From contig DAIDHS010000001.1 in the NCBI GenBank assembly GCA_027451985.1, forward strand, positions 97,932 through 161,931: 64,000 bases of DNA, read 5' to 3'. Numbering within the stretch: the stretch's first letter is position 1; every line of letters starts with the position of its first letter. This document shows positions 1 to 64,000 of this stretch, one piece after another. The translations under genes and the position numbers were made by a program. The stretch comes from Elusimicrobiota bacterium. Lineage in GTDB: Bacteria; Elusimicrobiota; Elusimicrobia; UBA1565; UBA9628. The notes beneath the pieces are model-generated. The model was not told the origin of the DNA and did no database searches. It saw only the letters and a program-made list of their open reading frames with translations.

Positions 1-748
1 CGGTCGAGATGCCCAAGCCGCGCCTTTGGCCGCGCGTGTAGGATGCCAGCCCGCGGTGCCGGCCAAGGGTCCGTCCTTGCATGTTTTTGATGGGACCCGG
101 CGCCAAGGCCGCGGCCGACTCGCCGACTCGGCCGGCGATGAATTTTCGGTAATCGCGGCCTGGGACGAAGCAGATTTCCTGGCTTTCCGGCTTGTCTGCG
201 GTTTTAAGCTTAAGCTTGCGGGCCTTCGCGCGCACGGCGCTTTTGCTCATGTCCCCCAGCGGGAATCTGGTCTTGGCAAGGTCGTCTCCCTCCAAAGCGT
301 AGAGGAAGTAGCTCTGATCTTTCTCTCGGTCCTCCGCCATGAAAAGCCGTCCGCCTGATGTTTTGGCGTAGTGGCCGGTGGCCAGGCAATCGGCGCCCCA
401 GGCGCGAGCTAGGGCCATGAGATGCCCGAATTTGACGCTCTTGTTGCATTCGACGCAGGGGTTGGGCGTCCGCTGATTCAAGTATGCCTCGATGAACGGC
501 TTGATGACCTTGTCCTCGAAGAGGTCCGCCATGTTGAGCGTGTAGTGAGCCAGGCCCAGCGATTCGCAGACCCGCTTGGCGTCGTCGATGTCGGCCGGCG
601 AGCCGCAGCATCCGAAGCCCGAGGGGCTGCCCGGCATGATTTTCAGCGTGACGCCGACGGTGCGCCAACCCTCCTCGGCCATGAGGGCGGCGGCGACGGA
701 ACTGTCGACCCCTCCGCTCATGGCGACGAGCGCCGTCTTGGCGCTCAT
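1..748 (-). CDS. mnmA: tRNA-specific 2-thiouridylase MnmA; N-terminal ~249 aa present, 3' end of gene outside window
   Basis: This frame runs off the window edge and so is not in the ORF track. Minus-strand translation from the ATG at 748 reads MSAKTALVAMSGGVDSSVAAALMAEEGWRTVGVTLKIMPG...CVECNKSVKFGHLMALARAWGADCLATGHYAK. That is the PP-loop SGGxDSS motif plus the MnmA/TrmU core. The ATG overlaps the iscS stop (ATGA), and iscS-mnmA adjacency is a conserved pairing. Confidence 0.85.
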   Translation of the reverse strand, partial: MSAKTALVAMSGGVDSSVAAALMAEEGWRTVGVTLKIMPGSPSGFGCCGSPADIDDAKRVCESLGLAHYTLNMADLFEDKVIKPFIEAYLNQRTPNPCVECNKSVKFGHLMALARAWGADCLATGHYAKTSGGRLFMAEDREKDQSYFLYALEGDDLAKTRFPLGDMSKSAVRAKARKLKLKTADKPESQEICFVPGRDYRKFIAGRVGESAAALAPGPIKNMQGRTLGRHRGLASYTRGQRRGLGIST

Positions 749-1923
749 CGGGCAGCGGGAACTTGCCGAAGTTTTTCCACGGCGCCGGGCAGGGCCTCCG
801 CCAGCCGTCGGACATCTTCGTCGTTCGTGGCGTAACCGAAGGATATCCGCAAAGAGCCTTGCGCCAACTCCGGCTCCATTCCCATCGCGATGAGCACGTG
901 GGAGGGCTGCGGAGAGCCCGTGGAGCAGGCGGGTCCGCTTGAGACGCAAATGCCGGCCAAGTCAAGCGCGATGACCAGTGCGTGGCCGTCGACGCCAGGA
1001 AAACTCAGATGGAGGCAGGTCGAAAGCCTGTTGGCGGGGTGCCCGTTAAGGCGGCAGTCCGGTATTCGGGCGGCGGTTTCCGCGAGCAGCCTGCGAAAAG
1101 ACTCGTAGCGCTGCTGTTTTTTTGCGTCCCCTAAGTCTTTGAGCGCGAGTTCGCACGCGGCGCCCAGTCCAACGATGAAGGGCACGTTTTCGGTTCCGCC
1201 GCGGCGATTTTTTTCCTGGTGGCCCGCGATCAAGGGCGAAAGCCGGACACCTCGCTTTACATAGAGTGCTCCGATTCCCTTGGGCGCTCCGATTTTGTGT
1301 CCGGAAATGGACAGCAGATCGGCCCCCATTTTCTGCACGTCCAGGGGGATTTTCCCGGCGGATTGGACCGCATCGGTATGAAAAAGAATTTCCTTTTCGC
1401 GGCAGAGCGCGGCGATGCCCTCCACGGGCTCGATGGTTCCGACTTCATTGTTGGCATGCATGACGGAAACGACGGCGGTCTCCGGGGTGAGGAGGCCTTC
1501 AAACTGTTCGGGGGCCACATAACCGTATTCATCGGCTTTGGCGAGCGCGCGGTCAAAGCCGCGCATTTTGAGCTGGACCAAAGTCATGCGCACCGCGTCG
1601 TGCTCTATGGGCGTGGATACAACGCGCGGCTTGGTGCGTCCGTAACTCTCCTCCCATTTGGACCAGGCGGCTCCAGAAATGGCCAGGGTGTCCGATTCGG
1701 ACCCCGAGGAAGTGAAGACGATTTCCTGCGGGTCCTTCGCGTTTACAAGCGCCGCGACCTGCTCACGCGCCCGTTCCACGGCCTTGCGCGCCCGCTGGCC
1801 AAGGAAGTATGGGCTACCGGGATTGCCGTAGTGCTCGCGGAAATACGGAAGCATGGCGTCCAGAACTTCCGGACGAATCGGAGTCGTGGCGTTGTAATCG
1901 AGGTAGGTAGCGTCGCGCGTCAT
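745..1923 (-). CDS. iscS: cysteine desulfurase, class V aminotransferase (IscS/NifS type)
   Basis: 392 aa. Contains the PLP-lysine motif SGHKIGAPKGIGALYVKRG and the active-site Cys loop SSGPACSTGSPQPSHVLIAMG. N-terminus MTRDATYLDYNATTPIRPEVLDAM is typical of IscS. Confidence 0.9.
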   Translation of the reverse strand: MTRDATYLDYNATTPIRPEVLDAMLPYFREHYGNPGSPYFLGQRARKAVERAREQVAALVNAKDPQEIVFTSSGSESDTLAISGAAWSKWEESYGRTKPRVVSTPIEHDAVRMTLVQLKMRGFDRALAKADEYGYVAPEQFEGLLTPETAVVSVMHANNEVGTIEPVEGIAALCREKEILFHTDAVQSAGKIPLDVQKMGADLLSISGHKIGAPKGIGALYVKRGVRLSPLIAGHQEKNRRGGTENVPFIVGLGAACELALKDLGDAKKQQRYESFRRLLAETAARIPDCRLNGHPANRLSTCLHLSFPGVDGHALVIALDLAGICVSSGPACSTGSPQPSHVLIAMGMEPELAQGSLRISFGYATNDEDVRRLAEALPGAVEKLRQVPAAR

Positions 1924-2669
1924 GGACCGAAACCGAACCCTTTGAATAGATCCTGATCCCCGCTGTTGCTTTGGTTCTGCGTTGAAGCGGCGGGTTTCGC
2001 GGGCAGCGGGGGGGCGGAGCCGGGCAGTCCGCCCATTTTTGGAGGCAGGCCGCTTAAGGCCGGAGCCACGATGGTTTTTTGGATTCCCTGGACGTAGATG
2101 AGCTGCCCTTTCTTGTAGTCATAGTAGAGGTGGAACTGGGATTCCTTGACCTGCGGCTCATAGGCCTTCCCCAGATTCGTTTTTTCCTGCTGCCAACCGG
2201 GATTGAAGATCAAGCGCCCGCGCACATCCACGATGTCGTTAATGATAGGGAGCACGAAGCGGATGCGGTAGAAGCCGTTGGTGTCGCTGACGCCCGGATC
2301 GAAGGACGTGGTGGCGTTGTTTCCGCTGCCGCCGCCGATGGATTCCCCGAAAAGCTCGTCCTCCGGATTGGTAGTTTCACCGGAGGAGGCGACCGCGCGC
2401 ACGATGACTCCCTGGATGGGACTGCCGGAATAGTCGGTAATCTGTCCTTTAATGTAGCCGTCTAAAAACCTGGTTTTTTGGGGGATGGAGAAAAATAGGA
2501 AGTCGTTTTCGCCGGTGATTTGCTCGGTGATGGACAGGTCGGTGACGCTGCCGTCCGCGAAGTCCTGCACGACGATTTTCTGGTTGGCGGCTCCGCAGGC
2601 GGCCAGCGCGGACAGGCAGGCCAGCGCCGCCCAGAGGCGGACCGTTTTTCGCATGGGATATTTTACCAT
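1920..2669 (-). CDS. hypothetical lipoprotein; signal peptide with LAAC lipobox, possible true start at M6
   Basis: 249 aa. N-terminus MRKTVRLWAALACLSALAACGA has an n-h-c signal with lipobox. No recognisable catalytic motif. 4-nt overlap with iscS and 4-nt gap to motB imply co-transcription with the motor genes. Confidence 0.5.
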   Translation of the reverse strand: MVKYPMRKTVRLWAALACLSALAACGAANQKIVVQDFADGSVTDLSITEQITGENDFLFFSIPQKTRFLDGYIKGQITDYSGSPIQGVIVRAVASSGETTNPEDELFGESIGGGSGNNATTSFDPGVSDTNGFYRIRFVLPIINDIVDVRGRLIFNPGWQQEKTNLGKAYEPQVKESQFHLYYDYKKGQLIYVQGIQKTIVAPALSGLPPKMGGLPGSAPPLPAKPAASTQNQSNSGDQDLFKGFGFGP

Positions 2670-2672
2670 GGG

Positions 2673-3428
2673 CTAGGGGGAGGCCGCCTGGGGAAGTTGA
2701 GCTCCCGCAGGGGTTGCCGCCGGCGCGCCGGACTGGGCGGCGGGAGCCGAAGCTGGGGTCGCGGCCGTATTGGCCGCTTGCGGCGGAACGGGAGGAGGCA
2801 GCGGCGCCGCCTCTCCGCTCTTGACTAGAAAAACGACCCGCCGGTTCATGGCTTTGTGCGCGGGCGTGTCGTTGGGTACGACGGGGCGGTACTGGCCGTA
2901 TCCAATGGCGCCCATGTGCTGGGGAGGAAATCCATATTGGTCGACGAGCAGCCGCAGCACGCTGGTGGCGCGGGAAGTGGAGAGTTCCCAGTTGGAATCG
3001 TAATACTCGTTATGGATGGGCTGGTTGTCCGTATAGCCTTCTACGAGGATGTCGTGGTGGGCGGCCAAGCCCTTAAGCGTTGGGGCGATCTTGGCGAGCA
3101 GGGCCTGCATCTGGGCGGTTGTGTCCGCGGAGCCGCTCTTGAAGAACGCGACTTGGCCCTGCTCGTCCAGAGTGATTTTGAGGCCGTCCTTGTCAATGGA
3201 GACCGAGCCGTGCATCTTGTCCTGCTGCATCATCTTCTTAAGCTTTTGCGCCGCGCCGACGATGTTCTTGTTGAGGGCCGCCGACAGGGCGTAGAGAATG
3301 ATGAAGAAGCACACCAGCTCGGTCATGAGATCGGCGTAGTTGACGAGCCAAGGAGGCGCCGCGTGGCCGATCTGCGAGACGCGCGGGTCGGTCTCCTCGA
3401 TGAATCCGCGGGGGGCCTTGAGCGGCAT
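2673..3428 (-). CDS. motB: MotB-type stator protein with OmpA-like peptidoglycan-binding domain
   Basis: 251 aa. The N-terminal TM carries the conserved channel Asp (WLVNYADLMTELVCFFIILYAL). C-terminal OmpA-like region EGYTDNQPIHNEYYDSNWELSTSRATSVLRLL...NRRVVFLV, followed by a Pro/Ala-rich tail. Confidence 0.8.
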   Translation of the reverse strand: MPLKAPRGFIEETDPRVSQIGHAAPPWLVNYADLMTELVCFFIILYALSAALNKNIVGAAQKLKKMMQQDKMHGSVSIDKDGLKITLDEQGQVAFFKSGSADTTAQMQALLAKIAPTLKGLAAHHDILVEGYTDNQPIHNEYYDSNWELSTSRATSVLRLLVDQYGFPPQHMGAIGYGQYRPVVPNDTPAHKAMNRRVVFLVKSGEAAPLPPPVPPQAANTAATPASAPAAQSGAPAATPAGAQLPQAASP

Positions 3429-3441
3429 AGCGGAGCTCGCC

Positions 3442-4242
3442 TCAGGTCCCCGGAGCCGCCGGAGTCGTCGGGTTCTTGACCATTATTCTCTTCGAAGGCT
3501 CGAGGTAGGCCTTGAGGTTGGTTTCCACGACGGAGGGCGTCGCGCCGCTCTGCAGCAGAAGGACGCCGCGGATGATGATTTCCTTAATAAGCAGCTCTTC
3601 CTCCGAGCGCCGGCGCAGCTTGCCGCCCATGGGCAAGAAAATGAGGTAGCCCGCGCCCAAGCCGAAGAAGGCCGAGGCCAGGGCCAGGGCCATGCGCCGC
3701 GGCACAGCGGTGACGTCCGAGATGGTCGAGAGCATCATGATCATGCCGAGAACCGTGCCGATGATGCCGAAGGCCGGGGCGTAGATGCCCATGGCGTTGA
3801 AGATTTCCTGTCCGACTTTGTGGCGTTCGCGGATGAACCCCAGTTCGGTTTCCAGCATGTTGCTGATGAACTCCTGGTCCGCGCCGTCGACGACGAGTTG
3901 GATGCCGCGGCGCATGAAGTCGTTCGGAATGTTTTTAATGTCGGCCTGCAGGGACAAAAAGCCCTCTTTCTTGGCTTTTTGGGACAAGGTGACGAAGATG
4001 GTCACGATGTTGGAGGTGTCTTCGCCACTGGAGAAAAGAACCTTGCGCAGGATTTTCCCTAGCCCGACGACTTGTCCCAACGGATAGTTGACCAAGGTGG
4101 CGCAGAAAGTGCCGCCCATGACGACCAGAAGCGCCTCCATGTTGGCGAAGGGCCGAAATCCCGCCATGCCTTCGCTGTGATAGATTGTCGCGACGGCCAT
4201 CGCGAAGAACGCTAGAATTCCCATGATTGTGGCTATGTCCAT
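3442..4242 (-). CDS. motA: MotA-type stator/ion-channel protein (MotA/TolQ/ExbB family)
   Basis: 266 aa with two hydrophobic helices at the N-terminus and two near the C-terminus (GIIGTVLGMIMMLSTI ... ALASAFFGLGAGYLIFLP). Cytoplasmic loop between them. MotA topology and length. Confidence 0.8.
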   Translation of the reverse strand: MDIATIMGILAFFAMAVATIYHSEGMAGFRPFANMEALLVVMGGTFCATLVNYPLGQVVGLGKILRKVLFSSGEDTSNIVTIFVTLSQKAKKEGFLSLQADIKNIPNDFMRRGIQLVVDGADQEFISNMLETELGFIRERHKVGQEIFNAMGIYAPAFGIIGTVLGMIMMLSTISDVTAVPRRMALALASAFFGLGAGYLIFLPMGGKLRRRSEEELLIKEIIIRGVLLLQSGATPSVVETNLKAYLEPSKRIMVKNPTTPAAPGT

Positions 4243-4290
4243 AAGCGCGCTCTGCGGCCTCCTATTGGATTAAACTGGAATTTCGGGGAC

Positions 4291-4521
4291 TCACGGCGAT
4301 TTCCGCTCGAAGCCCTGAATGGGATTGACGACCTTGCCTTGCGCGTTGACCGCTTGCCTATATTCAAGCACTTTTTTCGTGATCTCCTCCGCGCTTTCGC
4401 GCACGAGGTAGCGGTTGCCGGTGGCCAGGCACACGACGGTTTCCTGGCCTATTTCCAGCGCCTCGATGATTTCCGCGTTGATGACCACGGCGGTCCCGTT
4501 GAGCTTGTGCAGCGTGATCAT
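4291..4521 (-). CDS. flbD: flagellar FlbD-like protein; likely true start is M11 of the track ORF
   Basis: The track ORF is 4291..4551. The internal start MITLHKLNGTAVVINAEIIEALEIGQETVVCLATGNRYLVRESAEEITKKV matches the FlbD consensus MIxLTxLNG...FxLNAELIE. Its ATG (4521..4519) overlaps the TGA of the upstream coiled-coil gene. Confidence 0.65.
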   Translation of the reverse strand: MITLHKLNGTAVVINAEIIEALEIGQETVVCLATGNRYLVRESAEEITKKVLEYRQAVNAQGKVVNPIQGFERKSP

Positions 4522-5948
4522 GAAGCGGGGGGATCGGAGGATTGGCGGCATTCCTCAAGTTTGCGGGCCAAGTCCTGGTTTTCCTTGAGCCGGAAAGCGG
4601 CGACATGGCTTTCCTTCGCGAGCTCGCCCCGGAGGGTCTCCAGGGTGATTTCGAGGTTCTTGATTTGGGCCGCTTGAGCGGAGCAGACGCGCTCAAGGCT
4701 CTCTGTTTTTACAGCGAGCTCGTCTTTTTCTCTTTCTGCGCCCGCCAGTCGGCGCTCGAAATCCCTGGCCAGGACCTGTGCAGCATCCAGGGATTCCTGG
4801 CGGGACTTAAGGGCTTTTTGCAGGGTCATTCTTTGCTGTCCAAGCCCGCGCAATGCTTCACGTTCGTGTTCGGCGAGGCGGGAGACATTCTCCAATTTTG
4901 TCTTCAGCGATTGCAACTCCGCCGTTTTCTTGGCCAGATGGGACTTGAGCATCGCCGTCTGGCGCTCCAGAGCCGCGCACACGCCTTTGAATTTCTGCAC
5001 CGCAGCGTAATACTGCTCGGCCGTTTCCCGATATTTGGACACTTCGGCGAGAGCCTCGGCTTTGACGCGCCGGTTCTCGTTCTCGTACTCTTGGCGCGCC
5101 CGGGAGAACTCGCGCTCTAGGCGCTGCTTCAAATCATCCACTTGTGCTTTGGCGGCGGCAAGCTCGAAGCGCATGACCGCCGCTTCCTTATCCTTTTCGG
5201 CCAGGGCCTGCGCTGTCCCTTGCGACTTGGACTGCTCTTCGCGCATGTCCGATAGCCGGCTTTCCAGCCATTTTTTCTCCGCTAGGGCCCGGGAAAGCTC
5301 GGCATCGGCGCCCTTGAGCTTCTCACACAGGGAGCGCAGATTCCTGTTTTCCTCATCTTTGGCCAGCACGACTTTCTGCCACTGGGCCTTTTCCTCCAGG
5401 TTGCGGCGCTCCATTTCCTGAAGACGGGACGCGAAATGGGCTTCGAATTCCTTTTCCTGGAATTCCTTGGACTGCATCTGGTTCTTAAGCGTGGCGACCC
5501 AGGTCTCCCGCTCCTGAGCCATCCTTTTTTCCATTTCCTGAATTTTCGCCTCGAGCTTCAACCGGACTTCCTCTTGCTCCTGGGTCCGGCGCTCCCGGCG
5601 CATGCGCTCCTGCAGATCCTGAAGCGAGGCTTCGACCTTGGCCGCGGTCGCGGATTCCTGCTCGTTTTTTAGGCTGGCGCGGAGAACCTTTTCGCGCTCC
5701 TCCTGGAGGCGCTTCTCGAGTTCGGCGACTTTCTTCTCGTAGTCGTCGCCGTCGCTTCTCGGGGATTGGAGGGCGGCTCCGGCGGGCGCGAAAGTCGCGG
5801 GCGCGGGAGGAGCCCCGAACGAGGGCAGGGGCGGCGGTCCGGAGCGACCCGGATTGGGCGGGAACCCTCCGGGCAGGGGCGGCGCCTGGCGGCCTCCCGG
5901 CAAGGGGGGGGGAATCGGCGGCTTCTTGGAAAACAAATCGTCGGCCAT
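4518..5948 (-). CDS. hypothetical coiled-coil protein with N-terminal polyproline (PPLPGG) repeats
   Basis: 476 aa. N-terminus MADDLFSKKPPIPPPLPGGRQAPPLPGGFPPNPGRSGPPPLPSFGAPPAPA. The remaining ~400 aa are charged heptad-rich sequence (E/K/R/Q/L). AGGAG RBS 8 nt upstream of the ATG. Confidence 0.6.
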   Translation of the reverse strand: MADDLFSKKPPIPPPLPGGRQAPPLPGGFPPNPGRSGPPPLPSFGAPPAPATFAPAGAALQSPRSDGDDYEKKVAELEKRLQEEREKVLRASLKNEQESATAAKVEASLQDLQERMRRERRTQEQEEVRLKLEAKIQEMEKRMAQERETWVATLKNQMQSKEFQEKEFEAHFASRLQEMERRNLEEKAQWQKVVLAKDEENRNLRSLCEKLKGADAELSRALAEKKWLESRLSDMREEQSKSQGTAQALAEKDKEAAVMRFELAAAKAQVDDLKQRLEREFSRARQEYENENRRVKAEALAEVSKYRETAEQYYAAVQKFKGVCAALERQTAMLKSHLAKKTAELQSLKTKLENVSRLAEHEREALRGLGQQRMTLQKALKSRQESLDAAQVLARDFERRLAGAEREKDELAVKTESLERVCSAQAAQIKNLEITLETLRGELAKESHVAAFRLKENQDLARKLEECRQSSDPPAS

Positions 5949-5959
5949 GGAACTTTCTC

Positions 5960-7957
5960 CTATCCTTTAATTTGCGCCTTGAAGCTTTCCACCCACTGCT
6001 GGATTTGCGGATCGGGGTGGGCTTCCAGCATTTTTTCATACTGGGCCAAGGCTTCGGGCGTGCGGCCCAACTGGTATAAAGCTGAGCCGAGGTATTGGCG
6101 GGCTTGCCATAGGTTTGGATCCAGACTTATGGCGTACTCCAAGTAAGGGATGCTTTGGTCGAATTGACCGGCATCATGAAAGGAGACGCCGGCGCTCAGG
6201 TAGTTTTGCGCCTGCGCCGGATCGGCGGGAGGCTGCGCCTCGCTTCCACCCGGCAAAGCTGCGGGCTCGTTTTTGTGCTTGGCGGCGGCAAAGCGCTGTT
6301 GGCGCTTGTTCTGGGCCGAGAGCTCCTCCTGCATGCCTTCGACGAGGTCGTAGCCGCCTGCCTCCTTGTTTCGAACGGCGATTTTGCCCTCTTTTTCAAG
6401 AACCTTGACCGTGTCGATGATTTTCGCCCGCTCTTCCTCGATTTGCGCGGGGGTGATGTTCTGCGAGTACTCCATCGATTCCTTGAGCAGCGCTGCAGCG
6501 CCCGCCGACATGTTGTTAAAGAACTTGTTGAGGACTTCGGGCGGGGCGTTTTGCAAGGCCTTGGCCATGCCCTCGGGCTTGAGCTCGCGGATGATGAGCT
6601 GCATCTCCCGATCGGGGAAATTGGCGGTGTCCTCGAAGACCAGGAGGTGCTTGCGGACATGCTCGTAGACCATGGGTTTTTCATTCTTGAGGTAGTTGAG
6701 AATGTTGTTGCGGGTCGCGGTGTCCGCCTCATCGATCATGGTGATGAGGCGCTCCAAACCGCCCACGACGAAGTCCACGTTCTCCTTCACGTCCGCGTCG
6801 ATGGCGACCACCTGCTCGCGGGTGACTTGGCGGACCGTCAGGGCCTCCATGGCGACGCGGGCCTGGAATTCGACGGGCAAGGACGTCAAAAGCTGGCGCG
6901 CGTAGTCCGGGCGCAGATAGCTGGCCACGACCGCCACTACCCAGGGCTCCTCTTTGCGCAGGAGGAACATGTAGGCCAGGCGCTTGATGTTCTCCTCATT
7001 GATATAAGCGAAAGGCTCGAATTTTTTCATGGACTCATCCTCCTCGGGCGGCGGGGGCGGGGGCTCCGGCGGCTTTCTTTGGAGGGTGATGTCCAGCTTG
7101 CCCTCCTCGGTCAGTTCGTCGTCGCCTTCGCCTTCGTCTTCGTCCGGCTGCTCGATCTTCGATTCGACGTTCACCTCGGCGGCCGGGCGCTCGCGCATCG
7201 CGCGGATGTACTGGCTCATGAAGCGCCAGAGCGGGCCGAAGAGGAACATCAGGAAAAGCAGAATGAGAATGGCGTAGAGAAGCGGCAGGTAAACCCACGG
7301 GTGCTTCAAGTCTTCGCGCCAATCCGTTTTGGCGTGATTGAAAGGCGTGGGCTGGAAAAAAACCTGATTGGGGGCAAGGTTGTACTGGGACATGGCGTCG
7401 ACGATGCGGCTGCGCACCAAATCCTGCTGGGCTTTGTCCTTGAGCACGCTCTGATCGTGGATGACCGTCACGGACATGCGTTTGAAGACCAGGTTCTCGG
7501 AGAAGTCTTCCTGTTGCATCCCTTTTTGCTCCTGGGCCTGCTGGGCGCTGGCTGCCGAAGGAGCCTGCGGAATTTGGGAAATGGTCTCGGGCTGGGGGAT
7601 GCCGGGGAGGACGAACTGGGTCTTGGTCTGCCCGGTTTTTTGCCCGCTGTTTTTTTCCTTGTATTTCTCGGCCAAGCCCATGCCTTTGCGGTTGGTTTCC
7701 TCGTTTTGGACTTTCAGCTGCATGCCCACGTCCACGAAGGCCATGGCCTCGCCCTTGCCGAGAATGGGGTCGAGAATTTCCTGATCGATTTTCTTTTCCG
7801 AGTCCTGTTTGATTCGATTTTGCTCCATCAGAAGGCCCAAATCGGGCGCTTGAATGACTGCGCCAGCGCGCGAAATGGCGGCGAGGACGGCCGCGCAAAG
7901 TAAAAACGCGGCGGCCCAGGCGCGTTGTCGTGGCTTCTGATGCGATTTTGGTGTCAT
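5960..7957 (-). CDS. chimeric membrane protein: FliF/SctJ-type ring-building motif + TM + FliG-like rotor domain + C-terminal TPR
   Basis: 665 aa. Residues ~150-235, KRMSVTVIHDQSVLKDKAQQDLVRSRIVDAMSQYNLAPNQVFFQ, resemble the FliF RBM (xSVTVxL...QxxAVxxLVxxAVxGL...V). A TM segment follows (PLLYAILILLFLMFLFGPLW), then an acidic/Pro-rich linker (PPEPPPPPPEEDE). Residues ~320-530, EENIKRLAYMFLLRKEEPWVVAVVASYLRPDYARQLLTSLPVEFQARV...GGLERLITMIDEADTATRNNILNYL...FNNMSAGAAALLKESMEYSQNITPAQIEEERAKIIDTVKVLEKEGKI, match FliG middle and C-terminal (ARM) domains. Residues 545-665 are TPR-like. Confidence 0.6.
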   Translation of the reverse strand: MTPKSHQKPRQRAWAAAFLLCAAVLAAISRAGAVIQAPDLGLLMEQNRIKQDSEKKIDQEILDPILGKGEAMAFVDVGMQLKVQNEETNRKGMGLAEKYKEKNSGQKTGQTKTQFVLPGIPQPETISQIPQAPSAASAQQAQEQKGMQQEDFSENLVFKRMSVTVIHDQSVLKDKAQQDLVRSRIVDAMSQYNLAPNQVFFQPTPFNHAKTDWREDLKHPWVYLPLLYAILILLFLMFLFGPLWRFMSQYIRAMRERPAAEVNVESKIEQPDEDEGEGDDELTEEGKLDITLQRKPPEPPPPPPEEDESMKKFEPFAYINEENIKRLAYMFLLRKEEPWVVAVVASYLRPDYARQLLTSLPVEFQARVAMEALTVRQVTREQVVAIDADVKENVDFVVGGLERLITMIDEADTATRNNILNYLKNEKPMVYEHVRKHLLVFEDTANFPDREMQLIIRELKPEGMAKALQNAPPEVLNKFFNNMSAGAAALLKESMEYSQNITPAQIEEERAKIIDTVKVLEKEGKIAVRNKEAGGYDLVEGMQEELSAQNKRQQRFAAAKHKNEPAALPGGSEAQPPADPAQAQNYLSAGVSFHDAGQFDQSIPYLEYAISLDPNLWQARQYLGSALYQLGRTPEALAQYEKMLEAHPDPQIQQWVESFKAQIKG

Positions 7958-8004
7958 GAACGTTTCGTGGGAATGTTAAAGGGAATTCATTACATTTTCA
8001 AGTC

Positions 8005-9627
8005 TCAAGGGCCCTGATTGGAGCCCTGGTTTACGCTGCCCAGGAAATTCTTGATCGTTTCGTTGGTTGGATCGATGGCCAGGGCTTTCTGCCACACGGC
8101 CGTGGCCTTGTCCTTTTGGTCCATCATGTAGAAGGCGCTGCCCATGATCTCGAGCGCCGTCACGTTGTTGGGCTCGATGTCCAGAATGTCCTGCGTTCGG
8201 CGCAGAGCCTGATCGTATTTTCCGTTGTACATGGACTGCCGCGCGTCATAAATCTTCTCCTCGACCCAGGTGAGTTGTTCGGGGCCGATGGGCTTGCGGG
8301 TGATGTCCTTGACGCCCGCCTCCTTCTCGACCATGTTGAGAAGGGCCAGGAGCCGATCATCCTTGGAATTCTTGTTGTAAGCGTAGCGCAGATCGTTGAC
8401 CGATTCTTGGAGATCCCGCCCGTCGACATAAGCGGCCACGCCCTTGCGAATGAAGGTCTGGTAGTCCTGTCCGCCCTCGGCCGAAGGGATGTAGGTCGTC
8501 ACGGCCATCAGGCGCGAGAGCATGGCCTCGACCTGCCTATTGCCCGGCTGAACGTCTAGGGCCTGGTTGAAGCGCTGCGAAGCGAGGGTAAAATCTCCTT
8601 CCTGGAAAGCTTGGAAGCCTGCTTTAAGCAAGGCTTGAACTTGTTCGTTGGATTTCTCGCCGCGGGCTTGGCCGAAGCGGAACGTCGCCGAAATGCGGGT
8701 CGTGGTGCCCAGATCGGACGAGAGGCCTTCGCCGAGATCGAGGCCGATGGAGTGAAAATCCAGGCCGAAGCCGAAGTCTGTCTCTTGGAGGCTGGGCAGG
8801 CCGCGCAGTCCGAAACGCGCCGCGAACCAGCGCGTCACCCAGAACTCGCCGCCGAAGCGGGCGTCGAATGCTCCGACGATGGGGCGGTAGACGTCAAAGT
8901 CCATCACCAGTCTGTCGCGAAAGAGGTAGAGGGAATTCCCCAGAATGACGGTGACGGGCAGATGGTCTTGGGTGTCTCCGCTGGTCCTTGAGAACGCGTT
9001 CTGTAGTCCCAGAGCCAAGTGATAGGGCCCCATCAGCTTCAAGGCTCCCAGATTGATGGTCTCGGAGGTGTCGGAGGAGCCGTCCAAGGCGCGAGTGATC
9101 TGCTGGACCGTCGCGCCGAAGGCCATTGACTTGGTGATGTATTTGCCCCAGCCGATGGAGATGGCCCGATCTTGTTCGCTGAAGCTTCCTCCGGTTGTGA
9201 TTTGGGTAGGCTCGCCCGTCGTGGGATCGAAGACGGCGCTGACTTGCTGGAAATTGCTGGAGGTTAATTGCGTGAGGCTCAGATCCAGGGTGCTGCTGCC
9301 CTTGAGCGGCTGCGCGTAGCTCAAGAAATCGAGGTTGGTCTGGTAGAAAAGGGTCGATTCCATGGCGGTGAATTCCTTGCGCTGGATTTGGGCTAGTCCG
9401 GCGGGATTCCAGTTAACCGCTGAGGCGTCGTCCGAGATGCCGTAGTACGCGCCGCCCATGGCTAGGGCGCGCGCGCCGACGCCGTAAGTGAGAAATTCCC
9501 CGGGCTGTCCTCCGGATTGGGCACGTGCGCGCAAGGGAGCGAAGATAAAAAAAACTGCTGCGGGCAAGCCCGCTGCCGCGAAGCGCCGCCGTCTTGGGGG
9601 CATGCCCCAAGGTCTCGTTTTGGCCAT
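8005..9627 (-). CDS. outer-membrane beta-barrel protein (FadL/PorV-like N-terminus) with C-terminal TPR repeats
   Basis: 540 aa. Signal peptide AAGLPAAVFFIFAPLRARAQ, possibly starting at internal M9. The motif YGVGARALAMGGAYYGISDDASAVNWNPAGL is typical of FadL/OMPP1/PorV-type barrels. Alternating beta-strand-like sequence runs to ~aa 330. The C-terminal 200 aa are TPR-like (ALLKAGFQAFQEGDFTLASQRFNQALDVQPGN...). Confidence 0.55.
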   Translation of the reverse strand: MAKTRPWGMPPRRRRFAAAGLPAAVFFIFAPLRARAQSGGQPGEFLTYGVGARALAMGGAYYGISDDASAVNWNPAGLAQIQRKEFTAMESTLFYQTNLDFLSYAQPLKGSSTLDLSLTQLTSSNFQQVSAVFDPTTGEPTQITTGGSFSEQDRAISIGWGKYITKSMAFGATVQQITRALDGSSDTSETINLGALKLMGPYHLALGLQNAFSRTSGDTQDHLPVTVILGNSLYLFRDRLVMDFDVYRPIVGAFDARFGGEFWVTRWFAARFGLRGLPSLQETDFGFGLDFHSIGLDLGEGLSSDLGTTTRISATFRFGQARGEKSNEQVQALLKAGFQAFQEGDFTLASQRFNQALDVQPGNRQVEAMLSRLMAVTTYIPSAEGGQDYQTFIRKGVAAYVDGRDLQESVNDLRYAYNKNSKDDRLLALLNMVEKEAGVKDITRKPIGPEQLTWVEEKIYDARQSMYNGKYDQALRRTQDILDIEPNNVTALEIMGSAFYMMDQKDKATAVWQKALAIDPTNETIKNFLGSVNQGSNQGP

Positions 9628-9795
9628 TATATCTTCGGCAACCAGACGCTCCCCCAGGGAGTCGTGGCTTTGCGCCCCTGCCTTGCGGCAGGTTTGCCTT
9701 TATCGCCTAACCCGCCCTGAACGTCCGCCGCGGCCTTGATCGCAACCCCTCGATCGTAACGGCGGAAACTGGCCGGATTAGGATGCAACATGGCA

Positions 9796-9823
9796 AGTAT
9801 AACAGAAAGACTTGACTTGTCAA
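9796..9823 (-). promoter_or_regulatory. sigma70-like promoter TTGACA-N16-TATACT reading toward the OM-barrel/motor gene string
   Basis: Minus-strand reading ttgacaagtcaagtctttctgttatact. It lies inside a near-palindrome cttgacttgtcaag, ~160 nt upstream of the 9627 start codon. Confidence 0.5.
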
Positions 9824-9896
9824 GGGGGTTGGGCGTTTTTCTTCTATGGTTCATGCGGGTCCGAGTTAAAATAAAGTTAAAAGTAGCTTTTGGATA

Positions 9897-9925
9897 TTGA
9901 CAAAAGATTAAGCGGGGGCTAAACT
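9897..9925 (+). promoter_or_regulatory. sigma70-like promoter TTGACA-N17-TAAACT
   Basis: ttgacaaaagattaagcgggggctaaact, 30 nt upstream of the ATG at 9955. Confidence 0.5.
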
Positions 9926-9954
9926 GCCGGTGTAAGCCGATTGAGGCTCATGAC

Positions 9955-11583
9955 ATGAAAAAACGCCTTTGGAAGCCGCCCCAGCCGTCGGATACTTCCG
10001 CGGCCGTCGATATCCCTGAGCTTAAGGAAAAGGAAAAAAAGAAGAAAGGGGCGCCCTTTTGGATGGGCGCCGGGCAGTCCACCGAGGCCATCTACGGCTC
10101 TCTGGAGAGCATTCCCGGCGTGGAGGCCTCGCAGGCGGCGGCCAGTGCCGCTGTTCGCGCGGCGGCTTCGGCGCTTGAGGCTGACACAATGGGGGAGGCC
10201 GTTTCAGCCGTCGCCGGGGCCTCCTCGGACGCGGCTGGCGGATTTCTTGCCCGATTCGCAGATTCCTTGGTTTCTTACTGGCCTGAAAGTTTAATCGGCA
10301 AGGTGGCTGCCGCAGGAATGCTGCTTATTACGGCGGGGGCGCTGACCAGCGGCGCCGCCTTGTTCGCAAAAGCCGCCGCCACTGGTGTCCCTATGGCGGG
10401 GTTGGGTGGCATCGTCAGCTCCCTTCATTATATGAAGCCGCCGTCCAAGAGTCTCCTGTACGCGGCGGCAGCGGCTCGGAATATGCCATCGGCGGCCCAG
10501 AGCGGCGTTGCGAAGGCGGAAGATGCCATCGCGGCCGGAGGATTTACCGGGCAGGTTGCGCCGGGAGCGCCCGTGGGACAAAAAGGCAATCTTCAGGGCC
10601 CGCCGACGCTTGGCGGATCCCCTTGGGGCAGGCAGAATTCTTTCGACGGTTCAGCGGCCGGAGAAGGCTCTCTCTCAGGTGCTGCGCCTCCAAGCGCAGG
10701 CGGAAAAAATGGAAAACTGAGCGGCGCTTTTCAGCAGAGCGTCGATGGCAAGGGCGTCGGCGGCGCTCTCAAGGTCGCGGCCAACACGGGGAGCCCATTT
10801 GCGAGGCTAGGCCGCTTCGGCAGTGGATCGAGCCAATCCCTGGGGCTTTTACGCAGCATGAAAACCTATATCCCGGGCATGACCAGCGGCAACTCGAACC
10901 CCGGCGAAATTCCCGCCCAGTTGGCTGCGGAGCAGTTCGATCATTCGAATTTGATCGGGGCGAGCGCTCCATCCGCTCCTTCCATCGGCAACGGCACGCC
11001 GGACCTGCTGACTTCGCCCAACGCAGGAGGCGGCAGCGGCGGCGGTTCGGGTGGGAGCAATAACTCCTGCGCACAGGACGGCATGGTCTGGAACGGCAGC
11101 GGCTGCACGGCTCCGAGCGCGCCGCCGGGGCAGAACTCATCGCCATGGCAGTCGGCGATGAGTTCTGCGAACATGCTTCTGCCTATTGCGGCCGGACTGA
11201 TGATTATGGCGGCGATTTTGACTAATATCCCGTTTGGATGGGGGAAGCCTGCCGCGTACGTGCTTGCCATCTTGGCCGCCGTGCTGGGAGGCGTCGTTCT
11301 TCTGCAGGGAACAGGCATGATTGGGGGCGGCCAGAAAACCGGCGGTGGGACGCTGGTGACCGCTGGCATACTGACCGTGGCCGGTGCCTGGGCCGCCTTC
11401 GGCGGCAGCTTTAGCGCCGGGCCGGAACTCTTACCCACCGTTATCGGTGCGATCGCCGGGGTCATGTCCTCGATGATGCAATCCTTTACCCCGCCACCAC
11501 CACCGCAGACACCGCCCACGAACGGATCCGGATCGTCGGGGAGCGGCTCCTCCTCCGGAACCTCGAACGGAACCGGCGGCTAA
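9955..11583 (+). CDS. hypothetical Gly/Ala/Ser-rich membrane protein; C-terminal TM helices
   Basis: 542 aa. Low-complexity G/A/S-rich body. C-terminal hydrophobic helices (MLLPIAAGLMIMAAILTNIPFGWGKPAAYVLAILAAVLGGVVLL; LVTAGILTVAGAWAAF), followed by a PPPPQTPP tail. A TTGACA-N17-TAAACT promoter lies 30 nt upstream. Confidence 0.5.
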   Translation: MKKRLWKPPQPSDTSAAVDIPELKEKEKKKKGAPFWMGAGQSTEAIYGSLESIPGVEASQAAASAAVRAAASALEADTMGEAVSAVAGASSDAAGGFLARFADSLVSYWPESLIGKVAAAGMLLITAGALTSGAALFAKAAATGVPMAGLGGIVSSLHYMKPPSKSLLYAAAAARNMPSAAQSGVAKAEDAIAAGGFTGQVAPGAPVGQKGNLQGPPTLGGSPWGRQNSFDGSAAGEGSLSGAAPPSAGGKNGKLSGAFQQSVDGKGVGGALKVAANTGSPFARLGRFGSGSSQSLGLLRSMKTYIPGMTSGNSNPGEIPAQLAAEQFDHSNLIGASAPSAPSIGNGTPDLLTSPNAGGGSGGGSGGSNNSCAQDGMVWNGSGCTAPSAPPGQNSSPWQSAMSSANMLLPIAAGLMIMAAILTNIPFGWGKPAAYVLAILAAVLGGVVLLQGTGMIGGGQKTGGGTLVTAGILTVAGAWAAFGGSFSAGPELLPTVIGAIAGVMSSMMQSFTPPPPPQTPPTNGSGSSGSGSSSGTSNGTGG

Positions 11584-11667
11584 AATTCCCGCGACGATCA
11601 ATCTTGCGAGAGCATTTCCGGTGTCCACCCCCCAAAATTGAAATTTGGTAAAAAAAGACGGTTTCTC

Positions 11668-11696
11668 TTGACAATGCCTCGGGGCCGCATTAAACT
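11668..11696 (+). promoter_or_regulatory. sigma70-like promoter TTGACA-N17-TAAACT (same hexamers as the promoter at 9897)
   Basis: ttgacaatgcctcggggccgcattaaact, 16 nt upstream of the ATG at 11712. Confidence 0.5.
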
Positions 11697-11711
11697 ACTA
11701 CCAGCATTGAT

Positions 11712-12803
11712 ATGAACTCCAAAACGCCGTTCTTCAAAGGCCGGAGTTCCGGCGGCATTTCCTCCGCTTTTCGCAAGAAAGAGACGATTGCGGCCGCGGG
11801 TATTTTTGCGGCGGCGGCCCTGGTTGCGGCTTTCCTTTTAAGCGGAAAGGAATTTTCGGTTCCCCGGATTTTTTCCGGTTCCGTCGCGGCCGCTCCGAAC
11901 GCGAATCTTCCAGTAAGCGCCCAGGCGCGCGGCGTTCCGCAGTTGCCGCAGGCTGCGTCGCCGGCCAATCCAGAGTCCCTGGCCTTGGGCGGTTATTACC
12001 CGGGAGACGCGGTCGTGCGCCGTTGGCGCGGCGATTTGGGGGGCGAAACGGTGACGGGCTTTATCGATCCCAAGCAGGCTGGCCGGCGGCGGCCATTGGT
12101 TCCTTTACCTCTTCCGGCCGCGTCGGGCCCTTCGGCCGTGGCGCCGGACTCGGTGGCCGAGGCAGTGAGCGGAACCAGCGTCCCACGTGCGTCGCGGGCT
12201 GCCGTTAAAAGGAGGCTTCGTGGCCAGGGATTCCGCCGCTACAGGATGCATCATATCGCGCTCTGCAGCGGCGCCGAGTGCGCTCTCCGAAGATTATCCG
12301 ACATCCGGATTTTGACCGCCGATCACTCTCCGTGTCTCGCGGTAAAGGGCTGCGTCGCTGAAAACGCGGTCGCCGATGAGAATGCGGTGTATGACGGTTC
12401 ATCCGCCGCGCCGAGCGCCGGGCCTTCCGCCTTGAATCAGTCGGCGCCCAAAATCAGTCCGGCCGCGCAGGCCGGCTTGGGCGGGCAAAGCGACGCGGCC
12501 GCCGCGGCGCAGGCGCAGCGCCTTTCGGAGGACGCCAAGCGTTGCGCCGCCGCAAATACGCTGTACTTCGGGACGCCGGAAAAGCCGGGCCCGCAGGTTC
12601 TAGCGCGGCAGGATTTATCCTTGGCATATAAAAACCTGGAGAGTTCCGGATGCCTTTCCGCGAACGGCGCTCTTTGCGCCGCGTCGCGCGAGAAAGCGGG
12701 CGAACTTTGCCGGCAATTCGACGCGGTGCGGCTGGCCCATTACGAGGCGTGCCCCATCGATCAGCGGCTGGGGCCCTACGAACCCGCGCAGTGCGTGCTT
12801 TAG
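11712..12803 (+). CDS. hypothetical membrane-anchored Cys-rich protein
   Basis: 363 aa. N-terminal TM (IAAAGIFAAAALVAAFLL). C-terminal half holds multiple Cys (ALCSGAECALRRL...HSPCLAVKGCVAEN...CAAANTLYF...SSGCLSANGALCAAS...CRQFD...YEACPIDQ...AQCVL), consistent with an extracytoplasmic disulfide-rich domain. An identical TTGACA-N17-TAAACT promoter lies upstream. Confidence 0.5.
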   Translation: MNSKTPFFKGRSSGGISSAFRKKETIAAAGIFAAAALVAAFLLSGKEFSVPRIFSGSVAAAPNANLPVSAQARGVPQLPQAASPANPESLALGGYYPGDAVVRRWRGDLGGETVTGFIDPKQAGRRRPLVPLPLPAASGPSAVAPDSVAEAVSGTSVPRASRAAVKRRLRGQGFRRYRMHHIALCSGAECALRRLSDIRILTADHSPCLAVKGCVAENAVADENAVYDGSSAAPSAGPSALNQSAPKISPAAQAGLGGQSDAAAAAQAQRLSEDAKRCAAANTLYFGTPEKPGPQVLARQDLSLAYKNLESSGCLSANGALCAASREKAGELCRQFDAVRLAHYEACPIDQRLGPYEPAQCVL

Positions 12804-12812
12804 GAGAATATT

Positions 12813-15398
12813 ATGGCCGATGAAAATTCGAATTTGAACAAGAACGGGGACAAGAAGGACGACAAGAAAGACGCCCTTCCTCCCACGCTCAAGGACTTCC
12901 AGAAAACCCGCATCAAATTGCAGGGCTCGGGTCCGCGCACGCTTCTAGAACGCATGAAGTCGTTCCGCAAAAAAGATTTGATGTTCATCCTTTCGGGTTT
13001 GGGGGTCCTGGTGGCGGCGCCTTTGGCCGAGCATTTGATGATGGGCTCGCAGCCCAACAGCGGCTTTCATCAGGGTTGGGATTTTAAGAACGGTTTGGGC
13101 GGCTTTGGCGGCGGCGGTTCGCCCTACGAGCCCGGCATCAACGGCTTGGCTCCGGGCCAGGCCGCCGGCGGCAACGGCGACATCATCACGCCCTTCAACG
13201 CCCGCGATCCCGCATCGCTCATTTTGAGCCCAGACGCTTCGGCCCAGCCGCCCGTGGGCTCCTCGAACGCGCCTTCATCCGACAGTGGCGGCCAGGACAA
13301 CGGCCAAGCGCCGTGGAAGAACGTGCTGGCCCAGGCCGGCGGCAACGCCGCGAACGCGGCGAGCCAAAGCGCCGGCCTGCCCACCGCGCCTCCCGCCTTG
13401 GGCGACGGCATTTTCAGCGCGCACGGTCCCGCGAACAGCACTTCGGCCTCTTACACGCCGCCCCCGATTTCGGCGGCCAACGTTCCCAATAGGGCGGCGG
13501 GCAACGACTCTTTGTCGCAGGTGCACGGCAACGGCGTCAGCGGCGCCTCGCCTTACGGCTTGACCAACGGCGGTTCCGCGGAGGGCTTGAAGAGCGCGGC
13601 CAACCAAGCCGGCGCTTATTTCAACCGGCCGACCTCGGCCGCGGGAAATTTGGAGAAGGCCGCCGCCGTCAACACGCCGACCGGCGGTTCGGGCAGCGCG
13701 GGCTCCGGCATGGGCGGGTCCCAGCAAGATAAGAATTCCGGCCAGGACTCGAACAAGAACAGCAAGTCCGCCGGAGAATCGCTGGCGGAGAAAGCCGCCG
13801 AGCAGAACCAGCAGCACGCCATCGATTTGTATTGGAAGAAGCTTGAAGAGCAGCAGATGGCGCCCATTAAGCTGCAGGAAGATATTCAGAAGACCATCGT
13901 CGAGACTCCGATTAAGGCCATCATGGATGAGGTCGGCAAGCAAATGGCTGCTGAGGTTAAGAAACAGTTTGCGGGCGCAGATACCGAATATACATGTACC
14001 AACGTCCCGGCTGAAATCGCAAAACAGATTCCGAACGGAATCTTCTATAACTGTGGTACTTCTGAAGCGAATAGTTTTTATTGCGTAAGCACTGATGACA
14101 ATTCGACGCTTATTGAACAAGATCCTACAGGTGCTGAAAAAGGTGGACCAAGCAGTAAGCCTACAGGCGCTACTTGCTCTGCATTGCCTTCTAAGGCTCC
14201 GCCTGATGGTGGTGGCGGACCTAACGGCGCTGGCAGCGGCCAGGCGGTCAACTTGATTGGAAACAAGAGCGCGGAAGCTGTCGATGCGGGCGCCTCGGCC
14301 ATCCTGGTTAATTTGGACAAGCTTTGCAACGCGGCTTCGGCTAATGAACAGGCGGTTCATCATATGTTTTCCGGCAACACAAGCATGCCGTTCGCTCATG
14401 ACGCAGGGAAAATCTATAATTCTACTTCAAAGACCGGTCCTGCGCATGATGTCGCCAAGGCTGTATATGAGCTGAGCGGAGACGCCTCCGAGGCCTGCGG
14501 TGTCAGTGGCGATGGTCATGACACGGCCATGGGACAAATTGGCGCTGCCAATACGAGCCTGAAGGCGGCTCGGTTTGACTTCCAGAGGGTTGCGGATAAT
14601 GATGGCGCAGCTTCGGATATCGCCGTCAAAATATTGTGTGGAGATTCCCAATCCTGCCAGCTTTCTCAAGTGGCAAAAGATGCCGCAGCCGGGAATGCCC
14701 AGGCAGTTCAGAATTATTGGAAGCCTATCCCGCAGCAGCTTCAACAAAACACTAAAAATGTGGATGGCAGCCTGACACAGGCCCAGGCTGCTCTGAAAAA
14801 AGGAGAGAAGGATATGGAAGCCGCAAACGCGGCCTTATCTAAAGCCGATAAAAAGATTGCGGACAATACAAACAATGGACCAGCTGCCGCTGAACAGATA
14901 AGCACCCTTATTAATGGAGATGGGGCCGGTTCCCCGTTTGCCAATTTTAAAGGAACGGTAGATAAGATTCAATCCAGTTACCCGCAATTGGTCGCGGCAG
15001 CTCAGAATCAGTCGGCCTCCTATCATGCTTTTGCCCAAACATACGCCCAACTACAGCCACCAGCACAAGCGGTTGTGAACGAAACTCAGCAGTCGTTGAC
15101 TCAACCGGCGCCTAATCCGCCGGCAGATCTTTCGTTAATAATGAAAAATCAATATTCTTTTGTTACACTCATGAATACAGATACTGCAACAAACGTGATA
15201 TCTAAGACGTTGAAATCTATAAGTAATTTTTGTCAAGAAGAATGGAACACCCAGGAAACTGTTGCTAAGGCGGAGTCGAATTTTGCGACTCAAGTGGCTA
15301 AGGCTCCTTTGGCGCCTGCACAAGGCGGCCAGAACGCGACTCCTAGCGCGAGCGATGCCCTGACTCGTCTTGGTGGGGCGTCCGCGTCAGCGCAATAA
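12813..15398 (+). CDS. hypothetical large membrane-anchored low-complexity surface protein
   Basis: 861 aa. AGGAG RBS. Single TM near the N-terminus (LMFILSGLGVLVAAPLA). Long G/A/S/N/Q-rich extracytoplasmic region with scattered Cys. The 3' ~1.5 kb of the gene has clearly lower GC than the rest of the window. Confidence 0.55.
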   Translation: MADENSNLNKNGDKKDDKKDALPPTLKDFQKTRIKLQGSGPRTLLERMKSFRKKDLMFILSGLGVLVAAPLAEHLMMGSQPNSGFHQGWDFKNGLGGFGGGGSPYEPGINGLAPGQAAGGNGDIITPFNARDPASLILSPDASAQPPVGSSNAPSSDSGGQDNGQAPWKNVLAQAGGNAANAASQSAGLPTAPPALGDGIFSAHGPANSTSASYTPPPISAANVPNRAAGNDSLSQVHGNGVSGASPYGLTNGGSAEGLKSAANQAGAYFNRPTSAAGNLEKAAAVNTPTGGSGSAGSGMGGSQQDKNSGQDSNKNSKSAGESLAEKAAEQNQQHAIDLYWKKLEEQQMAPIKLQEDIQKTIVETPIKAIMDEVGKQMAAEVKKQFAGADTEYTCTNVPAEIAKQIPNGIFYNCGTSEANSFYCVSTDDNSTLIEQDPTGAEKGGPSSKPTGATCSALPSKAPPDGGGGPNGAGSGQAVNLIGNKSAEAVDAGASAILVNLDKLCNAASANEQAVHHMFSGNTSMPFAHDAGKIYNSTSKTGPAHDVAKAVYELSGDASEACGVSGDGHDTAMGQIGAANTSLKAARFDFQRVADNDGAASDIAVKILCGDSQSCQLSQVAKDAAAGNAQAVQNYWKPIPQQLQQNTKNVDGSLTQAQAALKKGEKDMEAANAALSKADKKIADNTNNGPAAAEQISTLINGDGAGSPFANFKGTVDKIQSSYPQLVAAAQNQSASYHAFAQTYAQLQPPAQAVVNETQQSLTQPAPNPPADLSLIMKNQYSFVTLMNTDTATNVISKTLKSISNFCQEEWNTQETVAKAESNFATQVAKAPLAPAQGGQNATPSASDALTRLGGASASAQ

Positions 15399-15481
15399 TG
15401 TTTTTATTTCCAGGTTGCCGCCTTTTGCGCGGAGAGTCTCTTGGTGTGTGGACAAAAAACGGAACTCCTGCTATTCTTTTT

Positions 15482-15533
15482 GGGCCTAAAGTCCTATTGA
15501 CAGCTAGGCCCTTTGGGTCTGGCGAAATAGGAC
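15482..15533 (+). promoter_or_regulatory. nested inverted repeats (GGGCCTA/TAGGCCC and GTCCTATT/AATAGGAC) enclosing a TTGACA hexamer, upstream of the secreted-protein gene
   Basis: gggcctaaagtcctattgacagctaggccctttgggtctggcgaaataggac. The 8-mer arm is shared with the hairpin at 18278. Confidence 0.4.
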
Positions 15534-15554
15534 CGATGGGTTTACAACAGTAAT

Positions 15555-18173
15555 ATGAAGCGAACAGCGACGGCGGCCCTGGCGGCGGCGATTTTTGCTG
15601 GCCTTTCCGGCGTGGCGCTCGCGCATGAAGACGCGCCCAAAAATCCTGAAAGTTCCCAAGGGACGCTGGAGACCGTGGTCGTCTCCGCTCCGTCCTATTG
15701 CGAGGAGGAAGGCGACGCGGCGGCCGCTAAAATGGCCGCTGGGAATATTTTCCTCAGGGACGTGCTCAAGCAGGGCATGCCTACCCAGTTCCCTCCCGGG
15801 GTGTCCGATTGTCTGGACCAATGGTTCGACGTTTCGTCCCGTTCGGCCGCGGATTTGAAGGTGGAGTGCGAGATGCTCTATTCGCCCAGGGGATCGATGC
15901 AGATGAGATCCGAAGCGGTGCGCTATGGGAAGGCGCATCATCTTACCGCAAAGACGCCTTTGGGTGCGCCGACACCGCAGGACTCCACGGCGCCGCTCCC
16001 GACCTTGGGTTGCGGTAAGATTGACGGGTTTTTGTCGGATTTGGAAAGCGAAGCGAAGAGGTTGGCGCCGAAGATTCTCGCGCAGCAGGCTGCGGAGGCC
16101 AGAAAGCAGGAAAAAGCGGAAGAGCAAATTCCAAACGCATTCTCTATCAAGAAATCTCCCGGCAGTGTGAACGCGGCTGGCGCGGACTCTGTCACACCAA
16201 TTAAGGCCTCAATGTCCTCTTTGGCCGATACCACATCCTATGTGATGGTTCCTGAACAAGACGCCGGCGACATGTATCTCGCCGGCGCGGAAAAAGAGAC
16301 GGTCTGCCTTCCGCCCGCTCAAGGCGGCAAATGCTGGAAGCTGGCTCTAAAGGTTGTCTCCAGCGTCGGAGCCGCGGACCAGGCCGGCGTCGGCAAGGTG
16401 GGAGATAATTACATCGCCGTGGTGGACTACACCAACCCGGAGCATATCACTCAGGTGACTTTCCCCGATGTAGTTTGCAATCCCGCGGGTTCTTCGCCGT
16501 GCAATAGTTTTGATTTATCGGGCGAAGGGAAAAAATACAAATTCAGCCTGGGCCGCGACGACGACGGAGGCCTCACGATTTTCCGCGCCGATTCAGGGCC
16601 GGCGACCAGACCGCCCAAGAAGAAAGGGTTCTGGGGCGGTATTGAGAACTTGTTCAATGACGTCAAGTACGATGTCGCCAGCATGCTCCATGGCACCACG
16701 CTGACGCCGGTGGCCTACACCTCAACAGCGCAGCTCTACATGGATCGCAACGACGAGATTCAAAACCGCCCCACCGCCCAAGTGACGCTTGGCGGGCAGA
16801 AATTCAACATCATCAGCCAGGGCGGACCGCGCGGATGCCTGCTCTTTTTTGCCGTGGGCGCCGACGGCGGCCCCATGACGACCAACGACGGAGAGTATCC
16901 GGGATACAAGCCGAACATGATGGCGTGCGTCAATCAGGCCGAACCCGATGGCGTGCCCCAGATGATTTCCGGTCCGCAGTGCCTGGGCAGCTTTCCGCAC
17001 GGCGACCAAAGGGATACATATTCCATTCAGTGGCTGCCGCATTCTGCGGGAGGGATAGGGAGCGATTATAAGATCAACAAGATCCCGGAAGGCACCGGCG
17101 CATGCGCGCCGCCGGATCCCGCAGGATCCAAGCCTGACAAGCCGTCGGGTCCCGCGAGCAATCCCGGAACCAATCCGACGCCGGCTTCGAACAACCAATG
17201 CCAGTCCGGAGAGGTGCTTCAGGGCAAGACCGGCAAATGCTGCCCTTCCGGCGAGCAGCTGAGCGCGGATGAAAAACAATGCGTTACGCCGGATTCCGGA
17301 CAAAACCAGTGCGAATATAATTTGAACGGCGAAAACGCCTCTGGCAACGCAAAAATGAAGGTTCGGGATTTGGGCGATGGCTATGCTCTTTATCTTGGAA
17401 CCTATGATGCGGGGCAAGGCACAAAACTGTATCAATCGTATGTTTGCGATGAGAGCCGTATGATACAAGTCCCGGGAGTGGTTTCCGGGAATGTTCAATC
17501 CAAGAACGGCGAGATCAGCATTACGGCGTACAATCTCGGATATGACGGCAGTGTTTCACCCAAAGATTTTGCGGACATGACCCCTTTCCCAGCCGCTAGT
17601 GACGTGGCCAAGAAAGGCTTTCCTGAGGATTTTGTGAAACTCAAGGATGGTCACGACTTGGAGTTCTCGAAGTATAATCAAGGGTCAAATGCACAGATGT
17701 CAAAAGCACAGATTTACAATCTCCCCGAGGACGACTTCGGAACTTCGGCGCCTAAAAAAGCGCTGCTGTCGCAAAATGTAGCGAGTTCGATCGTAGCCAT
17801 CGATCCGCTCAGGAACGAAGTTTCCGAGATCGATGTTTATCCGCGCGGGGGCAGCGTTACGGCGGCGGTCCGAAACGCCATCAATAATCAGCTTCAAAAT
17901 ATGGATAAAGATCAGGCAGCCGCCCTTCAAAACGATAAAAATGGAGTTTTGAAGGATAGTTTGGGATTGCTTCCCTCGGATGCGTCCGTGGAGATTCATT
18001 TCGTATCGGGGCAGAACGCGTCCCAGGCGACTGGTTGCAGCCCGGCCGTAACCGCTTCCTATAGTGCCAAGGGCAAGACTGTGAGCAAGACCCTTGTGGA
18101 TTACCAGTTCGGCAAGCCTGCCGTGACGCTGTCTCCGTTTATGGCGCGTTGCGAGCCGAAATCGAAGCCGTAG
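15555..18173 (+). CDS. hypothetical secreted Cys-rich protein
   Basis: 872 aa. Cleavable signal peptide MKRTATAALAAAIFAGLSGVALA. Many Cys pairs (CCPSGEQLSADEKQCVTPDSGQNQCEYNL; GKCWKLALKV; VVCNPAGSSPCNSF). No enzymatic motif recognised. Confidence 0.55.
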   Translation: MKRTATAALAAAIFAGLSGVALAHEDAPKNPESSQGTLETVVVSAPSYCEEEGDAAAAKMAAGNIFLRDVLKQGMPTQFPPGVSDCLDQWFDVSSRSAADLKVECEMLYSPRGSMQMRSEAVRYGKAHHLTAKTPLGAPTPQDSTAPLPTLGCGKIDGFLSDLESEAKRLAPKILAQQAAEARKQEKAEEQIPNAFSIKKSPGSVNAAGADSVTPIKASMSSLADTTSYVMVPEQDAGDMYLAGAEKETVCLPPAQGGKCWKLALKVVSSVGAADQAGVGKVGDNYIAVVDYTNPEHITQVTFPDVVCNPAGSSPCNSFDLSGEGKKYKFSLGRDDDGGLTIFRADSGPATRPPKKKGFWGGIENLFNDVKYDVASMLHGTTLTPVAYTSTAQLYMDRNDEIQNRPTAQVTLGGQKFNIISQGGPRGCLLFFAVGADGGPMTTNDGEYPGYKPNMMACVNQAEPDGVPQMISGPQCLGSFPHGDQRDTYSIQWLPHSAGGIGSDYKINKIPEGTGACAPPDPAGSKPDKPSGPASNPGTNPTPASNNQCQSGEVLQGKTGKCCPSGEQLSADEKQCVTPDSGQNQCEYNLNGENASGNAKMKVRDLGDGYALYLGTYDAGQGTKLYQSYVCDESRMIQVPGVVSGNVQSKNGEISITAYNLGYDGSVSPKDFADMTPFPAASDVAKKGFPEDFVKLKDGHDLEFSKYNQGSNAQMSKAQIYNLPEDDFGTSAPKKALLSQNVASSIVAIDPLRNEVSEIDVYPRGGSVTAAVRNAINNQLQNMDKDQAAALQNDKNGVLKDSLGLLPSDASVEIHFVSGQNASQATGCSPAVTASYSAKGKTVSKTLVDYQFGKPAVTLSPFMARCEPKSKP

Positions 18174-18277
18174 GCGCGGATACAAAACTTCCGGCTTTCC
18201 GCTAAATACTCCATAATTTCCCTTGAAATTTGTTCTTTTAGGGGTTATATACGAAACGTGATTTTGCAAGCAGGAGA

Positions 18278-18305
18278 AATAGGACTAAGGTCCTATTTTT
18301 TATTT
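18278..18305 (+). terminator. hairpin AATAGGAC-taag-GTCCTATT followed by TTTTATTT: intrinsic-terminator-like, or operator, between the 872-aa gene and the giant gene
   Basis: 8-bp perfect stem, 4-nt loop, U-tract, plus strand. Sits 105 nt after the upstream stop and 49 nt before the giant-gene ATG. Confidence 0.45.
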
Positions 18306-18353
18306 AGGCCCTTAGGCACTGGCTCGTCGGGTTCTTAGAGATACACTGATACT

Positions 18354-21300
18354 ATGGCGTCAAAATTCTTGGCGGCAGCGCTGGCCTTTTTGACCGCGCT
18401 TTTCCCCGGCCTCCAGGTCGTCTGCGCGCAGGCGATGAGCGCGGTCGAAATTCCCGCCCAAGGGAATATCAACCCGCAGAACATCTCCAGCCTGAATCTC
18501 TCGCTGAATCAAATCAACGACTTGATTCATTTGATCCAGTCGAACGAAGCGCAGAGCGCGGGTTCTCCGTTCGGTGCGAACCTGTCCCAAGAAGATTTCA
18601 ACCAGATGCTCCAGTACCTGGAGCAGCTTAAAGCATACTATGGCCACTCCGGACGGACGATGCCTCGGGCCGTGGCGCAACGGGTCCAGACGCTGATGCA
18701 GGATATCAAGAGCGGCAAGGTGGATCCGGGCATCGCGTTCGCCAATTTCTACGCGGGCACCGCGCCGGCGGTGGAAGCCGTCCAGACCGGGGACATCACC
18801 GAGAAGCCAAGTTATCCCAATGCCCGTGAAACCGACATCGTGCGCAAGGATTCCGTCACCGGGAAGGTGGTCTCTTATTTACGGAGCATCCAGGAAGACG
18901 CCGTGGTCCGTCTGGTCATCAGCAGCTTGCCCGATGCCTCAGCGCCTGGAGGCAAGGCGGTTGACATCATCGCGTTCGTGGGGCAGGAAGGCGCGGCCCA
19001 GGTCCAGCACCCGCTTTATAGCCGGGGCATGGAGATTTTGCTTAAGGCCCTGGTTAAGCTGTATTACCAGCAGCCCGATTTGCAGGCAAAAATTGACAAG
19101 GCCTCCGGCGCGGCCAAGGCCAAGCTCCAGGCCTTGTTGGCGGCGAACCGAAAAACCTTCCCTCCGGAAATTAATTCCTACCTTCATCATCTGGGGCAAA
19201 TCGAGAGCGAGAGCGGCGGATTGGCCGGCCACGACTGGACCGACGCGGACTATCAGGAATATGAGAAGGTCGCCCAGATCGCCCAGGACTTTTACGCCAA
19301 AAAAGAAGGAACCGGCCTGGAAAAGCGGGCGCTGGCCATCTTCACCAGCTACATCGCCATGGCGACGAACAGCAACCCCGTGCAGGAGAAAGACGGGCTG
19401 CAGGAAGGAGGGCTTGATGCCGAGCCCATGGCCCAACTGCAGAAGGCGCTGACCAGCTTTGAAAAGGGCCAACTATCCGGCTATAAAACCATCTTGTCCT
19501 GGCTCCACGACACGCGCATCAATTATGCGGATTGGCCGGCTCAGATCAGCCAGCAGGCCGCTGAAATCGTGGCCGACTTGGGATACGCTTCCTCCGACGC
19601 TGGCCAGGCCTTCGCGCACACGACAGGCTCCATGCAGAAAGGGAAAGCCGCGCAATTGGACCGGCAGGAGCACGAAGCCGCGTTGGCGGCCCGCAACGGC
19701 TGGCTGAACCTGTCCAACCTCCAAATCCTGTCGTTCCAGATGAAGATGTTGGCGATTGCCGTTGCCAAGCTCAAGTACGGTGACATGCGCGGGCACGTGG
19801 GGATTCAGGGCGATAAGAAAATGCAGGATGAGGCCGATCGCCTGATAAAGACGCTCGAGCAATACCTGATGCAAATCGAGGAATGCGTCAAGCAGTCGCG
19901 GGATAATTTAATGAGGCAGGCTATTGCCGGTTTTTACCTCGATTTGCAGAATGCGCAGATGAGCTATCTCTATGGCGGCGCCCTGCGCAATCAGGTTTTG
20001 GACATGGCGGCCAAGCTCGAGGAGATGGAGAGCCTCTATCTGTCCCAGCAGTTTGACAAGAAAATGACCGGCCTGCGCTCCGCTGATGAAAGTTCCGCCA
20101 TGGCCGGCAACGCTTACAAAGAATTCCTGGCGCATCTTCCCCCGGATGTCGTTCCGTTGGTCAAGTCCATGGATGCCTTGCAGGCCGAGCTGAAATCCAT
20201 CGCGGGCCTCAATGATTCAAAAGCGATCCGCCAAGCTCTCTGGCCTGTGTGGAAGCAATTCGCCGCCATTGCGGAAAAGCTGGGCTATCGGGGAATCCCG
20301 GATGAAGACACGGTGGACAAGGACTCCAAGGCTTTGTCGCTCAAACAGGCTAAGCTCATGCAGGCGGCGCAGCAATTCGCCATCCACTTGAACATGTTCG
20401 ATACGGCCAACCAGTACAACTTGATTCTTCTGCAAAACGCCAGTTCCCAGCGGCTGCCGGGCGTCAGCGATCATTGGTACAGCAAGTTGCCGCAGCGGGC
20501 GGAGGGAGCGGTGATTTCCGGCGGCGCCAAAGCCATCAACGGGGTGACCAACGCCGGCATTTGGCTCCTGAACAGGCTTCCCGGGGTTAATATCTCCTAC
20601 AAGCACATCCATGCCAGCTATGATTCATTGACGGACGCGGGCGTTGAGCACGATGGAACGCTGGTGACCGGTATGCTGCGCGGGGTGGGCGACAGTGTTT
20701 CCTGGAATTCCACGCTTTTCCACAACTTCATGATCCGCAAAGACTTGCGCGCCAAGATGCTTGATCAGCTTCGCGCGGGCGATTTCACTGGCGCGGAGCA
20801 GACTTGGGTCGACATAGACCCAAGCGGCGCGGCGCAAGCGTGGGACATGCACATCCGCGAGAAGGCTCCGGACGACAATCTTTACAATCTGGATATTGGA
20901 AAATTCGTGGCTCACGCTCCGGACGACAGGTTGATGGTGGAATCGGGGGGCGCCATGCAGGATTTGGGCATGATGCTCAAGCCCATCATCATGGCCTACC
21001 AGCTGACTTCGGCGGCCATTGATACGGTCGTCATGACGGTCGTCACGCTCGGTTTCGGCGCCGCAGTCGGCACGACATTGCGCGCCGTGGGCGGCGCGGG
21101 GGTGGCAATCGCCCGGGGGCTGGGCATGACCGCGGACGCGGCGGACGTGGCCGAAGGTCTTGGGGATGCCGCCAGAGCCGGGGAATTGGCCTCGGATGCC
21201 GCCGACGCGGCTGATGTCGGTGCTAACCTTGGGCAAGATGCTAAAGATATCGGAACGATCCGCCGGATTGCGTCTTCGACCATCGGATTTATAGGCAAGC

Positions 21301-24300
21301 ACTTGGAATCTTGGGGAACGGGCATGCGCAACGTGGTCGGATTGTCCGACGTTTCCCAAGGCGCGTCCAAGGCCGTCGTGCTGCGGCAGATGATCCAGTC
21401 GTCCGCGAAATTTACCGTGGGCAACGCGGTCATGATGTCCGGCGTTTCCGCGGGCATTTCAGGCGTTGACTATCTGCGCCATCCGGAGACGTCGAACGCT
21501 CAAAACTTCTGGGACGCGTCGCTTGAAGGCGCTATCGGAGGACTGTCCTTCGGCGCGCGCTCCGGCCCTCTGTTCTTGCTCATGCCGCAGGCTTCGGCAT
21601 TCGGCGCCGGGACCATGGGCAAGGCCGTTCGCGGCTTGGCTGATTCTCCCGGGCCTCTCAATGGATTGGTCCGCCTTGGGGCGAAGCTAATTCCTGGAGC
21701 CGCCGACACGGAGATTGGGGGCGCTTTGATAGATAAAGGCTTGTGGGGGTCCATCGGGACTTTGGGCGATTCTCCGCTTTTAGAGCAACTCGCGCGGACC
21801 TCGGCGCACTTCGGAGCGATGGTCGACGGCGCCTTGAAATACATGACCGCCAATTCGATTGCGGAGAATGCCGCGCAATTCGCGGCTTACGAGCGAGATG
21901 CCCACAAGACGCTTGGCGCGGCGGAGAAAAAACAGTTGGCGGACGAGGGATCGAGCCAACGCACTTACGCTTTACGGTCGGCTTTATCTGCGGGAGACGC
22001 TGCGGGACAAGCCAGTTGGTTCCTGATTCCCCAGAATCAAATGGGCAGCGCGAAGGATCGGGAACAAGGGATTACGCATGCCGGGGCGCTCAGCGAGATG
22101 CTTCATCAGGATCGCGGCCTTGATATCGAGATGGCGACCAAAGACCAAACGCTCTATGTTGATAAGCCGTGGCTCCAGCAATCCTGGAGAGAGCGGGCTC
22201 GCGGCCTGGGGAATTTTCTTTTCTCAAGCGAGCATAAGGCGACCGCGCCGCGCATGGAGCTAAAAGTAAGCGAGGCGGATCGGGAAGCGGCCGCTGTTGA
22301 GAGGATGAAGGATTTCAGCGGCGCGGATCTTTTGGCGGTCACGGAGGCGCCCAGGGATGAGGTGCGCGGGAAAGTCCTCGGGCTTTCCGATCTGAAAGGA
22401 ATGCTGGGCGGGGAATACGACGGTGCGCCCGAGGCGCCGCAGCCGGCAGGGAATGTCGTGGATATCTCCCAGGAACGCACTAGGCGCGGCACGAAGCAGA
22501 AAGCCAAAAAAATCGAAGCTGAGAGCGCGAGGACTTACGAAAATCTGCCTCAGCGGGATAAATTGGACGCTCAGAGCGTGCGCATGAGCGATGAAATTCA
22601 GGAGGCGGCTCGTTCCCAGCTCAAGAAGTGGCTTAAGAATAACCCGGATGAAATTGCGAAGATTCGGACGGCTGTGGAAGCGGAGAAAAACGGGAAATCC
22701 GGGAAATACATGATGCCTGATGGCAAAGGAGGAGAAATCGCCGTGCGCGGCGAGCCTTTGAAGAAGCTCGCGAATTTGGCGGCGCTGCAGGAAATTGCCT
22801 CCGGAGCCCAGCCCCGCACGGCGGCGGAAAAAACGAAGGCTTACTGGGAGCGCGTCAAGGATTCTTTAAGCGGCAAACCTATTAAGGACGGTTATCAAGT
22901 CCTGGTTTCCGATCTGCGCGGGGAGATCCACGGCGATACGGCGAAGGAAATCATCGATTCGACCCAGCAGGCGCTTCAGAACAGAATTGATTTAAGAAAG
23001 TCGCAAGGCAAGGAGAATAAGACGTGGGCGCTGGAGCAGGTCCGCTCGACCATAGAGTCGGATGCCTACATAGATTACGTCAACCGCAAGATGGCCGAGG
23101 ACATATCCGCTTACCGGAAAGGGAATCTTTCCGATGCGCAGCTCGACGCGGACGTTAAGCTATTCCGGGACGTTTGGGAGGAAGGCGTCTTCGGCAAGCG
23201 GTTTAAGAAGAGCGCGGACCAGAAAGGTAACGCGGTGTGGGATATCCCACCCGAATACCAATTCAAAGACGCTCACGGTCATCTCGTGACCAGTTTCAGG
23301 GATTTCCAAGCCGCCTCCATCGAATCGGTTATCAAGGATTTAGCGGCGGGACGCAATAAAATTTTCCGCCTTCTGGAAACGGGCGGCGGAAAGACTCTTT
23401 TAAGCTTCACCCTGCTAAGCCTTTTTAACACCATGGCGCAAATGAAGGGCCGCGAGGGCGCCATTTACGCGACGTCCAACGCGAACTTGGTCGCGCAGGC
23501 CAATGAGGCCTACCGGGCGTTTTTTAAGGGCCGCGAGGCGCCGTTCAAGATCGAAACCTATGAGCAGGTCATGCTGGATCAGGCGCTGGCCCAAGCCCAT
23601 GGGCGGCTGAGCCCTTACCAGACGCATTATGTCATCAACGACGAGTACGATCAATTGGGCACGCAGACGGCTCTGTCATTGGGTAGTCCCAACGGTCGAT
23701 TGAGCTTCCCATCCATCGATCCAATTCAGGCGGCCATGCGGGAAGGAGCCTTGGAGGCGCGCGGCACACTGCACGACGAGTTCGGCGGAAAGGATTTGGA
23801 TGAAAAATCCATTGCTGAGCTGCAAAGGGAAAATCCAGCTTTTGCGGCGAAGATGGACGCGTTGAGCGCGCACACGGCCAGCAATATTCAGGAAGCCATC
23901 CGCCGAGTGAACTCGAAGGCGTTTAAAGCGCAGGTGCTGGATATCCACTCTGAGCTTTACCGAAAAGCGCAGGCGAAAGGGCAGATTCCAGAGTTTTCGT
24001 CCGTCGCAGAGTATGAGGCATATTTCCATATGACGCCGGAGCAGGTTTACGGCACGATGCAGAGGGAAGTTAAGCACGCTTTCGGCGAATACGCGTTGCC
24101 CGGCTGGGTGCAGACCGCTTTCCATTGGGCGCACCTTGATCTTCCCATGCCTGAAGCTCTGCAGAAGGCGACAAAGAGCCGGACTTTTATGGCCGGGTTG
24201 CCGCTTGACGCGTTCGTTAAGGTCGGGGTGATTGAGCGGCAATTCGGCAGTCTGCAAGATTGGATCAAGGATAACCTTGAGGGCGCCTATATCGTGGGTT

Positions 24301-25736
24301 CTTTCAGCCCGGAGAAACTCTCTGCGATCTATGCCCGCGGCGAAGAGGTCGACCCGAGCCATCCGGAAGAATTGCACCAGTACCACGCGGACGTGCCCAT
24401 GGCGAACTTGGACACCAAATACCGCGGCGCGCTCCAGCTGATTGAGAACAAACCCCTGGAACTCAAGTACGACAATATGGCTGTCGTTGACTTCGCGGCG
24501 TTGAATGCGGCTGCGCGCGAAGGCGGCGGCGTGGTGGTGGCTTTGTCGGGAACTCTCCCTGGGCCGGAAAGACGCTTTTTGAGCAAGCAGGGTTGGAAGG
24601 TCTCGGGAGAGGGCAGCGCCCCGGCGCAGGTTGAATACAAAGCCGTCGAGCCCGGCATGGCTGACAGTGTACTGGCGAAAGACGTTGCTCAGGACGCCAA
24701 GATTAACGGCGCCGGGAAAGAGAAGGTTCTGCATATCGTTTTCCTGCCCAACAAGGCTCAGCAAAGAGCCTTTGAAGCGAAGCTTGAGCAGGCCGGCGTT
24801 CCCGCCTCCCGGCGTTCCGTGGTGGTAACGCCCGACTCCAATTTGCAGGAAAATGAAAGACTGATGTATCAGGTGCGGGACGCTAAGAACTTGAAGGCTT
24901 TGAGCAAGGGCGACGTTGACGTGGCCATGATCGTTGGACGATCGGGCATTCGCGGGCTGGACATCGATTTCGGGGCCTACGCTGGCGGGCGCATTGAGTT
25001 CGACATCATCGATCCTCAGGATTTGTCCATGACCGATCTTATTCAGCTCGTCGGACGAGCGGCCGAGGGACGCCTGCCTAAGAATACCAGCGGCAAGCCC
25101 TCCATCTCGGTTAGCTTCCACGGGATCGTGGACAGCAAGGATTTGCCGGAGTCGCTGAGGAAAATTGAGGGTACGCCGGAATTCAAGGCCGAGTTTGAAA
25201 AATATGTTCAGCAGGCGCAGAAAAACGCGGAAGAGGCGGCTCTGAAATCCTCCGGAATTTATGATTACAAAGCGCCGCAACTTCCCAAGTTTTTACGGTT
25301 CATGCAGAAAAAAGCGCCGAAGCCTTCAATTCGCGTGCCGAGCGGAACGGGTGTGGGTGGAGGTCAAACACAGGTAGTCGTGCCGCAAGGCAGCTCTGTT
25401 GAACCGATGGCAAAGCGAGTCAAGGACGAGGAAGAACGACCGCTGTGGTCTTCCTCTCCAAACGTGACGTGGCAGGAGAATGCCCGGCGATATTGGAATA
25501 GCCACCGCAGCAAGTTCCCGGAATATAAGAATTGGCGCGAGTACGTCAAGGGAGCGAACGAGTTCGTCAATCGGCCGCCACTGGGTACCCTGGCTAAAAC
25601 CCAGCCTAACGGCGATGTCGTTCTTTATAACCCTCAGACCAACACCTTCGTCATTCGCACCGCCGATGGGGTTCCGCGAGCGATGTTCAAACCTAAGGCT
25701 GGTATGAAATACGCGGCTAAGTACCTCGGCCAATAG
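18354..25736 (+). CDS. giant 2460-aa protein with signal peptide, central hydrophobic segment, embedded SecA-like DEAD-motor ATPase and a distinct ~110-aa C-terminal module
   Basis: Signal peptide MASKFLAAALAFLTALFPGLQVVCAQA. Hydrophobic segment AIDTVVMTVVTLGFGAAVGTTL at ~aa 880. The motor region (nt ~23260-25090) has Walker A FRLLETGGGKTLLSFTLLSLFN...ATSNANLVAQANEAY (SecA: [22 protein letters not shown]...TVNDYLAQRDAE), the DEAD-equivalent HYVINDEYDQLGTQTALSLGSPNG (SecA: [22 protein letters not shown]), motif III VVALSGTL, motif V MIVGRSGIRGLDI (SecA: ATNMAGRGTDI) and motif VI LIQLVGRAAEGRLP (SecA: NQLRGRSGRQGD). C-terminal module ...WNSHRSKFPEYKNWREYVKGANEFVNRPPLGTLAKTQPNGDVVLYNPQTNTFVIRTADGVPRAMFKPKAGMKYAAKYLGQ. 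Confidence 0.7.
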   Translation: MASKFLAAALAFLTALFPGLQVVCAQAMSAVEIPAQGNINPQNISSLNLSLNQINDLIHLIQSNEAQSAGSPFGANLSQEDFNQMLQYLEQLKAYYGHSGRTMPRAVAQRVQTLMQDIKSGKVDPGIAFANFYAGTAPAVEAVQTGDITEKPSYPNARETDIVRKDSVTGKVVSYLRSIQEDAVVRLVISSLPDASAPGGKAVDIIAFVGQEGAAQVQHPLYSRGMEILLKALVKLYYQQPDLQAKIDKASGAAKAKLQALLAANRKTFPPEINSYLHHLGQIESESGGLAGHDWTDADYQEYEKVAQIAQDFYAKKEGTGLEKRALAIFTSYIAMATNSNPVQEKDGLQEGGLDAEPMAQLQKALTSFEKGQLSGYKTILSWLHDTRINYADWPAQISQQAAEIVADLGYASSDAGQAFAHTTGSMQKGKAAQLDRQEHEAALAARNGWLNLSNLQILSFQMKMLAIAVAKLKYGDMRGHVGIQGDKKMQDEADRLIKTLEQYLMQIEECVKQSRDNLMRQAIAGFYLDLQNAQMSYLYGGALRNQVLDMAAKLEEMESLYLSQQFDKKMTGLRSADESSAMAGNAYKEFLAHLPPDVVPLVKSMDALQAELKSIAGLNDSKAIRQALWPVWKQFAAIAEKLGYRGIPDEDTVDKDSKALSLKQAKLMQAAQQFAIHLNMFDTANQYNLILLQNASSQRLPGVSDHWYSKLPQRAEGAVISGGAKAINGVTNAGIWLLNRLPGVNISYKHIHASYDSLTDAGVEHDGTLVTGMLRGVGDSVSWNSTLFHNFMIRKDLRAKMLDQLRAGDFTGAEQTWVDIDPSGAAQAWDMHIREKAPDDNLYNLDIGKFVAHAPDDRLMVESGGAMQDLGMMLKPIIMAYQLTSAAIDTVVMTVVTLGFGAAVGTTLRAVGGAGVAIARGLGMTADAADVAEGLGDAARAGELASDAADAADVGANLGQDAKDIGTIRRIASSTIGFIGKHLESWGTGMRNVVGLSDVSQGASKAVVLRQMIQSSAKFTVGNAVMMSGVSAGISGVDYLRHPETSNAQNFWDASLEGAIGGLSFGARSGPLFLLMPQASAFGAGTMGKAVRGLADSPGPLNGLVRLGAKLIPGAADTEIGGALIDKGLWGSIGTLGDSPLLEQLARTSAHFGAMVDGALKYMTANSIAENAAQFAAYERDAHKTLGAAEKKQLADEGSSQRTYALRSALSAGDAAGQASWFLIPQNQMGSAKDREQGITHAGALSEMLHQDRGLDIEMATKDQTLYVDKPWLQQSWRERARGLGNFLFSSEHKATAPRMELKVSEADREAAAVERMKDFSGADLLAVTEAPRDEVRGKVLGLSDLKGMLGGEYDGAPEAPQPAGNVVDISQERTRRGTKQKAKKIEAESARTYENLPQRDKLDAQSVRMSDEIQEAARSQLKKWLKNNPDEIAKIRTAVEAEKNGKSGKYMMPDGKGGEIAVRGEPLKKLANLAALQEIASGAQPRTAAEKTKAYWERVKDSLSGKPIKDGYQVLVSDLRGEIHGDTAKEIIDSTQQALQNRIDLRKSQGKENKTWALEQVRSTIESDAYIDYVNRKMAEDISAYRKGNLSDAQLDADVKLFRDVWEEGVFGKRFKKSADQKGNAVWDIPPEYQFKDAHGHLVTSFRDFQAASIESVIKDLAAGRNKIFRLLETGGGKTLLSFTLLSLFNTMAQMKGREGAIYATSNANLVAQANEAYRAFFKGREAPFKIETYEQVMLDQALAQAHGRLSPYQTHYVINDEYDQLGTQTALSLGSPNGRLSFPSIDPIQAAMREGALEARGTLHDEFGGKDLDEKSIAELQRENPAFAAKMDALSAHTASNIQEAIRRVNSKAFKAQVLDIHSELYRKAQAKGQIPEFSSVAEYEAYFHMTPEQVYGTMQREVKHAFGEYALPGWVQTAFHWAHLDLPMPEALQKATKSRTFMAGLPLDAFVKVGVIERQFGSLQDWIKDNLEGAYIVGSFSPEKLSAIYARGEEVDPSHPEELHQYHADVPMANLDTKYRGALQLIENKPLELKYDNMAVVDFAALNAAAREGGGVVVALSGTLPGPERRFLSKQGWKVSGEGSAPAQVEYKAVEPGMADSVLAKDVAQDAKINGAGKEKVLHIVFLPNKAQQRAFEAKLEQAGVPASRRSVVVTPDSNLQENERLMYQVRDAKNLKALSKGDVDVAMIVGRSGIRGLDIDFGAYAGGRIEFDIIDPQDLSMTDLIQLVGRAAEGRLPKNTSGKPSISVSFHGIVDSKDLPESLRKIEGTPEFKAEFEKYVQQAQKNAEEAALKSSGIYDYKAPQLPKFLRFMQKKAPKPSIRVPSGTGVGGGQTQVVVPQGSSVEPMAKRVKDEEERPLWSSSPNVTWQENARRYWNSHRSKFPEYKNWREYVKGANEFVNRPPLGTLAKTQPNGDVVLYNPQTNTFVIRTADGVPRAMFKPKAGMKYAAKYLGQ

Positions 25737-25787
25737 AGAGGCAGAGTCGCTGCCCTGCCTCAACTGTCGAAAAATATTTGGGAAGCC

Positions 25788-25816
25788 TTGAAAATTCAGC
25801 AAACGCCCGCCATAAT
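25788..25816 (+). promoter_or_regulatory. sigma70-like promoter TTGAAA-N17-CATAAT upstream of the 5277-aa gene
   Basis: ttgaaaattcagcaaacgcccgccataat. The -10 ends 8 nt before the ATG at 25825, which would make that start leaderless. Preceded by a weak hairpin ggcagagtcgctgcc after the upstream stop. Confidence 0.45.
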
Positions 25817-25824
25817 ATCCCGTC

Positions 25825-28800
25825 ATGCGAGGGGAATTCCGTATGGGACTAAAGGCCTGGGGAACCCTGGGCCTTTTTAATCCACCTCGGGGGGCCATTA
25901 GACTCTCTTCAGGGCAACCGCTGACCAGTATTCTATTCACATACGCGCGCATGAAAAAGGTTCTTTATAAGCTGACGGCCGTCGTGGTGACGGGAGCGCT
26001 GTTGCTCCTGACTCCGGGCATTTCCTGCTATCAAGTTCTCGCGCAGGATGTCAGCGCCGAGAGCGAGCAGAGCCAGACTCCGGTCAACATGAACTTGGGC
26101 GGGCAACTGGAAACTGTCCCGCTTGAGCAGATGGCGGTTAATCCCGCCGCAGGCGGCCTTTACCAGCTTCCCGACATTCACGTCCCGCCGTCCGAAACCC
26201 TTCCGGTTGGCGCTTCAGCAGTAAAATCCGCGGCTCAATCCGTTTCCGCGTCGGCACAGGCCGCTTCCATTCGGGCGCAATCGGTGCCCGCTGTGGAGGG
26301 TGCGCAAACCGCCGCGGCGGCTCTGCCTGAGACGCCCGCTGCCGCGGCCCTCTCTAATGGCGCCGCGTCCGTTACTCAAGGGCGCGTCGGGACCAGACAG
26401 AGATATTCCCGCGCCGCGGCTTTGTCCGCCGCTCAGGATGGGAGGCAGGCAGTTCGCCTCGGGTCTTTGGGCTGGCTTCGGAGCACCGCCGGCAAGGTGC
26501 GTAGCTGGATTAAACCCGGCGCTTCGGCCGCGAACCTCAAATTTGAGTCCAACAAGTCTTTCGACGCGGCCTACGGGAAATCGGCGGCCGTTCCGTCTGC
26601 AGGAAAATCGGAATCTTTGAGACCCGGCCGCAAGGGGCGAATCGCAAGAACCCTGGGACTTGCCGGGGCCATCGCCGTGCCCGCTGCCGCGGCCGCCATT
26701 CCGCTGCCGGCGAAGGCTGCAGCCGTCGTACACGCCGCGGCCCATTCCGGCCTCATTCATAGCGTCGGGCTGACGTTCCACGCGATTTTGACGGCCATTG
26801 GCCCCGCCGGCATCCATGCCATTTACCTCAGTATGAATGTCTTGGCCGCCGGGTTGGCCTTGCCCGAAGTCCTGCGGACGTTCCGACGCGGCAGCGCGCA
26901 TCAGGTTCCCATGGGCGAGTTGACCATGGCCGTGGTCGGCTCCGCCATCTTCGGACTCATCATCGGCCCGATGAAAGGCTATTGGGGCTGGGCCGCGCAG
27001 AATAACTATGGCGGCTTGTCCATGCTGGCCGTTCTTCCCATCGGCTGGATTTTAGGCCGCGGGGGCGTCAAAATTTTCGGCAAGCGCTTCTGGGGTCCCA
27101 TCCCGGAGCCGCAAAAAACGGAGAATCCCTCCGCGGAAAAACCGGGGCTGCTCAGGCGCATATGGAACGGCTTCAAAGATCCCGCGGTTTTGAGAACCAT
27201 CGCGGCGGCGGCGCTCATCGGAGTTGCGGCCGTTGGGTTCACCCAATTGGCCGCCGCCGTTGGCCCGGCAATTTTCCCGCCGCTCTTGAATTTCGTCGCT
27301 TCCTTGTTCCCGACTACGGCTTCGGGCATGGGTCTTTTGACGGCAGCGGTGCTTTCGGTCCCCGGCTACATCGCGCTCAAGTGGCTGCGCGGGCTTTTGA
27401 AGAGCCCGGTGTCATGGAAAAAGAAGGCGCTGCTGGGACTGCCGCTTCTGGCCGCTTTCCCGGCGATGGCCTTCTGGCTTTGGCCGATGGCCAGCGCCGG
27501 GGCCTTGCCCATGACGGCGGACAAGCTCGTTTCACTCCTGAGCGGCTTGGGCGGGGGGCTCTTCGTCTTCTTGTTCGCTCCCGAGGTCATCCGGGCGTTG
27601 ATTGTGGGTGAGGATTCCTCCAAGCACTTCAACTGGCGAACGTCGCTTATTTTCTCGGTGGCAAGCTTGGGATTCCTGATTTATTGGGGCAACCAGTATT
27701 TCGTCAACCCCGCGTCGATGGGCGTGGCCATGTCCAACATGATCCAAAACGCCATCGGGGGGCTCTTCTCGACCATCAGCTTCTTGCTGGCTTGGAAGCA
27801 CAGAAACCATAAGGTGGCGTCGGCTGCGGAGGAGAACGGTAATGCCGCCCGCGTCGCTGCGGCCGGGGAGGCCGAAAAAATCTCAAATCCCGGACAGGCG
27901 CCTCCGGATCGCTCGCCGCCCGGAGAAAGTCCGGGCGCGCCTAAAACCGAGGGCGAAAACCTCTCGCCCCACGTTTACGAAAACATCTTCGGTTTTAGAG
28001 GAATCAAGGGCCGTTCCTACGCATCCGCCGACAGCAAACTCCAGCCTCTCACCTCTCGCTCCACATCATCCCAGATCGTCGATCGAATTTCCTTTCAATT
28101 TAATATCTCTCGTGACAAAGTATTACTTATAGCATCTCGGCAAGGGATTTCGGAGGCGGCTCCGGCTGCCAGGTGGTTGGCGGTCTACGAGCGGCTCCAG
28201 AAGTCCAACTACGAGCGGTTCAAGGAGTTGGATCACGCCAAGAACGCCGGCCATGGTCTTTTTGGCGAGGCGATCCGGAAAGCCTGGGCTCGGCTGCGGG
28301 GCAAGGCGGCGCCGGACACGGCAGGGTTCCGCAGACTCGCCAACAAGACCTATGCGCCCGGCGCCAAGGGAGTGCTCCAGCGCGCGGCCGGAGTCCATCG
28401 CCTCGTAATCGGCTTCTGGATCGGCTTTGTCTACGAGTGTTTCGACTCCTTCATCCTGGGCTACTTCCGGCAGGCGATAAGCTTCCATTTCCGCCACCGG
28501 AACGAGGACTTCCTAGGCATCGCCGCTGGGCGACAAGACGAACAGGCTGGCGCCTTGTCCGAAAACGCCCTGGCCGCCGCCATCGCCGGCGTCCAGGGCC
28601 GGGGCTTGACCGCGATGGAGCGTTTCAACGCGACGGCCGTGGGGCACGCCGTGTCCGGGGCGGTCATCCGGCCGTTCGTCCACCCCCTGCTGACGTTCCT
28701 GCGCCGCCGTTTAGTCATGGCTCTCCTAAGCGCCGTCGCCATGGGGTTTTTGGGCGCCGCCGCGCCAGCCATGCCGTTTCTGTCCATTTCAGTTTTGACC

Positions 28801-31800
28801 GTTCCGTTTTTAGGGCCGCTCATTTTGCACGCGTCGCATTTCTTCTTGTTCTCGGTTGCCTCGATTCCTGGGGTAGGCCATTTCTTGCTTCCCGTCGTGA
28901 CCAAGGCGGTCAACGCCTTACTCAAGGACTTGGTGCTGGGCCCCATGCTCAACACCTACGTGCTCTCGTTCCTGATGGCGCTCACGCGGCGCCCCGTTCG
29001 GCAGTGGTTGCCCGCGCTTAAGAGCGGTTCGTTCTGGTGGGAGAGTCTAAAGACGTACTTTGGCATGATGACCATCGGCGCCGAAATCGCCGGATGCTTG
29101 AGCTATTTCGCCGGCATCGACAGCGCCATTGACTCCCACGGCTTTTATCAGCTCATCGGCAAGCACATCCATAGCCATTTCCACCTATTCCACGCGCTGG
29201 GCTCGGCGGTGGAAAGCCCCAAGGGCCAAAGCCTCATTCCCTTCGGAGGCGCCATCACCTGGGGCAACGCCCTGCTCTACCACTTCCAAAACGCCATTCA
29301 CTTCAACATTTCCAACTGGATCGCGGTCCACCTTAATCCCGCGGCGCTGGCTCAGGGGGGAGCCCACCGCGCTTTCGAGATGGGGATTTCCAATCCCCTC
29401 CAGAGGGACTTCCAGTTCAATGCCAAGGACTACTTGGCTTCACCGAAGCAGGCTAAGGCGCGCCTCAAGCAGATGGACTCCAACGCGAGCTTCTCCGAAC
29501 TGAGAAAGGAACTGGCCGCTGCCAAAGCCCGGGAACAGGCGCTAAGCTCCGCGGAGGGCCAAGCACAGGACCAGATTCTAAAACTCAAAAAACAACGCCG
29601 GCCGATTACGCCTCAGGAAAAGGCAGAGTACCAGGCGCTATTGAAACAGCTTCAACGTCAGCGGGAAAACGTCTACGCCCAGAATAAGCTCGCGGAAATG
29701 CGCGACTTGAAGGGGCGCAACCCGAAGAGCGACCTTCTCCTGAAATTAACGGCGCTGAAAAAGCAATACGCCGGCCGGCTCAACCCCAAGCCGACGGACA
29801 AGACGGACTACTGGCACGATCTTGGAGTCAAGGAGTCGCAATACGCATCGATGGCCGCCCGGCTCTCGCAGATTGTCCAACCGGCCGGTGGGAATCCGCC
29901 GGACCCAAATGGCGCGGCGCGTTCTTCGGCAGCCAGCGGGGCCGCGTTGGCGGCTGTCAGTGCCGATGCCAGCAAAGACCTTGACGCCATTAAAAGTTCG
30001 ATTCAAAAAATAAACACCAAGCGGGAGGCTTTAAAGGGCGAACTTCTGCGCAAACAGGCCCTTGAGAAGCTCATGGACGCGGAAGCCCGCCTGCGCCAAA
30101 TCGCGCTGGACCAGCGCCGGGACGGCAAGGCGATGCAGGGTTTTCATCAGAGCCTCTCGCAGTTGGACTCGGTCATGGGACTGGCGCTGTCCCAGAACGA
30201 GCTCAACGCCGCCTTGAAGGCCATCAACCAGATGCAGACGCTCATCGGCAACAAGGACGCGACCATCAACCAATCCATCAGCCAAGATCAGGCCAACCTC
30301 CAACAGATTCAAAATCTGCTTAATCAGGAGCAGCAACAGTGGCAGCAGCAGGTCACCCAGCAGGTCAATTCGGACAACCAGGCGCAGAGTGACATGAAGT
30401 CGACCCAGGGAGAAGTCGTCAGCGTCATCTCGTCAGTCCAGACGTTCAGCCAGAGCGAGAAGAACCTCATCGCGAACATCAACACTACGGACGGTGGCGC
30501 CAGCGGCAACGCGCTGACTGAGTACGCCCGCCGCCTTGCGCTCATCCAAAACGGAACCATCGCGCAGTGGGAAAATTCGGGCGGCAATCCCAACGTGACC
30601 TTCACGATGAGCCAGCTAAACGGCTACCTCCAGCAGATTTCCGCGGGCATTCAAGAGGCCCAGAACGGCCTGCAGACGCTTGAGAAGGCTCCGCAAAATT
30701 TCGCGGAAACGGCCATTCTGGAGGTACCAGGGCCGGCGGTCAATGTGCCGCCTAATCCAAGTAAGGCGGATATTCTAAACATCTTGTCCCAGCGCCAAAC
30801 GTATTGGCAGAACGAGCTCAATAGCTACGAGAGCCTGCAGACCACCATCCGGGAAATGGGCGATCCGAACAACCACGCCATGACGCAGAACGTGTTCGGC
30901 GATTCGGAGCCGCAGTCCCTGCCGGTTTGGAAGAGCCAGGAGCAGGGTGTCCTGACCCAGGATCAGACCCAGATCGGCAAGGATACCCAGCAGATGGATC
31001 AAATGGCCGCCGCCGTCAACGCGGCGTTCGGATCCCATCTTCCCATGCTTTCCGGCCAGTCGCTGACCCAACTGCAGAGCGAGGTGCAGAACTACGCGAA
31101 CGATTTGACCGCCCTCAAGATGCCCTCCGGGACGGATCCCAAAACCGTGGAAGCCAAGATGAACTTGATCAACTTGGCATATCTGGTTTCGGACTTGGGC
31201 AACCAGGTCATCAACGCGAGCGTCGCTCAGCAGACGATCACCACCATCGACGGCGCCATGTCCACGACGCTGCCCCAGGCGGCGCAGGGCATCGATGCCA
31301 TCGTGCAGATGGTCAAGAACATCCTGGCGGACGAGCAGATGGACGTGGCCTACGTCAACGGCGACCAGGAGACGCAGCAGCAGGTTTTTACCCGGAAGGA
31401 AAACCTGCTGCAGAACGAGATTCTGCCGTCCCTGCAGCAAGCGCAGAGCATGCTGCAAAATGATCTAATTCCCTTCCAGCAGCAGACGATCGCGTCCTAT
31501 CAGCAAAGCAACTCCACCACGGGCTATTACTACCTATACACGACCAAGCAGTCGTTCCTGACGCAAATCGAGAGCCTCTATAACACCACCATGCCGTGGT
31601 CCATCGAGACGTTCGGGGGGGTGTCGGGAGACAAGGCGGGTTCCCTGCAGGACGTCGCCGCGTGGAAGACCCAGCTGCAGGGCTATTTGACGGGCTACAA
31701 GGACAGCAGCGGCGTCGAGCAGCAGGGCCTTGAGCAGGCTCTACAGGAAGCCAACGACCGCATGACCACGAACTTCAAGGGCAATTCCCAGGACCCTGCG

Positions 31801-34800
31801 ACGGAAACGGTCTACGGCGAGGTGCAGCCCTACAGTCTGCCTGACAAAATCACAAAGTATACGGCGGAAATGCAGACCCGCGTTAGTCAGCTCAATCAGA
31901 ACGACGTGAAGATCAATCAGATGCTGGAGGAGATTAAGACCCTTTCCAACGGACAATACGACTTGACGCAGTATCTGTTGCCGACCGGAGTGGGGACAGA
32001 TGCCGCGAGCGTCGCCAAGATTCAGGCCCTGATCAACGCGAACACCCTGCCTAGCCTGGGATCGGCCCTGCAGCAGGTCGCCAACGAAGCGCTGGCGGCT
32101 TCCGGGAGCACCAACATCAACATCGGCGGCGGCAACGGCAGCGTGCTCTCCGGCACCCAGCCGTCTCCCACCATTTCGAACGACCAGAAAATCGCCCTTT
32201 TGGCATCGCAAATCGGCCCCTTGCTGGCGCCGGCGAGTCAGAGCGTCACCAACCCGTCGGCGGGGGACACCACGGACGCGGTCGCGCGCTACATGTACTC
32301 GAACAGCGTCATCCAGGCCGCCCAGAACGGCGAGCAGTTCATCAATTCCACCGTCTATCCCTTCGTCCACCAGGGCATCCAGACCATCAACGACGCCGTC
32401 AACGACGCGAACAACCGCATCGCCTACATCAACTCGGGCGGAACGAGCATGACTCCGCAGCAGATCTACGATCAGGAGCTGAAGATTTTCAACGAACTCG
32501 GAGGCTTCCTGGATCAGGCGCAGAATTTCTTCGGGCAAAAGAGTAGCTTTGATTCGCAGTCCTTCAGCACGATTTCGAGCATCCTCAACTACTACCAGTC
32601 CTTGGAGACCATCGACCAGTCCGGCATCACCGCGGCCCAAGGCCAGTTGCAGGCGGACCAGACCATTTCCCAGGCGCTGCAGGCGGAGCAGACCAAGCTC
32701 CAGGGCCAGCTGAGTGAAATAAACGGCTGGCTGTCTCAGCTTAACGATCCGCACGACAGCGCCCTGCGGCGCACCAGCGACGCGATTTCCGCGATCATGG
32801 ACCAGACCCGGCAGGTTTTGGAGCAGAACATCAAATTCAAGGACCTGCAGAGCCAGCTGCGCGATTCCGATCAAATCATCCAATCCCAAACGCGCGAGCT
32901 TGAGGTTAAGCAGAAGAATCTGCAGTCTCTGATCGACGATTATGAAAAGAAGGCCGAGGGTCAGCCCTTGCCGCCGGCCGTTGCCCAGCAGGTGAAGGAC
33001 CTTAAGTTCGGGCAGGGTATGTGGGAGCAGGGCGGCCCCGACGGCAGCTATGTGGTCGTTCCTAAGTCCAAGTACCCTTCCTTCGTGCGGGCTCTCCTTA
33101 AAACTATCGCGCCGCAGGATTCCAACGACGCCATCGAGCAGATCGCCCAAAACCTCATCAGCAACCCCCAGAGCCTGATGAGTCTCATCCCAGGATCCCA
33201 AGTCATGAACTTCGGGAACTCCGCTGACGGCTTTTATATGGTCTACCAGACCAACTTGTCCATTCCAAACGGCGTTTCCACGGGCAATTCGGTCACTCTG
33301 GGCAACGTCGCCAGGATTTTCGGCAATAACATAAGCGTCGAGGGTTACCAGTTCGAAAGTCCGCCGGAAAGCCCATCGGGCGGCGCCAGCAACGCGCCGT
33401 GGGGGGACAAGGGCGTGGGCGTGCAGGTCGAGTCTCTGCAGGGCAAGAATTGGGTCAACTACCTGAACATCGACCTGCACCGCTTTGGCTTGAGCGTCCC
33501 GAACAACGACACCATGGCCGCGCAGGTCCAGCAGGACCGCATTCTTGTTTTCGACGACTATGCCATGATGGCCCTCAACGGCAAGCTCTACATCGGCTTG
33601 GCAGGTTTCGGAGACGGAGCGATTCATGACCCCAGCGGCAATCCCTACTACTATGGCGGCAATTTCAAGACCGCGATTCAAATGACTCCCGTCATTAGCT
33701 TGACGGCCCAGCAACAGGAGCTCTTTGCCAACGATCCGAGAAGCTTTCTTGAGAACGTGAACCTTGATTTTACGGGCAACGACCCCAGCTTGAATCAGAA
33801 CTTCGCCATCGCCGCGCAGGGAGACAGTAAGTCCTTTTCGCGCACCAAGCTGGGCACCAGCATAGACGTGGCCCAATGGCTCGCAGGCAATAAACAGAAG
33901 AGTTCGGACGCCTTTACGCTTGACCTGTATTATGACCGAATCCATGGGACGGACGACATCTCTCAGAATGCTTTGGGGGCCTCCGTCATAAAAGGATTTA
34001 CTCTCTACCGCGATAACGGCAAACCCTGGCTCAACATCACCAACAACGCTAGCGGCGAAGCCGGGCAGAAATACGACATGGCCTCGGATGACCTGACCAT
34101 CAACCTGCCCAACGGAATCGTCTTGAGCGGCAACGGACAGATTATGGGTTCCGAACGCGCCTACTACGGGCAGATTGCGAAAAAAATGACCGATACCAGC
34201 CAAATTCAGCTGGGCTACGGTTCGCCGGTCATTGGGATGAACAACCGGCTCAATCTGACGTTCGACTCGTCCTTCAGCCTGCGGCAGATTTGGGAAACGG
34301 TCAGCCGGCAGGCGGCCGATGATCTTCAGGGCGGGCAGGCTCTTAAGCCTTTCAAGAGATCCCTGGCGGATTTCCTCTCGGCCAACTCGGGCGACACGGC
34401 CGCCGCCGAACTTAAAAAAGTCTTCGATCATTACGCGGCCCAGGAACTCGTCGATTCGGACGCCATCGGAGATTTGTCCAAGCAAATCGGGGATTTGCAG
34501 AAAGCCGGTGCTTTCATGGATAACACGAAGGTGCAGTCCGTGTTGGGATTTACCAGCGGCGCCGTGTCCAATGACCCGACGGAGTTGGCCGTCGGCGGCG
34601 GGCCTGTGGTCGGCACGGAAACGACGATGACCATCTCCCGGACGCAAAAGGCGCTCATCGCGGACAAGACGGCGACCTTAATCCGGGACGGTCTGCAGCT
34701 TCAAGACACCATGGTGGGCGCCGCGCAGAAGTTTCAGGGCGCGGTCAAAGACGTGATTGAGGCTGAGGGCTCGCTGCGCATCGCGCAGGCCGCCGAGGCC

Positions 34801-37800
34801 CGCCTGCCCGCCGGCCCGCAGCGCGACGAGGCCCTGGTTCAAGCCGATCGGGCCCAGGCGCGACTCAATGAGGCGATCATCCGCTTCAACGTCATGACCG
34901 GCCGGCCTCCTGGCGCCCAATTTCCCTTGCAGGACCTCAGCGGCGCGACGCTTGAGGACTTGATGGCGCAACTAAAGCAGACCATCACCATGCCGGCTGG
35001 GCTGGCCAGGGTCCTGCACCAGGTCGATCCGCAGAAACTGCAGGCTCGCGTGGGCTCCAATCCCTTCAACATCCTGGATAAAATTCCGTGGGTCGAACGG
35101 ATGACTTTGGGTGTCGGCACCCAGCTTCAAGACAGCATGTCGAGCCAGCTTTTGGGCGCCGGCGGATCGGTCACGCTTCCCATCTACGACCCGACCTCTA
35201 AGGCGAAGAACCATGCCTATCGGCTTGAGAACAAGGCGGCCTTGGCGGAAATTTCCCAGGTCTATGAGGATCACGCGCGAGCTGTGGAAAAGGAGCTTTT
35301 TGAAAGCGGCTTGGCTGGCGACCAAAGCAAAACTCTGGGACCGGAACTGACGCAGGCTTCCAATAATTTAAATGAAGTGTCTGCGGCGTACCGCAACGGG
35401 CTGGCCGGGCCGGCGGAGCTTCAAAAGGCGTACCAGACCTGGATGTGGTATTACGACGCCTACAACGAAGCTCTGGCGACGAAGACTTTGGCCGACGCCT
35501 CCGCGTCTTTAGCGGGGAATTTCTTGTCGCCCGGCCAAGGCTGGAAGGGCGCGGCGGGTCTCATGGGGCCGGATTCTCCGCCGCTGGATTTGACCTCCCT
35601 GCCCCAGGCCGCGTCTTTGGCGGCCGCCCATTCCGGGTCTCTGGAGGAAATGGCGGCACGGGAGCAGGCGGCCCAGGCCATGACTCAGGCTGCAAGCCAC
35701 CGGATTCAGAAGGCCTCGCTCGACTTGTCTGTGGGAGGCAATCTCGTGGCCAGCGGAACGGGGTGGATCCCCAGCATCGGCATGACGGGTTTCCCGGTCA
35801 TGCCGATTTTCAACTTCAAGTTCGAACCTTCGGACTTGCGGGACTTGGACCAAGCCCAACACAAGGCCGAATCCAAATATTATGCCGCGATCAAGGGCAA
35901 GTTGCAGGCGGACTTGGCCTTTGAAATTTATCAAAACGTTCTTACTTACGAGACGTCGATTTCGGAATTGACGCAGTTAAACGACGTCGTCATCCCTCAG
36001 TTCGCAAAGGAGGCGCAGACCGCTTCCGCCGGTCCTGCCGAGGCCGCGGCCCGGCATCGGCTGGACCAAGCGAAGCTTGAGCGCGACGGCGTTTTGTACG
36101 CCGGAGCCCAGGCGCTGGCTTCGGTTAACATGCTTTTGGGTCGGAGCCCTTCCTCCCCTCTGCGTATCGACATTTCCCCGAAGACGGCGACCTTCGATCT
36201 CCAGAAACAATATAAAGCAGAGTCACCCGCGCAGATTCAAGATAAGGTCCTCGGGGCTCAGGTTCGGATCGCACGGACGGCCGAGACCATCACGGACCGG
36301 GGAGAGAAAATCCAGGAGTTGAGCACCGAGCCTGTGTCTCTCGTTGTGCGAGCCGCCGGGCGCTTGCTCCGGACGCTTAGCGGCAACGGCTTGGGTGACC
36401 CCGATTTAAAGCAACAGGCGTTGCTCGAAGACCTCAAAGCCCAGCGGGCGCTGGAGTCTTTCCGGAAAAACGTGCCGGTTGAGCGGGCTCAATTGGAGCA
36501 GCGGCTCGCGGTCGTGACAGACGCCATCTCGAGAACTTCTCCAGAAGGCTCATCCGCCGTCCAATTTATCGATCTCCAGTCTCAAAAAATGCTTCTGCAG
36601 GCCCAGTTGGCGAGTTTGCAAGGCATCGGCACGGAGGCTCCGATAGGCCAAGCCGCTCCTGGATCCGGCGCGCCGTCCGCGATGCCCGATAATTTCGCGG
36701 ACTTGCGCAACCGCCTCGAAACGGCGGAGCAGGGCGTGACGGCGCCGCCAGACGTTCAAGGTGCCGGCTTGGCCAATCCTCAAGTATCCAAGGCGCAACC
36801 CGAGTCCTTTACCCGCTTTTACTATTTGCGCCAGACTTTAGGCAAAACCCAGGTCCACCAGGGCTACTTGGAAAGCTGGCTCGAGGCCAGGCTGCGTTTC
36901 AGCGGCACGTCGCCCAGAGAGCTTCTCCGCCTTGAAAAGCTCCGGGAAGACGAGGAGGATCAGGACTATATGGCCGCGCAGTCCGCGGCCGCAGCCAAAG
37001 GCGACATCCTGGCGGCCGACTTCGCGGCCAAAGTGCAGACTTTCCGCTACATGAAAAAACACATCGGCGCCAAAGACCAGCGCCAAACGGACGAGGCGCT
37101 CACAAGCATACGCCACGCGCTCAAATCCGACGCGGTGCAGATCGCCGCGCTTCTGGGCCTGCCATTGGATGCGGCGGGTAAAGCGGGCGCGACGGACGAA
37201 ACGATGAAGGCATTGATGGCGCTGGTGCCCGAACAAACGGAAAATGCCCAGGCTGTCGGCCAAGATCTTATCAATCGATTGAACGATCAGAGCTTTGCGC
37301 ACATCGAGCAGATGCTGTTCAACGGCCAGGCCCCGATTCCCGGGACTAATTCCGCCGCGGCTTTGAGCGACATACGGACCGACATTCTGCTTAAGCACAT
37401 GGCCTCCTCAAACATCACTCCGGTCGCGGCTTTCGGCGTCTTTCGCGGCCAGCCGGTTGAGGGACTTTTCCTCAAGACCCCTGATCCGACGACCATCGAG
37501 GCGGGGCTTGAGAGCGTGCTTTCCAAGGACATGCTGGCCAAACTCAAGGCTAGCGGAGAACTGCAGGACCTCACCCTCCATTTGAGCCAGCTCATGCAGG
37601 CCGTGCATGACGACGCGCAGACGTTGGAGAGCCAGCGGCGGCTCATTCAGTCCGCCCAGGCGCAGTACGAGAATCTGCTCGCCCTGGGAACCCCGCAGGC
37701 CTCCGCGGAACTGCAGGCCGCCCAGCACGAACTTATCCAGGCTTGGCTCGACTTCAACAACCAGGCGGCGAAATCTAAGTCCGATGTCGTCGAGCTCTCC

Positions 37801-40800
37801 GGTGAAATCCAAGCGTTGGGTTATTCTCCAAGCCAAGAGGGGACTCTCCCTTCCTCCGACATAAGTCTCGAAGCGCAGCCCGCGCGCGAACTTTCTCGGG
37901 GCATGATGGCGTACTGGGCCGAGCGAACGGCGGCTTCAGATTTCGCGGCTCAAGAGCAGAATATCTTGGACGGATTTGGCCCATTGCTTTCTCAGGATTT
38001 CAAGGAGCGATTGGCCTCGGACATTCAATCTTGGAGCCAAGCCCGCGCCGAGGCTCGGCGTCTGCGCGCGGGCGATCTCCCAGCCGTTAAGAAAGACGCG
38101 CTTTTGGTTCAAAACGATGCGACGGGCAAGCAGGAGGCCGTGGAACAGGACTTGGCCGCCTTGGTCGACGCTTTGTCCTCGGCCGGGAACTCTTCCGCGG
38201 CGGCGTCCGGCGACCTGAAGCAGTTGCTGGTCTTCTTGCAGAATGATATGGATGTCCAAGCCAACGCCACGAAGGATCAGCGCCTAAAATACAACAAGAG
38301 CGTCGAGGAACTGCGCAAGACGTATTGGGACTCGCTGCGCCCCGGCTTGCCGCCCAAGGTCGCCGGAGCGTTCACGCGGCTCGAAGACCTGCAGCATAGT
38401 CTGCGCGGAGATTGGCAGAGCCTGCTCGATAGCTATATGGAGAACGGCTCCGGCACGGAGCCGTTCATCATGAAGGACGTTCAGCTGGATGCCTATCTTA
38501 AGGACCAGCACGCCTTCAACCAGGAGATCGTGGCTCTGCTGAAGTCCGACGAAGTGCGGAAGGATCCGGCCGCTCTGGAAGGCCTTGAGTCGCTCTACGA
38601 CGTGCGCACGGCCCTGGACCAGGAGATTGCGGTCGCCCGCTACGGCCGCGGCATGGCGGCCTTGGACGCGCTCATTGAGCTCGATCAGGTGCGTCTTGAC
38701 GCGGCGCGCGGGGAGAACAAGGGGCCGGATGCGATTGCGGCGGCGGTTCAAAGCCTGCAAACCCTCGAAGACATGAAGCAACGCTGGCTCAAAGGGCAGG
38801 ACTCGCTCCAGCCCGTCTACGCCGTGGTCCCCATTCAGAGCGACGGCCAGGACATGAACGTGGTGACGGAATGGCTGACCCAGAAGGAGATCGACGCCCG
38901 CCAAGCGGACGGGCAAGATGAGCCGCTTAAGCATGGCGGGACCATCACCGAGGAGGGCGGCAAGTACTATCTTAACTCCGCGGGGGGAGGGCGATTCCTT
39001 ATTCGCTCAGGAGTGGACCAACTCCAGAGTGGCGTGGACGCCGCGCAAGCAGCGCTGGATCAGAACCAGAGCGTCATCGATTTGGGCTTTAAAGCCGATT
39101 TCGTGTCCGATAAGTTTATCGATGGCAGGCCTGTGAGCCAGTACTCGGTGCAACAAGTCTTCGGCTTGGTGCCGCCTCCCAAGGCTGACGTCGGGTCCCC
39201 GCCGCCTGAACAGCCCCTGTTCCTGTTCTATCAAGTTTCTGGCGCGCCGAGCCTGGGAACGGGGGAAAACGCCGACGCCTTCAGTCGCCTCTTGCCCGAG
39301 GCCATCGCTTTGACGGAAAGCCCGAAGGATTACGCGGTTTACGTCTACACTGGGCCGGAGAAGCTTTCTTATGACAATTTCCCGACGCTCCAGAGCCTTA
39401 AGGATTCCCCGGAATACAAGGACGTGCAGAAGCTGACCCTGACGCCGACGGGTGCCTCCGACGCCTCGATGCTGGCCCGCGGCAGGGGCCTGATCTCGCT
39501 GCGCAAAGGGTGGATCGCGCTCAAGCTCAATAGCTATGGCTTTGCGCTGGACGGCCAGAATCTCGTGAAGGTGTACCAGAGCCGCGATGAGTTCGACGCC
39601 TCGCAAGAGCGGCTGGAGAACGCCAAAGACAATCTTGCCGAGGCCCAGGCGGCTCTTAAACGAGACAGGGCGATCAAAGATGCGGAAAAAAATAAATTCG
39701 ATTCCATTGAGGCCGAGTACAATACTCAACTCGCGAAGTATCAAAAGGCGCTGAACTCCCGGAAACAGCAGTTGGAGAAAATGGCCTTAGGCGATTTGTC
39801 CCAAAAGCCCGGCGAACCCGACGCTTTTTATAAAGTCCGCGTGGAAAGCAAGGTTGACTTCCTCATCAAGGGCGACGCGAAATACCGGGCCATCATGAAA
39901 AATCTTGCTCCCTACGCAAAGAAATTCGATGCTGAGAAGCTCAAGAACGACGCGGCCCAGGCCCAGGCTGATGACGACCAGAAAGCCGTGGACAAGGCCA
40001 GTGCTGTTTTGGCCGACGCGCAGAAATGGAGCTTATACAGGACGGACAATCTCTCGCTGGAATTGGCCGGAGATGGGACGCTCGTGGCCGTCAAGGCGTC
40101 CCCGGCTTACGGTGGAAATTTGCTGAATGAAACTTTGGCCGACGAAGGTCAGAGCGTCCCCGCGAACCCCGTTCTTGTTAATGGGGCCCTTTACGCCGTC
40201 GTTCTAGATGGCGCAGGCCGCGTGGTCAAGACATTCCAAACTTCGGATGCGGTGGAGAAGGCGGCCAAGACTTGGACGATGGAAAGCGTGAGTATGAACC
40301 CGAATGGCGCCGCAGTGGAAAGCGGCGGACGAATCATGACTAACTATCGTCTGGATTATTATGAGGACCCAGCCACCAAGCTGCCAGTTGAGCTCAGCGA
40401 GCGCTACGTGCGCGATCGGGTCGAGCACGACAAACGCAGCCTCTTCTACCGCGAACATTGGGGCTTGATGCCGCAGAATTGGTTCAGCTTGGTCATGAAC
40501 GTGCCGGATCAGATCGTCGGGACTCCCATCGAACTAGCCGGACGGGATCCGAACCAGCAGCATTATCTGGGGCGCGTCAATATGAACCACAGCGAGGGCG
40601 GGGAGACGCAGCATCACGGATTTTTCCGCAACGCCCTGGGTTTCGTGGACGTGCTCGACCTGTTGCCGGACCCGGTGAAGATTTACAACGACCCCAGCCA
40701 GTTCCCCGCGCAATCCCGAATTAGTTCCCCAGTCATGCCGGGCCAGGACATCTACTCGAAGTCCCTGCGCAATCCTAAAGACGGAGAGAACGTCCATTTC

Positions 40801-41658
40801 GGCGCCAAGGCCGTGGCCCAGGGCTTGCAGTACTCTCTTGAGGATTTAACCGACGCCCAGCAACAGACGCTGAGCTATTTCCGGGGCGGCTACGAAGATT
40901 TGATCATCAGCCGCATGCGAGGGCGTGATGGGACGTATGAGGAATCCCAAAGGACGGCCCGCAGCGGCGGCGGTGCCATTGCGAGCAAGCTCGAGGATCA
41001 GGGCACCCGAGACGAGGCTTACGATCCGCTTGCGGCGGCGGACGCCCGTTCTGCCATGCATGGAGTTACGGAGACGGCCAGCCCTGATAATGTCTTGACC
41101 GAACGAGTGGAACGGCGCGTGAAAATTCAGCTTGGGGCCAAGCAGTATAATCAGGCGGCTGATGGGTTTAAGGCCTATTCCAAGGATATAAATGGTGCGA
41201 TTAGCAAAGAGAAAAAAGAGCGAGAGGGGCTTGCAGGATCTTTAAGCGCTGAGCAGGCGGCTTTAGAAAATGCTTTAGCCGCCAGGAATGACGCGCAATC
41301 GAGCCTGGATAAGACATGGTCCAAGTACCACGCGCTGGAATTGCGCATGGGGGCGGAAAAAGCTTTGGAGCAGGGAATTGTCTTGTGGCAGAAGCGCGCT
41401 AATGATTTGGCGGCGCAGTTCAAGACGGCGCAGGCTCAAGCCGACACCATGAGGAACCAGCTTCAGCAAGCCGCTGGCCTCGCCGCCGCGAGCCGCACCT
41501 CGTCCCGGCAGGCCGCCGCGACTTCGTTCCCGTCTCCGGCGCAGCCAAAGACGCCGATTTGGCCGTGGATCTTTTTCTTGGGCGGACTCGTCAGCCTTTT
41601 GGCGGCGGCGTGGGAAGCACTGCGCCATAGAATATTACGCGCCAAGCGTATTGACTAA
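25825..41658 (+). CDS. giant 5277-aa protein: N-terminal polytopic membrane domain, ~4000-aa Gln-rich helical region with a central beta-rich island, and a C-terminal TM anchor; alternative start at 25951 places the signal peptide at the N-terminus
   Basis: One uninterrupted frame of 15.8 kb. From M43 (nt 25951) the sequence is MKKVLYKLTAVVVTGALLLLTPGISCYQVLAQD. More than 15 hydrophobic helices lie in aa ~270-1150. The following ~4 kb of protein is Q/A/L/N-rich helical low complexity (QEQQQWQQQVTQQVNSDNQAQ ...). A beta-strand-like block sits at nt ~33200-34300 (GNSVTLGNVARIFGNNISVEGYQFE...TLDLYYDRIHG...TFDSSFSLRQIW). The C-terminus PIWPWIFFLGGLVSLLAAAWEALRHRILRAKRID is a tail anchor. Confidence 0.7.
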   Translation: MRGEFRMGLKAWGTLGLFNPPRGAIRLSSGQPLTSILFTYARMKKVLYKLTAVVVTGALLLLTPGISCYQVLAQDVSAESEQSQTPVNMNLGGQLETVPLEQMAVNPAAGGLYQLPDIHVPPSETLPVGASAVKSAAQSVSASAQAASIRAQSVPAVEGAQTAAAALPETPAAAALSNGAASVTQGRVGTRQRYSRAAALSAAQDGRQAVRLGSLGWLRSTAGKVRSWIKPGASAANLKFESNKSFDAAYGKSAAVPSAGKSESLRPGRKGRIARTLGLAGAIAVPAAAAAIPLPAKAAAVVHAAAHSGLIHSVGLTFHAILTAIGPAGIHAIYLSMNVLAAGLALPEVLRTFRRGSAHQVPMGELTMAVVGSAIFGLIIGPMKGYWGWAAQNNYGGLSMLAVLPIGWILGRGGVKIFGKRFWGPIPEPQKTENPSAEKPGLLRRIWNGFKDPAVLRTIAAAALIGVAAVGFTQLAAAVGPAIFPPLLNFVASLFPTTASGMGLLTAAVLSVPGYIALKWLRGLLKSPVSWKKKALLGLPLLAAFPAMAFWLWPMASAGALPMTADKLVSLLSGLGGGLFVFLFAPEVIRALIVGEDSSKHFNWRTSLIFSVASLGFLIYWGNQYFVNPASMGVAMSNMIQNAIGGLFSTISFLLAWKHRNHKVASAAEENGNAARVAAAGEAEKISNPGQAPPDRSPPGESPGAPKTEGENLSPHVYENIFGFRGIKGRSYASADSKLQPLTSRSTSSQIVDRISFQFNISRDKVLLIASRQGISEAAPAARWLAVYERLQKSNYERFKELDHAKNAGHGLFGEAIRKAWARLRGKAAPDTAGFRRLANKTYAPGAKGVLQRAAGVHRLVIGFWIGFVYECFDSFILGYFRQAISFHFRHRNEDFLGIAAGRQDEQAGALSENALAAAIAGVQGRGLTAMERFNATAVGHAVSGAVIRPFVHPLLTFLRRRLVMALLSAVAMGFLGAAAPAMPFLSISVLTVPFLGPLILHASHFFLFSVASIPGVGHFLLPVVTKAVNALLKDLVLGPMLNTYVLSFLMALTRRPVRQWLPALKSGSFWWESLKTYFGMMTIGAEIAGCLSYFAGIDSAIDSHGFYQLIGKHIHSHFHLFHALGSAVESPKGQSLIPFGGAITWGNALLYHFQNAIHFNISNWIAVHLNPAALAQGGAHRAFEMGISNPLQRDFQFNAKDYLASPKQAKARLKQMDSNASFSELRKELAAAKAREQALSSAEGQAQDQILKLKKQRRPITPQEKAEYQALLKQLQRQRENVYAQNKLAEMRDLKGRNPKSDLLLKLTALKKQYAGRLNPKPTDKTDYWHDLGVKESQYASMAARLSQIVQPAGGNPPDPNGAARSSAASGAALAAVSADASKDLDAIKSSIQKINTKREALKGELLRKQALEKLMDAEARLRQIALDQRRDGKAMQGFHQSLSQLDSVMGLALSQNELNAALKAINQMQTLIGNKDATINQSISQDQANLQQIQNLLNQEQQQWQQQVTQQVNSDNQAQSDMKSTQGEVVSVISSVQTFSQSEKNLIANINTTDGGASGNALTEYARRLALIQNGTIAQWENSGGNPNVTFTMSQLNGYLQQISAGIQEAQNGLQTLEKAPQNFAETAILEVPGPAVNVPPNPSKADILNILSQRQTYWQNELNSYESLQTTIREMGDPNNHAMTQNVFGDSEPQSLPVWKSQEQGVLTQDQTQIGKDTQQMDQMAAAVNAAFGSHLPMLSGQSLTQLQSEVQNYANDLTALKMPSGTDPKTVEAKMNLINLAYLVSDLGNQVINASVAQQTITTIDGAMSTTLPQAAQGIDAIVQMVKNILADEQMDVAYVNGDQETQQQVFTRKENLLQNEILPSLQQAQSMLQNDLIPFQQQTIASYQQSNSTTGYYYLYTTKQSFLTQIESLYNTTMPWSIETFGGVSGDKAGSLQDVAAWKTQLQGYLTGYKDSSGVEQQGLEQALQEANDRMTTNFKGNSQDPATETVYGEVQPYSLPDKITKYTAEMQTRVSQLNQNDVKINQMLEEIKTLSNGQYDLTQYLLPTGVGTDAASVAKIQALINANTLPSLGSALQQVANEALAASGSTNINIGGGNGSVLSGTQPSPTISNDQKIALLASQIGPLLAPASQSVTNPSAGDTTDAVARYMYSNSVIQAAQNGEQFINSTVYPFVHQGIQTINDAVNDANNRIAYINSGGTSMTPQQIYDQELKIFNELGGFLDQAQNFFGQKSSFDSQSFSTISSILNYYQSLETIDQSGITAAQGQLQADQTISQALQAEQTKLQGQLSEINGWLSQLNDPHDSALRRTSDAISAIMDQTRQVLEQNIKFKDLQSQLRDSDQIIQSQTRELEVKQKNLQSLIDDYEKKAEGQPLPPAVAQQVKDLKFGQGMWEQGGPDGSYVVVPKSKYPSFVRALLKTIAPQDSNDAIEQIAQNLISNPQSLMSLIPGSQVMNFGNSADGFYMVYQTNLSIPNGVSTGNSVTLGNVARIFGNNISVEGYQFESPPESPSGGASNAPWGDKGVGVQVESLQGKNWVNYLNIDLHRFGLSVPNNDTMAAQVQQDRILVFDDYAMMALNGKLYIGLAGFGDGAIHDPSGNPYYYGGNFKTAIQMTPVISLTAQQQELFANDPRSFLENVNLDFTGNDPSLNQNFAIAAQGDSKSFSRTKLGTSIDVAQWLAGNKQKSSDAFTLDLYYDRIHGTDDISQNALGASVIKGFTLYRDNGKPWLNITNNASGEAGQKYDMASDDLTINLPNGIVLSGNGQIMGSERAYYGQIAKKMTDTSQIQLGYGSPVIGMNNRLNLTFDSSFSLRQIWETVSRQAADDLQGGQALKPFKRSLADFLSANSGDTAAAELKKVFDHYAAQELVDSDAIGDLSKQIGDLQKAGAFMDNTKVQSVLGFTSGAVSNDPTELAVGGGPVVGTETTMTISRTQKALIADKTATLIRDGLQLQDTMVGAAQKFQGAVKDVIEAEGSLRIAQAAEARLPAGPQRDEALVQADRAQARLNEAIIRFNVMTGRPPGAQFPLQDLSGATLEDLMAQLKQTITMPAGLARVLHQVDPQKLQARVGSNPFNILDKIPWVERMTLGVGTQLQDSMSSQLLGAGGSVTLPIYDPTSKAKNHAYRLENKAALAEISQVYEDHARAVEKELFESGLAGDQSKTLGPELTQASNNLNEVSAAYRNGLAGPAELQKAYQTWMWYYDAYNEALATKTLADASASLAGNFLSPGQGWKGAAGLMGPDSPPLDLTSLPQAASLAAAHSGSLEEMAAREQAAQAMTQAASHRIQKASLDLSVGGNLVASGTGWIPSIGMTGFPVMPIFNFKFEPSDLRDLDQAQHKAESKYYAAIKGKLQADLAFEIYQNVLTYETSISELTQLNDVVIPQFAKEAQTASAGPAEAAARHRLDQAKLERDGVLYAGAQALASVNMLLGRSPSSPLRIDISPKTATFDLQKQYKAESPAQIQDKVLGAQVRIARTAETITDRGEKIQELSTEPVSLVVRAAGRLLRTLSGNGLGDPDLKQQALLEDLKAQRALESFRKNVPVERAQLEQRLAVVTDAISRTSPEGSSAVQFIDLQSQKMLLQAQLASLQGIGTEAPIGQAAPGSGAPSAMPDNFADLRNRLETAEQGVTAPPDVQGAGLANPQVSKAQPESFTRFYYLRQTLGKTQVHQGYLESWLEARLRFSGTSPRELLRLEKLREDEEDQDYMAAQSAAAAKGDILAADFAAKVQTFRYMKKHIGAKDQRQTDEALTSIRHALKSDAVQIAALLGLPLDAAGKAGATDETMKALMALVPEQTENAQAVGQDLINRLNDQSFAHIEQMLFNGQAPIPGTNSAAALSDIRTDILLKHMASSNITPVAAFGVFRGQPVEGLFLKTPDPTTIEAGLESVLSKDMLAKLKASGELQDLTLHLSQLMQAVHDDAQTLESQRRLIQSAQAQYENLLALGTPQASAELQAAQHELIQAWLDFNNQAAKSKSDVVELSGEIQALGYSPSQEGTLPSSDISLEAQPARELSRGMMAYWAERTAASDFAAQEQNILDGFGPLLSQDFKERLASDIQSWSQARAEARRLRAGDLPAVKKDALLVQNDATGKQEAVEQDLAALVDALSSAGNSSAAASGDLKQLLVFLQNDMDVQANATKDQRLKYNKSVEELRKTYWDSLRPGLPPKVAGAFTRLEDLQHSLRGDWQSLLDSYMENGSGTEPFIMKDVQLDAYLKDQHAFNQEIVALLKSDEVRKDPAALEGLESLYDVRTALDQEIAVARYGRGMAALDALIELDQVRLDAARGENKGPDAIAAAVQSLQTLEDMKQRWLKGQDSLQPVYAVVPIQSDGQDMNVVTEWLTQKEIDARQADGQDEPLKHGGTITEEGGKYYLNSAGGGRFLIRSGVDQLQSGVDAAQAALDQNQSVIDLGFKADFVSDKFIDGRPVSQYSVQQVFGLVPPPKADVGSPPPEQPLFLFYQVSGAPSLGTGENADAFSRLLPEAIALTESPKDYAVYVYTGPEKLSYDNFPTLQSLKDSPEYKDVQKLTLTPTGASDASMLARGRGLISLRKGWIALKLNSYGFALDGQNLVKVYQSRDEFDASQERLENAKDNLAEAQAALKRDRAIKDAEKNKFDSIEAEYNTQLAKYQKALNSRKQQLEKMALGDLSQKPGEPDAFYKVRVESKVDFLIKGDAKYRAIMKNLAPYAKKFDAEKLKNDAAQAQADDDQKAVDKASAVLADAQKWSLYRTDNLSLELAGDGTLVAVKASPAYGGNLLNETLADEGQSVPANPVLVNGALYAVVLDGAGRVVKTFQTSDAVEKAAKTWTMESVSMNPNGAAVESGGRIMTNYRLDYYEDPATKLPVELSERYVRDRVEHDKRSLFYREHWGLMPQNWFSLVMNVPDQIVGTPIELAGRDPNQQHYLGRVNMNHSEGGETQHHGFFRNALGFVDVLDLLPDPVKIYNDPSQFPAQSRISSPVMPGQDIYSKSLRNPKDGENVHFGAKAVAQGLQYSLEDLTDAQQQTLSYFRGGYEDLIISRMRGRDGTYEESQRTARSGGGAIASKLEDQGTRDEAYDPLAAADARSAMHGVTETASPDNVLTERVERRVKIQLGAKQYNQAADGFKAYSKDINGAISKEKKEREGLAGSLSAEQAALENALAARNDAQSSLDKTWSKYHALELRMGAEKALEQGIVLWQKRANDLAAQFKTAQAQADTMRNQLQQAAGLAAASRTSSRQAAATSFPSPAQPKTPIWPWIFFLGGLVSLLAAAWEALRHRILRAKRID

Positions 41659-41694
41659 AGCCGCAACTTCCACTATCCTTAAGTGGATTAAGCC

Positions 41695-43866
41695 ATGTCA
41701 TGGCTTCGTTCGGGCATTTTCCGCCGTTTCCTGCTGGTCATGGGAGCTTTGTCCCTGCTTCCCGTGGCCTTGCTTGGCTATCACCTTGTTAATTTGAGCC
41801 GCGTCGGCATCCAGAATTCCGTCCTGGAACTGCAGACCAAGCTCGCCGAAAAACTGTCCCAGCAGGTGGACGATTACTTCAACGCCGCCAATTCCAACAT
41901 CTCATTCGCCTTATCGGCCTTGAACGGCAGCATGCCCTGGAGCGACAAGCAGACTCTTCTGGAAAACCTGGTCGAAACCAACGCCGGAATCCAGAAGATC
42001 TCGATGCTTAATCCGCAGGGCCGGGAAATCGTCAAGATCTGCGGGCCGTCACTGCCCTGCGGCAAGAATCTCGCGTCTTATGCCGACGATAAAGGCTTCG
42101 TGAAGTTCCGTAAGAGGGGTTTGAGGACCGTCTCGTTGCTTGCGGACAAGGGCATGCCCGCCTTGTGCTTCTATATTCCTTTGAACAAAAGCATCGTCGC
42201 GCGGATTCTCATGTCCCTGGAGGTTCTCGCCACGCGCATTACCTCGGAAACCGTCAACGGTACGGGTTTCGCGGTGATGGTCGACTCCAAGGGCAATCCG
42301 CTTTTCTACCCTGCCGGCCGACTCTCCAAGTCGGACGTGGAGTCCTTCCATGCCTGGCCCATTGTGATCGACGCCCTTCAGGCGACCAGCGTCGGCTCCA
42401 GCGAGTTCAGCGACGCCGCCGGAGTTAAATATGTCGGCGCCTACGCCCCGGTGGCTTCCATCGGTGGGGCCGTCATCATTCTCCAGCCCTGGCGCGACGC
42501 CTACGCCTCCGCCATCCGCATGAAGCAGGACGCCATGAGCGCAGTGGCGCTGGTCCTCGTCTTCTGTCTCATAGCGGCCTTTTTCCTCGCGCGGCGGCTA
42601 ACCCAGCCGCTTTTGACGCTGACCCGGGCCGCTGAAGCTGTTTCATCGGGGGATTTCCAGACCAAGGTCACGGTCGGCACCAAGGACGAATTGCAGGAAC
42701 TGGCCGAGACCTTCAACACGATGATCGAAAAGCTCAGGCACTACTCCGATCTGCAGGTCGACCGGCTCATCGCCGAGGAAGGCAAGAGAAACGCCCTGCT
42801 CTTCTCTATTGACGAGGCAATTTTGATGCTGGATCAAGACGGGCGCGTTCTGCTGGCCAACCGCCGCGTCTTCGAGCTTTTCGGACTCGCTCAAGACGCC
42901 CCGATCGAAGGGAAGACCCTGACGGAGGCGTTTCCGGAGTCTCCCCTGCGCGACGCGGTCGTCGCGGCGGCTCAGAAGCCTCGCGCTGATTTCTTCAAGG
43001 ACTTGAACCTGTCCACAAAAAACAAGCACAGCTCTTTGCGCGTGGGGGCCCAGCCGGTGGTGAGCCCTCAAGGGCAGTCCCATCTGGGCGTCATCGTGGC
43101 CATCCGCGACATCACGCTGGAAAAAGAGCTTGACAAGATGAAGGAGGAATTCCTCCACAGCATCACGCACGATCTGCGCAACCCCCTGGGCTCGGCAATT
43201 GGCTTCCTGGATCTTTTGCTTAAGGGGACTGCGGGCGTTTTGACCCCGCCGCAGGCCAATATGGTATCGTCGGTGAAGCGCTCCTCAAGCCGCCTGATGG
43301 GCATGGTCAACAACATTCTGGATATCGCCAAGATGGAAGCGGGCAAGATCCGGCTCCAGTTGAAGCCGATTTCGCTCGCGGGCATCGCGAGCCGCTCCAT
43401 CGCGACGTTGGAGTCATTGGCCCTCAATAAGCGCATCCGCGTTGAATTGGCGGCGGCCGAAGAATACACTGCAGATGTCGATGGAGATCTGCTGGAGCGG
43501 GTCTTTACCAATCTTCTCGGAAACGCGATTAAATATACCCCGGAGGGGGGGAATATCGTCATCTCCATCAAGGATGACGGCGCTTCCTTCACCTGCTGCG
43601 TCGCGGACAGCGGCGAGGGAATTCCATCCGAGTATCTGGGGCGCATTTTCACCAAATTCGAGCAGGTGACTGGGCAGAGAAAGGGCGGCACCGGGCTTGG
43701 TTTGACTATCTCCAAGTTTTTCGTCGAAGCCCATCGCGGAAAAATCTGGGTCGAATCGGAGGTGGGCAAAGGCGCGCGCTTTTACTTCACGATTCCCAAA
43801 GGCTTGGCCCTGGATGCGGAGGGAAACGTCATCGCCGAGGCGTCCCGGACGGAGAGCGTCTCATGA
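41695..43866 (+). CDS. sensor histidine kinase (TM - periplasmic sensor - HAMP - PAS - HisKA - HATPase_c)
   Basis: 723 aa. N-terminal TM and ~250-aa extracytoplasmic domain, then a second TM. HAMP LTQPLLTLTRAAEAVSSGDFQTKVTVGTKDELQELAETFNTMIEKLR. H-box EEFLHSITHDLRNPLGS. G-boxes NLLGNAIKYTPEGG and GTGLGLTISKFFVEAHRGKIWVESEVGKGARFYFTIP. Confidence 0.9.
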   Translation: MSWLRSGIFRRFLLVMGALSLLPVALLGYHLVNLSRVGIQNSVLELQTKLAEKLSQQVDDYFNAANSNISFALSALNGSMPWSDKQTLLENLVETNAGIQKISMLNPQGREIVKICGPSLPCGKNLASYADDKGFVKFRKRGLRTVSLLADKGMPALCFYIPLNKSIVARILMSLEVLATRITSETVNGTGFAVMVDSKGNPLFYPAGRLSKSDVESFHAWPIVIDALQATSVGSSEFSDAAGVKYVGAYAPVASIGGAVIILQPWRDAYASAIRMKQDAMSAVALVLVFCLIAAFFLARRLTQPLLTLTRAAEAVSSGDFQTKVTVGTKDELQELAETFNTMIEKLRHYSDLQVDRLIAEEGKRNALLFSIDEAILMLDQDGRVLLANRRVFELFGLAQDAPIEGKTLTEAFPESPLRDAVVAAAQKPRADFFKDLNLSTKNKHSSLRVGAQPVVSPQGQSHLGVIVAIRDITLEKELDKMKEEFLHSITHDLRNPLGSAIGFLDLLLKGTAGVLTPPQANMVSSVKRSSSRLMGMVNNILDIAKMEAGKIRLQLKPISLAGIASRSIATLESLALNKRIRVELAAAEEYTADVDGDLLERVFTNLLGNAIKYTPEGGNIVISIKDDGASFTCCVADSGEGIPSEYLGRIFTKFEQVTGQRKGGTGLGLTISKFFVEAHRGKIWVESEVGKGARFYFTIPKGLALDAEGNVIAEASRTESVS

Positions 43867-45272
43867 CGGCCCTGCGGCGCGGCGCAGGGCGTACGGCGCA
43901 GGGCGCACTTGTCTGCTGTTTGCTATTGTGGCTGGGCGTCGCGGCATCCGGCAGGGAAATCTTTCAGAAAGTCGTCGTGCGCCCGGGAGACACACTGTGG
44001 GGCATCGCGCAGACGTATCTCAAGAATCCCCAAAAATGGAATGAGATCCTTAAATATAACACGCTGCCTTCCCAAGATCCCACGGCGGCTCTTCCTGGAA
44101 TGGTTCTGCGCGTGCCGGTCAATCTGATCAAAGAGAGCCTGCAGGCAGCCTACCTCGTGCAGAAGGAGAACACCGTTTATTTTAGGCGCCGCGACACTGC
44201 CGGCTGGAAATCGGCGTCGCTTCATCTGAACTTGTATCAAGGAGATTCCCTGCGCACGCTGGATAACGCGAGCGCGCGCGTGAAGTTCCTGAGCGGAGGG
44301 AACTTGGCCATGAACGCCAATTCAATGGCGATCATCCAACCGCCCAAAGCCGGCTACGACGTCAACCTAGAGCGGGGCAGCGTTTTCGTTGGGCACGCCA
44401 CGGTGGTCACAGCTTCGGCGCGCATCGAGCCAAAGACCAAGGATACGCAGTACATGGCCAAGGTCGGCGAGGACTTGAGCACCATCGTCGAGGTTTATCG
44501 CGGCCGCGCCGCGGTTTCGGCCCAAGGCCAGACCGTGGACGTCAACGCCGGCATGGCCAGCGTGGTTCCCAAGGGTTTGGCGCCCAATCTGCCTCAAAAA
44601 ATAGCCGATTTTTCCGCTCTTCAGGACCAAGCCGCGGCGTTGAACGGGATTTCCAGATCCGTCAAAGTCGCGGGGGCGTTCCCGTCGTCTCTGGGCGAAG
44701 GCGCCCTGCCGGGAAAAGCGGCGCTCCGGGACGCGTCTTCCGGCATTGCGCGGGAAGTGTCGTCACTGGAAATCGGCGTGCCCGTTTCCGGTTATCGCGT
44801 CCAAGCCTCGCGTTCGCCCGCTTTCGATAGGCTGGTGTTCAATAGGGTTTTTAACTCAGATGAGAAATTCGATCCGTCTTCGGCGAACTTGCCTCCGGGT
44901 ATTTATTGGTGGCGCATCGCCCTCATCGACTTGCTCGGCACGCAGGAAGATTTTTCATCGCCAAAGCGCTACGTCATCGGCGGGGGAGAGTCGTCCCAGC
45001 AGATCGATCCGTCCGCTCTGATGCTTTTGATCCATCCGCAAGACGGCGAAAATGTTTTTTCACCGGAATACCGCGTTTCCGGACGCCTCAAATCGTCTCA
45101 GGCGTCCGTTTCGGTGAACGGCCGCCCGGCGCGCCAGGATGAGGAAGGCAATTTTTTCGCCGATATCCGCCTGAAGGCAGGCGACAACAAGGTAGCCGTG
45201 ACGGTCCAGGATGCTTCCGGGCAGAGCGCTACGGTCGTTAGAACCGTGCGCTACTCGCCGGGCGGCGAGTAA
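43863..45272 (+). CDS. LysM-domain protein with FecR-like domain
   Basis: 469 aa. Signal/TM ALVCCLLLWLGVAASG. LysM KVVVRPGDTLWGIAQTYLKNPQKWNEILKYN. The following region (SARVKFLSGGNLAMNANSMAIIQPP...ERGSVFVGHAT) resembles a FecR sensor domain. ATGA overlap with the kinase gene stop. Confidence 0.65.
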   Translation: MTALRRGAGRTAQGALVCCLLLWLGVAASGREIFQKVVVRPGDTLWGIAQTYLKNPQKWNEILKYNTLPSQDPTAALPGMVLRVPVNLIKESLQAAYLVQKENTVYFRRRDTAGWKSASLHLNLYQGDSLRTLDNASARVKFLSGGNLAMNANSMAIIQPPKAGYDVNLERGSVFVGHATVVTASARIEPKTKDTQYMAKVGEDLSTIVEVYRGRAAVSAQGQTVDVNAGMASVVPKGLAPNLPQKIADFSALQDQAAALNGISRSVKVAGAFPSSLGEGALPGKAALRDASSGIAREVSSLEIGVPVSGYRVQASRSPAFDRLVFNRVFNSDEKFDPSSANLPPGIYWWRIALIDLLGTQEDFSSPKRYVIGGGESSQQIDPSALMLLIHPQDGENVFSPEYRVSGRLKSSQASVSVNGRPARQDEEGNFFADIRLKAGDNKVAVTVQDASGQSATVVRTVRYSPGGE

Positions 45273-45273
45273 A

Positions 45274-47082
45274 TCAGTTTCCGGCGCCCAACGATCTTTG
45301 ACCGGAGGGCGCCCGCAACGCTCCCAGGCGCTGCAGAAGGGGGCTGGCGAAAAAGGCCTGCTGATCGTCCACGGGGGCCAGAATCGAAAGAATGGCGCTG
45401 GAATCGGGATTCGACCACAACGGCGGCGGCTCCTGATCGGACTGCGCCTGGGAAGCCATTGCGGCCGCGATATAACCCCACCGTCGCGGATCCCCCGGCA
45501 TGAGGTACTGCGGCACGGACACCGTGAGGGTGGACGTTGCCGAGTCGGCTTCGACCTCCATTTGGGTGAGCAATTGGGGCGGACCGTCGATGGAAGAGCG
45601 GTAAAGGAAGGCCTCTTTCGAGTCGAGGCTGAGGGCATATTCCCACGCGTCGGCCACTTTCGTGTAGGCGTTGCGGCCCGGCAAAAGCTTGGTGGCGCCC
45701 GCGCCAGCGATGTGGTTGATGTCGATGTAGGTGTCGAGTACCAAACGTGAGAAGGGCTGGTCGGCCGCCGCCGCCGAATCGACGTCGGTTTCCATCGTGT
45801 ACGCGAAATCAACGGAAGCGGTGCTCCAGGACACTTTCAAGTTGGAAATCCCCCAGGGAGACGGAGCGGCGGCGGCAACGGCGGGGCCTGTGCTGACGGG
45901 GGCGTAGCTGATGGATTGCGGGGGATTCTCAAACTCAATGGAGGAGGGGCCTTGAACGGCGGTCACGTCCGCGGACAGCCCCTGGGGCAGCCCCCCCGCG
46001 GTCAGCGCGTCGGTGCTCGATATTTGGACCAAGGGATAGTACAAATCGCTCGGGCTCGGCTCGTCGATCTCCCGGTAGAGGGTCCTAAGGCTGGCGCGGA
46101 ACTCCGCGTCCGCCTTCAACGCCTCTGCTGGCCGGGTCGAGCCGATAAGCCGGAAAAAGCGGCTTGCTTGGCTCTTGTGGAGTTGCCCGGTCGCTTCCTC
46201 AAGCGATCTTAAATCGGCGGATCCGGAGTTTTGGTACTGCTCAAGATCAAGGGCCGCCTTGGCGTAGAGGGCCCAGGCGGCCTGGCTAGGGCCGGAGGAG
46301 TCCCACAAGCTGTAGTCTCCGGCCCACGTCGGCCACTGGGAGATCGCGGATGAGGAGATGAGCGAAATTTGATGCCGGGCGACTGCCTCGGCGACGGTGG
46401 ACCAGGATTCCCGGAAACCTGAGGCCGCCGCCTGACGCAGGATGTCCAGCATGCTTCCCGGGGGAACCAGGCCGTCCCCTTCATCAACGACTACGGGACC
46501 TCGTTCGGAAAAAGCGAACGGCAAATTGAATTGCGAGAGATCGTTGGGGGAGAGAGGGTAGAAGGGCACGAGGACCACGCCGGAATATTGGGCCCACGTT
46601 CCGGTCGGGGGAAGATACGCTCCGGTCGCGACCCAGCCTAAGGACATGGACTTGAACGCGGGAAAGAGGTCGGGAGAGACGGCTCCGCCTCCCGGGACGT
46701 AGCCCGCCGGGATGGCGCCCAAGGCGCTCTGGAGCTTTTCGTGCGTTAAAGACAGGAGATCCAAGGGATCTTGGGGGCGGGGCGCCTGCGCGTTATCCGC
46801 GATGAGGGGCAGGATGGGATCTCCATCTATCCTGGCCGCGATTTCGACTTCTCCGCTTTGAATGAGAGGCTGCAGGACGGCGAGCGCCGCAGGCGTGAGC
46901 TGGTCGGGGGAAACGGCTACGGTCAGGCTCGGAGACCCGGTCGCCGCGAGGTCCGTGGAAAGCTCGCTCCAGTTTGCAAAATCAGCCGCAGGAATCCACA
47001 AAACGGGAGTATGGGCGTTCGCCGCGCGGCAAGGCGTGGCGGAGGCGAGAAAAAGAGCGAACACCGCGGCGAGGGAGTTCAT
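45274..47082 (-). CDS. hypothetical secreted protein, possibly glycan-active; family not recognised
   Basis: 602 aa. Signal peptide MNSLAAVFALFLASATPCRAANA. 4-nt overlap with the upstream CBM48 gene suggests a two-gene operon linked to alpha-glucan binding. No catalytic motif could be assigned by eye. Confidence 0.45.
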   Translation of the reverse strand: MNSLAAVFALFLASATPCRAANAHTPVLWIPAADFANWSELSTDLAATGSPSLTVAVSPDQLTPAALAVLQPLIQSGEVEIAARIDGDPILPLIADNAQAPRPQDPLDLLSLTHEKLQSALGAIPAGYVPGGGAVSPDLFPAFKSMSLGWVATGAYLPPTGTWAQYSGVVLVPFYPLSPNDLSQFNLPFAFSERGPVVVDEGDGLVPPGSMLDILRQAAASGFRESWSTVAEAVARHQISLISSSAISQWPTWAGDYSLWDSSGPSQAAWALYAKAALDLEQYQNSGSADLRSLEEATGQLHKSQASRFFRLIGSTRPAEALKADAEFRASLRTLYREIDEPSPSDLYYPLVQISSTDALTAGGLPQGLSADVTAVQGPSSIEFENPPQSISYAPVSTGPAVAAAAPSPWGISNLKVSWSTASVDFAYTMETDVDSAAAADQPFSRLVLDTYIDINHIAGAGATKLLPGRNAYTKVADAWEYALSLDSKEAFLYRSSIDGPPQLLTQMEVEADSATSTLTVSVPQYLMPGDPRRWGYIAAAMASQAQSDQEPPPLWSNPDSSAILSILAPVDDQQAFFASPLLQRLGALRAPSGQRSLGAGN

Positions 47083-47543
47083 TTGACGATTTTGAGCGAG
47101 GTCCGGCGTCCGTCGGTTTCCTCACTCCTGACGTTGTTGGGATCCATCATGGGCTTCCCATCGACCAGAAAGAGATAGTGATACCGGCCGGCAGGAAGTG
47201 CCAAGCTAGCCTCCCACCAGCCGTGGGCTTTGAGATTCAAGATGAAGGTCCCGCCTTTCCAAGCATTGAACTCTCCAATGACCGCCACGGATTTGGCCTT
47301 GGGCGCGTGCAACCGGAAGGTTACGAACTTGATTTTTGGCAGTCGCCGCCCCCCCTTGGAGCGGCGGGTCTCATCGTGGCGGAAGGTGGAGGGGGCTGTC
47401 TGGTGCAATGTCGCCGGTTCGAGACCGCTTAAGAACTTTCTGTAGCCAAGGACGGATTTGAGAAGGAAGGTGGAGGGCACCACGAGGAGAGCAAAGCCCA
47501 AAATGAGGCTCCCCCAAAAAAACCATTTGCCCCGGTCCGTCAT
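47079..47543 (-). CDS. membrane-anchored CBM48 (glycogen-binding, AMPK-beta/isoamylase-N-like) domain protein
   Basis: 154 aa. N-terminal TM WFFWGSLILGFALLVVP. Domain VTFRLHAPKAKSVAVIGEFNAWKGGTFILNLKAHGWWEASLALPAGRYHYLFLVDGKPMMDPNN matches the CBM48/E-set glycogen-binding fold signature (VxFxx..A..V.V.G.FN.W......M.....G.W...L.L..G.Y.YKF.VDG.W..DP.N). Confidence 0.6.
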   Translation of the reverse strand: MTDRGKWFFWGSLILGFALLVVPSTFLLKSVLGYRKFLSGLEPATLHQTAPSTFRHDETRRSKGGRRLPKIKFVTFRLHAPKAKSVAVIGEFNAWKGGTFILNLKAHGWWEASLALPAGRYHYLFLVDGKPMMDPNNVRSEETDGRRTSLKIVK

Positions 47544-47547
47544 TGTA

Positions 47548-47576
47548 TTGAGGATATCATTTTTTAATTATAGAAT
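47548..47576 (+). promoter_or_regulatory. sigma70-like promoter TTGAGG-N17-TAGAAT for gdhA (predicts leaderless or near-leaderless mRNA)
   Basis: ttgaggatatcattttttaattatagaat. The -10 ends 6 nt before the gdhA ATG at 47583. No SD is present. Confidence 0.45.
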
Positions 47577-47582
47577 CGGCTT

Positions 47583-48911
47583 ATGGAAACCAAAACGTCG
47601 GCCAAGTCTGCGCAACGATCTTCCCAAGTCCGGATTTCAAGGTCCCCAGCGGCGGCTTTGGAGTCTTCAGAGTCCAACCCCTGGCTGCAAGCCATGGAGC
47701 AGTTGAACCGTGCCGGAGCCAAGATGAAGATGGAGGAGAACATCTTGGAACGCCTCCGCCACTGCAAGCGGATCCTGACCGTTTCCGTGCCCGTCACCAT
47801 GGACGACGGCACGCTCAAGGTTTTTGAAGGCTACCGCATTCAGCACAACCTCGATCGCGGACCGGCCAAGGGCGGCATCCGCTACCATCCCCAGGTTTCT
47901 TTGGACGAGGTTAAAGCCTTGTCGTTTTGGATGACCATGAAATGCGCCGTGGTGAACCTGCCCTACGGTGGCGCCAAAGGCGGCGTCATCTGCGATCCGA
48001 GCAAGATGAGCATCGGGGAAATCGAGCGGCTGACGCGCCGCTATACCTCGGAGATTTCCATCATTATCGGTCCCGACAAGGACATCCCGGCGCCGGACGT
48101 CAACACTAACGAGCAGATTATGAGCTGGGTCATGGACACTTACTCCATGACCATCGGCTACTCCTGCCCCGGCGTCGTGACCGGCAAGCCCATTGACGTC
48201 GGCGGTTCCTTGGGCCGGCGTGAGGCCACCGGCCGCGGCGTTTTCTACGTCACTCGCGAGCTGGCCGACGTCAAGGGTTTCGACTTGACGAAATCCACGG
48301 TCGCCATCCAGGGCTTCGGCAACGTCGGCTCCAACGCCGCCAAGGTGTTCTACGAGCACGGAAGCAAGGTGGTCGGCGTTTCTGATGTGACCGGGGGCGT
48401 CTGGGATCCCAAAGGCCTGCCCATTCCGGAAATCATCGACTACGTCGCGCGGCAAGGTTCTTTGGCGGGGTATCCCGGAGGAAAGCGCATTCCCGGAAAC
48501 GAGTTCGTGGAAGTGCCTTGCGACATCCTTGTTCCCGCGGCCATGGAGAACCAGATTACTCACGAGAACGCCGGGCGCGTCAAGGCCAAATATATCGTCG
48601 AGGGCGCCAACGGCCCTACGACGAACGCCGCGGATCGCATCTTGAACGAGCGGGGCGTTGTGGTCGTTCCGGACATTCTGGCTAACGCTGGCGGCGTGAC
48701 CGTAAGCTACTTCGAGTGGGTCCAGGATATTCAGGCCTACTTCTGGAGCGAGAAGGACATCAACGCGCGGCTTCAGGAGATCATGGTGAGGGCCTTTCGT
48801 GATGTGTGGGACATGGCCCAAAAGGAGAAGGTGGACCTGCGCTTGGCGGCCTTTATGGTCGGCTTAAACCGCCTGGCCAAGGCCGTGCGCTTGCGCGGAC
48901 GGTTCCCCTGA
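47583..48911 (+). CDS. gdhA: glutamate dehydrogenase (Glu/Leu/Phe/Val dehydrogenase family)
   Basis: 442 aa. KGGIRYHPQVSLDEVKALSFWMTMKCAVVNLPYGGAKGGV is the catalytic Lys-containing GDH signature. C-terminal Rossmann fold GFGNVGSNAAKVFYEHGSKVVGVSD. Confidence 0.9.
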   Translation: METKTSAKSAQRSSQVRISRSPAAALESSESNPWLQAMEQLNRAGAKMKMEENILERLRHCKRILTVSVPVTMDDGTLKVFEGYRIQHNLDRGPAKGGIRYHPQVSLDEVKALSFWMTMKCAVVNLPYGGAKGGVICDPSKMSIGEIERLTRRYTSEISIIIGPDKDIPAPDVNTNEQIMSWVMDTYSMTIGYSCPGVVTGKPIDVGGSLGRREATGRGVFYVTRELADVKGFDLTKSTVAIQGFGNVGSNAAKVFYEHGSKVVGVSDVTGGVWDPKGLPIPEIIDYVARQGSLAGYPGGKRIPGNEFVEVPCDILVPAAMENQITHENAGRVKAKYIVEGANGPTTNAADRILNERGVVVVPDILANAGGVTVSYFEWVQDIQAYFWSEKDINARLQEIMVRAFRDVWDMAQKEKVDLRLAAFMVGLNRLAKAVRLRGRFP

Positions 48912-48933
48912 TCTTTTCCGGGCTTCGGTCCGG

Positions 48934-50774
48934 TTGTCCGTGAGGATTCTCGCCGCGCCCAATGCCTTCAAGGGCAGTTTGTCCGCTTTGGAGGCTGCGC
49001 GTGCCTTCAAGGTCGGCATTTTAAGCGCGTTGCCCGGATCGAAGGTGGAATTCCTTCCCATTTCTGACGGCGGCGACGGTTTGATGGAGTCACTGCTTTG
49101 GTCCGAAGGCGGCCGGAGAGTCCGAGTTGAGGTCAGCGGCCCGATGGGCGAGAGGCGGCAGGCCGCTTTCGGGGTGCTTCCCGGCGGCGCCGCCGTCGTG
49201 GAGATGGCCAAAGCCTCCGGGTTGGCCCTGGTGCCGCCGCGGCGCCGCAACCCTCTTTTGGCGACCTCCAGGGGCACGGGGGATCTGATCGCGGCGGTCC
49301 TGCGCCGCGGCTCACGGACCGTCATTCTCGGCATGGGCGGCAGCGCCAGTTCCGATGGGGGCGCGGGCATGGCGCAGGCCTTGGGCGCGCGGCTTCTGGA
49401 CGCGAGAGGCCGGGAACTTGGTTCGGGCGCGAAGCATCTGAGAAGCCTAGCCGCCATAGACATGGGCGGTTTTTTGAAGGCTGCTGGGGCGGCCAAAGTC
49501 ATCGCCGTCTCCGACGTTGAAAATCCTCTGCTCGGCGTCCGCGGATCGGCCCGGGTGTTCGGGCCGCAAAAAGGGGCGACGCCGGAAATGGTGAAAATTT
49601 TGGAGGAGGCGCTGGGCCGCTACGCGGAGGTCGTTAAGAAAGACTTGGGCGTCAACGTGGCGAAGATACCCGGCAGCGGCGCGGCCGGCGGCTTGGGGGC
49701 GGGGCTTATCGCTTTTCTGGGGGCTGAGATTGTGCCCGGCGCGAGGTGGGTCCTGGCGCGCTGCGGGGCGGATAAAGCCCTGGGGCGCGCCGACGCCCTG
49801 ATGACCGGAGAGGGACGGCTGGACGAGACCAGCTTCTACGGAAAAGCTCCCGTCGAGATTGCGCGCATGGCCGCGGCGCGGGGAATCCCCAGCGTCTTTG
49901 TTTGCGGGCAAGTCGCGGAGGGAGCGCGCCGCCGCTTGCGTCCGCTGGGCGTTCGGGCCGCCGTCGGGTTTTCCGACGCGGGCGCGTCCGCGTCGAACTC
50001 CCTGTCCCGTGCGAAGTCGTGGGCGGCCAAGGCCGCCGCGATGGCCGCGCGCGGCCTGGCTCCGGTCTTCGCCCTGTGTTTTTTGGCGGCCGCGGCGCGG
50101 GCGTCCCAGCCGCCGTCTCTGTCTCGCGCCGACTGGCTTTATTTCCACAGGAACAAGAAGGGCAACCTGGACGAATGCTTATCTGATTTGAACGCCCTTT
50201 TGAAGGCCAACCCCAAGGACGCCGGTGCCCTGTGGCGCGAAGGACGCGCCATGGTTCGCACGGGAGAATCCTTGGAGGTTCGGAAAGATAAAATCGCGGA
50301 GTTTCGCGCTGCTGTCGGAGCGATTAAAGAGTCCGTGGCGTTGGACTCAGCCGACGCCGACGCGCATTTTTGGCTGGGTGTCGCGATGGGCCGCTTGGGG
50401 CAGTCCCAGGGTATTCTTCACTCCCTATTTCTCATTAAGCCTTTGCGCCGGGAAATGCGGACGGTACTTGCCATCGATCCTAGCTACAGCGGAGCTTACC
50501 GGGTTTTGGGGGAAATGTATCTTCAGATTCCGGGTTTCGCGGGCGGAAGCGTCTCCAAAGGGATAGCGGATCTCAAAAAGTCCGTGCGGCTTGCTCCCGA
50601 TGCGACGAGCAATTACGTGGCGCTGGCTCAGGCGTACGAATCCGACGGCCAAAAGGCTAAAGCCGTGGACGTGCTTCAACAAGTACTCAAGGTCTCGAAT
50701 CCCGCCGATCCGGCCGAAGCTCTGGACGACATGAAGCAGGCTCGGGGCATGCTGGGAAAGCTGGGCGCCGCGCC

Positions 50775-50778
<4 letters not shown>
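48934..50778 (+). CDS. glxK: glycerate kinase domain (aa 1-~375) fused in frame to a signal-peptide-like segment and a ~220-aa TPR-like domain
   Basis: N-terminus MSVRILAAPNAFKGSLSALEAARAF...ISDGGDGL is the classical glycerate-kinase-family start. After ...AKSWAAKAAAMAARGLAPVFALCFLAAAARASQPP the frame continues into TPR-like helices (DAHFWLGVAMGRLGQ...YVALAQAYESDGQKAKAVDVLQQVLKV). Confidence 0.7.
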
Positions 50779-55184
<4,406 letters not shown>

Positions 55185-55188
<4 letters not shown>

Positions 55189-56414
55189 GGCAGCGCCTCC
55201 TCCGTCAGCCAGTGGCCGAGCTTGTTCTTTTTCGTCTTGAGGTAGGCGGCGTTGTGCTTATTTGCGGGCATCTCGATGGGAACGCGTCCGGCCACTTTGA
55301 GCCCGTAGCCCTCGATACCCACGATCTTGCGCGGGTTGTTGGTCATGATTTTGATGGAGCTCAGGCCCAGGTCCGCGAGAATCTGAGCGCCGATGCCGTA
55401 CTCGCGCAGGTCGGGCTTGAAGCCCAGCGCCAAGTTGGCCTCGACGGTGTCCAGGCCCTTGTCCTGGAGGCCGTAGGCCTTGAGCTTGTTCAGGAGCCCG
55501 ATGCCGCGGCCCTCCTGGTGAAGGTAGAGCAAAACGCCTCGACCGGCCTTGGCGATCTGCCGCATGGCCGCGGCGAGCTGCTCTCCGCAGTCGCAGCGCA
55601 TGGAGAACAGCGTGTCTCCGGTCAGGCAGGAACTGTGCACGCGCACCAGAACGTTGCGGGCTTCGGCGACAAAGCCTTTGACCAGGACAAGATGCTGCTT
55701 TTGCGTAAGGGTCTCCTCATAAAGATGCACGATGAATTCACCGAAGCGCGTGGGCAGCTTTGCGGTGGCCATGCGCCGGATGAGGCGGTCCTTGGCGCGG
55801 CGGTACTCGATGAGATCCTTGATGGTGACGAGCTTGAGTTTGTGCTTTCTTGCAAAGCGCGAGAGGTGCGTCAGGCGCGCCATGCTGCCGTCGGCGTTAA
55901 GAATTTCGCAAATGACGCCGGCGGGATAGAGTCCGGCCAGCCGCGCCAGGTCCATGGCCGCCTCCGTGTGCCCCGCGCGCACGAGCACTCCGCCGTTTTT
56001 CCCGCGCAGGGGGAAAATGTGGCCGGGACGGATGAGATCCTCGGGCTTGGTGCGAGGATTAAGCAGGGCCTCGATGGTGCGCGCGCGGTCCTTGGCAGAG
56101 ATGCCGGTGGTCGTGCCCCTCTTGGCGTCCACGGAGACGGAAAACGCGGTGTCGCGGCCGGGGCTGGGAAGCGTGCTGCGCCCGGGCTCGACCATGGGGC
56201 GGATATCCAGGGCGTCCAGGCGCTCGCCCGTCATGGGCACGCAGATGAGGCCGCGCCCGTGCTGGGCCATGAAATTGACGGCCTGCTCGGTGCATTTCTC
56301 GGCCGCGATGACGAGATCTCCCTCGTTCTCCCTTTCAGGATCATCGATGACCACGATCATGCGGCCCCGGCGGATGTCCTTGATGGCGTCTTCGATGCGG
56401 TCGAACCGTGTCAT
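55185..56414 (-). CDS. ribBA: bifunctional 3,4-dihydroxy-2-butanone-4-phosphate synthase / GTP cyclohydrolase II
   Basis: 409 aa. DHBP synthase signature MIVVIDDPERENEGDLVIAAEK in the N-terminal half. GTP cyclohydrolase II zinc-site cysteines (VRVHSSCLTGDTLFSMRCDCG) in the C-terminal half. Confidence 0.9.
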
Positions 56415-56488
56415 GTCAGTGAACGATTTTTAGCCAGATGATTCTATCACATTCATTCCCGTAATGGCCGCCAGACCGGCCTTTTAGG

Positions 56489-56536
56489 TAGAATCCCTCC
56501 GCGCCGTCCGATAAGGGCGGGACAGGAGGGATTCTA
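56489..56536 (+). promoter_or_regulatory. 12-bp perfect inverted repeat TAGAATCCCTCC-N24-GGAGGGATTCTA overlapping the RBS and start codon of the small ORF; upstream GC hairpin plus T-tract at 56466-56488
   Basis: tagaatccctccgcgccgtccgataagggcgggacaggagggattctATG. The spacer has partial internal complementarity. ggccgccagaccggcc followed by ttttagg sits just upstream. Confidence 0.45.
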
Positions 56537-56832
56537 TGGCCGCCAATTCGCCGTGGTCGTGTTCGTTTTGCCAATCCGCCATCAGTTGGGATCAGCTCTT
56601 CACCTTCACCAAGGCGGGGGCGGCCCACATGGAGTGCTTCCGCAAGGACGCCCTGGGGCGCGGCAAAAGCCGGGAGGTCCTGGATATTCTTGAGTCCGAA
56701 CTCAAGATTCTGGTAGCCTACAAGAACGCGGCTAAAGCCGCGCCGGAAGGGGAACTTAAAACCCTCCTGGAGGCCAACGGCAAAGACGCCGAAAAGCACG
56801 CGGCCGTGCTGACCAAACATCTGGCCGCCTAA
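56536..56832 (+). CDS. hypothetical small protein with putative CxxC...HxxC zinc ribbon
   Basis: 98 aa. SCSFCQSAISWDQLF...AAHMECF. The C-terminal 50 aa are helical, K/A/E-rich. Preceded by a structured leader with a 12-bp perfect inverted repeat that covers the AGGAGG RBS and start codon. Confidence 0.4.
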   Translation: MAANSPWSCSFCQSAISWDQLFTFTKAGAAHMECFRKDALGRGKSREVLDILESELKILVAYKNAAKAAPEGELKTLLEANGKDAEKHAAVLTKHLAA

Positions 56833-56856
56833 GGCTTTCCGGAACGTCAGTCCGCA

Positions 56857-56885
56857 TGGAAAGCTCCAAGCGATCATGGTAGAAT
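56857..56885 (+). promoter_or_regulatory. sigma70-like promoter TGGAAA-N17-TAGAAT for tatA
   Basis: tggaaagctccaagcgatcatggtagaat, with a GAGGT RBS 36 nt downstream. Confidence 0.4.
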
Positions 56886-56921
56886 AATAAAGAGCCTCAA
56901 GGCTCAGGACGAGGTAAATAT

Positions 56922-57167
56922 ATGGGCGATATCAGCTTCGGCGAAATCATAGTTATTTTGGTGGTGGGCTTAATCCTTTTCGGCCCCAATAAAATCCCCG
57001 AGTTCGCGCGCCAGTGCGGACGGGCCGTCAATATGTTCAAGAAGGGGCTTAAAGAAGGCTTCGACGATGAGAGCAAGTCCGTTTCTCAGTCCGAGAAGAC
57101 CGATAAGGCTGAAAAGGCCGAAGGGAAGGAACAGGCCCCCGACACGAAAAGCCTGCCGCACCAGTAA
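56922..57167 (+). CDS. tatA: twin-arginine translocase TatA/E-type subunit
   Basis: 81 aa. MGDISFGEIIVILVVGLILFGPNKIPEFARQCGRAVNMFKKG gives the TatA TM, hinge FGP and amphipathic helix. GAGGT RBS. TGGAAA-N17-TAGAAT promoter upstream. Confidence 0.8.
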   Translation: MGDISFGEIIVILVVGLILFGPNKIPEFARQCGRAVNMFKKGLKEGFDDESKSVSQSEKTDKAEKAEGKEQAPDTKSLPHQ

Positions 57168-57182
57168 CGTCGGCTTTCCTGC

Positions 57183-57578
57183 ATGAGATCCGGCGCGGCG
57201 GTTGTTTTTACCGCCGGTTGCTTCAACCGCCTCCACCCGGCTCATGTGCTCATGCTTGAAGCCGCCAGATCTTACGGCAAGCGCCTGGTGGTCGTCCTGG
57301 CCCACGACAGCCATAACTGCAAACCCAACGCCGTACCCGCCAAGACGCGTTTGACGCGGCTTAAAAGTTTGGGCGTGGCCGACGCCGTCCTCGTGGGCCG
57401 GCCGGACAGCTTCGTGCGTTCGCTACGGCGGGTGAAGCCGGACGTCTTGGCCTTGGGCCACGATCAACGCCTGCCCGACCAGGACACGGCTCGGGAAATC
57501 CGCAAAATGAAAATCAGGGTGGTGGTCCTGCCGTGGTTCCCGGGTAAGGAGAAGACTCTTGAGTTTGCTGGTCGATAA
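57183..57578 (+). CDS. cytidylyltransferase-superfamily nucleotidyltransferase, RibL-like putative FMN adenylyltransferase
   Basis: 131 aa. VVFTAGCFNRLHPAHVLMLEAARSYGKRLVVVLAHDS ... KPDVLALGHDQ parallels the archaeal RibL pattern VVTAGTFDILHPGHYEIL...ELIVIVARDE ... KPDIIVLGPDQ. Lies between tatA and tatC and next to the rib genes. Confidence 0.45.
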   Translation: MRSGAAVVFTAGCFNRLHPAHVLMLEAARSYGKRLVVVLAHDSHNCKPNAVPAKTRLTRLKSLGVADAVLVGRPDSFVRSLRRVKPDVLALGHDQRLPDQDTAREIRKMKIRVVVLPWFPGKEKTLEFAGR

Positions 57579-58278
57579 AATCGCGCAGTCCGAATCGGTG
57601 TCGGATCTGCCCATGCCCTTCTCCGAGCACTTGAACGAACTGCGCCACCGCCTCATCAATATCGTCCTCATCCTCGCGACAGGCGCCGTGCTGGTGTTTT
57701 ATTTCTCCAACCGCATCCTCGACTACTTGGCCCGTCCAGTCGGAACGCTGGTGTTTATTTCCCCGCTGGAGGCCTTCCATTCCCGCATCGAGGTCGCCTT
57801 GGCGGGTGGGCTTGTACTCACCATGCCGCTCCTGCTCCGACAGATCTGGCTTTTTTTAGCGCCGGCCTTGAGCGTCGAGTGGCGCAAAACGGTGCTGCGC
57901 ATGCTTCCGCTGTCCTATTTCTTGTTCGCCGCAGGCGCGTCGCTCGGTTTTTTCGTGGTCATCCCCGCGACCTTGAAGTTCCTGCTCGCCTTTGGTACCC
58001 AAAGCGTCAAGCCCATGATGGCGCTGGGCGCCTATCTGGGCTTCGTGGTCAAGATGACCCTGGTCTTCGGCGCGGTGTTCCAGATGCCGCTTGTTTTTTA
58101 CGCGCTCAATCGGGCGGGCATTGTCGAGCGGGAGTCATTTGCGGGCTATCGCAAGGGCGTCTATTTCCTGTGTTTCGTGGCTGGAGCGTTCCTGAGCCCC
58201 GATGTATTCGCCCAATTCTGCATCGCGATTCCCTCCATCCTGCTCTTCGAGATTACGCTCCTGGCGATGCGGCGCTAG
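57559..58278 (+). CDS. tatC: twin-arginine translocase TatC subunit
   Basis: 239 aa. N-terminal FSEHLNELRHRLINIVLILATGAVLVFYF (the TatC HLxELRxRL motif). Six predicted TM helices. Confidence 0.85.
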   Translation: MSLLVDKIAQSESVSDLPMPFSEHLNELRHRLINIVLILATGAVLVFYFSNRILDYLARPVGTLVFISPLEAFHSRIEVALAGGLVLTMPLLLRQIWLFLAPALSVEWRKTVLRMLPLSYFLFAAGASLGFFVVIPATLKFLLAFGTQSVKPMMALGAYLGFVVKMTLVFGAVFQMPLVFYALNRAGIVERESFAGYRKGVYFLCFVAGAFLSPDVFAQFCIAIPSILLFEITLLAMRR

Positions 58279-58294
58279 GCTGCCCGCGCGACTC

Positions 58295-59533
58295 ATGCCA
58301 GAGACGGCTTCCGGCTTAAGGCGCTGGGATCGTCTCTACATTTTTCTGGCCGCGACCTATCTGGCGGAGGGCTTCTCCGGTGTGGCCTACGAACCGATTT
58401 CCTACCTGCTCAAGAACGATCTCCACCTCTCGGCCGGCCAGAGCGCGACGTTCGTGTGGTGGATGACCTTCCCGTTTCTGATCAAGCCGCTCTTCGGTTT
58501 TTTGAGCGACTTGATTCCAGTTGGACGCCTTCGCCGCAAGCCGCAGATTATGATCGCTGCGGGCGCGGCCGCGGCAGCGTGGGTGGCGCTTGCCCGCATG
58601 AGGCATTACGACTACGGCCTCGTCCTGTCGCTTCTCATTCTCGTTAATGTCGGCATGTGCTCGTCGGATGTGGTCTGCGAGGCGGTGATGGTGGAGCAGG
58701 GACAGAAGGATAAGGCGACGGGCGCCTATCAGGCCGTCAAAGTGGGGGCGCTCTACGCGGCCTTGGTCGCGACCGGAATCGGAGGAGGCTGGCTCTACGT
58801 CCACGTTCCTTTGCGCTTCATCTTCGGGCTGACCGCGCTTTTCCCGCTGATGATTTTCACCTCAGCAGCTTTTTCACGCGAGCGGGATTTCCGCGCCAGA
58901 GGAGCCGCGCGTCTCGCCATCCTAAAGCCCTTCTTCAAAGACCGCCGGTTCTGGGTCCTCGGCGTGGTCCTTTTTCTCTGGAGCTTCTACCCGTTTTTGG
59001 GCACGGCCCAGTTCTACTATCAAAACGACGTCCTGAAGTTCGGACCGGTGTTCATCGGATTTCTGACCACGCTCTCCGGCGTTTTGGGGGTCGCCGCGGC
59101 GGCTTTTTACGCGCGCGTCGCGGGCCGGGTGTGGAGCACGCGGTCCTTGGTCAAGGGCGCCGTCTTGTTCGGGTGTCCATTGAGCCTTTTGTTCGCTTTC
59201 TACGTGGGGCCGGCTTCGGCCATAGCCGTGACCGTGATCTGGGGTCTGGCCGGGGTTTTTTTCCGTCTCTCGCTGATGGACCTAGCTGCCCAGGTCTGCC
59301 CGCCTTACGCGGAGGCGACGGCCTTCGCGATCTTCATGGCCGCGTTCGATTTGGCCGAAGCCGGCTCGAACGCGGTCGGAGGCAAGCTCTACGATTGGCT
59401 GCGCGTTGAGTTCGCGTGGTCTTCGCACCCGGCCTACGCGGCGGTTCTGGGGCTGTGCGCCATCGGGGCGTGCTGCACGCTGTCGTGCTGGTGGCTCCTG
59501 CCGTATTTGGATTCCGACGCCGCGGCGGCGTAA
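58295..59533 (+). CDS. MFS-type transporter (track ORF start 58202 is likely an artefact; ATG at 58295 follows the tatC stop)
   Basis: ~412 aa from MPETASGLRRWDRLYIFLAATYLAEGFSGV. Twelve predicted hydrophobic helices. Early-loop motif GFLSDLIPVGRLRRKP is a D-R/K-x-G-R-R/K-like MFS signature. Confidence 0.65.
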   Translation: MPETASGLRRWDRLYIFLAATYLAEGFSGVAYEPISYLLKNDLHLSAGQSATFVWWMTFPFLIKPLFGFLSDLIPVGRLRRKPQIMIAAGAAAAAWVALARMRHYDYGLVLSLLILVNVGMCSSDVVCEAVMVEQGQKDKATGAYQAVKVGALYAALVATGIGGGWLYVHVPLRFIFGLTALFPLMIFTSAAFSRERDFRARGAARLAILKPFFKDRRFWVLGVVLFLWSFYPFLGTAQFYYQNDVLKFGPVFIGFLTTLSGVLGVAAAAFYARVAGRVWSTRSLVKGAVLFGCPLSLLFAFYVGPASAIAVTVIWGLAGVFFRLSLMDLAAQVCPPYAEATAFAIFMAAFDLAEAGSNAVGGKLYDWLRVEFAWSSHPAYAAVLGLCAIGACCTLSCWWLLPYLDSDAAAA

Positions 59534-59543
59534 AAGAAGCGCC

Positions 59544-61028
59544 CTAGCGGGCGAGCATCTTTTTGTAGGCGTTGAGGAGGATGCCCGTGGCGGAAGGCCC
59601 GATGGAATTGGTCTCCTCATAGTGATCTCCGGGCAGGCGCGGCAGCATCAGCCGCGTATTGGAAATCTTAAAGTCGTAGTTGGGCACGATGTAGCCGATT
59701 TCGTCGTTGGCCAAGCCCACGATGAGGCCGACCCGCGCGTGAAGTTCCTGGCGCAGATAGGGTCCCTTGGGCGCCTCGGCCAGATCGGGCGGGTTGGGGT
59801 TGTTGGGCTTGATCAGTGGGTGGCCGAAGCGGTAGCGGCCATGGTAGCCGCCGATGGCCAGTTCAGGGAAGAGTTCACCCGGCACACCCAGGATTTTAAC
59901 GGGCCCAAGCTTCACGAGGGCGATTTCCGTCTTGACGCGCGGCTCTTTGGCCTTGGGGAGCGGGAAAAACAGCAGTTGCTTGATGGGAATCCAATATTTC
60001 ATCCACCAAGGAAGCGGCTGGCCGTCCCTGCCGAAAATGCGGTGCCCGTAGGTGAGATGAGGGAGAAGAAGAAGGTAGCGCGAGTTCTCCACGGGAATCA
60101 TCAAAGTGCGGCTGGAGAAGGAAACGGACGCGGGCGTGATGGGCTTGGCCTTGTCGATGATGCGCAGGGCGTCGTCGGCGACCGTGGTCCCCACGCGGTT
60201 CATCTCCTTGATTTCCTGCGTCGGGCCGCCTTTGCGATCGACGTCCGGGGTTAAAAGTCCGCCGATGACGCCGCTTTGAAACACGCAGGCGCCGCCGGTC
60301 TTGCTCTCAACGGTGCGGCATAGGACGCCCGGGTAGTCGGCCGAAACTTCGTAGTTATCGTCCCACATGACCTCGGGATGGCAGGACCAGCGCACCAGGG
60401 TTCCGATGATCTTGGACGGCTGGGCCAAACTGCGGAACTGCAGGACATCCAATTCCGGATCGATGACGACGGGATCTCGGCTGTCGCGGCAAAGCCCCCG
60501 TGGGTTGACGTCGGTCTCGGCGGCGTAGAAGCGCGCGGGCTTGAGCTGCGTGTCCAGTGTTTTGACCAAATCCGCCACCGCGGCGATGACGCGGTGCATG
60601 TAGGGCTGGTTGACACCGGAGACGCCTGGGAAGCGCCCCCAGAGTCCCAAGGAGTCCGGAGTCGAATGGGAATGGGTGGCGGAGACGAACATATAACGGT
60701 CGGGTCCGGTCCAGCCGGCGTCGTGGCGCATGTCCAGGATGTCGCGACGGTAGAGGCCGATGGTATCGACGGCCACCAGCGCCACGGTCTTGTGGCCGTC
60801 CGAAACCAGCAGGGCGCGCGCGTAAAGATGACTTTGGATTCCTGTCGGCTTGCGGCCCGTGGCGCCAAAGCCGGCGAGCCAGACCGTTTCTTGGGCTAAG
60901 TTAGGCGTGATGTCCGTTTTGCCTGCGGCGACGAGCCAAACCGGGCGGGAAGCCGCCGCGGCGCCTGAAGCCAGCAGAAAGAAAGAAATGACGGACAATG
61001 GCAACGCAGCGTTAAATCGGTTTTTCAT
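59544..61028 (-). CDS. secreted neutral/alkaline ceramidase-family hydrolase (N-terminal domain)
   Basis: 494 aa. Signal peptide MKNRFNAALPLSVISFFLLASGAAAA. GKTDITPNLAQETVWLAGFG...HLYARALLVSDGHKTVALVAVDTIGLY resembles the neutral ceramidase GKADITG...MGY...RAFV core. HSHSTPD is metal-site-like. Confidence 0.5.
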   Translation of the reverse strand: MKNRFNAALPLSVISFFLLASGAAAASRPVWLVAAGKTDITPNLAQETVWLAGFGATGRKPTGIQSHLYARALLVSDGHKTVALVAVDTIGLYRRDILDMRHDAGWTGPDRYMFVSATHSHSTPDSLGLWGRFPGVSGVNQPYMHRVIAAVADLVKTLDTQLKPARFYAAETDVNPRGLCRDSRDPVVIDPELDVLQFRSLAQPSKIIGTLVRWSCHPEVMWDDNYEVSADYPGVLCRTVESKTGGACVFQSGVIGGLLTPDVDRKGGPTQEIKEMNRVGTTVADDALRIIDKAKPITPASVSFSSRTLMIPVENSRYLLLLPHLTYGHRIFGRDGQPLPWWMKYWIPIKQLLFFPLPKAKEPRVKTEIALVKLGPVKILGVPGELFPELAIGGYHGRYRFGHPLIKPNNPNPPDLAEAPKGPYLRQELHARVGLIVGLANDEIGYIVPNYDFKISNTRLMLPRLPGDHYEETNSIGPSATGILLNAYKKMLAR

Positions 61029-62638
61029 GAGGCTTGTCCCGTTGCCGCCGGCGCGGCCTCCAAAGCTTTGAGCGCGTCTTCGCGCATAAGTACGGTGTCG
61101 CGGGCGACGGCGGAGGTATTCGGATAGTCCAGAGTGCAGTGCAGCCCGCGGCTTTCCTTGCGCCGCATGGCGGAAACGACGACCGCGGCCGCGATTTCGG
61201 CCAAGTTGCGCAACTCGATGAGATCGGGCGTCAAGATGAAATCCCAGTAGTAGCGGTCGATTTCCTGCTTCAAGAGCCGCAATCGTCCCAAGGCGCGCTC
61301 AAGGCGCTTGTCCGTGCGCACGATGCCGACGTAGTTCCACATAAGCCGGCGGATCTCATCCCAGTTGTGGCTGATCATCACGGCCTCGTCCATGGGCTCG
61401 GCCCGGCCGGGGTTCCAGGCTGGCGGCTCGTAGGCTGAAAGCTCGGGTTTGCGGCCGCGCTCCTTGAGTTTGAGGAACACCCGATGGGCGAAGACGCAGC
61501 CTTCGAGCAAAGAGTTGGAGGCGAGACGATTGGCGCCGTGAAGCCCGGTGCAGGACGTCTCGCCCAAAGCGAAAAGACCGGGAATGCCCGTCTGCGCCCA
61601 CTCATCCACGCGCACGCCGCCGCAGAAGTAGTGCGCCGCGGGGACCACGGGGATGGGCTCCTTGGCCATGTCGATGCCAAGGGAGGAAAGCCGCTCGTAG
61701 ATGTGGGGAAAGCGCGAGGACAGGTACTCCCGGGGCTTGTGGGTCATGTCCAAATAGACGCAGTCGTCTCCCGTGCGCTTCATCTCGGCGTCGATGGCGC
61801 GGGCCACGATGTCCCGCGGGGCGAGTTCGCCTTGGGCGGAGTATTTCTTCATGAAGGCCGTGCCGTCCGAAAGTATGAGGCGCCCGCCCTCGCCGCGCAG
61901 CGCTTCGGAGAGCAGAAACGAGCGCGCCTTGGGGTGGTGGAGGCAGGTGGGGTGGAACTGCACGAACTCCATGTTGGAAAGCGCGGCGCCGGCCCTAAAA
62001 GCCATGGCCATGCCGTCGCCGGTGGCGATGTCGGGGTTGGTGGTGTAGAGGTAGACCTTGCCCGCTCCGCCCGAGGCCAGGACCACGGCCGAGGCCGTGA
62101 AGGCCTGGATGCGCGAGGTCTTGCGGTCCATGACGTAGGCGCCGCGGCAGCGGCCCTGCCCGTCTTGGATGAGATTGACCGCGATGTGGTTCTCGAAGAA
62201 TCGGATGTTTTTGTGCCCTCGACAGCTGGCCAGCACGGCGCGCTCGATCTCCCGGCCGGTCAGGTCGCCGCAATGCAGAATGCGGCGGTGCGAATGCCCG
62301 CCCTCGAGGCCCAAGTCGATGGCGGCGCCCTTTTTGGAGAAGCTTACGCCGATGTCCTGAAGCTCTCGGATGCGCTCCGGCGCTTCGGAGACGGTCAGCC
62401 GCACGATTTTTTCGTCGCAAAGGCCCGCGCCCGAGACGAGCGTGTCGCGCACGTGGCTCTCGAAGCTGTCCGTGGCCGCGGTCACCGCGGCGATGCCGCC
62501 CTGGGCGTAGTTGGTGTTGGACTCCGCGGCTTCCTTTTTGGTGACGATGGTGACGCTTCCAAGTTCGGCGAGCTTGAGCGCGCTTAAGAGCCCCGCGATG
62601 CCGCTGCCGACTACGAGGTAATCGGATTGTTGGCTCAT
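61025..62638 (-). CDS. nadB: L-aspartate oxidase (FAD-dependent; succinate dehydrogenase/fumarate reductase flavoprotein superfamily)
   Basis: 537 aa. DYLVVGSGIAGLLSALKLAELGSVTIVTKKEAAESNTNYAQGGIAAV is the FAD dinucleotide-binding fold. Length and RHSLMG-type active-site regions fit NadB better than SdhA. Confidence 0.75.
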   Translation of the reverse strand: MSQQSDYLVVGSGIAGLLSALKLAELGSVTIVTKKEAAESNTNYAQGGIAAVTAATDSFESHVRDTLVSGAGLCDEKIVRLTVSEAPERIRELQDIGVSFSKKGAAIDLGLEGGHSHRRILHCGDLTGREIERAVLASCRGHKNIRFFENHIAVNLIQDGQGRCRGAYVMDRKTSRIQAFTASAVVLASGGAGKVYLYTTNPDIATGDGMAMAFRAGAALSNMEFVQFHPTCLHHPKARSFLLSEALRGEGGRLILSDGTAFMKKYSAQGELAPRDIVARAIDAEMKRTGDDCVYLDMTHKPREYLSSRFPHIYERLSSLGIDMAKEPIPVVPAAHYFCGGVRVDEWAQTGIPGLFALGETSCTGLHGANRLASNSLLEGCVFAHRVFLKLKERGRKPELSAYEPPAWNPGRAEPMDEAVMISHNWDEIRRLMWNYVGIVRTDKRLERALGRLRLLKQEIDRYYWDFILTPDLIELRNLAEIAAAVVVSAMRRKESRGLHCTLDYPNTSAVARDTVLMREDALKALEAAPAATGQAS

Positions 62639-62682
62639 TTCCTTGCCTTCCCAAGGCGGGAATGATAAATTTTAACATATTT

Positions 62683-63201
62683 ATGATCCGCAGCTTTGAA
62701 AACCGCGCCCCTCGCGTCCATAAGAGCGCCTTTGTCCACGACGCCGCCGAGATCATCGGCGACGTGGTCGTGAGCGAAAAGGCGTCGGTTTGGCCGATGG
62801 CCGTCTTGCGCGGCGACGTGGGCAGCGTCCGCATTGGAGCGGAGAGCAACATTCAGGATGGCGCGGTCGTGCACTGCCGCAAGGAGCATCCGACCCGGCT
62901 GGGGCGCGGGGTGACGGTCGGCCACGGCGCCGTGGTTCACGGCGCGCGCGTGGGGGATTTTTGCCTCATCGGCATGGGCGCGGTCGTCATGGAGGCCGAA
63001 ATCGGGCGCGAATGCCTCGTCGCCGCGGGCGCGGTGGTCACGCCGGGGACTAAAATTCCGCCGCGCAGCCTGGTCCTGGGCTTGCCCGCCAAGGTGGCGC
63101 GCCGCCTCTCACCGGCGGAGCTTAAATCCCTGCGCCAAAGCGCCACGACCTACGTGGCCCTGGCGCGCCGGCACCGCGACACTTCGCATGTCCAGTTTTG
63201 A
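62683..63201 (+). CDS. gamma-carbonic-anhydrase-family left-handed beta-helix protein (YrdA/PaaY-like)
   Basis: Start MIRSFENRAPRVHKSAFVHDAAEIIGDVVV. Hexapeptide repeats VGHGAVVHGARVGDFCLIGMGAVVMEAEIGRECLVAAGAVV, with His residues positioned as in gamma-CA zinc ligands. Confidence 0.7.
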   Translation: MIRSFENRAPRVHKSAFVHDAAEIIGDVVVSEKASVWPMAVLRGDVGSVRIGAESNIQDGAVVHCRKEHPTRLGRGVTVGHGAVVHGARVGDFCLIGMGAVVMEAEIGRECLVAAGAVVTPGTKIPPRSLVLGLPAKVARRLSPAELKSLRQSATTYVALARRHRDTSHVQF

Positions 63202-63976
63202 GGCGGGGGCGGCCGGATTCGTCCTGGGCGCCGCCTGCGGAGCGGCCGGGGCCGCCGCCCTGGCGCTGGCCAACCGCCGCCGGCTGGGGCGCTTCCTGTC
63301 CTTCGCCGCGCACGAAATCAACACGCCATTGACCGCGGTCAACATGACCATCCTCAATTTCATCTCCGGCGCCTTGGGCCCCGTGGAGAAAACGCAGGAA
63401 CCGTGGCTCAAGATGCTGCGCGAGCAGGCCGAGCGTCTGGCCCTCATCGTGGGCGATTTGCGCGACTTCATCCACCTGCGGCTGCGCGACGGCCTCTCCA
63501 TGCATTCCGAAAGCGTCGATTTGACGCCGGTTCTGGAGGCCGCCGTTGAATCGGTGTCCTGGGGCTTCTCCCAGGCCGGGGTCGCCGTCCGCACCCGGGT
63601 GGATGCGGGGCTTCCCAAGGTCCTGGCCGACGCGGACAGGCTCCAGCGCGTCTTTGTGGATATTCTCTATCACTGCCGGAAGTTCCGTGATTCGGGGGGC
63701 ATCGATGTGGCCGCCGAGGCCGGGCTGGACGGGCGCATCCGCGTCGCCTTCGCATATGCGGGCGTGAAGTCCTCGGCGCGGGAGAGCGCCCTCGCGCTTG
63801 ATCTCTACTATCCGGCGCGCGTGCGCAAGGATCAGCTTTTAACTGCGACGGGCTTGGGACTGGGCGTTTTGAGGCTTTTCCTGCGCGAGCAGGGCGGGGA
63901 TTTGTCGGTGTCGAATCAGCCTGACGGCCGCTCCGTTATTACGGCGGACCTGTCGGCGGCAGGCGGGGGGAGATAA
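63188..63976 (+). CDS. compact sensor histidine kinase (TM + HisKA + HATPase_c)
   Basis: 262 aa. TM GFVLGAACGAAGAAALALA. H-box FAAHEINTPLTAVNM. G2 box TGLGLGVLRLFLREQGGDLSV. Confidence 0.75.
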   Translation: MSSFEAGAAGFVLGAACGAAGAAALALANRRRLGRFLSFAAHEINTPLTAVNMTILNFISGALGPVEKTQEPWLKMLREQAERLALIVGDLRDFIHLRLRDGLSMHSESVDLTPVLEAAVESVSWGFSQAGVAVRTRVDAGLPKVLADADRLQRVFVDILYHCRKFRDSGGIDVAAEAGLDGRIRVAFAYAGVKSSARESALALDLYYPARVRKDQLLTATGLGLGVLRLFLREQGGDLSVSNQPDGRSVITADLSAAGGGR

Positions 63977-64000
63977 ATGGCGGCGAAAATACTGATCGTG
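63977..64000 (+). CDS. start of a probable response-regulator gene (only 8 codons in window)
   Basis: The ATG follows the kinase stop directly. MAAKILIV is a typical receiver-domain N-terminus. Too short to confirm. Confidence 0.25.

Follow-up and report, generated by a model that had tools for sequence, protein, structure and literature searches.

What does a bacterium do with a single gene of 15.8 kb? We asked this of a locus in a 64,000-nt stretch of an Elusimicrobiota genome (the window), where an uninterrupted frame of 5277 aa with zero internal stops occupies positions 25825..41658 (these and all other coordinates refer to the + strand unless stated otherwise). A sequence-only reading had proposed a giant protein pinned in the membrane at both ends, with ~4000 aa of Gln-rich helix around a central beta-rich island. 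The existence of the giant frame was borne out: it is intact, and its orthologues fall in the same length class. Independent assemblies from many samples contain the same intact frame of 4,600-5,650 aa, colinear throughout. In concordance with these, four mine-drainage runs yielded Logan contigs that tile the gene and show zero indels and zero joints, so that the integrity check found no break; the contigs are short and of low depth, and show an absence of contradictions and no more. The suspicion that the frame is not a single gene but an artefact, either of chimeric assembly or of high GC keeping a frame open by chance, can draw on the source genome being a MAG in 107 contigs and on the long spurious antisense frames that high GC yields nearby, e.g., 31741..34647 (-), but it is effectively refuted by the end-to-end colinearity across independent assemblies, the unbroken four-run contigs, and conservation at the protein level (38-73% identity among full-length relatives). 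The giant gene is genuine and conserved within one Elusimicrobiota class.

The first 42 in-frame codons (25825..25950) are probably a noncoding 5' leader. We take M43, at nt 25951, as the likely true start because the N-termini of orthologues align from this residue, the equivalent leader in a same-genus orthologue (L034) is closed by a stop ahead of the ATG, and a sigma-70-like promoter site (TTGAAA-17-CATAAT, 25788..25816) sits between the stop of the upstream gene, P0002, and the giant's likely start. The site has 10/12 consensus matches, and the region holds three such sites versus 0.4 expected.

The giant was present in 55 of 401 Elusimicrobiota genomes, including 39 of the 47 within the window's own family, and the protein family is confined to the class Elusimicrobia. 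From aa 700 onward, the 20 intact orthologues (4,600-5,650 aa) can be aligned with hardly a gap as far as the C-terminus; conservation was scored on an alignment of 21 sequences. There are also shorter paralogues (~3,700-3,900 aa), which retain aa 1250-5125 and a signal peptide only, with both membrane anchors missing. That they keep the core suggests that the core is a periplasm or outer-membrane unit to which anchors were added. Scans with Pfam, NCBIfam, and PADLOC gave nothing above noise, and no part of the giant had a sequence relative in Pfam, NCBIfam, or the PDB, the last queried by individual segments as well as by the profiles A2, A4, and A5.

A Kyte-Doolittle scan located the membrane-associated parts at the two ends: the first 1,100 aa hold 15 peaks, aa 1055-5244 none, and aa 5245-5266 one. 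The protein opens with a signal peptide (aa 43-73, 25951..26043; hydropathy peak at aa 50-68) whose h-region ends in TPG, followed by VLA|QD. Equivalents with an h-region ending in (T/S)PG were found in all 20 full-length orthologues and also in short and distant paralogues, in agreement with the signal-like opening segment that had been placed at nt 25951. The remaining N-terminal peaks split into two clusters, at aa 274-600 and aa 860-1054. The first (~8 peaks, 26644..27624; defined by hydropathy and alignment gaps) is variable or absent in relatives, being 74-90% gapped against P0007 and having an occupancy of 0.34-0.66 in the 21-sequence alignment. The second falls within a conserved N-terminal membrane module (aa ~715-1170, 27967..29334) that consists of a soluble part followed by four to six hydrophobic helices and has invariant motifs (alignment A6). 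Conservation is limited to the second cluster, and a polytopic domain is not a universal feature, given the variable first half and a whole paralogue group that lacks both anchors. At the other end, a transmembrane segment (aa 5243-5266; Kyte-Doolittle peak 1.77) and a basic tail occupy 41551..41655. Of 20 long orthologues, 19 end in such a hydrophobic stretch with R/K residues clustered behind it, and the remaining one is truncated by a contig end; the short paralogues lack this feature. The proposed tail anchor therefore stands, as does a giant held in the membrane at both ends, since hydropathy shows the N-terminal signal/TM region and the C-terminal TM segment to be conserved.

The membrane module is lineage-specific. 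An exhaustive HMMER search of 1.84 billion representatives returned 56 proteins only, nearly all of them giants or giant fragments and none a small or annotated relative, and the module was found in 24 of 36,145 genera. Pfam found nothing in the unrelated giants that share it. The C-terminal region (aa 4090-5240, 38092..41544), delimited by conservation and mostly helical, is common to the giant and the short paralogues (28-34% identity) and includes a strongly conserved domain at aa ~4840-5060 (nt 40342-41004), for which a profile search for stand-alone relatives recovered only fragments from the same family. Neither the module nor the C-terminal region gave a Pfam or PDB lead, and ESM Atlas scores of 0.81-0.82 were uninformative for both. 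Counting these two parts, ~3,000 aa of the giant are without a relative of known structure or function.

Between the anchors, the body of the giant is not a fiber. A helical linker (aa 1200-1400) and a Q/N/S/T-rich region (aa 1400-2440), together at 29422..33144 and recognized by composition, are conserved and almost gapless, had no match to PDB profiles, and contain an internal duplication (aa ~1680-1860 and ~1981-2220; hhalign self-match E 1.9e-13). Gln makes up 10-16% at aa 1250-2500 only, versus 4-10% elsewhere in the giant. P+G content is 7-17%, and the longest P/G-free runs are 19-69 aa. A crude heptad scan of our own placed ~320 residues (6%), in six segments of 35-104 aa each, above the 99th percentile of shuffled controls, a result with which short coiled coils remain compatible. 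Within the 1,690 aa modeled with AlphaFold (aa 2400-4089), helices are at most 68 residues long and interleaved with beta-hairpins. The picture of ~4000 aa of Gln-rich helix, forming a coiled coil hundreds of nm long, thus gives way to a conserved succession of compact modules, helical and beta, that aligns nearly without gaps.

The central beta-rich block fared better. AlphaFold predicts ~18 barrel-type strands (AF2 DSSP) in the beta island at aa ~2470-2860 (33232..34404), with individual strands of 5-15 residues, most of 8-15, at aa 2471-2819 and at low confidence (pLDDT 30-74). This is the most conserved stretch of the giant in the 21-sequence alignment, and it was found in 33 of 36,145 genera. 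VIA comparison matched it to outer-membrane barrels only (porins, ushers, BtuB, FadL, and Sam50; Z 9-10.7), which supports the earlier suggestion of an outer-membrane-type center.

Downstream of the island, aa ~2890-4100 are predicted to adopt a TolC-type fold. This outer-membrane-factor-like (OMF-like) region (aa 2890-4089, 34492..38091; AF2, VIA, Foldseek) was covered by a second model, built from 51 sequences (pLDDT 71.8, pTM 0.68). It consists of six units at a spacing of 163-215 aa, each with a beta-hairpin, a long helix, and a return helix; the hairpins lie at aa 2901-2938, 3092-3121, 3294-3333, 3497-3501 (degenerate), 3660-3689, and 3865-3885. Model 1 matched OMFs in Foldseek (E 2e-5, probability 1.0, TM(target) ~0.6) and in VIA (Z 13-14.4 over aa 2949-3445), spanning nearly whole OMF chains. 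With model 2, VIA returned 29 OMF entries in two registers at Z 13-16.4, the next unrelated match being at Z 9.2; 237-344 residues were aligned, more than 300 for 26 of the entries, and the matches cover OMF chain residues ~10-440. The top 39 Foldseek hits were exclusively OMFs (probability 1.0), followed by a cliff to E 0.24. Sequence profiles point weakly the same way for part of the region, with hhalign probabilities of 88% for R1 against R3, 81% for R3 against OEP, and 78-81% for the better matches to the genome's own OEP proteins (58-81% overall). Only repeats 1-4 gave OMF sequence or fold matches; repeats 5-6 resembled neither OEP nor the remaining repeats in sequence and drew no OMF match of their own in VIA. 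The Pfam OEP family (PF02321) had no match in the giant at E<=0.1 (hmmscan), and scanning the complete genome in six frames with PF02321 found ~14 canonical OEP genes, none within the giant. On the strength of the models, the giant's predicted TolC-like duct is probably built from six fused repeats in one chain, which may close on themselves as a single barrel. A literature search for single-chain or pseudo-trimeric TolC found none with the terms tried. The sequence-only reading had named a conserved globular enzymatic fold in place of a fibrous center as an outcome that would refute it; a conserved non-fibrous fold of this kind is indeed predicted, but it is that of a channel and not of an enzyme. 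From the earlier idea of a giant tether, ruler, or conduit, the conduit is favored by this predicted duct fold beside the beta island, and the long coiled coil falls away. A shared fold does not by itself establish function.

We also noted that the ~18-strand beta island sits beside a TolC-like barrel that may already be complete, and counted this against the layout proposed below, together with the low model confidence of the island, the degenerate fourth hairpin, the unmatched repeats 5-6, the missing Pfam OEP signature, and the lack of a recognizable energy source.

The neighboring genes offer further clues. Directly upstream lies P0002 (18354..25736), a 2,460-aa protein with a signal peptide, central hydrophobic helices, an ATPase-like region, and a toxin-type C-terminus. 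The sequence-only reading had seen in it a SecA-like motor. Pfam and NCBIfam yielded only a weak generic ResIII match at aa ~1620-2270 (E 7e-6), indicative of an SF2/ResIII-like ATPase, and a type I restriction R-subunit fragment (E 0.0016); a phmmer search of the PDB returned no SecA, and we rejected that identification. The C-terminal domain (aa 2376-2456, 25479-25721) resembles PDB 8ey4 ("PT-VENN domain-containing protein"; E 4.6e-23), for which we found no citing paper, and is of polymorphic-toxin type. A same-genus orthologue (G291) has Pfam CdiA_C at this position instead (E 2.9e-20), an exchange of the domain between congeneric species. Downstream of this same-genus gene lies a 138-aa ORF; the window holds no immunity-sized ORF. 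P0002 has no known trafficking or pre-toxin domain, and a search for longer proteins with its C-terminal domain found none. Judged by its sequence, P0002 resembles a giant polymorphic toxin that also carries an SF2-type ATPase, and its toxicity is putative.

Linkage between P0002 and the giant is recurrent and incomplete. The P0002 ATPase domain lies within 10 kb of the giant in nine of 24 genera, versus zero at random places. A P0002-like gene adjoins the giant in G238, G090, and G072, and in G190 and G377 the two are on separate contigs. Further upstream of both giants, an 861-aa bitopic membrane protein (g861, 12813..15398; a single hydrophobic segment at aa ~56-73) is conserved in other genera. 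Its homologues share contig and strand with a P0002-like gene in G377, G090, G238, and G072, and the order g861, P0002-like gene, giant is kept on one contig in the last three. A dCache-HAMP-PAS histidine kinase (41695..43866; Pfam) begins 36 nt downstream of the giant, and a homologous kinase follows the giant in nine of the 20-kb loci. Family scans found no HlyD/MFP, ABC, RND, or pump-type MFS protein in the giant or among the genes at 9955-45272, and no ATPase domain was recognizable within the giant itself.

Two other candidates for partners were set aside. The adjacent MotA/MotB/FliG-TPR cluster is conserved, but in five other genomes it is found on different contigs or 130 kb off; P0003 (872 aa) was unmatched in four of five genomes and marginally matched in the fifth (one query).

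How might these parts work together? We propose, tentatively and at a little under an even chance, that the giant is a single-polypeptide envelope-spanning machine whose most likely job is the export or surface delivery of large substrates. The topology, transport activity, and cargo that we infer would be as follows. After Sec-dependent entry directed by the signal peptide, the module at aa ~715-1170, with the optional hydrophobic cluster, would hold the N-terminal end in the inner membrane, and ~1,300 aa of compact helical, Q/N-rich domains would traverse the periplasm. The island at aa ~2470-2860 would form an outer-membrane beta-barrel-type domain, and the six tandem units of hairpin, long helix, and return helix (aa ~2890-4100) a TolC-like exit duct, so that one chain would contain the full set of 12 strands and 12 helices for which TolC needs three protomers. 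The final ~1,150 aa would re-cross the periplasm to the C-terminal TM anchor, leaving the basic tail in the cytoplasm. Large substrates would thereby be exported across the outer membrane, with P0002 the best candidate for cargo or partner. The partial P0002 linkage (nine of 24 genera, with separate contigs in G190 and G377) is an observation that counts against this explanation.

A bolder extension, which we consider unlikely, is that the locus represents an undescribed Elusimicrobia secretion or delivery system, in which one 5,000-aa chain would be the whole trans-envelope apparatus, from inner-membrane base through periplasmic body and outer-membrane barrel to a single-chain, pseudo-trimeric TolC-like duct, and would work with a 2,400-3,100-aa SF2-ATPase giant whose C-terminal toxin domains are exchangeable; the anchor-less paralogues would then be a second, outer-membrane-only version.

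The strongest competitor to an export machine is a structural tether or spacer that staples the outer to the inner membrane and sets the width or integrity of the periplasm, with no transport, which we regard as doubtful yet as having a real chance. Conserved membrane anchors at both ends of an outer-membrane-type center are what such a staple would have, no motor or transporter domain was found in the giant, the toxin-like gene is only partly linked, and near-universal presence in the window's family (39/47 genomes) is as expected for a housekeeping envelope component. Against this, the short paralogues retain the entire core with neither anchor, so tethering cannot be the function of the core; a passive strut would hardly call for a TolC-type duct fold; the body does not form a coiled-coil rod; and no SLH, OmpA, LysM, or other peptidoglycan-binding domain was detected.

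If export is retained, the number of chains per channel has to be considered. Several giants, e.g., three, could form a barrel wider than TolC, with the Q-rich and C-terminal parts as an MFP-like periplasmic cage. Known OMFs are all trimers (PMC8277102), OMF matches are limited to repeats 1-4, and the additional ~18-strand island hints at a barrel surface beyond the needs of a single 12-strand pore. We nevertheless judge such a homo-oligomeric mega-channel distinctly improbable: six repeats correspond to exactly three protomer-equivalents, and a single-chain pTM of 0.68 argues for a self-contained fold.

Less probable again, to the point of being a long shot, is a surface adhesin or S-layer-like protein in which aa 1400-2440 would be an exposed passenger and the barrel its anchor or translocator, in the manner of an autotransporter. 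The composition of that stretch (R+K ~4-6%, Q+N+S+T ~40%) does resemble that of secreted or surface proteins, and it lies directly N-terminal to the barrel-type domain. But its N-terminal end is tied to the conserved inner-membrane module, so a passenger would need two outer-membrane crossings; moreover, no adhesin, Ig-like, cadherin, or autotransporter family was detected, and proteins exposed at the surface are not usually conserved so strongly and so free of gaps.

We finally compared the giant, read as an export machine, with known systems. Available text from surveys reports Elusimicrobiota to be enriched in proteins of >5,000 aa without COG assignment (PMC11573180; bioRxiv 10.1101/2023.11.21.568195). 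The present giant belongs to that uncharacterized set; as far as the available survey text goes, counts are reported rather than architectures, and no TolC-like or double-anchored architecture is described. The giant would offer a first structural handle on these "huge proteins", which the same text presents as enriched yet unannotated.

Tethers of the OmpM/SlpA type combine an outer-membrane beta-barrel with a long periplasmic helical stalk that reaches an inner layer. The giant would likewise pair a barrel-type domain with long periplasmic helical parts, but it has neither an SLH domain nor a continuous coiled-coil stalk, and is anchored instead by inner-membrane TM segments.

CdiB/CdiA/CdiI-type systems provide a parallel for the gene pair. 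P0002, too, is a giant with an exchangeable toxin-type C-terminus, and the gene for a large predicted outer-membrane protein adjoins it. The differences are that P0002 and its neighbors show no TpsB/POTRA, haemagglutinin repeats, VENN motif region, PAAR, LXG, or Rhs; that P0002, unlike CDI toxins, carries an SF2 ATPase and membrane helices; and that the candidate outer-membrane partner is TolC-like, whereas the CDI partner is Omp85-like. The pairing with a toxin-like giant suggests a testable route of interbacterial toxin export in an uncultured mine-drainage lineage.

The textbook TolC-type duct is an obligate trimer, assembled from small protomers and docking onto pumps that other genes encode. 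In AcrAB-TolC, MacAB-TolC, and HlyBD-TolC, an inner-membrane part, periplasmic helices, and a TolC-type duct follow the same logic that we predict for the giant, spanning both membranes continuously (PMC8277102). Those assemblies are multi-protein, whereas the giant would unite all parts in one polypeptide; neither its membrane module nor its periplasmic domains could be matched to a known transporter or adaptor family, and it has no recognizable energy-coupling domain. In the canonical OMF, three protomers with two structural repeats each make up a total of 12 strands and 12 helices (PMC8277102). The giant's unit matches that repeat (a beta-hairpin, a descending helix of 43-66 aa, and a return helix, ~200 aa in total), and its aa ~2945-3600 superpose on nearly whole protomers of TolC, OprM, CusC, SilC, CmeC, MtrE, and VceC (PF02321). 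The giant is predicted to share the fold of OMFs and lacks the Pfam OEP signature. OMFs are stand-alone protomers of 430-500 aa with two repeats each, assembled as trimers; the giant has six repeats internal to one chain of 5,277 aa. Unlike OMFs, it carries an ~18-strand beta domain ahead of the TolC-like region, has no adjacent membrane-fusion protein or ABC/RND/MFS pump gene, and bears inner-membrane anchors at both ends of its own polypeptide. If this reading is true, six OMF repeats, a second barrel domain, and anchors of its own would amount to a new way to build an envelope-spanning conduit, and nature would have supplied, in one chain, a version of a fold that is of much interest to medicine.

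The giant gene occupies a single open frame of 5277 codons at 25825..41658 on the forward strand; upstream of it lie two ORFs (2,460 and 872 aa), and downstream a histidine kinase. It probably starts at nt 25951 (M43), because all orthologues open at the equivalent methionine with a signal peptide, the 42-codon leader closes in a stop codon in the same-genus orthologue, and a sigma-70-like site lies at 25788-25816 (forward strand). A search of 5.8 billion proteins returned four full-length relatives (4,772-5,225 aa, 38-73% identity), including a hypothetical protein recorded at NCBI under 'Elusimicrobiota bacterium'. The central region was present in 55 of 401 Elusimicrobiota genomes (six-frame search), including 39/47 in the window's family and 9/10 in a sister family, with more distant copies in a third. 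In a census of 36,145 genera, the conserved membrane module near the N terminus occurred in 24 and the central beta island in 33, essentially all in class Elusimicrobia. All 20 fetched orthologues were intact (4,589-5,646 aa), and together with the query they gave a nearly gap-free alignment from aa 700 to the end (column consensus 45-77%); Logan contigs from four mine-drainage metagenome runs tiled the gene without indels or joints. The gene is real, as a 15.8-kb single frame, and that the frame is an artefact is barely conceivable. Long antisense frames also run over it, up to 968 aa in the window (31741-34647, minus strand) and more than 4,000 aa in GC-rich relatives (L035-L051); these arise from high GC and codon bias and are not genes.

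The membrane topology predicted from Kyte-Doolittle hydropathy comprises a signal-like segment, hydrophobic helices in two clusters (aa 274-600 and aa 860-1054), a stretch free of hydrophobic peaks (aa 1055-5244), and a C-terminal hydrophobic segment (aa 5245-5266) followed by a basic tail. This agrees with the signal-like opening (25951-26043, forward strand) and tail anchor described in the sequence-only reading: Orthologues also open with a signal peptide, and 19 of the 20 long ones keep the terminal segment and its R/K cluster, the remaining one being cut off at a contig end. Its N-terminal hydrophobic helices stood only in part; both clusters are there, but the first is variable (missing from P0007, for example, one of the proteins compared), and the conserved element is the membrane module (aa ~715-1170), which carries invariant motifs. 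With HMMER, the module was found in only 56 of 1.84 billion representative proteins, nearly all giants or giant fragments. Four other giants (P0048, P0049, P0054 and P0057; 6,182-7,727 aa), in which no Pfam domains were found, have only this module (query aa ~723-1166) in common with the window's giant, and it seems to be an inner-membrane base that can be reused in different giants.

In the giant, its paralogues and the upstream neighbor P0002 (25951-26043; 18354-18434; L034-L073), the h-region of the signal peptide ends in (T/S/F)PG, and a probable A-x-A-type cleavage site, cut between A and Q or between A and E, lies 7-9 residues farther on. This pattern may be a lineage-specific sorting signal. 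Past its signal peptide the giant has an Ala/Ser/Pro-rich stretch (aa 45-295), to which a 1,554-aa frame elsewhere in the genome (L002, G000:C3:55139-55849) bears a weak resemblance (30% identity, E 1.6e-6) that is probably low-complexity similarity.

The proposed ~4000 aa of Gln-rich helix or coiled coil did not survive. Gln enrichment is limited to aa 1250-2500, a part that contains an internal duplication (aa ~1680-1860 vs. ~1981-2220, E 1.9e-13), and in a crude, home-made heptad scan ~320 residues (6%) scored higher than the 99th percentile of shuffled controls. P+G makes up 7-17% of every 200 aa, and stretches free of P and G reach 19-69 residues at their longest. Conservation without gaps across 4,500 aa points to compact domains, unlike fibrous spacers. 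The P+G content, the few heptad residues and this conservation speak against a coiled-coil rope.

Family libraries and PDB sequence searches recognized no part of the giant. An AlphaFold2 model of aa 2400-3599 (35-sequence alignment; pLDDT 65, pTM 0.54) predicted ~18 strands of 5-15 residues, mostly 8-15, at aa 2471-2819, followed by beta-hairpins alternating with helices of 55-68 residues. The beta island (aa ~2470-2860) resembled outer-membrane barrels only (porins, ushers, BtuB, FadL, Sam50; VIA Z 9-10.7), at low model confidence, which fits the beta-rich, possibly outer-membrane-associated block noted from sequence. The significant Foldseek matches of the model were outer-membrane factors (OMFs), namely TolC, ST50, SilC, OprM, CusC, CmeC, MtrE and VceC (probability 1.0, TM(target) ~0.6), and VIA-align gave Z 13-14.4 across aa 2949-3445, covering nearly whole OMF chains.

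A crude, home-made secondary-structure profile based on the alignment showed hairpins about every 200 aa as far as aa ~3870, and we therefore modeled aa 2890-4089 with 51 sequences, paralogues included (pLDDT 71.8, pTM 0.68). The second model contains six units, each a beta-hairpin, a 43-66-aa helix and a 23-41-aa return helix, with hairpins at aa 2901-2938, 3092-3121, 3294-3333, 3497-3501 (degenerate), 3660-3689 and 3865-3885. The best 29 VIA entries were all OMFs (Z 13-16.4, two registers; 237-344 residues aligned, more than 300 in 26 of them) and the next fold scored Z 9.2; the first 39 Foldseek matches were likewise all OMFs, before a cliff to E 0.24. The OMF signal in the sequence itself appears weak but consistent: In profile comparisons, repeat 1 resembled repeat 3 (88% probability, E 3e-6) and repeats 2 and 3 resembled the genome's own OEP proteins (58% and 81% probability), with no similarity seen for repeats 5 and 6.

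Many genomes hold, beside the long form, a second paralogue of ~3,700-3,900 aa (L055-L067) that aligns with giant aa ~1250-5125 and has a signal peptide, with the membrane module and C-terminal anchor both missing. Distant relatives in another family (~3,500-3,800 aa; L068-L071) have the same build; a search with aa 2400-3400 showed the long form only in the window's genome. The core, made up of the Q-rich region, barrel, TolC-like region and C-terminal domain, is therefore a predicted periplasm/outer-membrane unit, and the window's giant is the version with an inner-membrane anchor at either end.

The best-supported reading, at slightly less than an even chance, is a single-polypeptide, envelope-spanning assembly. 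The chain would run from an inner-membrane base through periplasmic helical domains to an outer-membrane barrel domain, then through a TolC-like duct and a periplasmic return to the C-terminal anchor. It would probably serve in export or surface delivery, and P0002 is a candidate cargo or partner; support is far stronger for the architecture than for this function. A protein anchored in this way could be a passive tether, a doubtful reading that both the anchor-less paralogues and the duct fold weaken. The canonical OMF is a homotrimer with two repeats per protomer, 12 strands and 12 helices in all (PMC8277102), so six repeats in one chain would equal exactly one complete duct. That count, together with the high pTM of the single chain, suggests a duct closed by one chain, and a wider, homo-oligomeric channel is unlikely. 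More improbable still is a surface-displayed passenger formed by the Q-rich part.

As to the candidate partner in the proposed export assembly, P0002 (18354..25736) opens with a signal peptide, carries hydrophobic helices in its center and matches SF2/ResIII weakly; no test run bore out the idea of a SecA-like motor next door. Its last ~80 residues (25479-25721) match PDB 8ey4, a chain of 'PT-VENN domain-containing protein' (E 4.6e-23). In the same-genus orthologue (L034:3-1175), identity to P0002 is 81% across the 218 residues compared (aa 2106-2323 of P0002), up to ~140 residues before the end; from there its C terminus is not 8ey4-like but matches Pfam CdiA_C (E 2.9e-20), and a candidate immunity ORF of 138 aa comes next (L034:1180-1596). 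Judged from these sequences, the conserved body, exchanged C-terminal domain and small ORF are a polymorphic-toxin hallmark, and P0002 appears polymorphic-toxin-like. No immunity-sized ORF follows its toxin-type domain at 25737-25950 in the window, where no frame exists but the 42-codon leader, in frame with the giant and stop-closed in the sister genome. No known trafficking domain was found in P0002, though it does have an SF2 ATPase and membrane helices.

A P0002-like gene lies directly upstream of the giant in three other genomes (G238, G090 and G072) and, in 9 of 24 genera, no more than 10 kb from the membrane module, versus 0 at random places. Farther upstream, these clusters also conserve a bitopic protein of 861 aa (12813..15398, forward strand), which has a Lys-rich N terminus, a single TM segment and a body rich in G/S/A/N/Q, and for which no family assignment was obtained. 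In four other genera its first ~480 aa recur, at 37-51% identity, upstream of the P0002-like gene; three of these genera have the giant on the same contig. A dCache-HAMP-PAS histidine kinase (41695-43866) begins 36 nt past the giant, with homologues downstream of it in nine other loci, and a LysM/glucodextranase-B-domain protein (43863-45272) overlaps the kinase stop codon. We rejected as part of the locus a divergent MotA/MotB/FliG-TPR cluster (2673-9627, minus strand) encoding MotA/ExbB-like, MotB/OmpA-like, 476-aa unknown, FliG_M/FliG_C-TPR fusion (665 aa; 52-68% identity across five genera) and TPR proteins, which is conserved yet unlinked to the giant in other genomes. Flagella are not known as a trait of the lineage.

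Two surveys note an abundance of unannotated proteins >5,000 aa in Elusimicrobiota (PMC11573180; bioRxiv 2023.11.21.568195), and we found no description of the giant's architecture in the literature. Its TolC-like region is predicted to resemble OMFs in fold and working. Unlike OMFs, it lacks the Pfam signature (a Pfam OEP search found ~14 canonical genes in the genome, this region not among them), it is not a stand-alone trimeric protomer, and its locus has no adjacent pump or adaptor genes. On these three differences we place the region as a variant of the TolC kind, outside membership of the OMF family.

Follow-up and report, generated by a model that had tools for sequence, protein, structure and literature searches.

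A conserved giant protein of Elusimicrobiota with a predicted outer-membrane-type β-barrel between long helical regions

Results

A single 15.8-kb gene and its neighbours

The window, a stretch of 64,000 nucleotides from an Elusimicrobiota bacterium (contig DAIDHS010000001.1), carries on its forward strand a single intact open reading frame (ORF) of 5277 codons (P0001, window positions 25825-41658), which lies between a gene for a protein with a helicase region (P0002) and a histidine kinase gene. The features described below are listed here in window coordinates.

18354..25736, +: P0002, 2460 aa, with a signal peptide, one transmembrane (TM) segment (aa 887-909), a ResIII/DEAD-like helicase region and a Walker A motif at aa ~1677
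25825..41658, +: full ORF of P0001 (5277 codons), stop codon at 41656-41658
25951..26043, +: likely start Met43 and Sec-type signal peptide (aa 43-73), from the matching homolog start and hydropathy
26650..28458, +: clade-specific N-terminal extension (aa ~276-878) with several hydrophobic, putatively transmembrane stretches, shared only with P0004-P0006
28708..28986, +: hydrophobic Pro/Gly-rich block (aa 962-1054), conserved in all homologs, with invariant prolines
29572..33174, +: Gln-rich α-helical region (aa ~1250-2450), predicted from composition and an AlphaFold (AF2) model to form long amphipathic helices in hairpins or bundles
33211..34278, +: most conserved module (aa ~2463-2818), a predicted closed outer-membrane-type β-barrel of 16-18 strands (alignment, AF2, Foldseek, VIA, Atlas)
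34282..41544, +: post-barrel α-helical region (aa ~2820-5240); the OEP segment of distant homologs maps to aa ~3240-3380
41554..41655, +: C-terminal TM helix (aa 5244-5266) and basic tail (~11 aa), conserved across the family
41695..43866, +: histidine kinase (dCache-HAMP-PAS-HisKA-HATPase), downstream of P0001

The first-pass annotation of this DNA had read a 15.8-kb gene here, which was borne out by the ORF check and by a coding-type pattern of GC by codon position. Because the homolog P0004 begins at the same residue, and with the start context read as well, Met43 (nt 25951) was taken as the likely start, giving a protein of 5235 aa. Breakage of the frame by assembly error, which had been raised as a concern, was also checked. 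The region was free of indels and joints in contigs from two independent public runs (of the same mine-drainage study), and homologs as long as P0001 occur in many other genomes, which rules out an assembly artefact as the origin of the ORF. P0001 is a genuine conserved giant protein of ~5,200 aa. A long antisense ORF (31741-34647, −) was rejected as a gene, being a shadow of the P0001 frame. BLAST self-comparison found no internal repeats in P0001, and Pfam and NCBIfam gave no significant match to the full protein, searched as two halves.

An undescribed protein family limited to Elusimicrobiota

P0001 belongs to an undescribed giant-protein family that is limited to Elusimicrobiota. The members are conserved, 4,300-5,700 aa long and without a Pfam domain, and were present in ~31 of the 301 sampled Elusimicrobiota genomes, mostly within the window's own taxonomic family. 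They share an N-terminal Sec signal peptide, one hydrophobic block and a C-terminal TM followed by a basic tail. Beyond the family, the barrel module is common to other giant proteins of Elusimicrobiota and of Omnitrophota. In those of Elusimicrobiota, a Pfam OEP (TolC-like) segment directly follows the module; OEP was matched in the distant homologs P0079 and P0087, and one of the distant homologs is annotated as a 'TolC family protein'. In P0001 itself, Pfam OEP was not detectable even at E ≤ 10. Furthermore, the Omnitrophota protein P0091 has the barrel module fused to SecA_DEAD, P-loop_SecA, SecA_PP_bind and M23 peptidase domains. No standalone barrel-module proteins were found, the short profile matches being fragments without signal peptides.

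Membrane segments toward the two ends

The signal-like N-terminal segment that had been noticed earlier is present at aa 43-73 and is kept in family members as the same Sec signal peptide, with an Ala-x-Ala-type cleavage site. With a Kyte-Doolittle 19-aa mean of ≥1.6 as the criterion, ~10 hydrophobic stretches were counted in aa 45-1054, several of them Ala/Pro-rich and possibly not transmembrane, in place of the more than 15 hydrophobic helices previously counted over the first ~1150 aa. Beyond P0001, the majority of them (aa ~270-880) are shared by the three closest homologs alone, P0004-P0006; the polytopic N-terminus proposed before is limited to this small clade. A search for short proteins homologous to the N-terminal extension alone returned none.

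The block at aa 962-1054 (~90 aa) probably forms 2-3 membrane helices. The Arg clusters that flank it fit an odd helix count, from which it follows that the barrel would be cytoplasmic; this contradicts the positive-inside tail at the C-terminus, unless the block is not transmembrane. An Atlas language-model search with aa 930-1250 gave no usable match.

At the other end, the hydrophobic segment (aa 5244-5266) and its strongly basic tail are present as annotated and kept family-wide. Tail-anchored proteins have a single C-terminal TM and no N-terminal signal peptide, and they are inserted post-translationally. P0001 shows the single C-terminal TM of the 'classic tail anchor' that it had been called, but it does not belong to that class because it has a signal peptide; judged from these sequence features, its C-terminal TM is therefore most likely a stop-transfer anchor of a Sec-exported protein, with the C-terminus in the cytoplasm. 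NCBIfam models gave no match to C-terminal sorting motifs (PEP-CTERM, GlyGly-CTERM, MYXO-CTERM etc.) in the last 100 aa of eight family members. This anchor is not universal, since several distant barrel-module homologs lack the C-terminal TM. As for the idea of a protein pinned at both ends, the C-terminal pin holds, while the N-terminal one rests on the conserved block at aa 962-1054 as a putative anchor.

Helical regions on both sides of the β-module

The region between the membrane segments had been described as ~4000 aa of Gln-rich coiled coil, hundreds of nm in length. A fibrous coiled-coil protein has a long continuous heptad repeat without Pro or Gly breaks. In P0001, however, the Gln-rich composition (9-16% Gln) is confined to aa ~1250-2450, and Pro (3-7%) and Gly (5-9%) are spread along the whole protein. 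As modelled by AF2 (aa 1401-2400, mean pLDDT 81), this stretch consists of discrete helices of 30-122 residues with short loops between them, and the heptad-like hydrophobic periodicity seen in some of these helices is local only. On these grounds of composition, model and heptad pattern, a continuous fibrous coiled coil was rejected; as modelled, the Gln-rich region is a helical hairpin/bundle architecture in which long helices are folded back against one another, not a single rod. Foldseek against the PDB assigned no fold to the helical region (best TMq 0.08, to MukB/SMC arms), and the Atlas structural search returned nothing above TM 0.15. Helices of 60-120 residues (up to ~18 nm), if formed as in the model, would be compatible with spanning a periplasm of ~20-30 nm.

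A predicted outer-membrane-type barrel in the centre

The ~370-aa G/N/T/Y-rich β island noted earlier (nt ~33200-34300, aa ~2460-2826) is present, has an all-β model and shows the strongest conservation within the family: the alignment of the module has a mean identity of 66%, and aa 2501-2600 show 58% identity to distant homologs. Its AF2 model consists of ~19 long strand segments with long and short loops in alternation, at a mean pLDDT of 57.7. Foldseek ranked outer-membrane porins and BamA highest for this model (E from 1e-6 to 1e-4), with TM-scores of only 0.25-0.37, and VIA gave Z 14.9 to OccK/OprD and AlgE (18-strand barrels; Z 14-15, rmsd ~4.7 Å over ~270 residues). The Foldseek and VIA matches also include the autotransporter EstA and TpsB/Omp85 barrels, and Atlas places the module next to the barrels of TonB-dependent receptors and ushers. 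The structural searches thus point to barrels of 16-18 strands, against ~19 segments in the model, and the strand number given for the module is approximate. A profile of the module searched against PDB sequences gave no significant match, so the likeness to known barrels is at the level of the fold only.

Outer-membrane barrels usually end their last strand in an aromatic residue; in each of the 24 aligned sequences, the last strand of the module likewise closes with a conserved aromatic, F or in some homologs Y. The two faces of the strands differ in hydrophobicity (0.64 vs 0.26), a contrast that fits a membrane barrel and a soluble β-sheet or sandwich alike, and β-rich segments of non-membrane proteins, too, can come out of AF2 as barrel-like sheets. 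P0001 has the Sec signal peptide that an outer-membrane barrel needs, and the same genome encodes a BamA (Omp85). Elusimicrobia have two membranes, with an LPS outer membrane (PMC3133647). Overall, the suggestion that the β island could be an outer-membrane barrel gains support from the AF2 model and from the Foldseek, VIA and Atlas comparisons.

Genes next to P0001

The upstream neighbour P0002 had been regarded as a SecA-like motor protein. Its Pfam/NCBIfam matches are ResIII and type I restriction enzyme R subunit-like only; SecA domains (SecA_DEAD, SecA_PP_bind, P-loop_SecA) were absent by both Pfam and NCBIfam, and BLAST did not match P0002 to the SecA part of P0091. P0002 was thus rejected as a SecA translocase motor and reads as a generic ResIII/DEAD-type helicase. 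Its homologs occur in the closest relatives only, and a P0002 relative lies upstream of one family member elsewhere. The translocation-channel analogy that had been built on this neighbour loses its SecA part at the locus and is favoured indirectly by P0091, in which the barrel module is joined to SecA domains.

The downstream histidine kinase recurs close to genes of the family in 2 out of 4 further contexts.

Discussion

Comparison with known systems

The predicted barrel is like those of outer-membrane porins and channels (OprD/Occ family, AlgE, Wzi, OmpG, TonB-dependent receptor barrels) in its closed arrangement of ~16-18 antiparallel strands, its alternating long loops and short turns and its terminal aromatic residue. 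However, porins have no sequence similarity to the P0001 module and are standalone proteins of 300-800 aa, whereas the barrel predicted for P0001 lies inside a chain of ~5200 aa, flanked by two large helical regions and by two predicted inner-membrane anchors. The OEP-like helical segment after the barrel in distant homologs recalls TolC/OEP (PF02321), that is, a barrel with periplasmic helices; TolC, in contrast, is a separate protein and a trimer whose 12-strand barrel takes 4 strands from each protomer, while P0001 has no detectable OEP and is predicted to be monomeric with 16-18 strands. With TAM (an outer-membrane TamA and a TamB that spans the periplasm from its inner-membrane anchor) and the TonB/TolA bridges, we see a functional analogy only, in an inner-membrane-anchored periplasmic part that reaches an outer-membrane barrel, and claim no membership; TAM consists of two proteins, a TamB with a β-taco groove and a TamA with an Omp85 barrel, whereas P0001 would combine everything in a single chain whose periplasmic part is α-helical. 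The giant SecA-DEAD proteins of Omnitrophota and the PVC group (bioRxiv 10.1101/2023.11.21.568195; 10.64898/2026.06.07.730766) are likewise giant, bear signal peptides or TM segments and lack Pfam domains, but P0001 has no SecA, peptidase, dockerin, glycosyl hydrolase or glycosyltransferase domains, and the barrel module alone is held in common.

A possible trans-envelope architecture

Our preferred reading, to which we assign a probability of roughly 0.35, is that a single polypeptide is anchored in the inner membrane, holds a barrel in the outer membrane and extends helical arms across the periplasm. P0001 would be exported via Sec through its N-terminal signal peptide, and the C-terminal helix would act as a stop-transfer signal at the inner membrane, so that the basic tail stays cytoplasmic. 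Toward the N-terminal end, the conserved hydrophobic block of ~90 aa around aa 1000 would probably serve as an extra inner-membrane anchor. The central module would fold as a β-barrel of 16-18 strands and be put into the outer membrane by the cell's own BAM, and the helical regions on either side (~1400 and ~2400 aa) would sit in the periplasm and bridge both membranes, so that P0001 may staple or connect them as one polypeptide. The analysis shows the C-terminal anchor, the signal peptide, the conservation and a barrel-like prediction; outer-membrane insertion, the span of two membranes and a conduit role are what we infer for this protein. With a barrel pore and helical periplasmic arms, as in TolC, a conduit would be the probable function and a mechanical tether a possible one, and the earlier idea of a conduit or tether is still a plausible reading. 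The fuller version of this proposal is more tentative: a ~5200-aa trans-envelope conduit with a C-terminal and a probable N-terminal inner-membrane anchor, an outer-membrane barrel and ~3800 aa of α-helical periplasmic arms, possibly acting as a TolC-like exit duct.

P0001 could also be an inner-membrane-anchored giant periplasmic or surface protein whose β-module is soluble, lies outside the outer membrane and was rounded into a barrel by AlphaFold, its helical regions being extended or globular scaffolds; such a protein might, for example, attach to other cells or degrade them, a role that has been put forward for the giant proteins of Omnitrophota. We regard this reading as only slightly less probable than the preferred one. 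The low confidence of the barrel model and the G/N-rich composition of the module, like that of carbohydrate-binding β-sandwiches, speak for a soluble module, as does the proposal that giant exported proteins of related phyla are cell-contact or predation factors (bioRxiv 10.1101/2023.11.21.568195). Against it, Foldseek, VIA and Atlas each return closed outer-membrane barrels (Z ~15) and no sandwiches, and the aromatic residue at the end of the last strand is conserved.

Two further readings place the barrel in the outer membrane. It is rather improbable that P0001 is a single-chain conduit for secretion or efflux, its barrel acting as a TolC-like exit pore that is maybe powered by a partner ATPase (perhaps P0002 here, a fused SecA-like motor in Omnitrophota). 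The OEP segment in distant homologs, the SecA and M23 peptidase domains fused to the module in P0091 and the adjoining helicase-domain protein, with a relative upstream of a family member elsewhere, would agree with such a device; yet P0002 has no detectable SecA domain and is limited to the closest relatives, P0001 has no detectable OEP, and the trimeric 12-strand barrel of TolC differs from the predicted monomeric one. Still less probable is a surface adhesin of the autotransporter/intimin type, whose barrel would anchor the protein in the outer membrane and act as translocator, with one of the helical halves displayed on the surface. A barrel within a large Sec-exported protein does resemble type Va/Ve translocators, and the structural matches include EstA and TpsB/Omp85 barrels, but the C-terminal TM with its conserved basic tail implies a cytoplasmic C-terminus, the hydrophobic stretches in the N-terminal half are unsuited to a surface passenger, and the barrel lies in the middle of the protein instead of at its end.

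Significance

As a rule, outer-membrane barrels are proteins in their own right, and several proteins are normally needed to connect the two membranes of Gram-negative-type cells, as in TolC-AcrA-AcrB, TamA-TamB, Lpt and TonB-ExbBD. If the trans-envelope reading is true, an outer-membrane barrel inside one giant, doubly inner-membrane-anchored polypeptide would be an unusual design, and it would raise the question of how BAM folds a barrel that is flanked by thousands of residues. Since the barrel module also occurs in Omnitrophota giants, one of them fused to SecA, the P0001 family may represent an unrecognised shared building block of giant proteins in poorly studied, partly predatory lineages.

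A giant, intact gene of an undescribed family

The ORF encoding the giant protein P0001 (25825-41658, +) is single and intact over 5277 codons, and its codon-position GC (GC3 0.75 > GC1 0.61 > GC2 0.43) follows the pattern of a genuine coding frame. Because homologs begin at the position of Met43 (nt 25951), the mature product probably comprises ~5235 aa. The gene is real and misassembly is excluded, since contigs from separate assemblies of two public mine-drainage runs extend over the locus with neither indels nor joints, and proteins of 4.3-5.7 thousand aa, alignable over almost the full length of P0001, are encoded in dozens of genomes. It is single-copy in its own genome (2.4 Mb). An antisense ORF across the barrel region (31741-34647, -; 968 aa) was dismissed as a GC-frame shadow of P0001. 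GC skew is negative at 26001-36000 and positive again thereafter, which is probably a local base-composition effect of the gene and not a replication feature.

Full-length P0001 had no match in Pfam or NCBIfam. A phmmer-type search returned 24 homologs, all in Elusimicrobiota MAGs; three of them, close relatives, share 59-73% identity with P0001 and the remainder 32-39%. The family is present in 31 of 301 sampled Elusimicrobiota genomes, concentrated in the taxonomic family of the present genome (20/26 genomes) and one sister family, with two paralogs in some genomes; in the same sample, weaker relatives occur in one further, more distant family, and two large families whose genomes are small (1.2-1.7 Mb) yielded no member. 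This protein family is undescribed.

A predicted outer-membrane-type barrel

The β-rich island recognized in the first-pass annotation proved to be the most conserved part of the family (aa ~2463-2818); within it, aa 2501-2600 are 58% identical to distant homologs. A model of this barrel module, built from 24 aligned sequences (mean identity 66%), showed ~19 long antiparallel strands, with long loops alternating with short turns, followed by helices; its confidence was modest (mean pLDDT 57.7; 70-88 in the core). The best Foldseek matches were outer-membrane porins, BamA and TpsB barrels (E 1e-6 to 1e-4), VIA-align gave Z 14.9 and an rmsd of 4.8 Å over 272 residues for OccK7, with similar values for OprD/Occ-family porins, AlgE and Wzi, and the Atlas neighbours were TonB-dependent-receptor and usher barrels. 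These comparisons are consistent in suggesting an outer-membrane-type barrel. One face of the strands is hydrophobic, as would also suit a soluble β-sheet, and the last strand ends in F/Y in 24/24 sequences; a terminal aromatic on the C-terminal strand is typical of outer-membrane barrels. BamA is encoded in the genome, and the outer membrane of Elusimicrobia contains LPS (PMC3133647). A second, more weakly matching Omp85-family gene (TamA/TpsB-like) lies outside the window (C1:71765-72400, -).

A sequence profile of the module retrieved no relative from the PDB. In a profile search of 1.8 billion representative proteins, the module was confined to giant proteins, short matches being fragments. 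Its Elusimicrobiota carriers have 1.9-3.8 thousand aa; one is annotated "TolC family protein", and in two a Pfam OEP (TolC-type) segment directly follows the module. BLAST transfers this position to about aa 3240-3380 of P0001, but no OEP was detectable there by Pfam, so TolC/OEP membership was rejected. A distant 336-aa match (P0083) joins the module end to a histidine kinase ATPase-like C-terminus, possibly reflecting gene fusion or a chimeric contig.

Helical arms and membrane segments

Long α-helical regions flank the module: a Gln-rich one (aa ~1250-2450) and another reaching to the C-terminal TM helix. A continuous coiled coil of ~4000 aa had been proposed; however, Pro (3-7%) and Gly (5-9%) are distributed throughout, and AlphaFold2 (aa 1401-2400, 24 homologs; mean pLDDT 81) gave helices of 30-122 residues separated by short loops, which rules out a fibrous coiled-coil protein. 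Since several of these looped helices show local heptad-like hydrophobic periodicity, they are predicted to fold back as hairpins or bundles. Foldseek and ESM Atlas searches found no known fold for this region.

In a 25-sequence alignment, all members carry an N-terminal Sec signal peptide. The N-terminal part of P0001 contains ~10 hydrophobic stretches, not the more than 15 first counted, and most of these lie in an extension (aa ~1-700) restricted to the close clade, for which a search found no homologs elsewhere. The family-wide core begins at ~aa 700 and includes a strongly conserved, hydrophobic, Pro/Gly-rich block of ~90 aa (aa 962-1054) that likely sits in the inner membrane. At the other end, a TM helix precedes a conserved basic tail. 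By the positive-inside rule, a basic tail marks the cytoplasmic side, and the C-terminus is thus most likely cytoplasmic. The suggested tail anchor stands as a terminal TM helix, but the signal peptide rules out a classical tail-anchored protein; the two features together indicate a Sec-exported protein with a putative C-terminal stop-transfer anchor.

Genomic neighbourhood

Genes around P0001 and upstream of family members elsewhere:
15555-18173, +, and 9955-15398, genes for 542, 363, 861 and 872 aa, no Pfam domain
18354-25736, +, P0002, directly upstream; 2460 aa, signal peptide, one TM (aa 887-909)
41695-43866, +, histidine kinase (dCache-HAMP-PAS-HisKA-HATPase), downstream
43863-45272, +, LysM and glucodextranase-B-domain protein, downstream
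45274-47082, -, glucodextranase-C SLH-like domain protein
47583-48911, +, glutamate/leucine dehydrogenase
48934-50778, +, glycerate kinase fused to TPR domain
L001:1013-1912, L002:1524-2429, L004:8701-9603, Y1_Tnp/RAYT-like transposases (other genomes)

The 872-aa protein has a signal peptide and the other three upstream products have single or paired hydrophobic segments. The kinase and LysM/glucodextranase-B pair also follows the family member of another genome (L002), and the kinase likewise lies downstream in a third genome (the P0007 context), which possibly points to a regulator of the locus. The ~300-aa transposase gene, immediately upstream of the family gene in several other genomes, is absent from the window.

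Possible roles in the envelope

The observations fit together best, at a confidence of about 0.35, if P0001 is a single polypeptide that spans the envelope, perhaps as a TolC-like conduit or as a tether. The N-terminus would be exported, the conserved hydrophobic block would likely lie in the inner membrane, the helical arms in the periplasm, the middle would form the predicted barrel, and the C-terminal anchor would sit in the inner membrane; both barrel flanks would be periplasmic because the strand number would be even, as in any such barrel. Arg clusters flanking aa 962-1054 could indicate an odd helix number, which would conflict with this arrangement unless the block is not transmembrane. 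A soluble β-domain within an inner-membrane-anchored periplasmic or surface giant is only slightly less probable; the structural matches and terminal aromatic favour a barrel.

A secretion conduit powered by a partner ATPase is improbable. Omnitrophota giants also carry the module, and in one (P0091) it is fused with SecA_DEAD (E 3e-71), P-loop_SecA, SecA_PP_bind, M23 peptidase and LysM. Giant Omnitrophota proteins whose SecA-DEAD domains are without the SecA membrane-anchor parts have been published, with proposed self-export and prey-contact roles, in work that does not describe the Elusimicrobiota family (bioRxiv 10.1101/2023.11.21.568195). P0002 has a ResIII/DEAD-type helicase region (Walker A at aa ~1677), and in a different genome a relative of this region is encoded upstream of a family gene. 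Its description as a SecA-like motor is unsupported, because SecA-specific models did not match it, comparison with the SecA region of P0091 revealed no similarity, and its homologs are restricted to the two closest relatives. An autotransporter-like adhesin, which would likewise combine Sec export with a barrel, is less probable still, the module being central and the C-terminus carrying a putative inner-membrane anchor. On the envelope-spanning reading, P0001 would work like an outer-membrane barrel protein with fused inner-membrane anchors.
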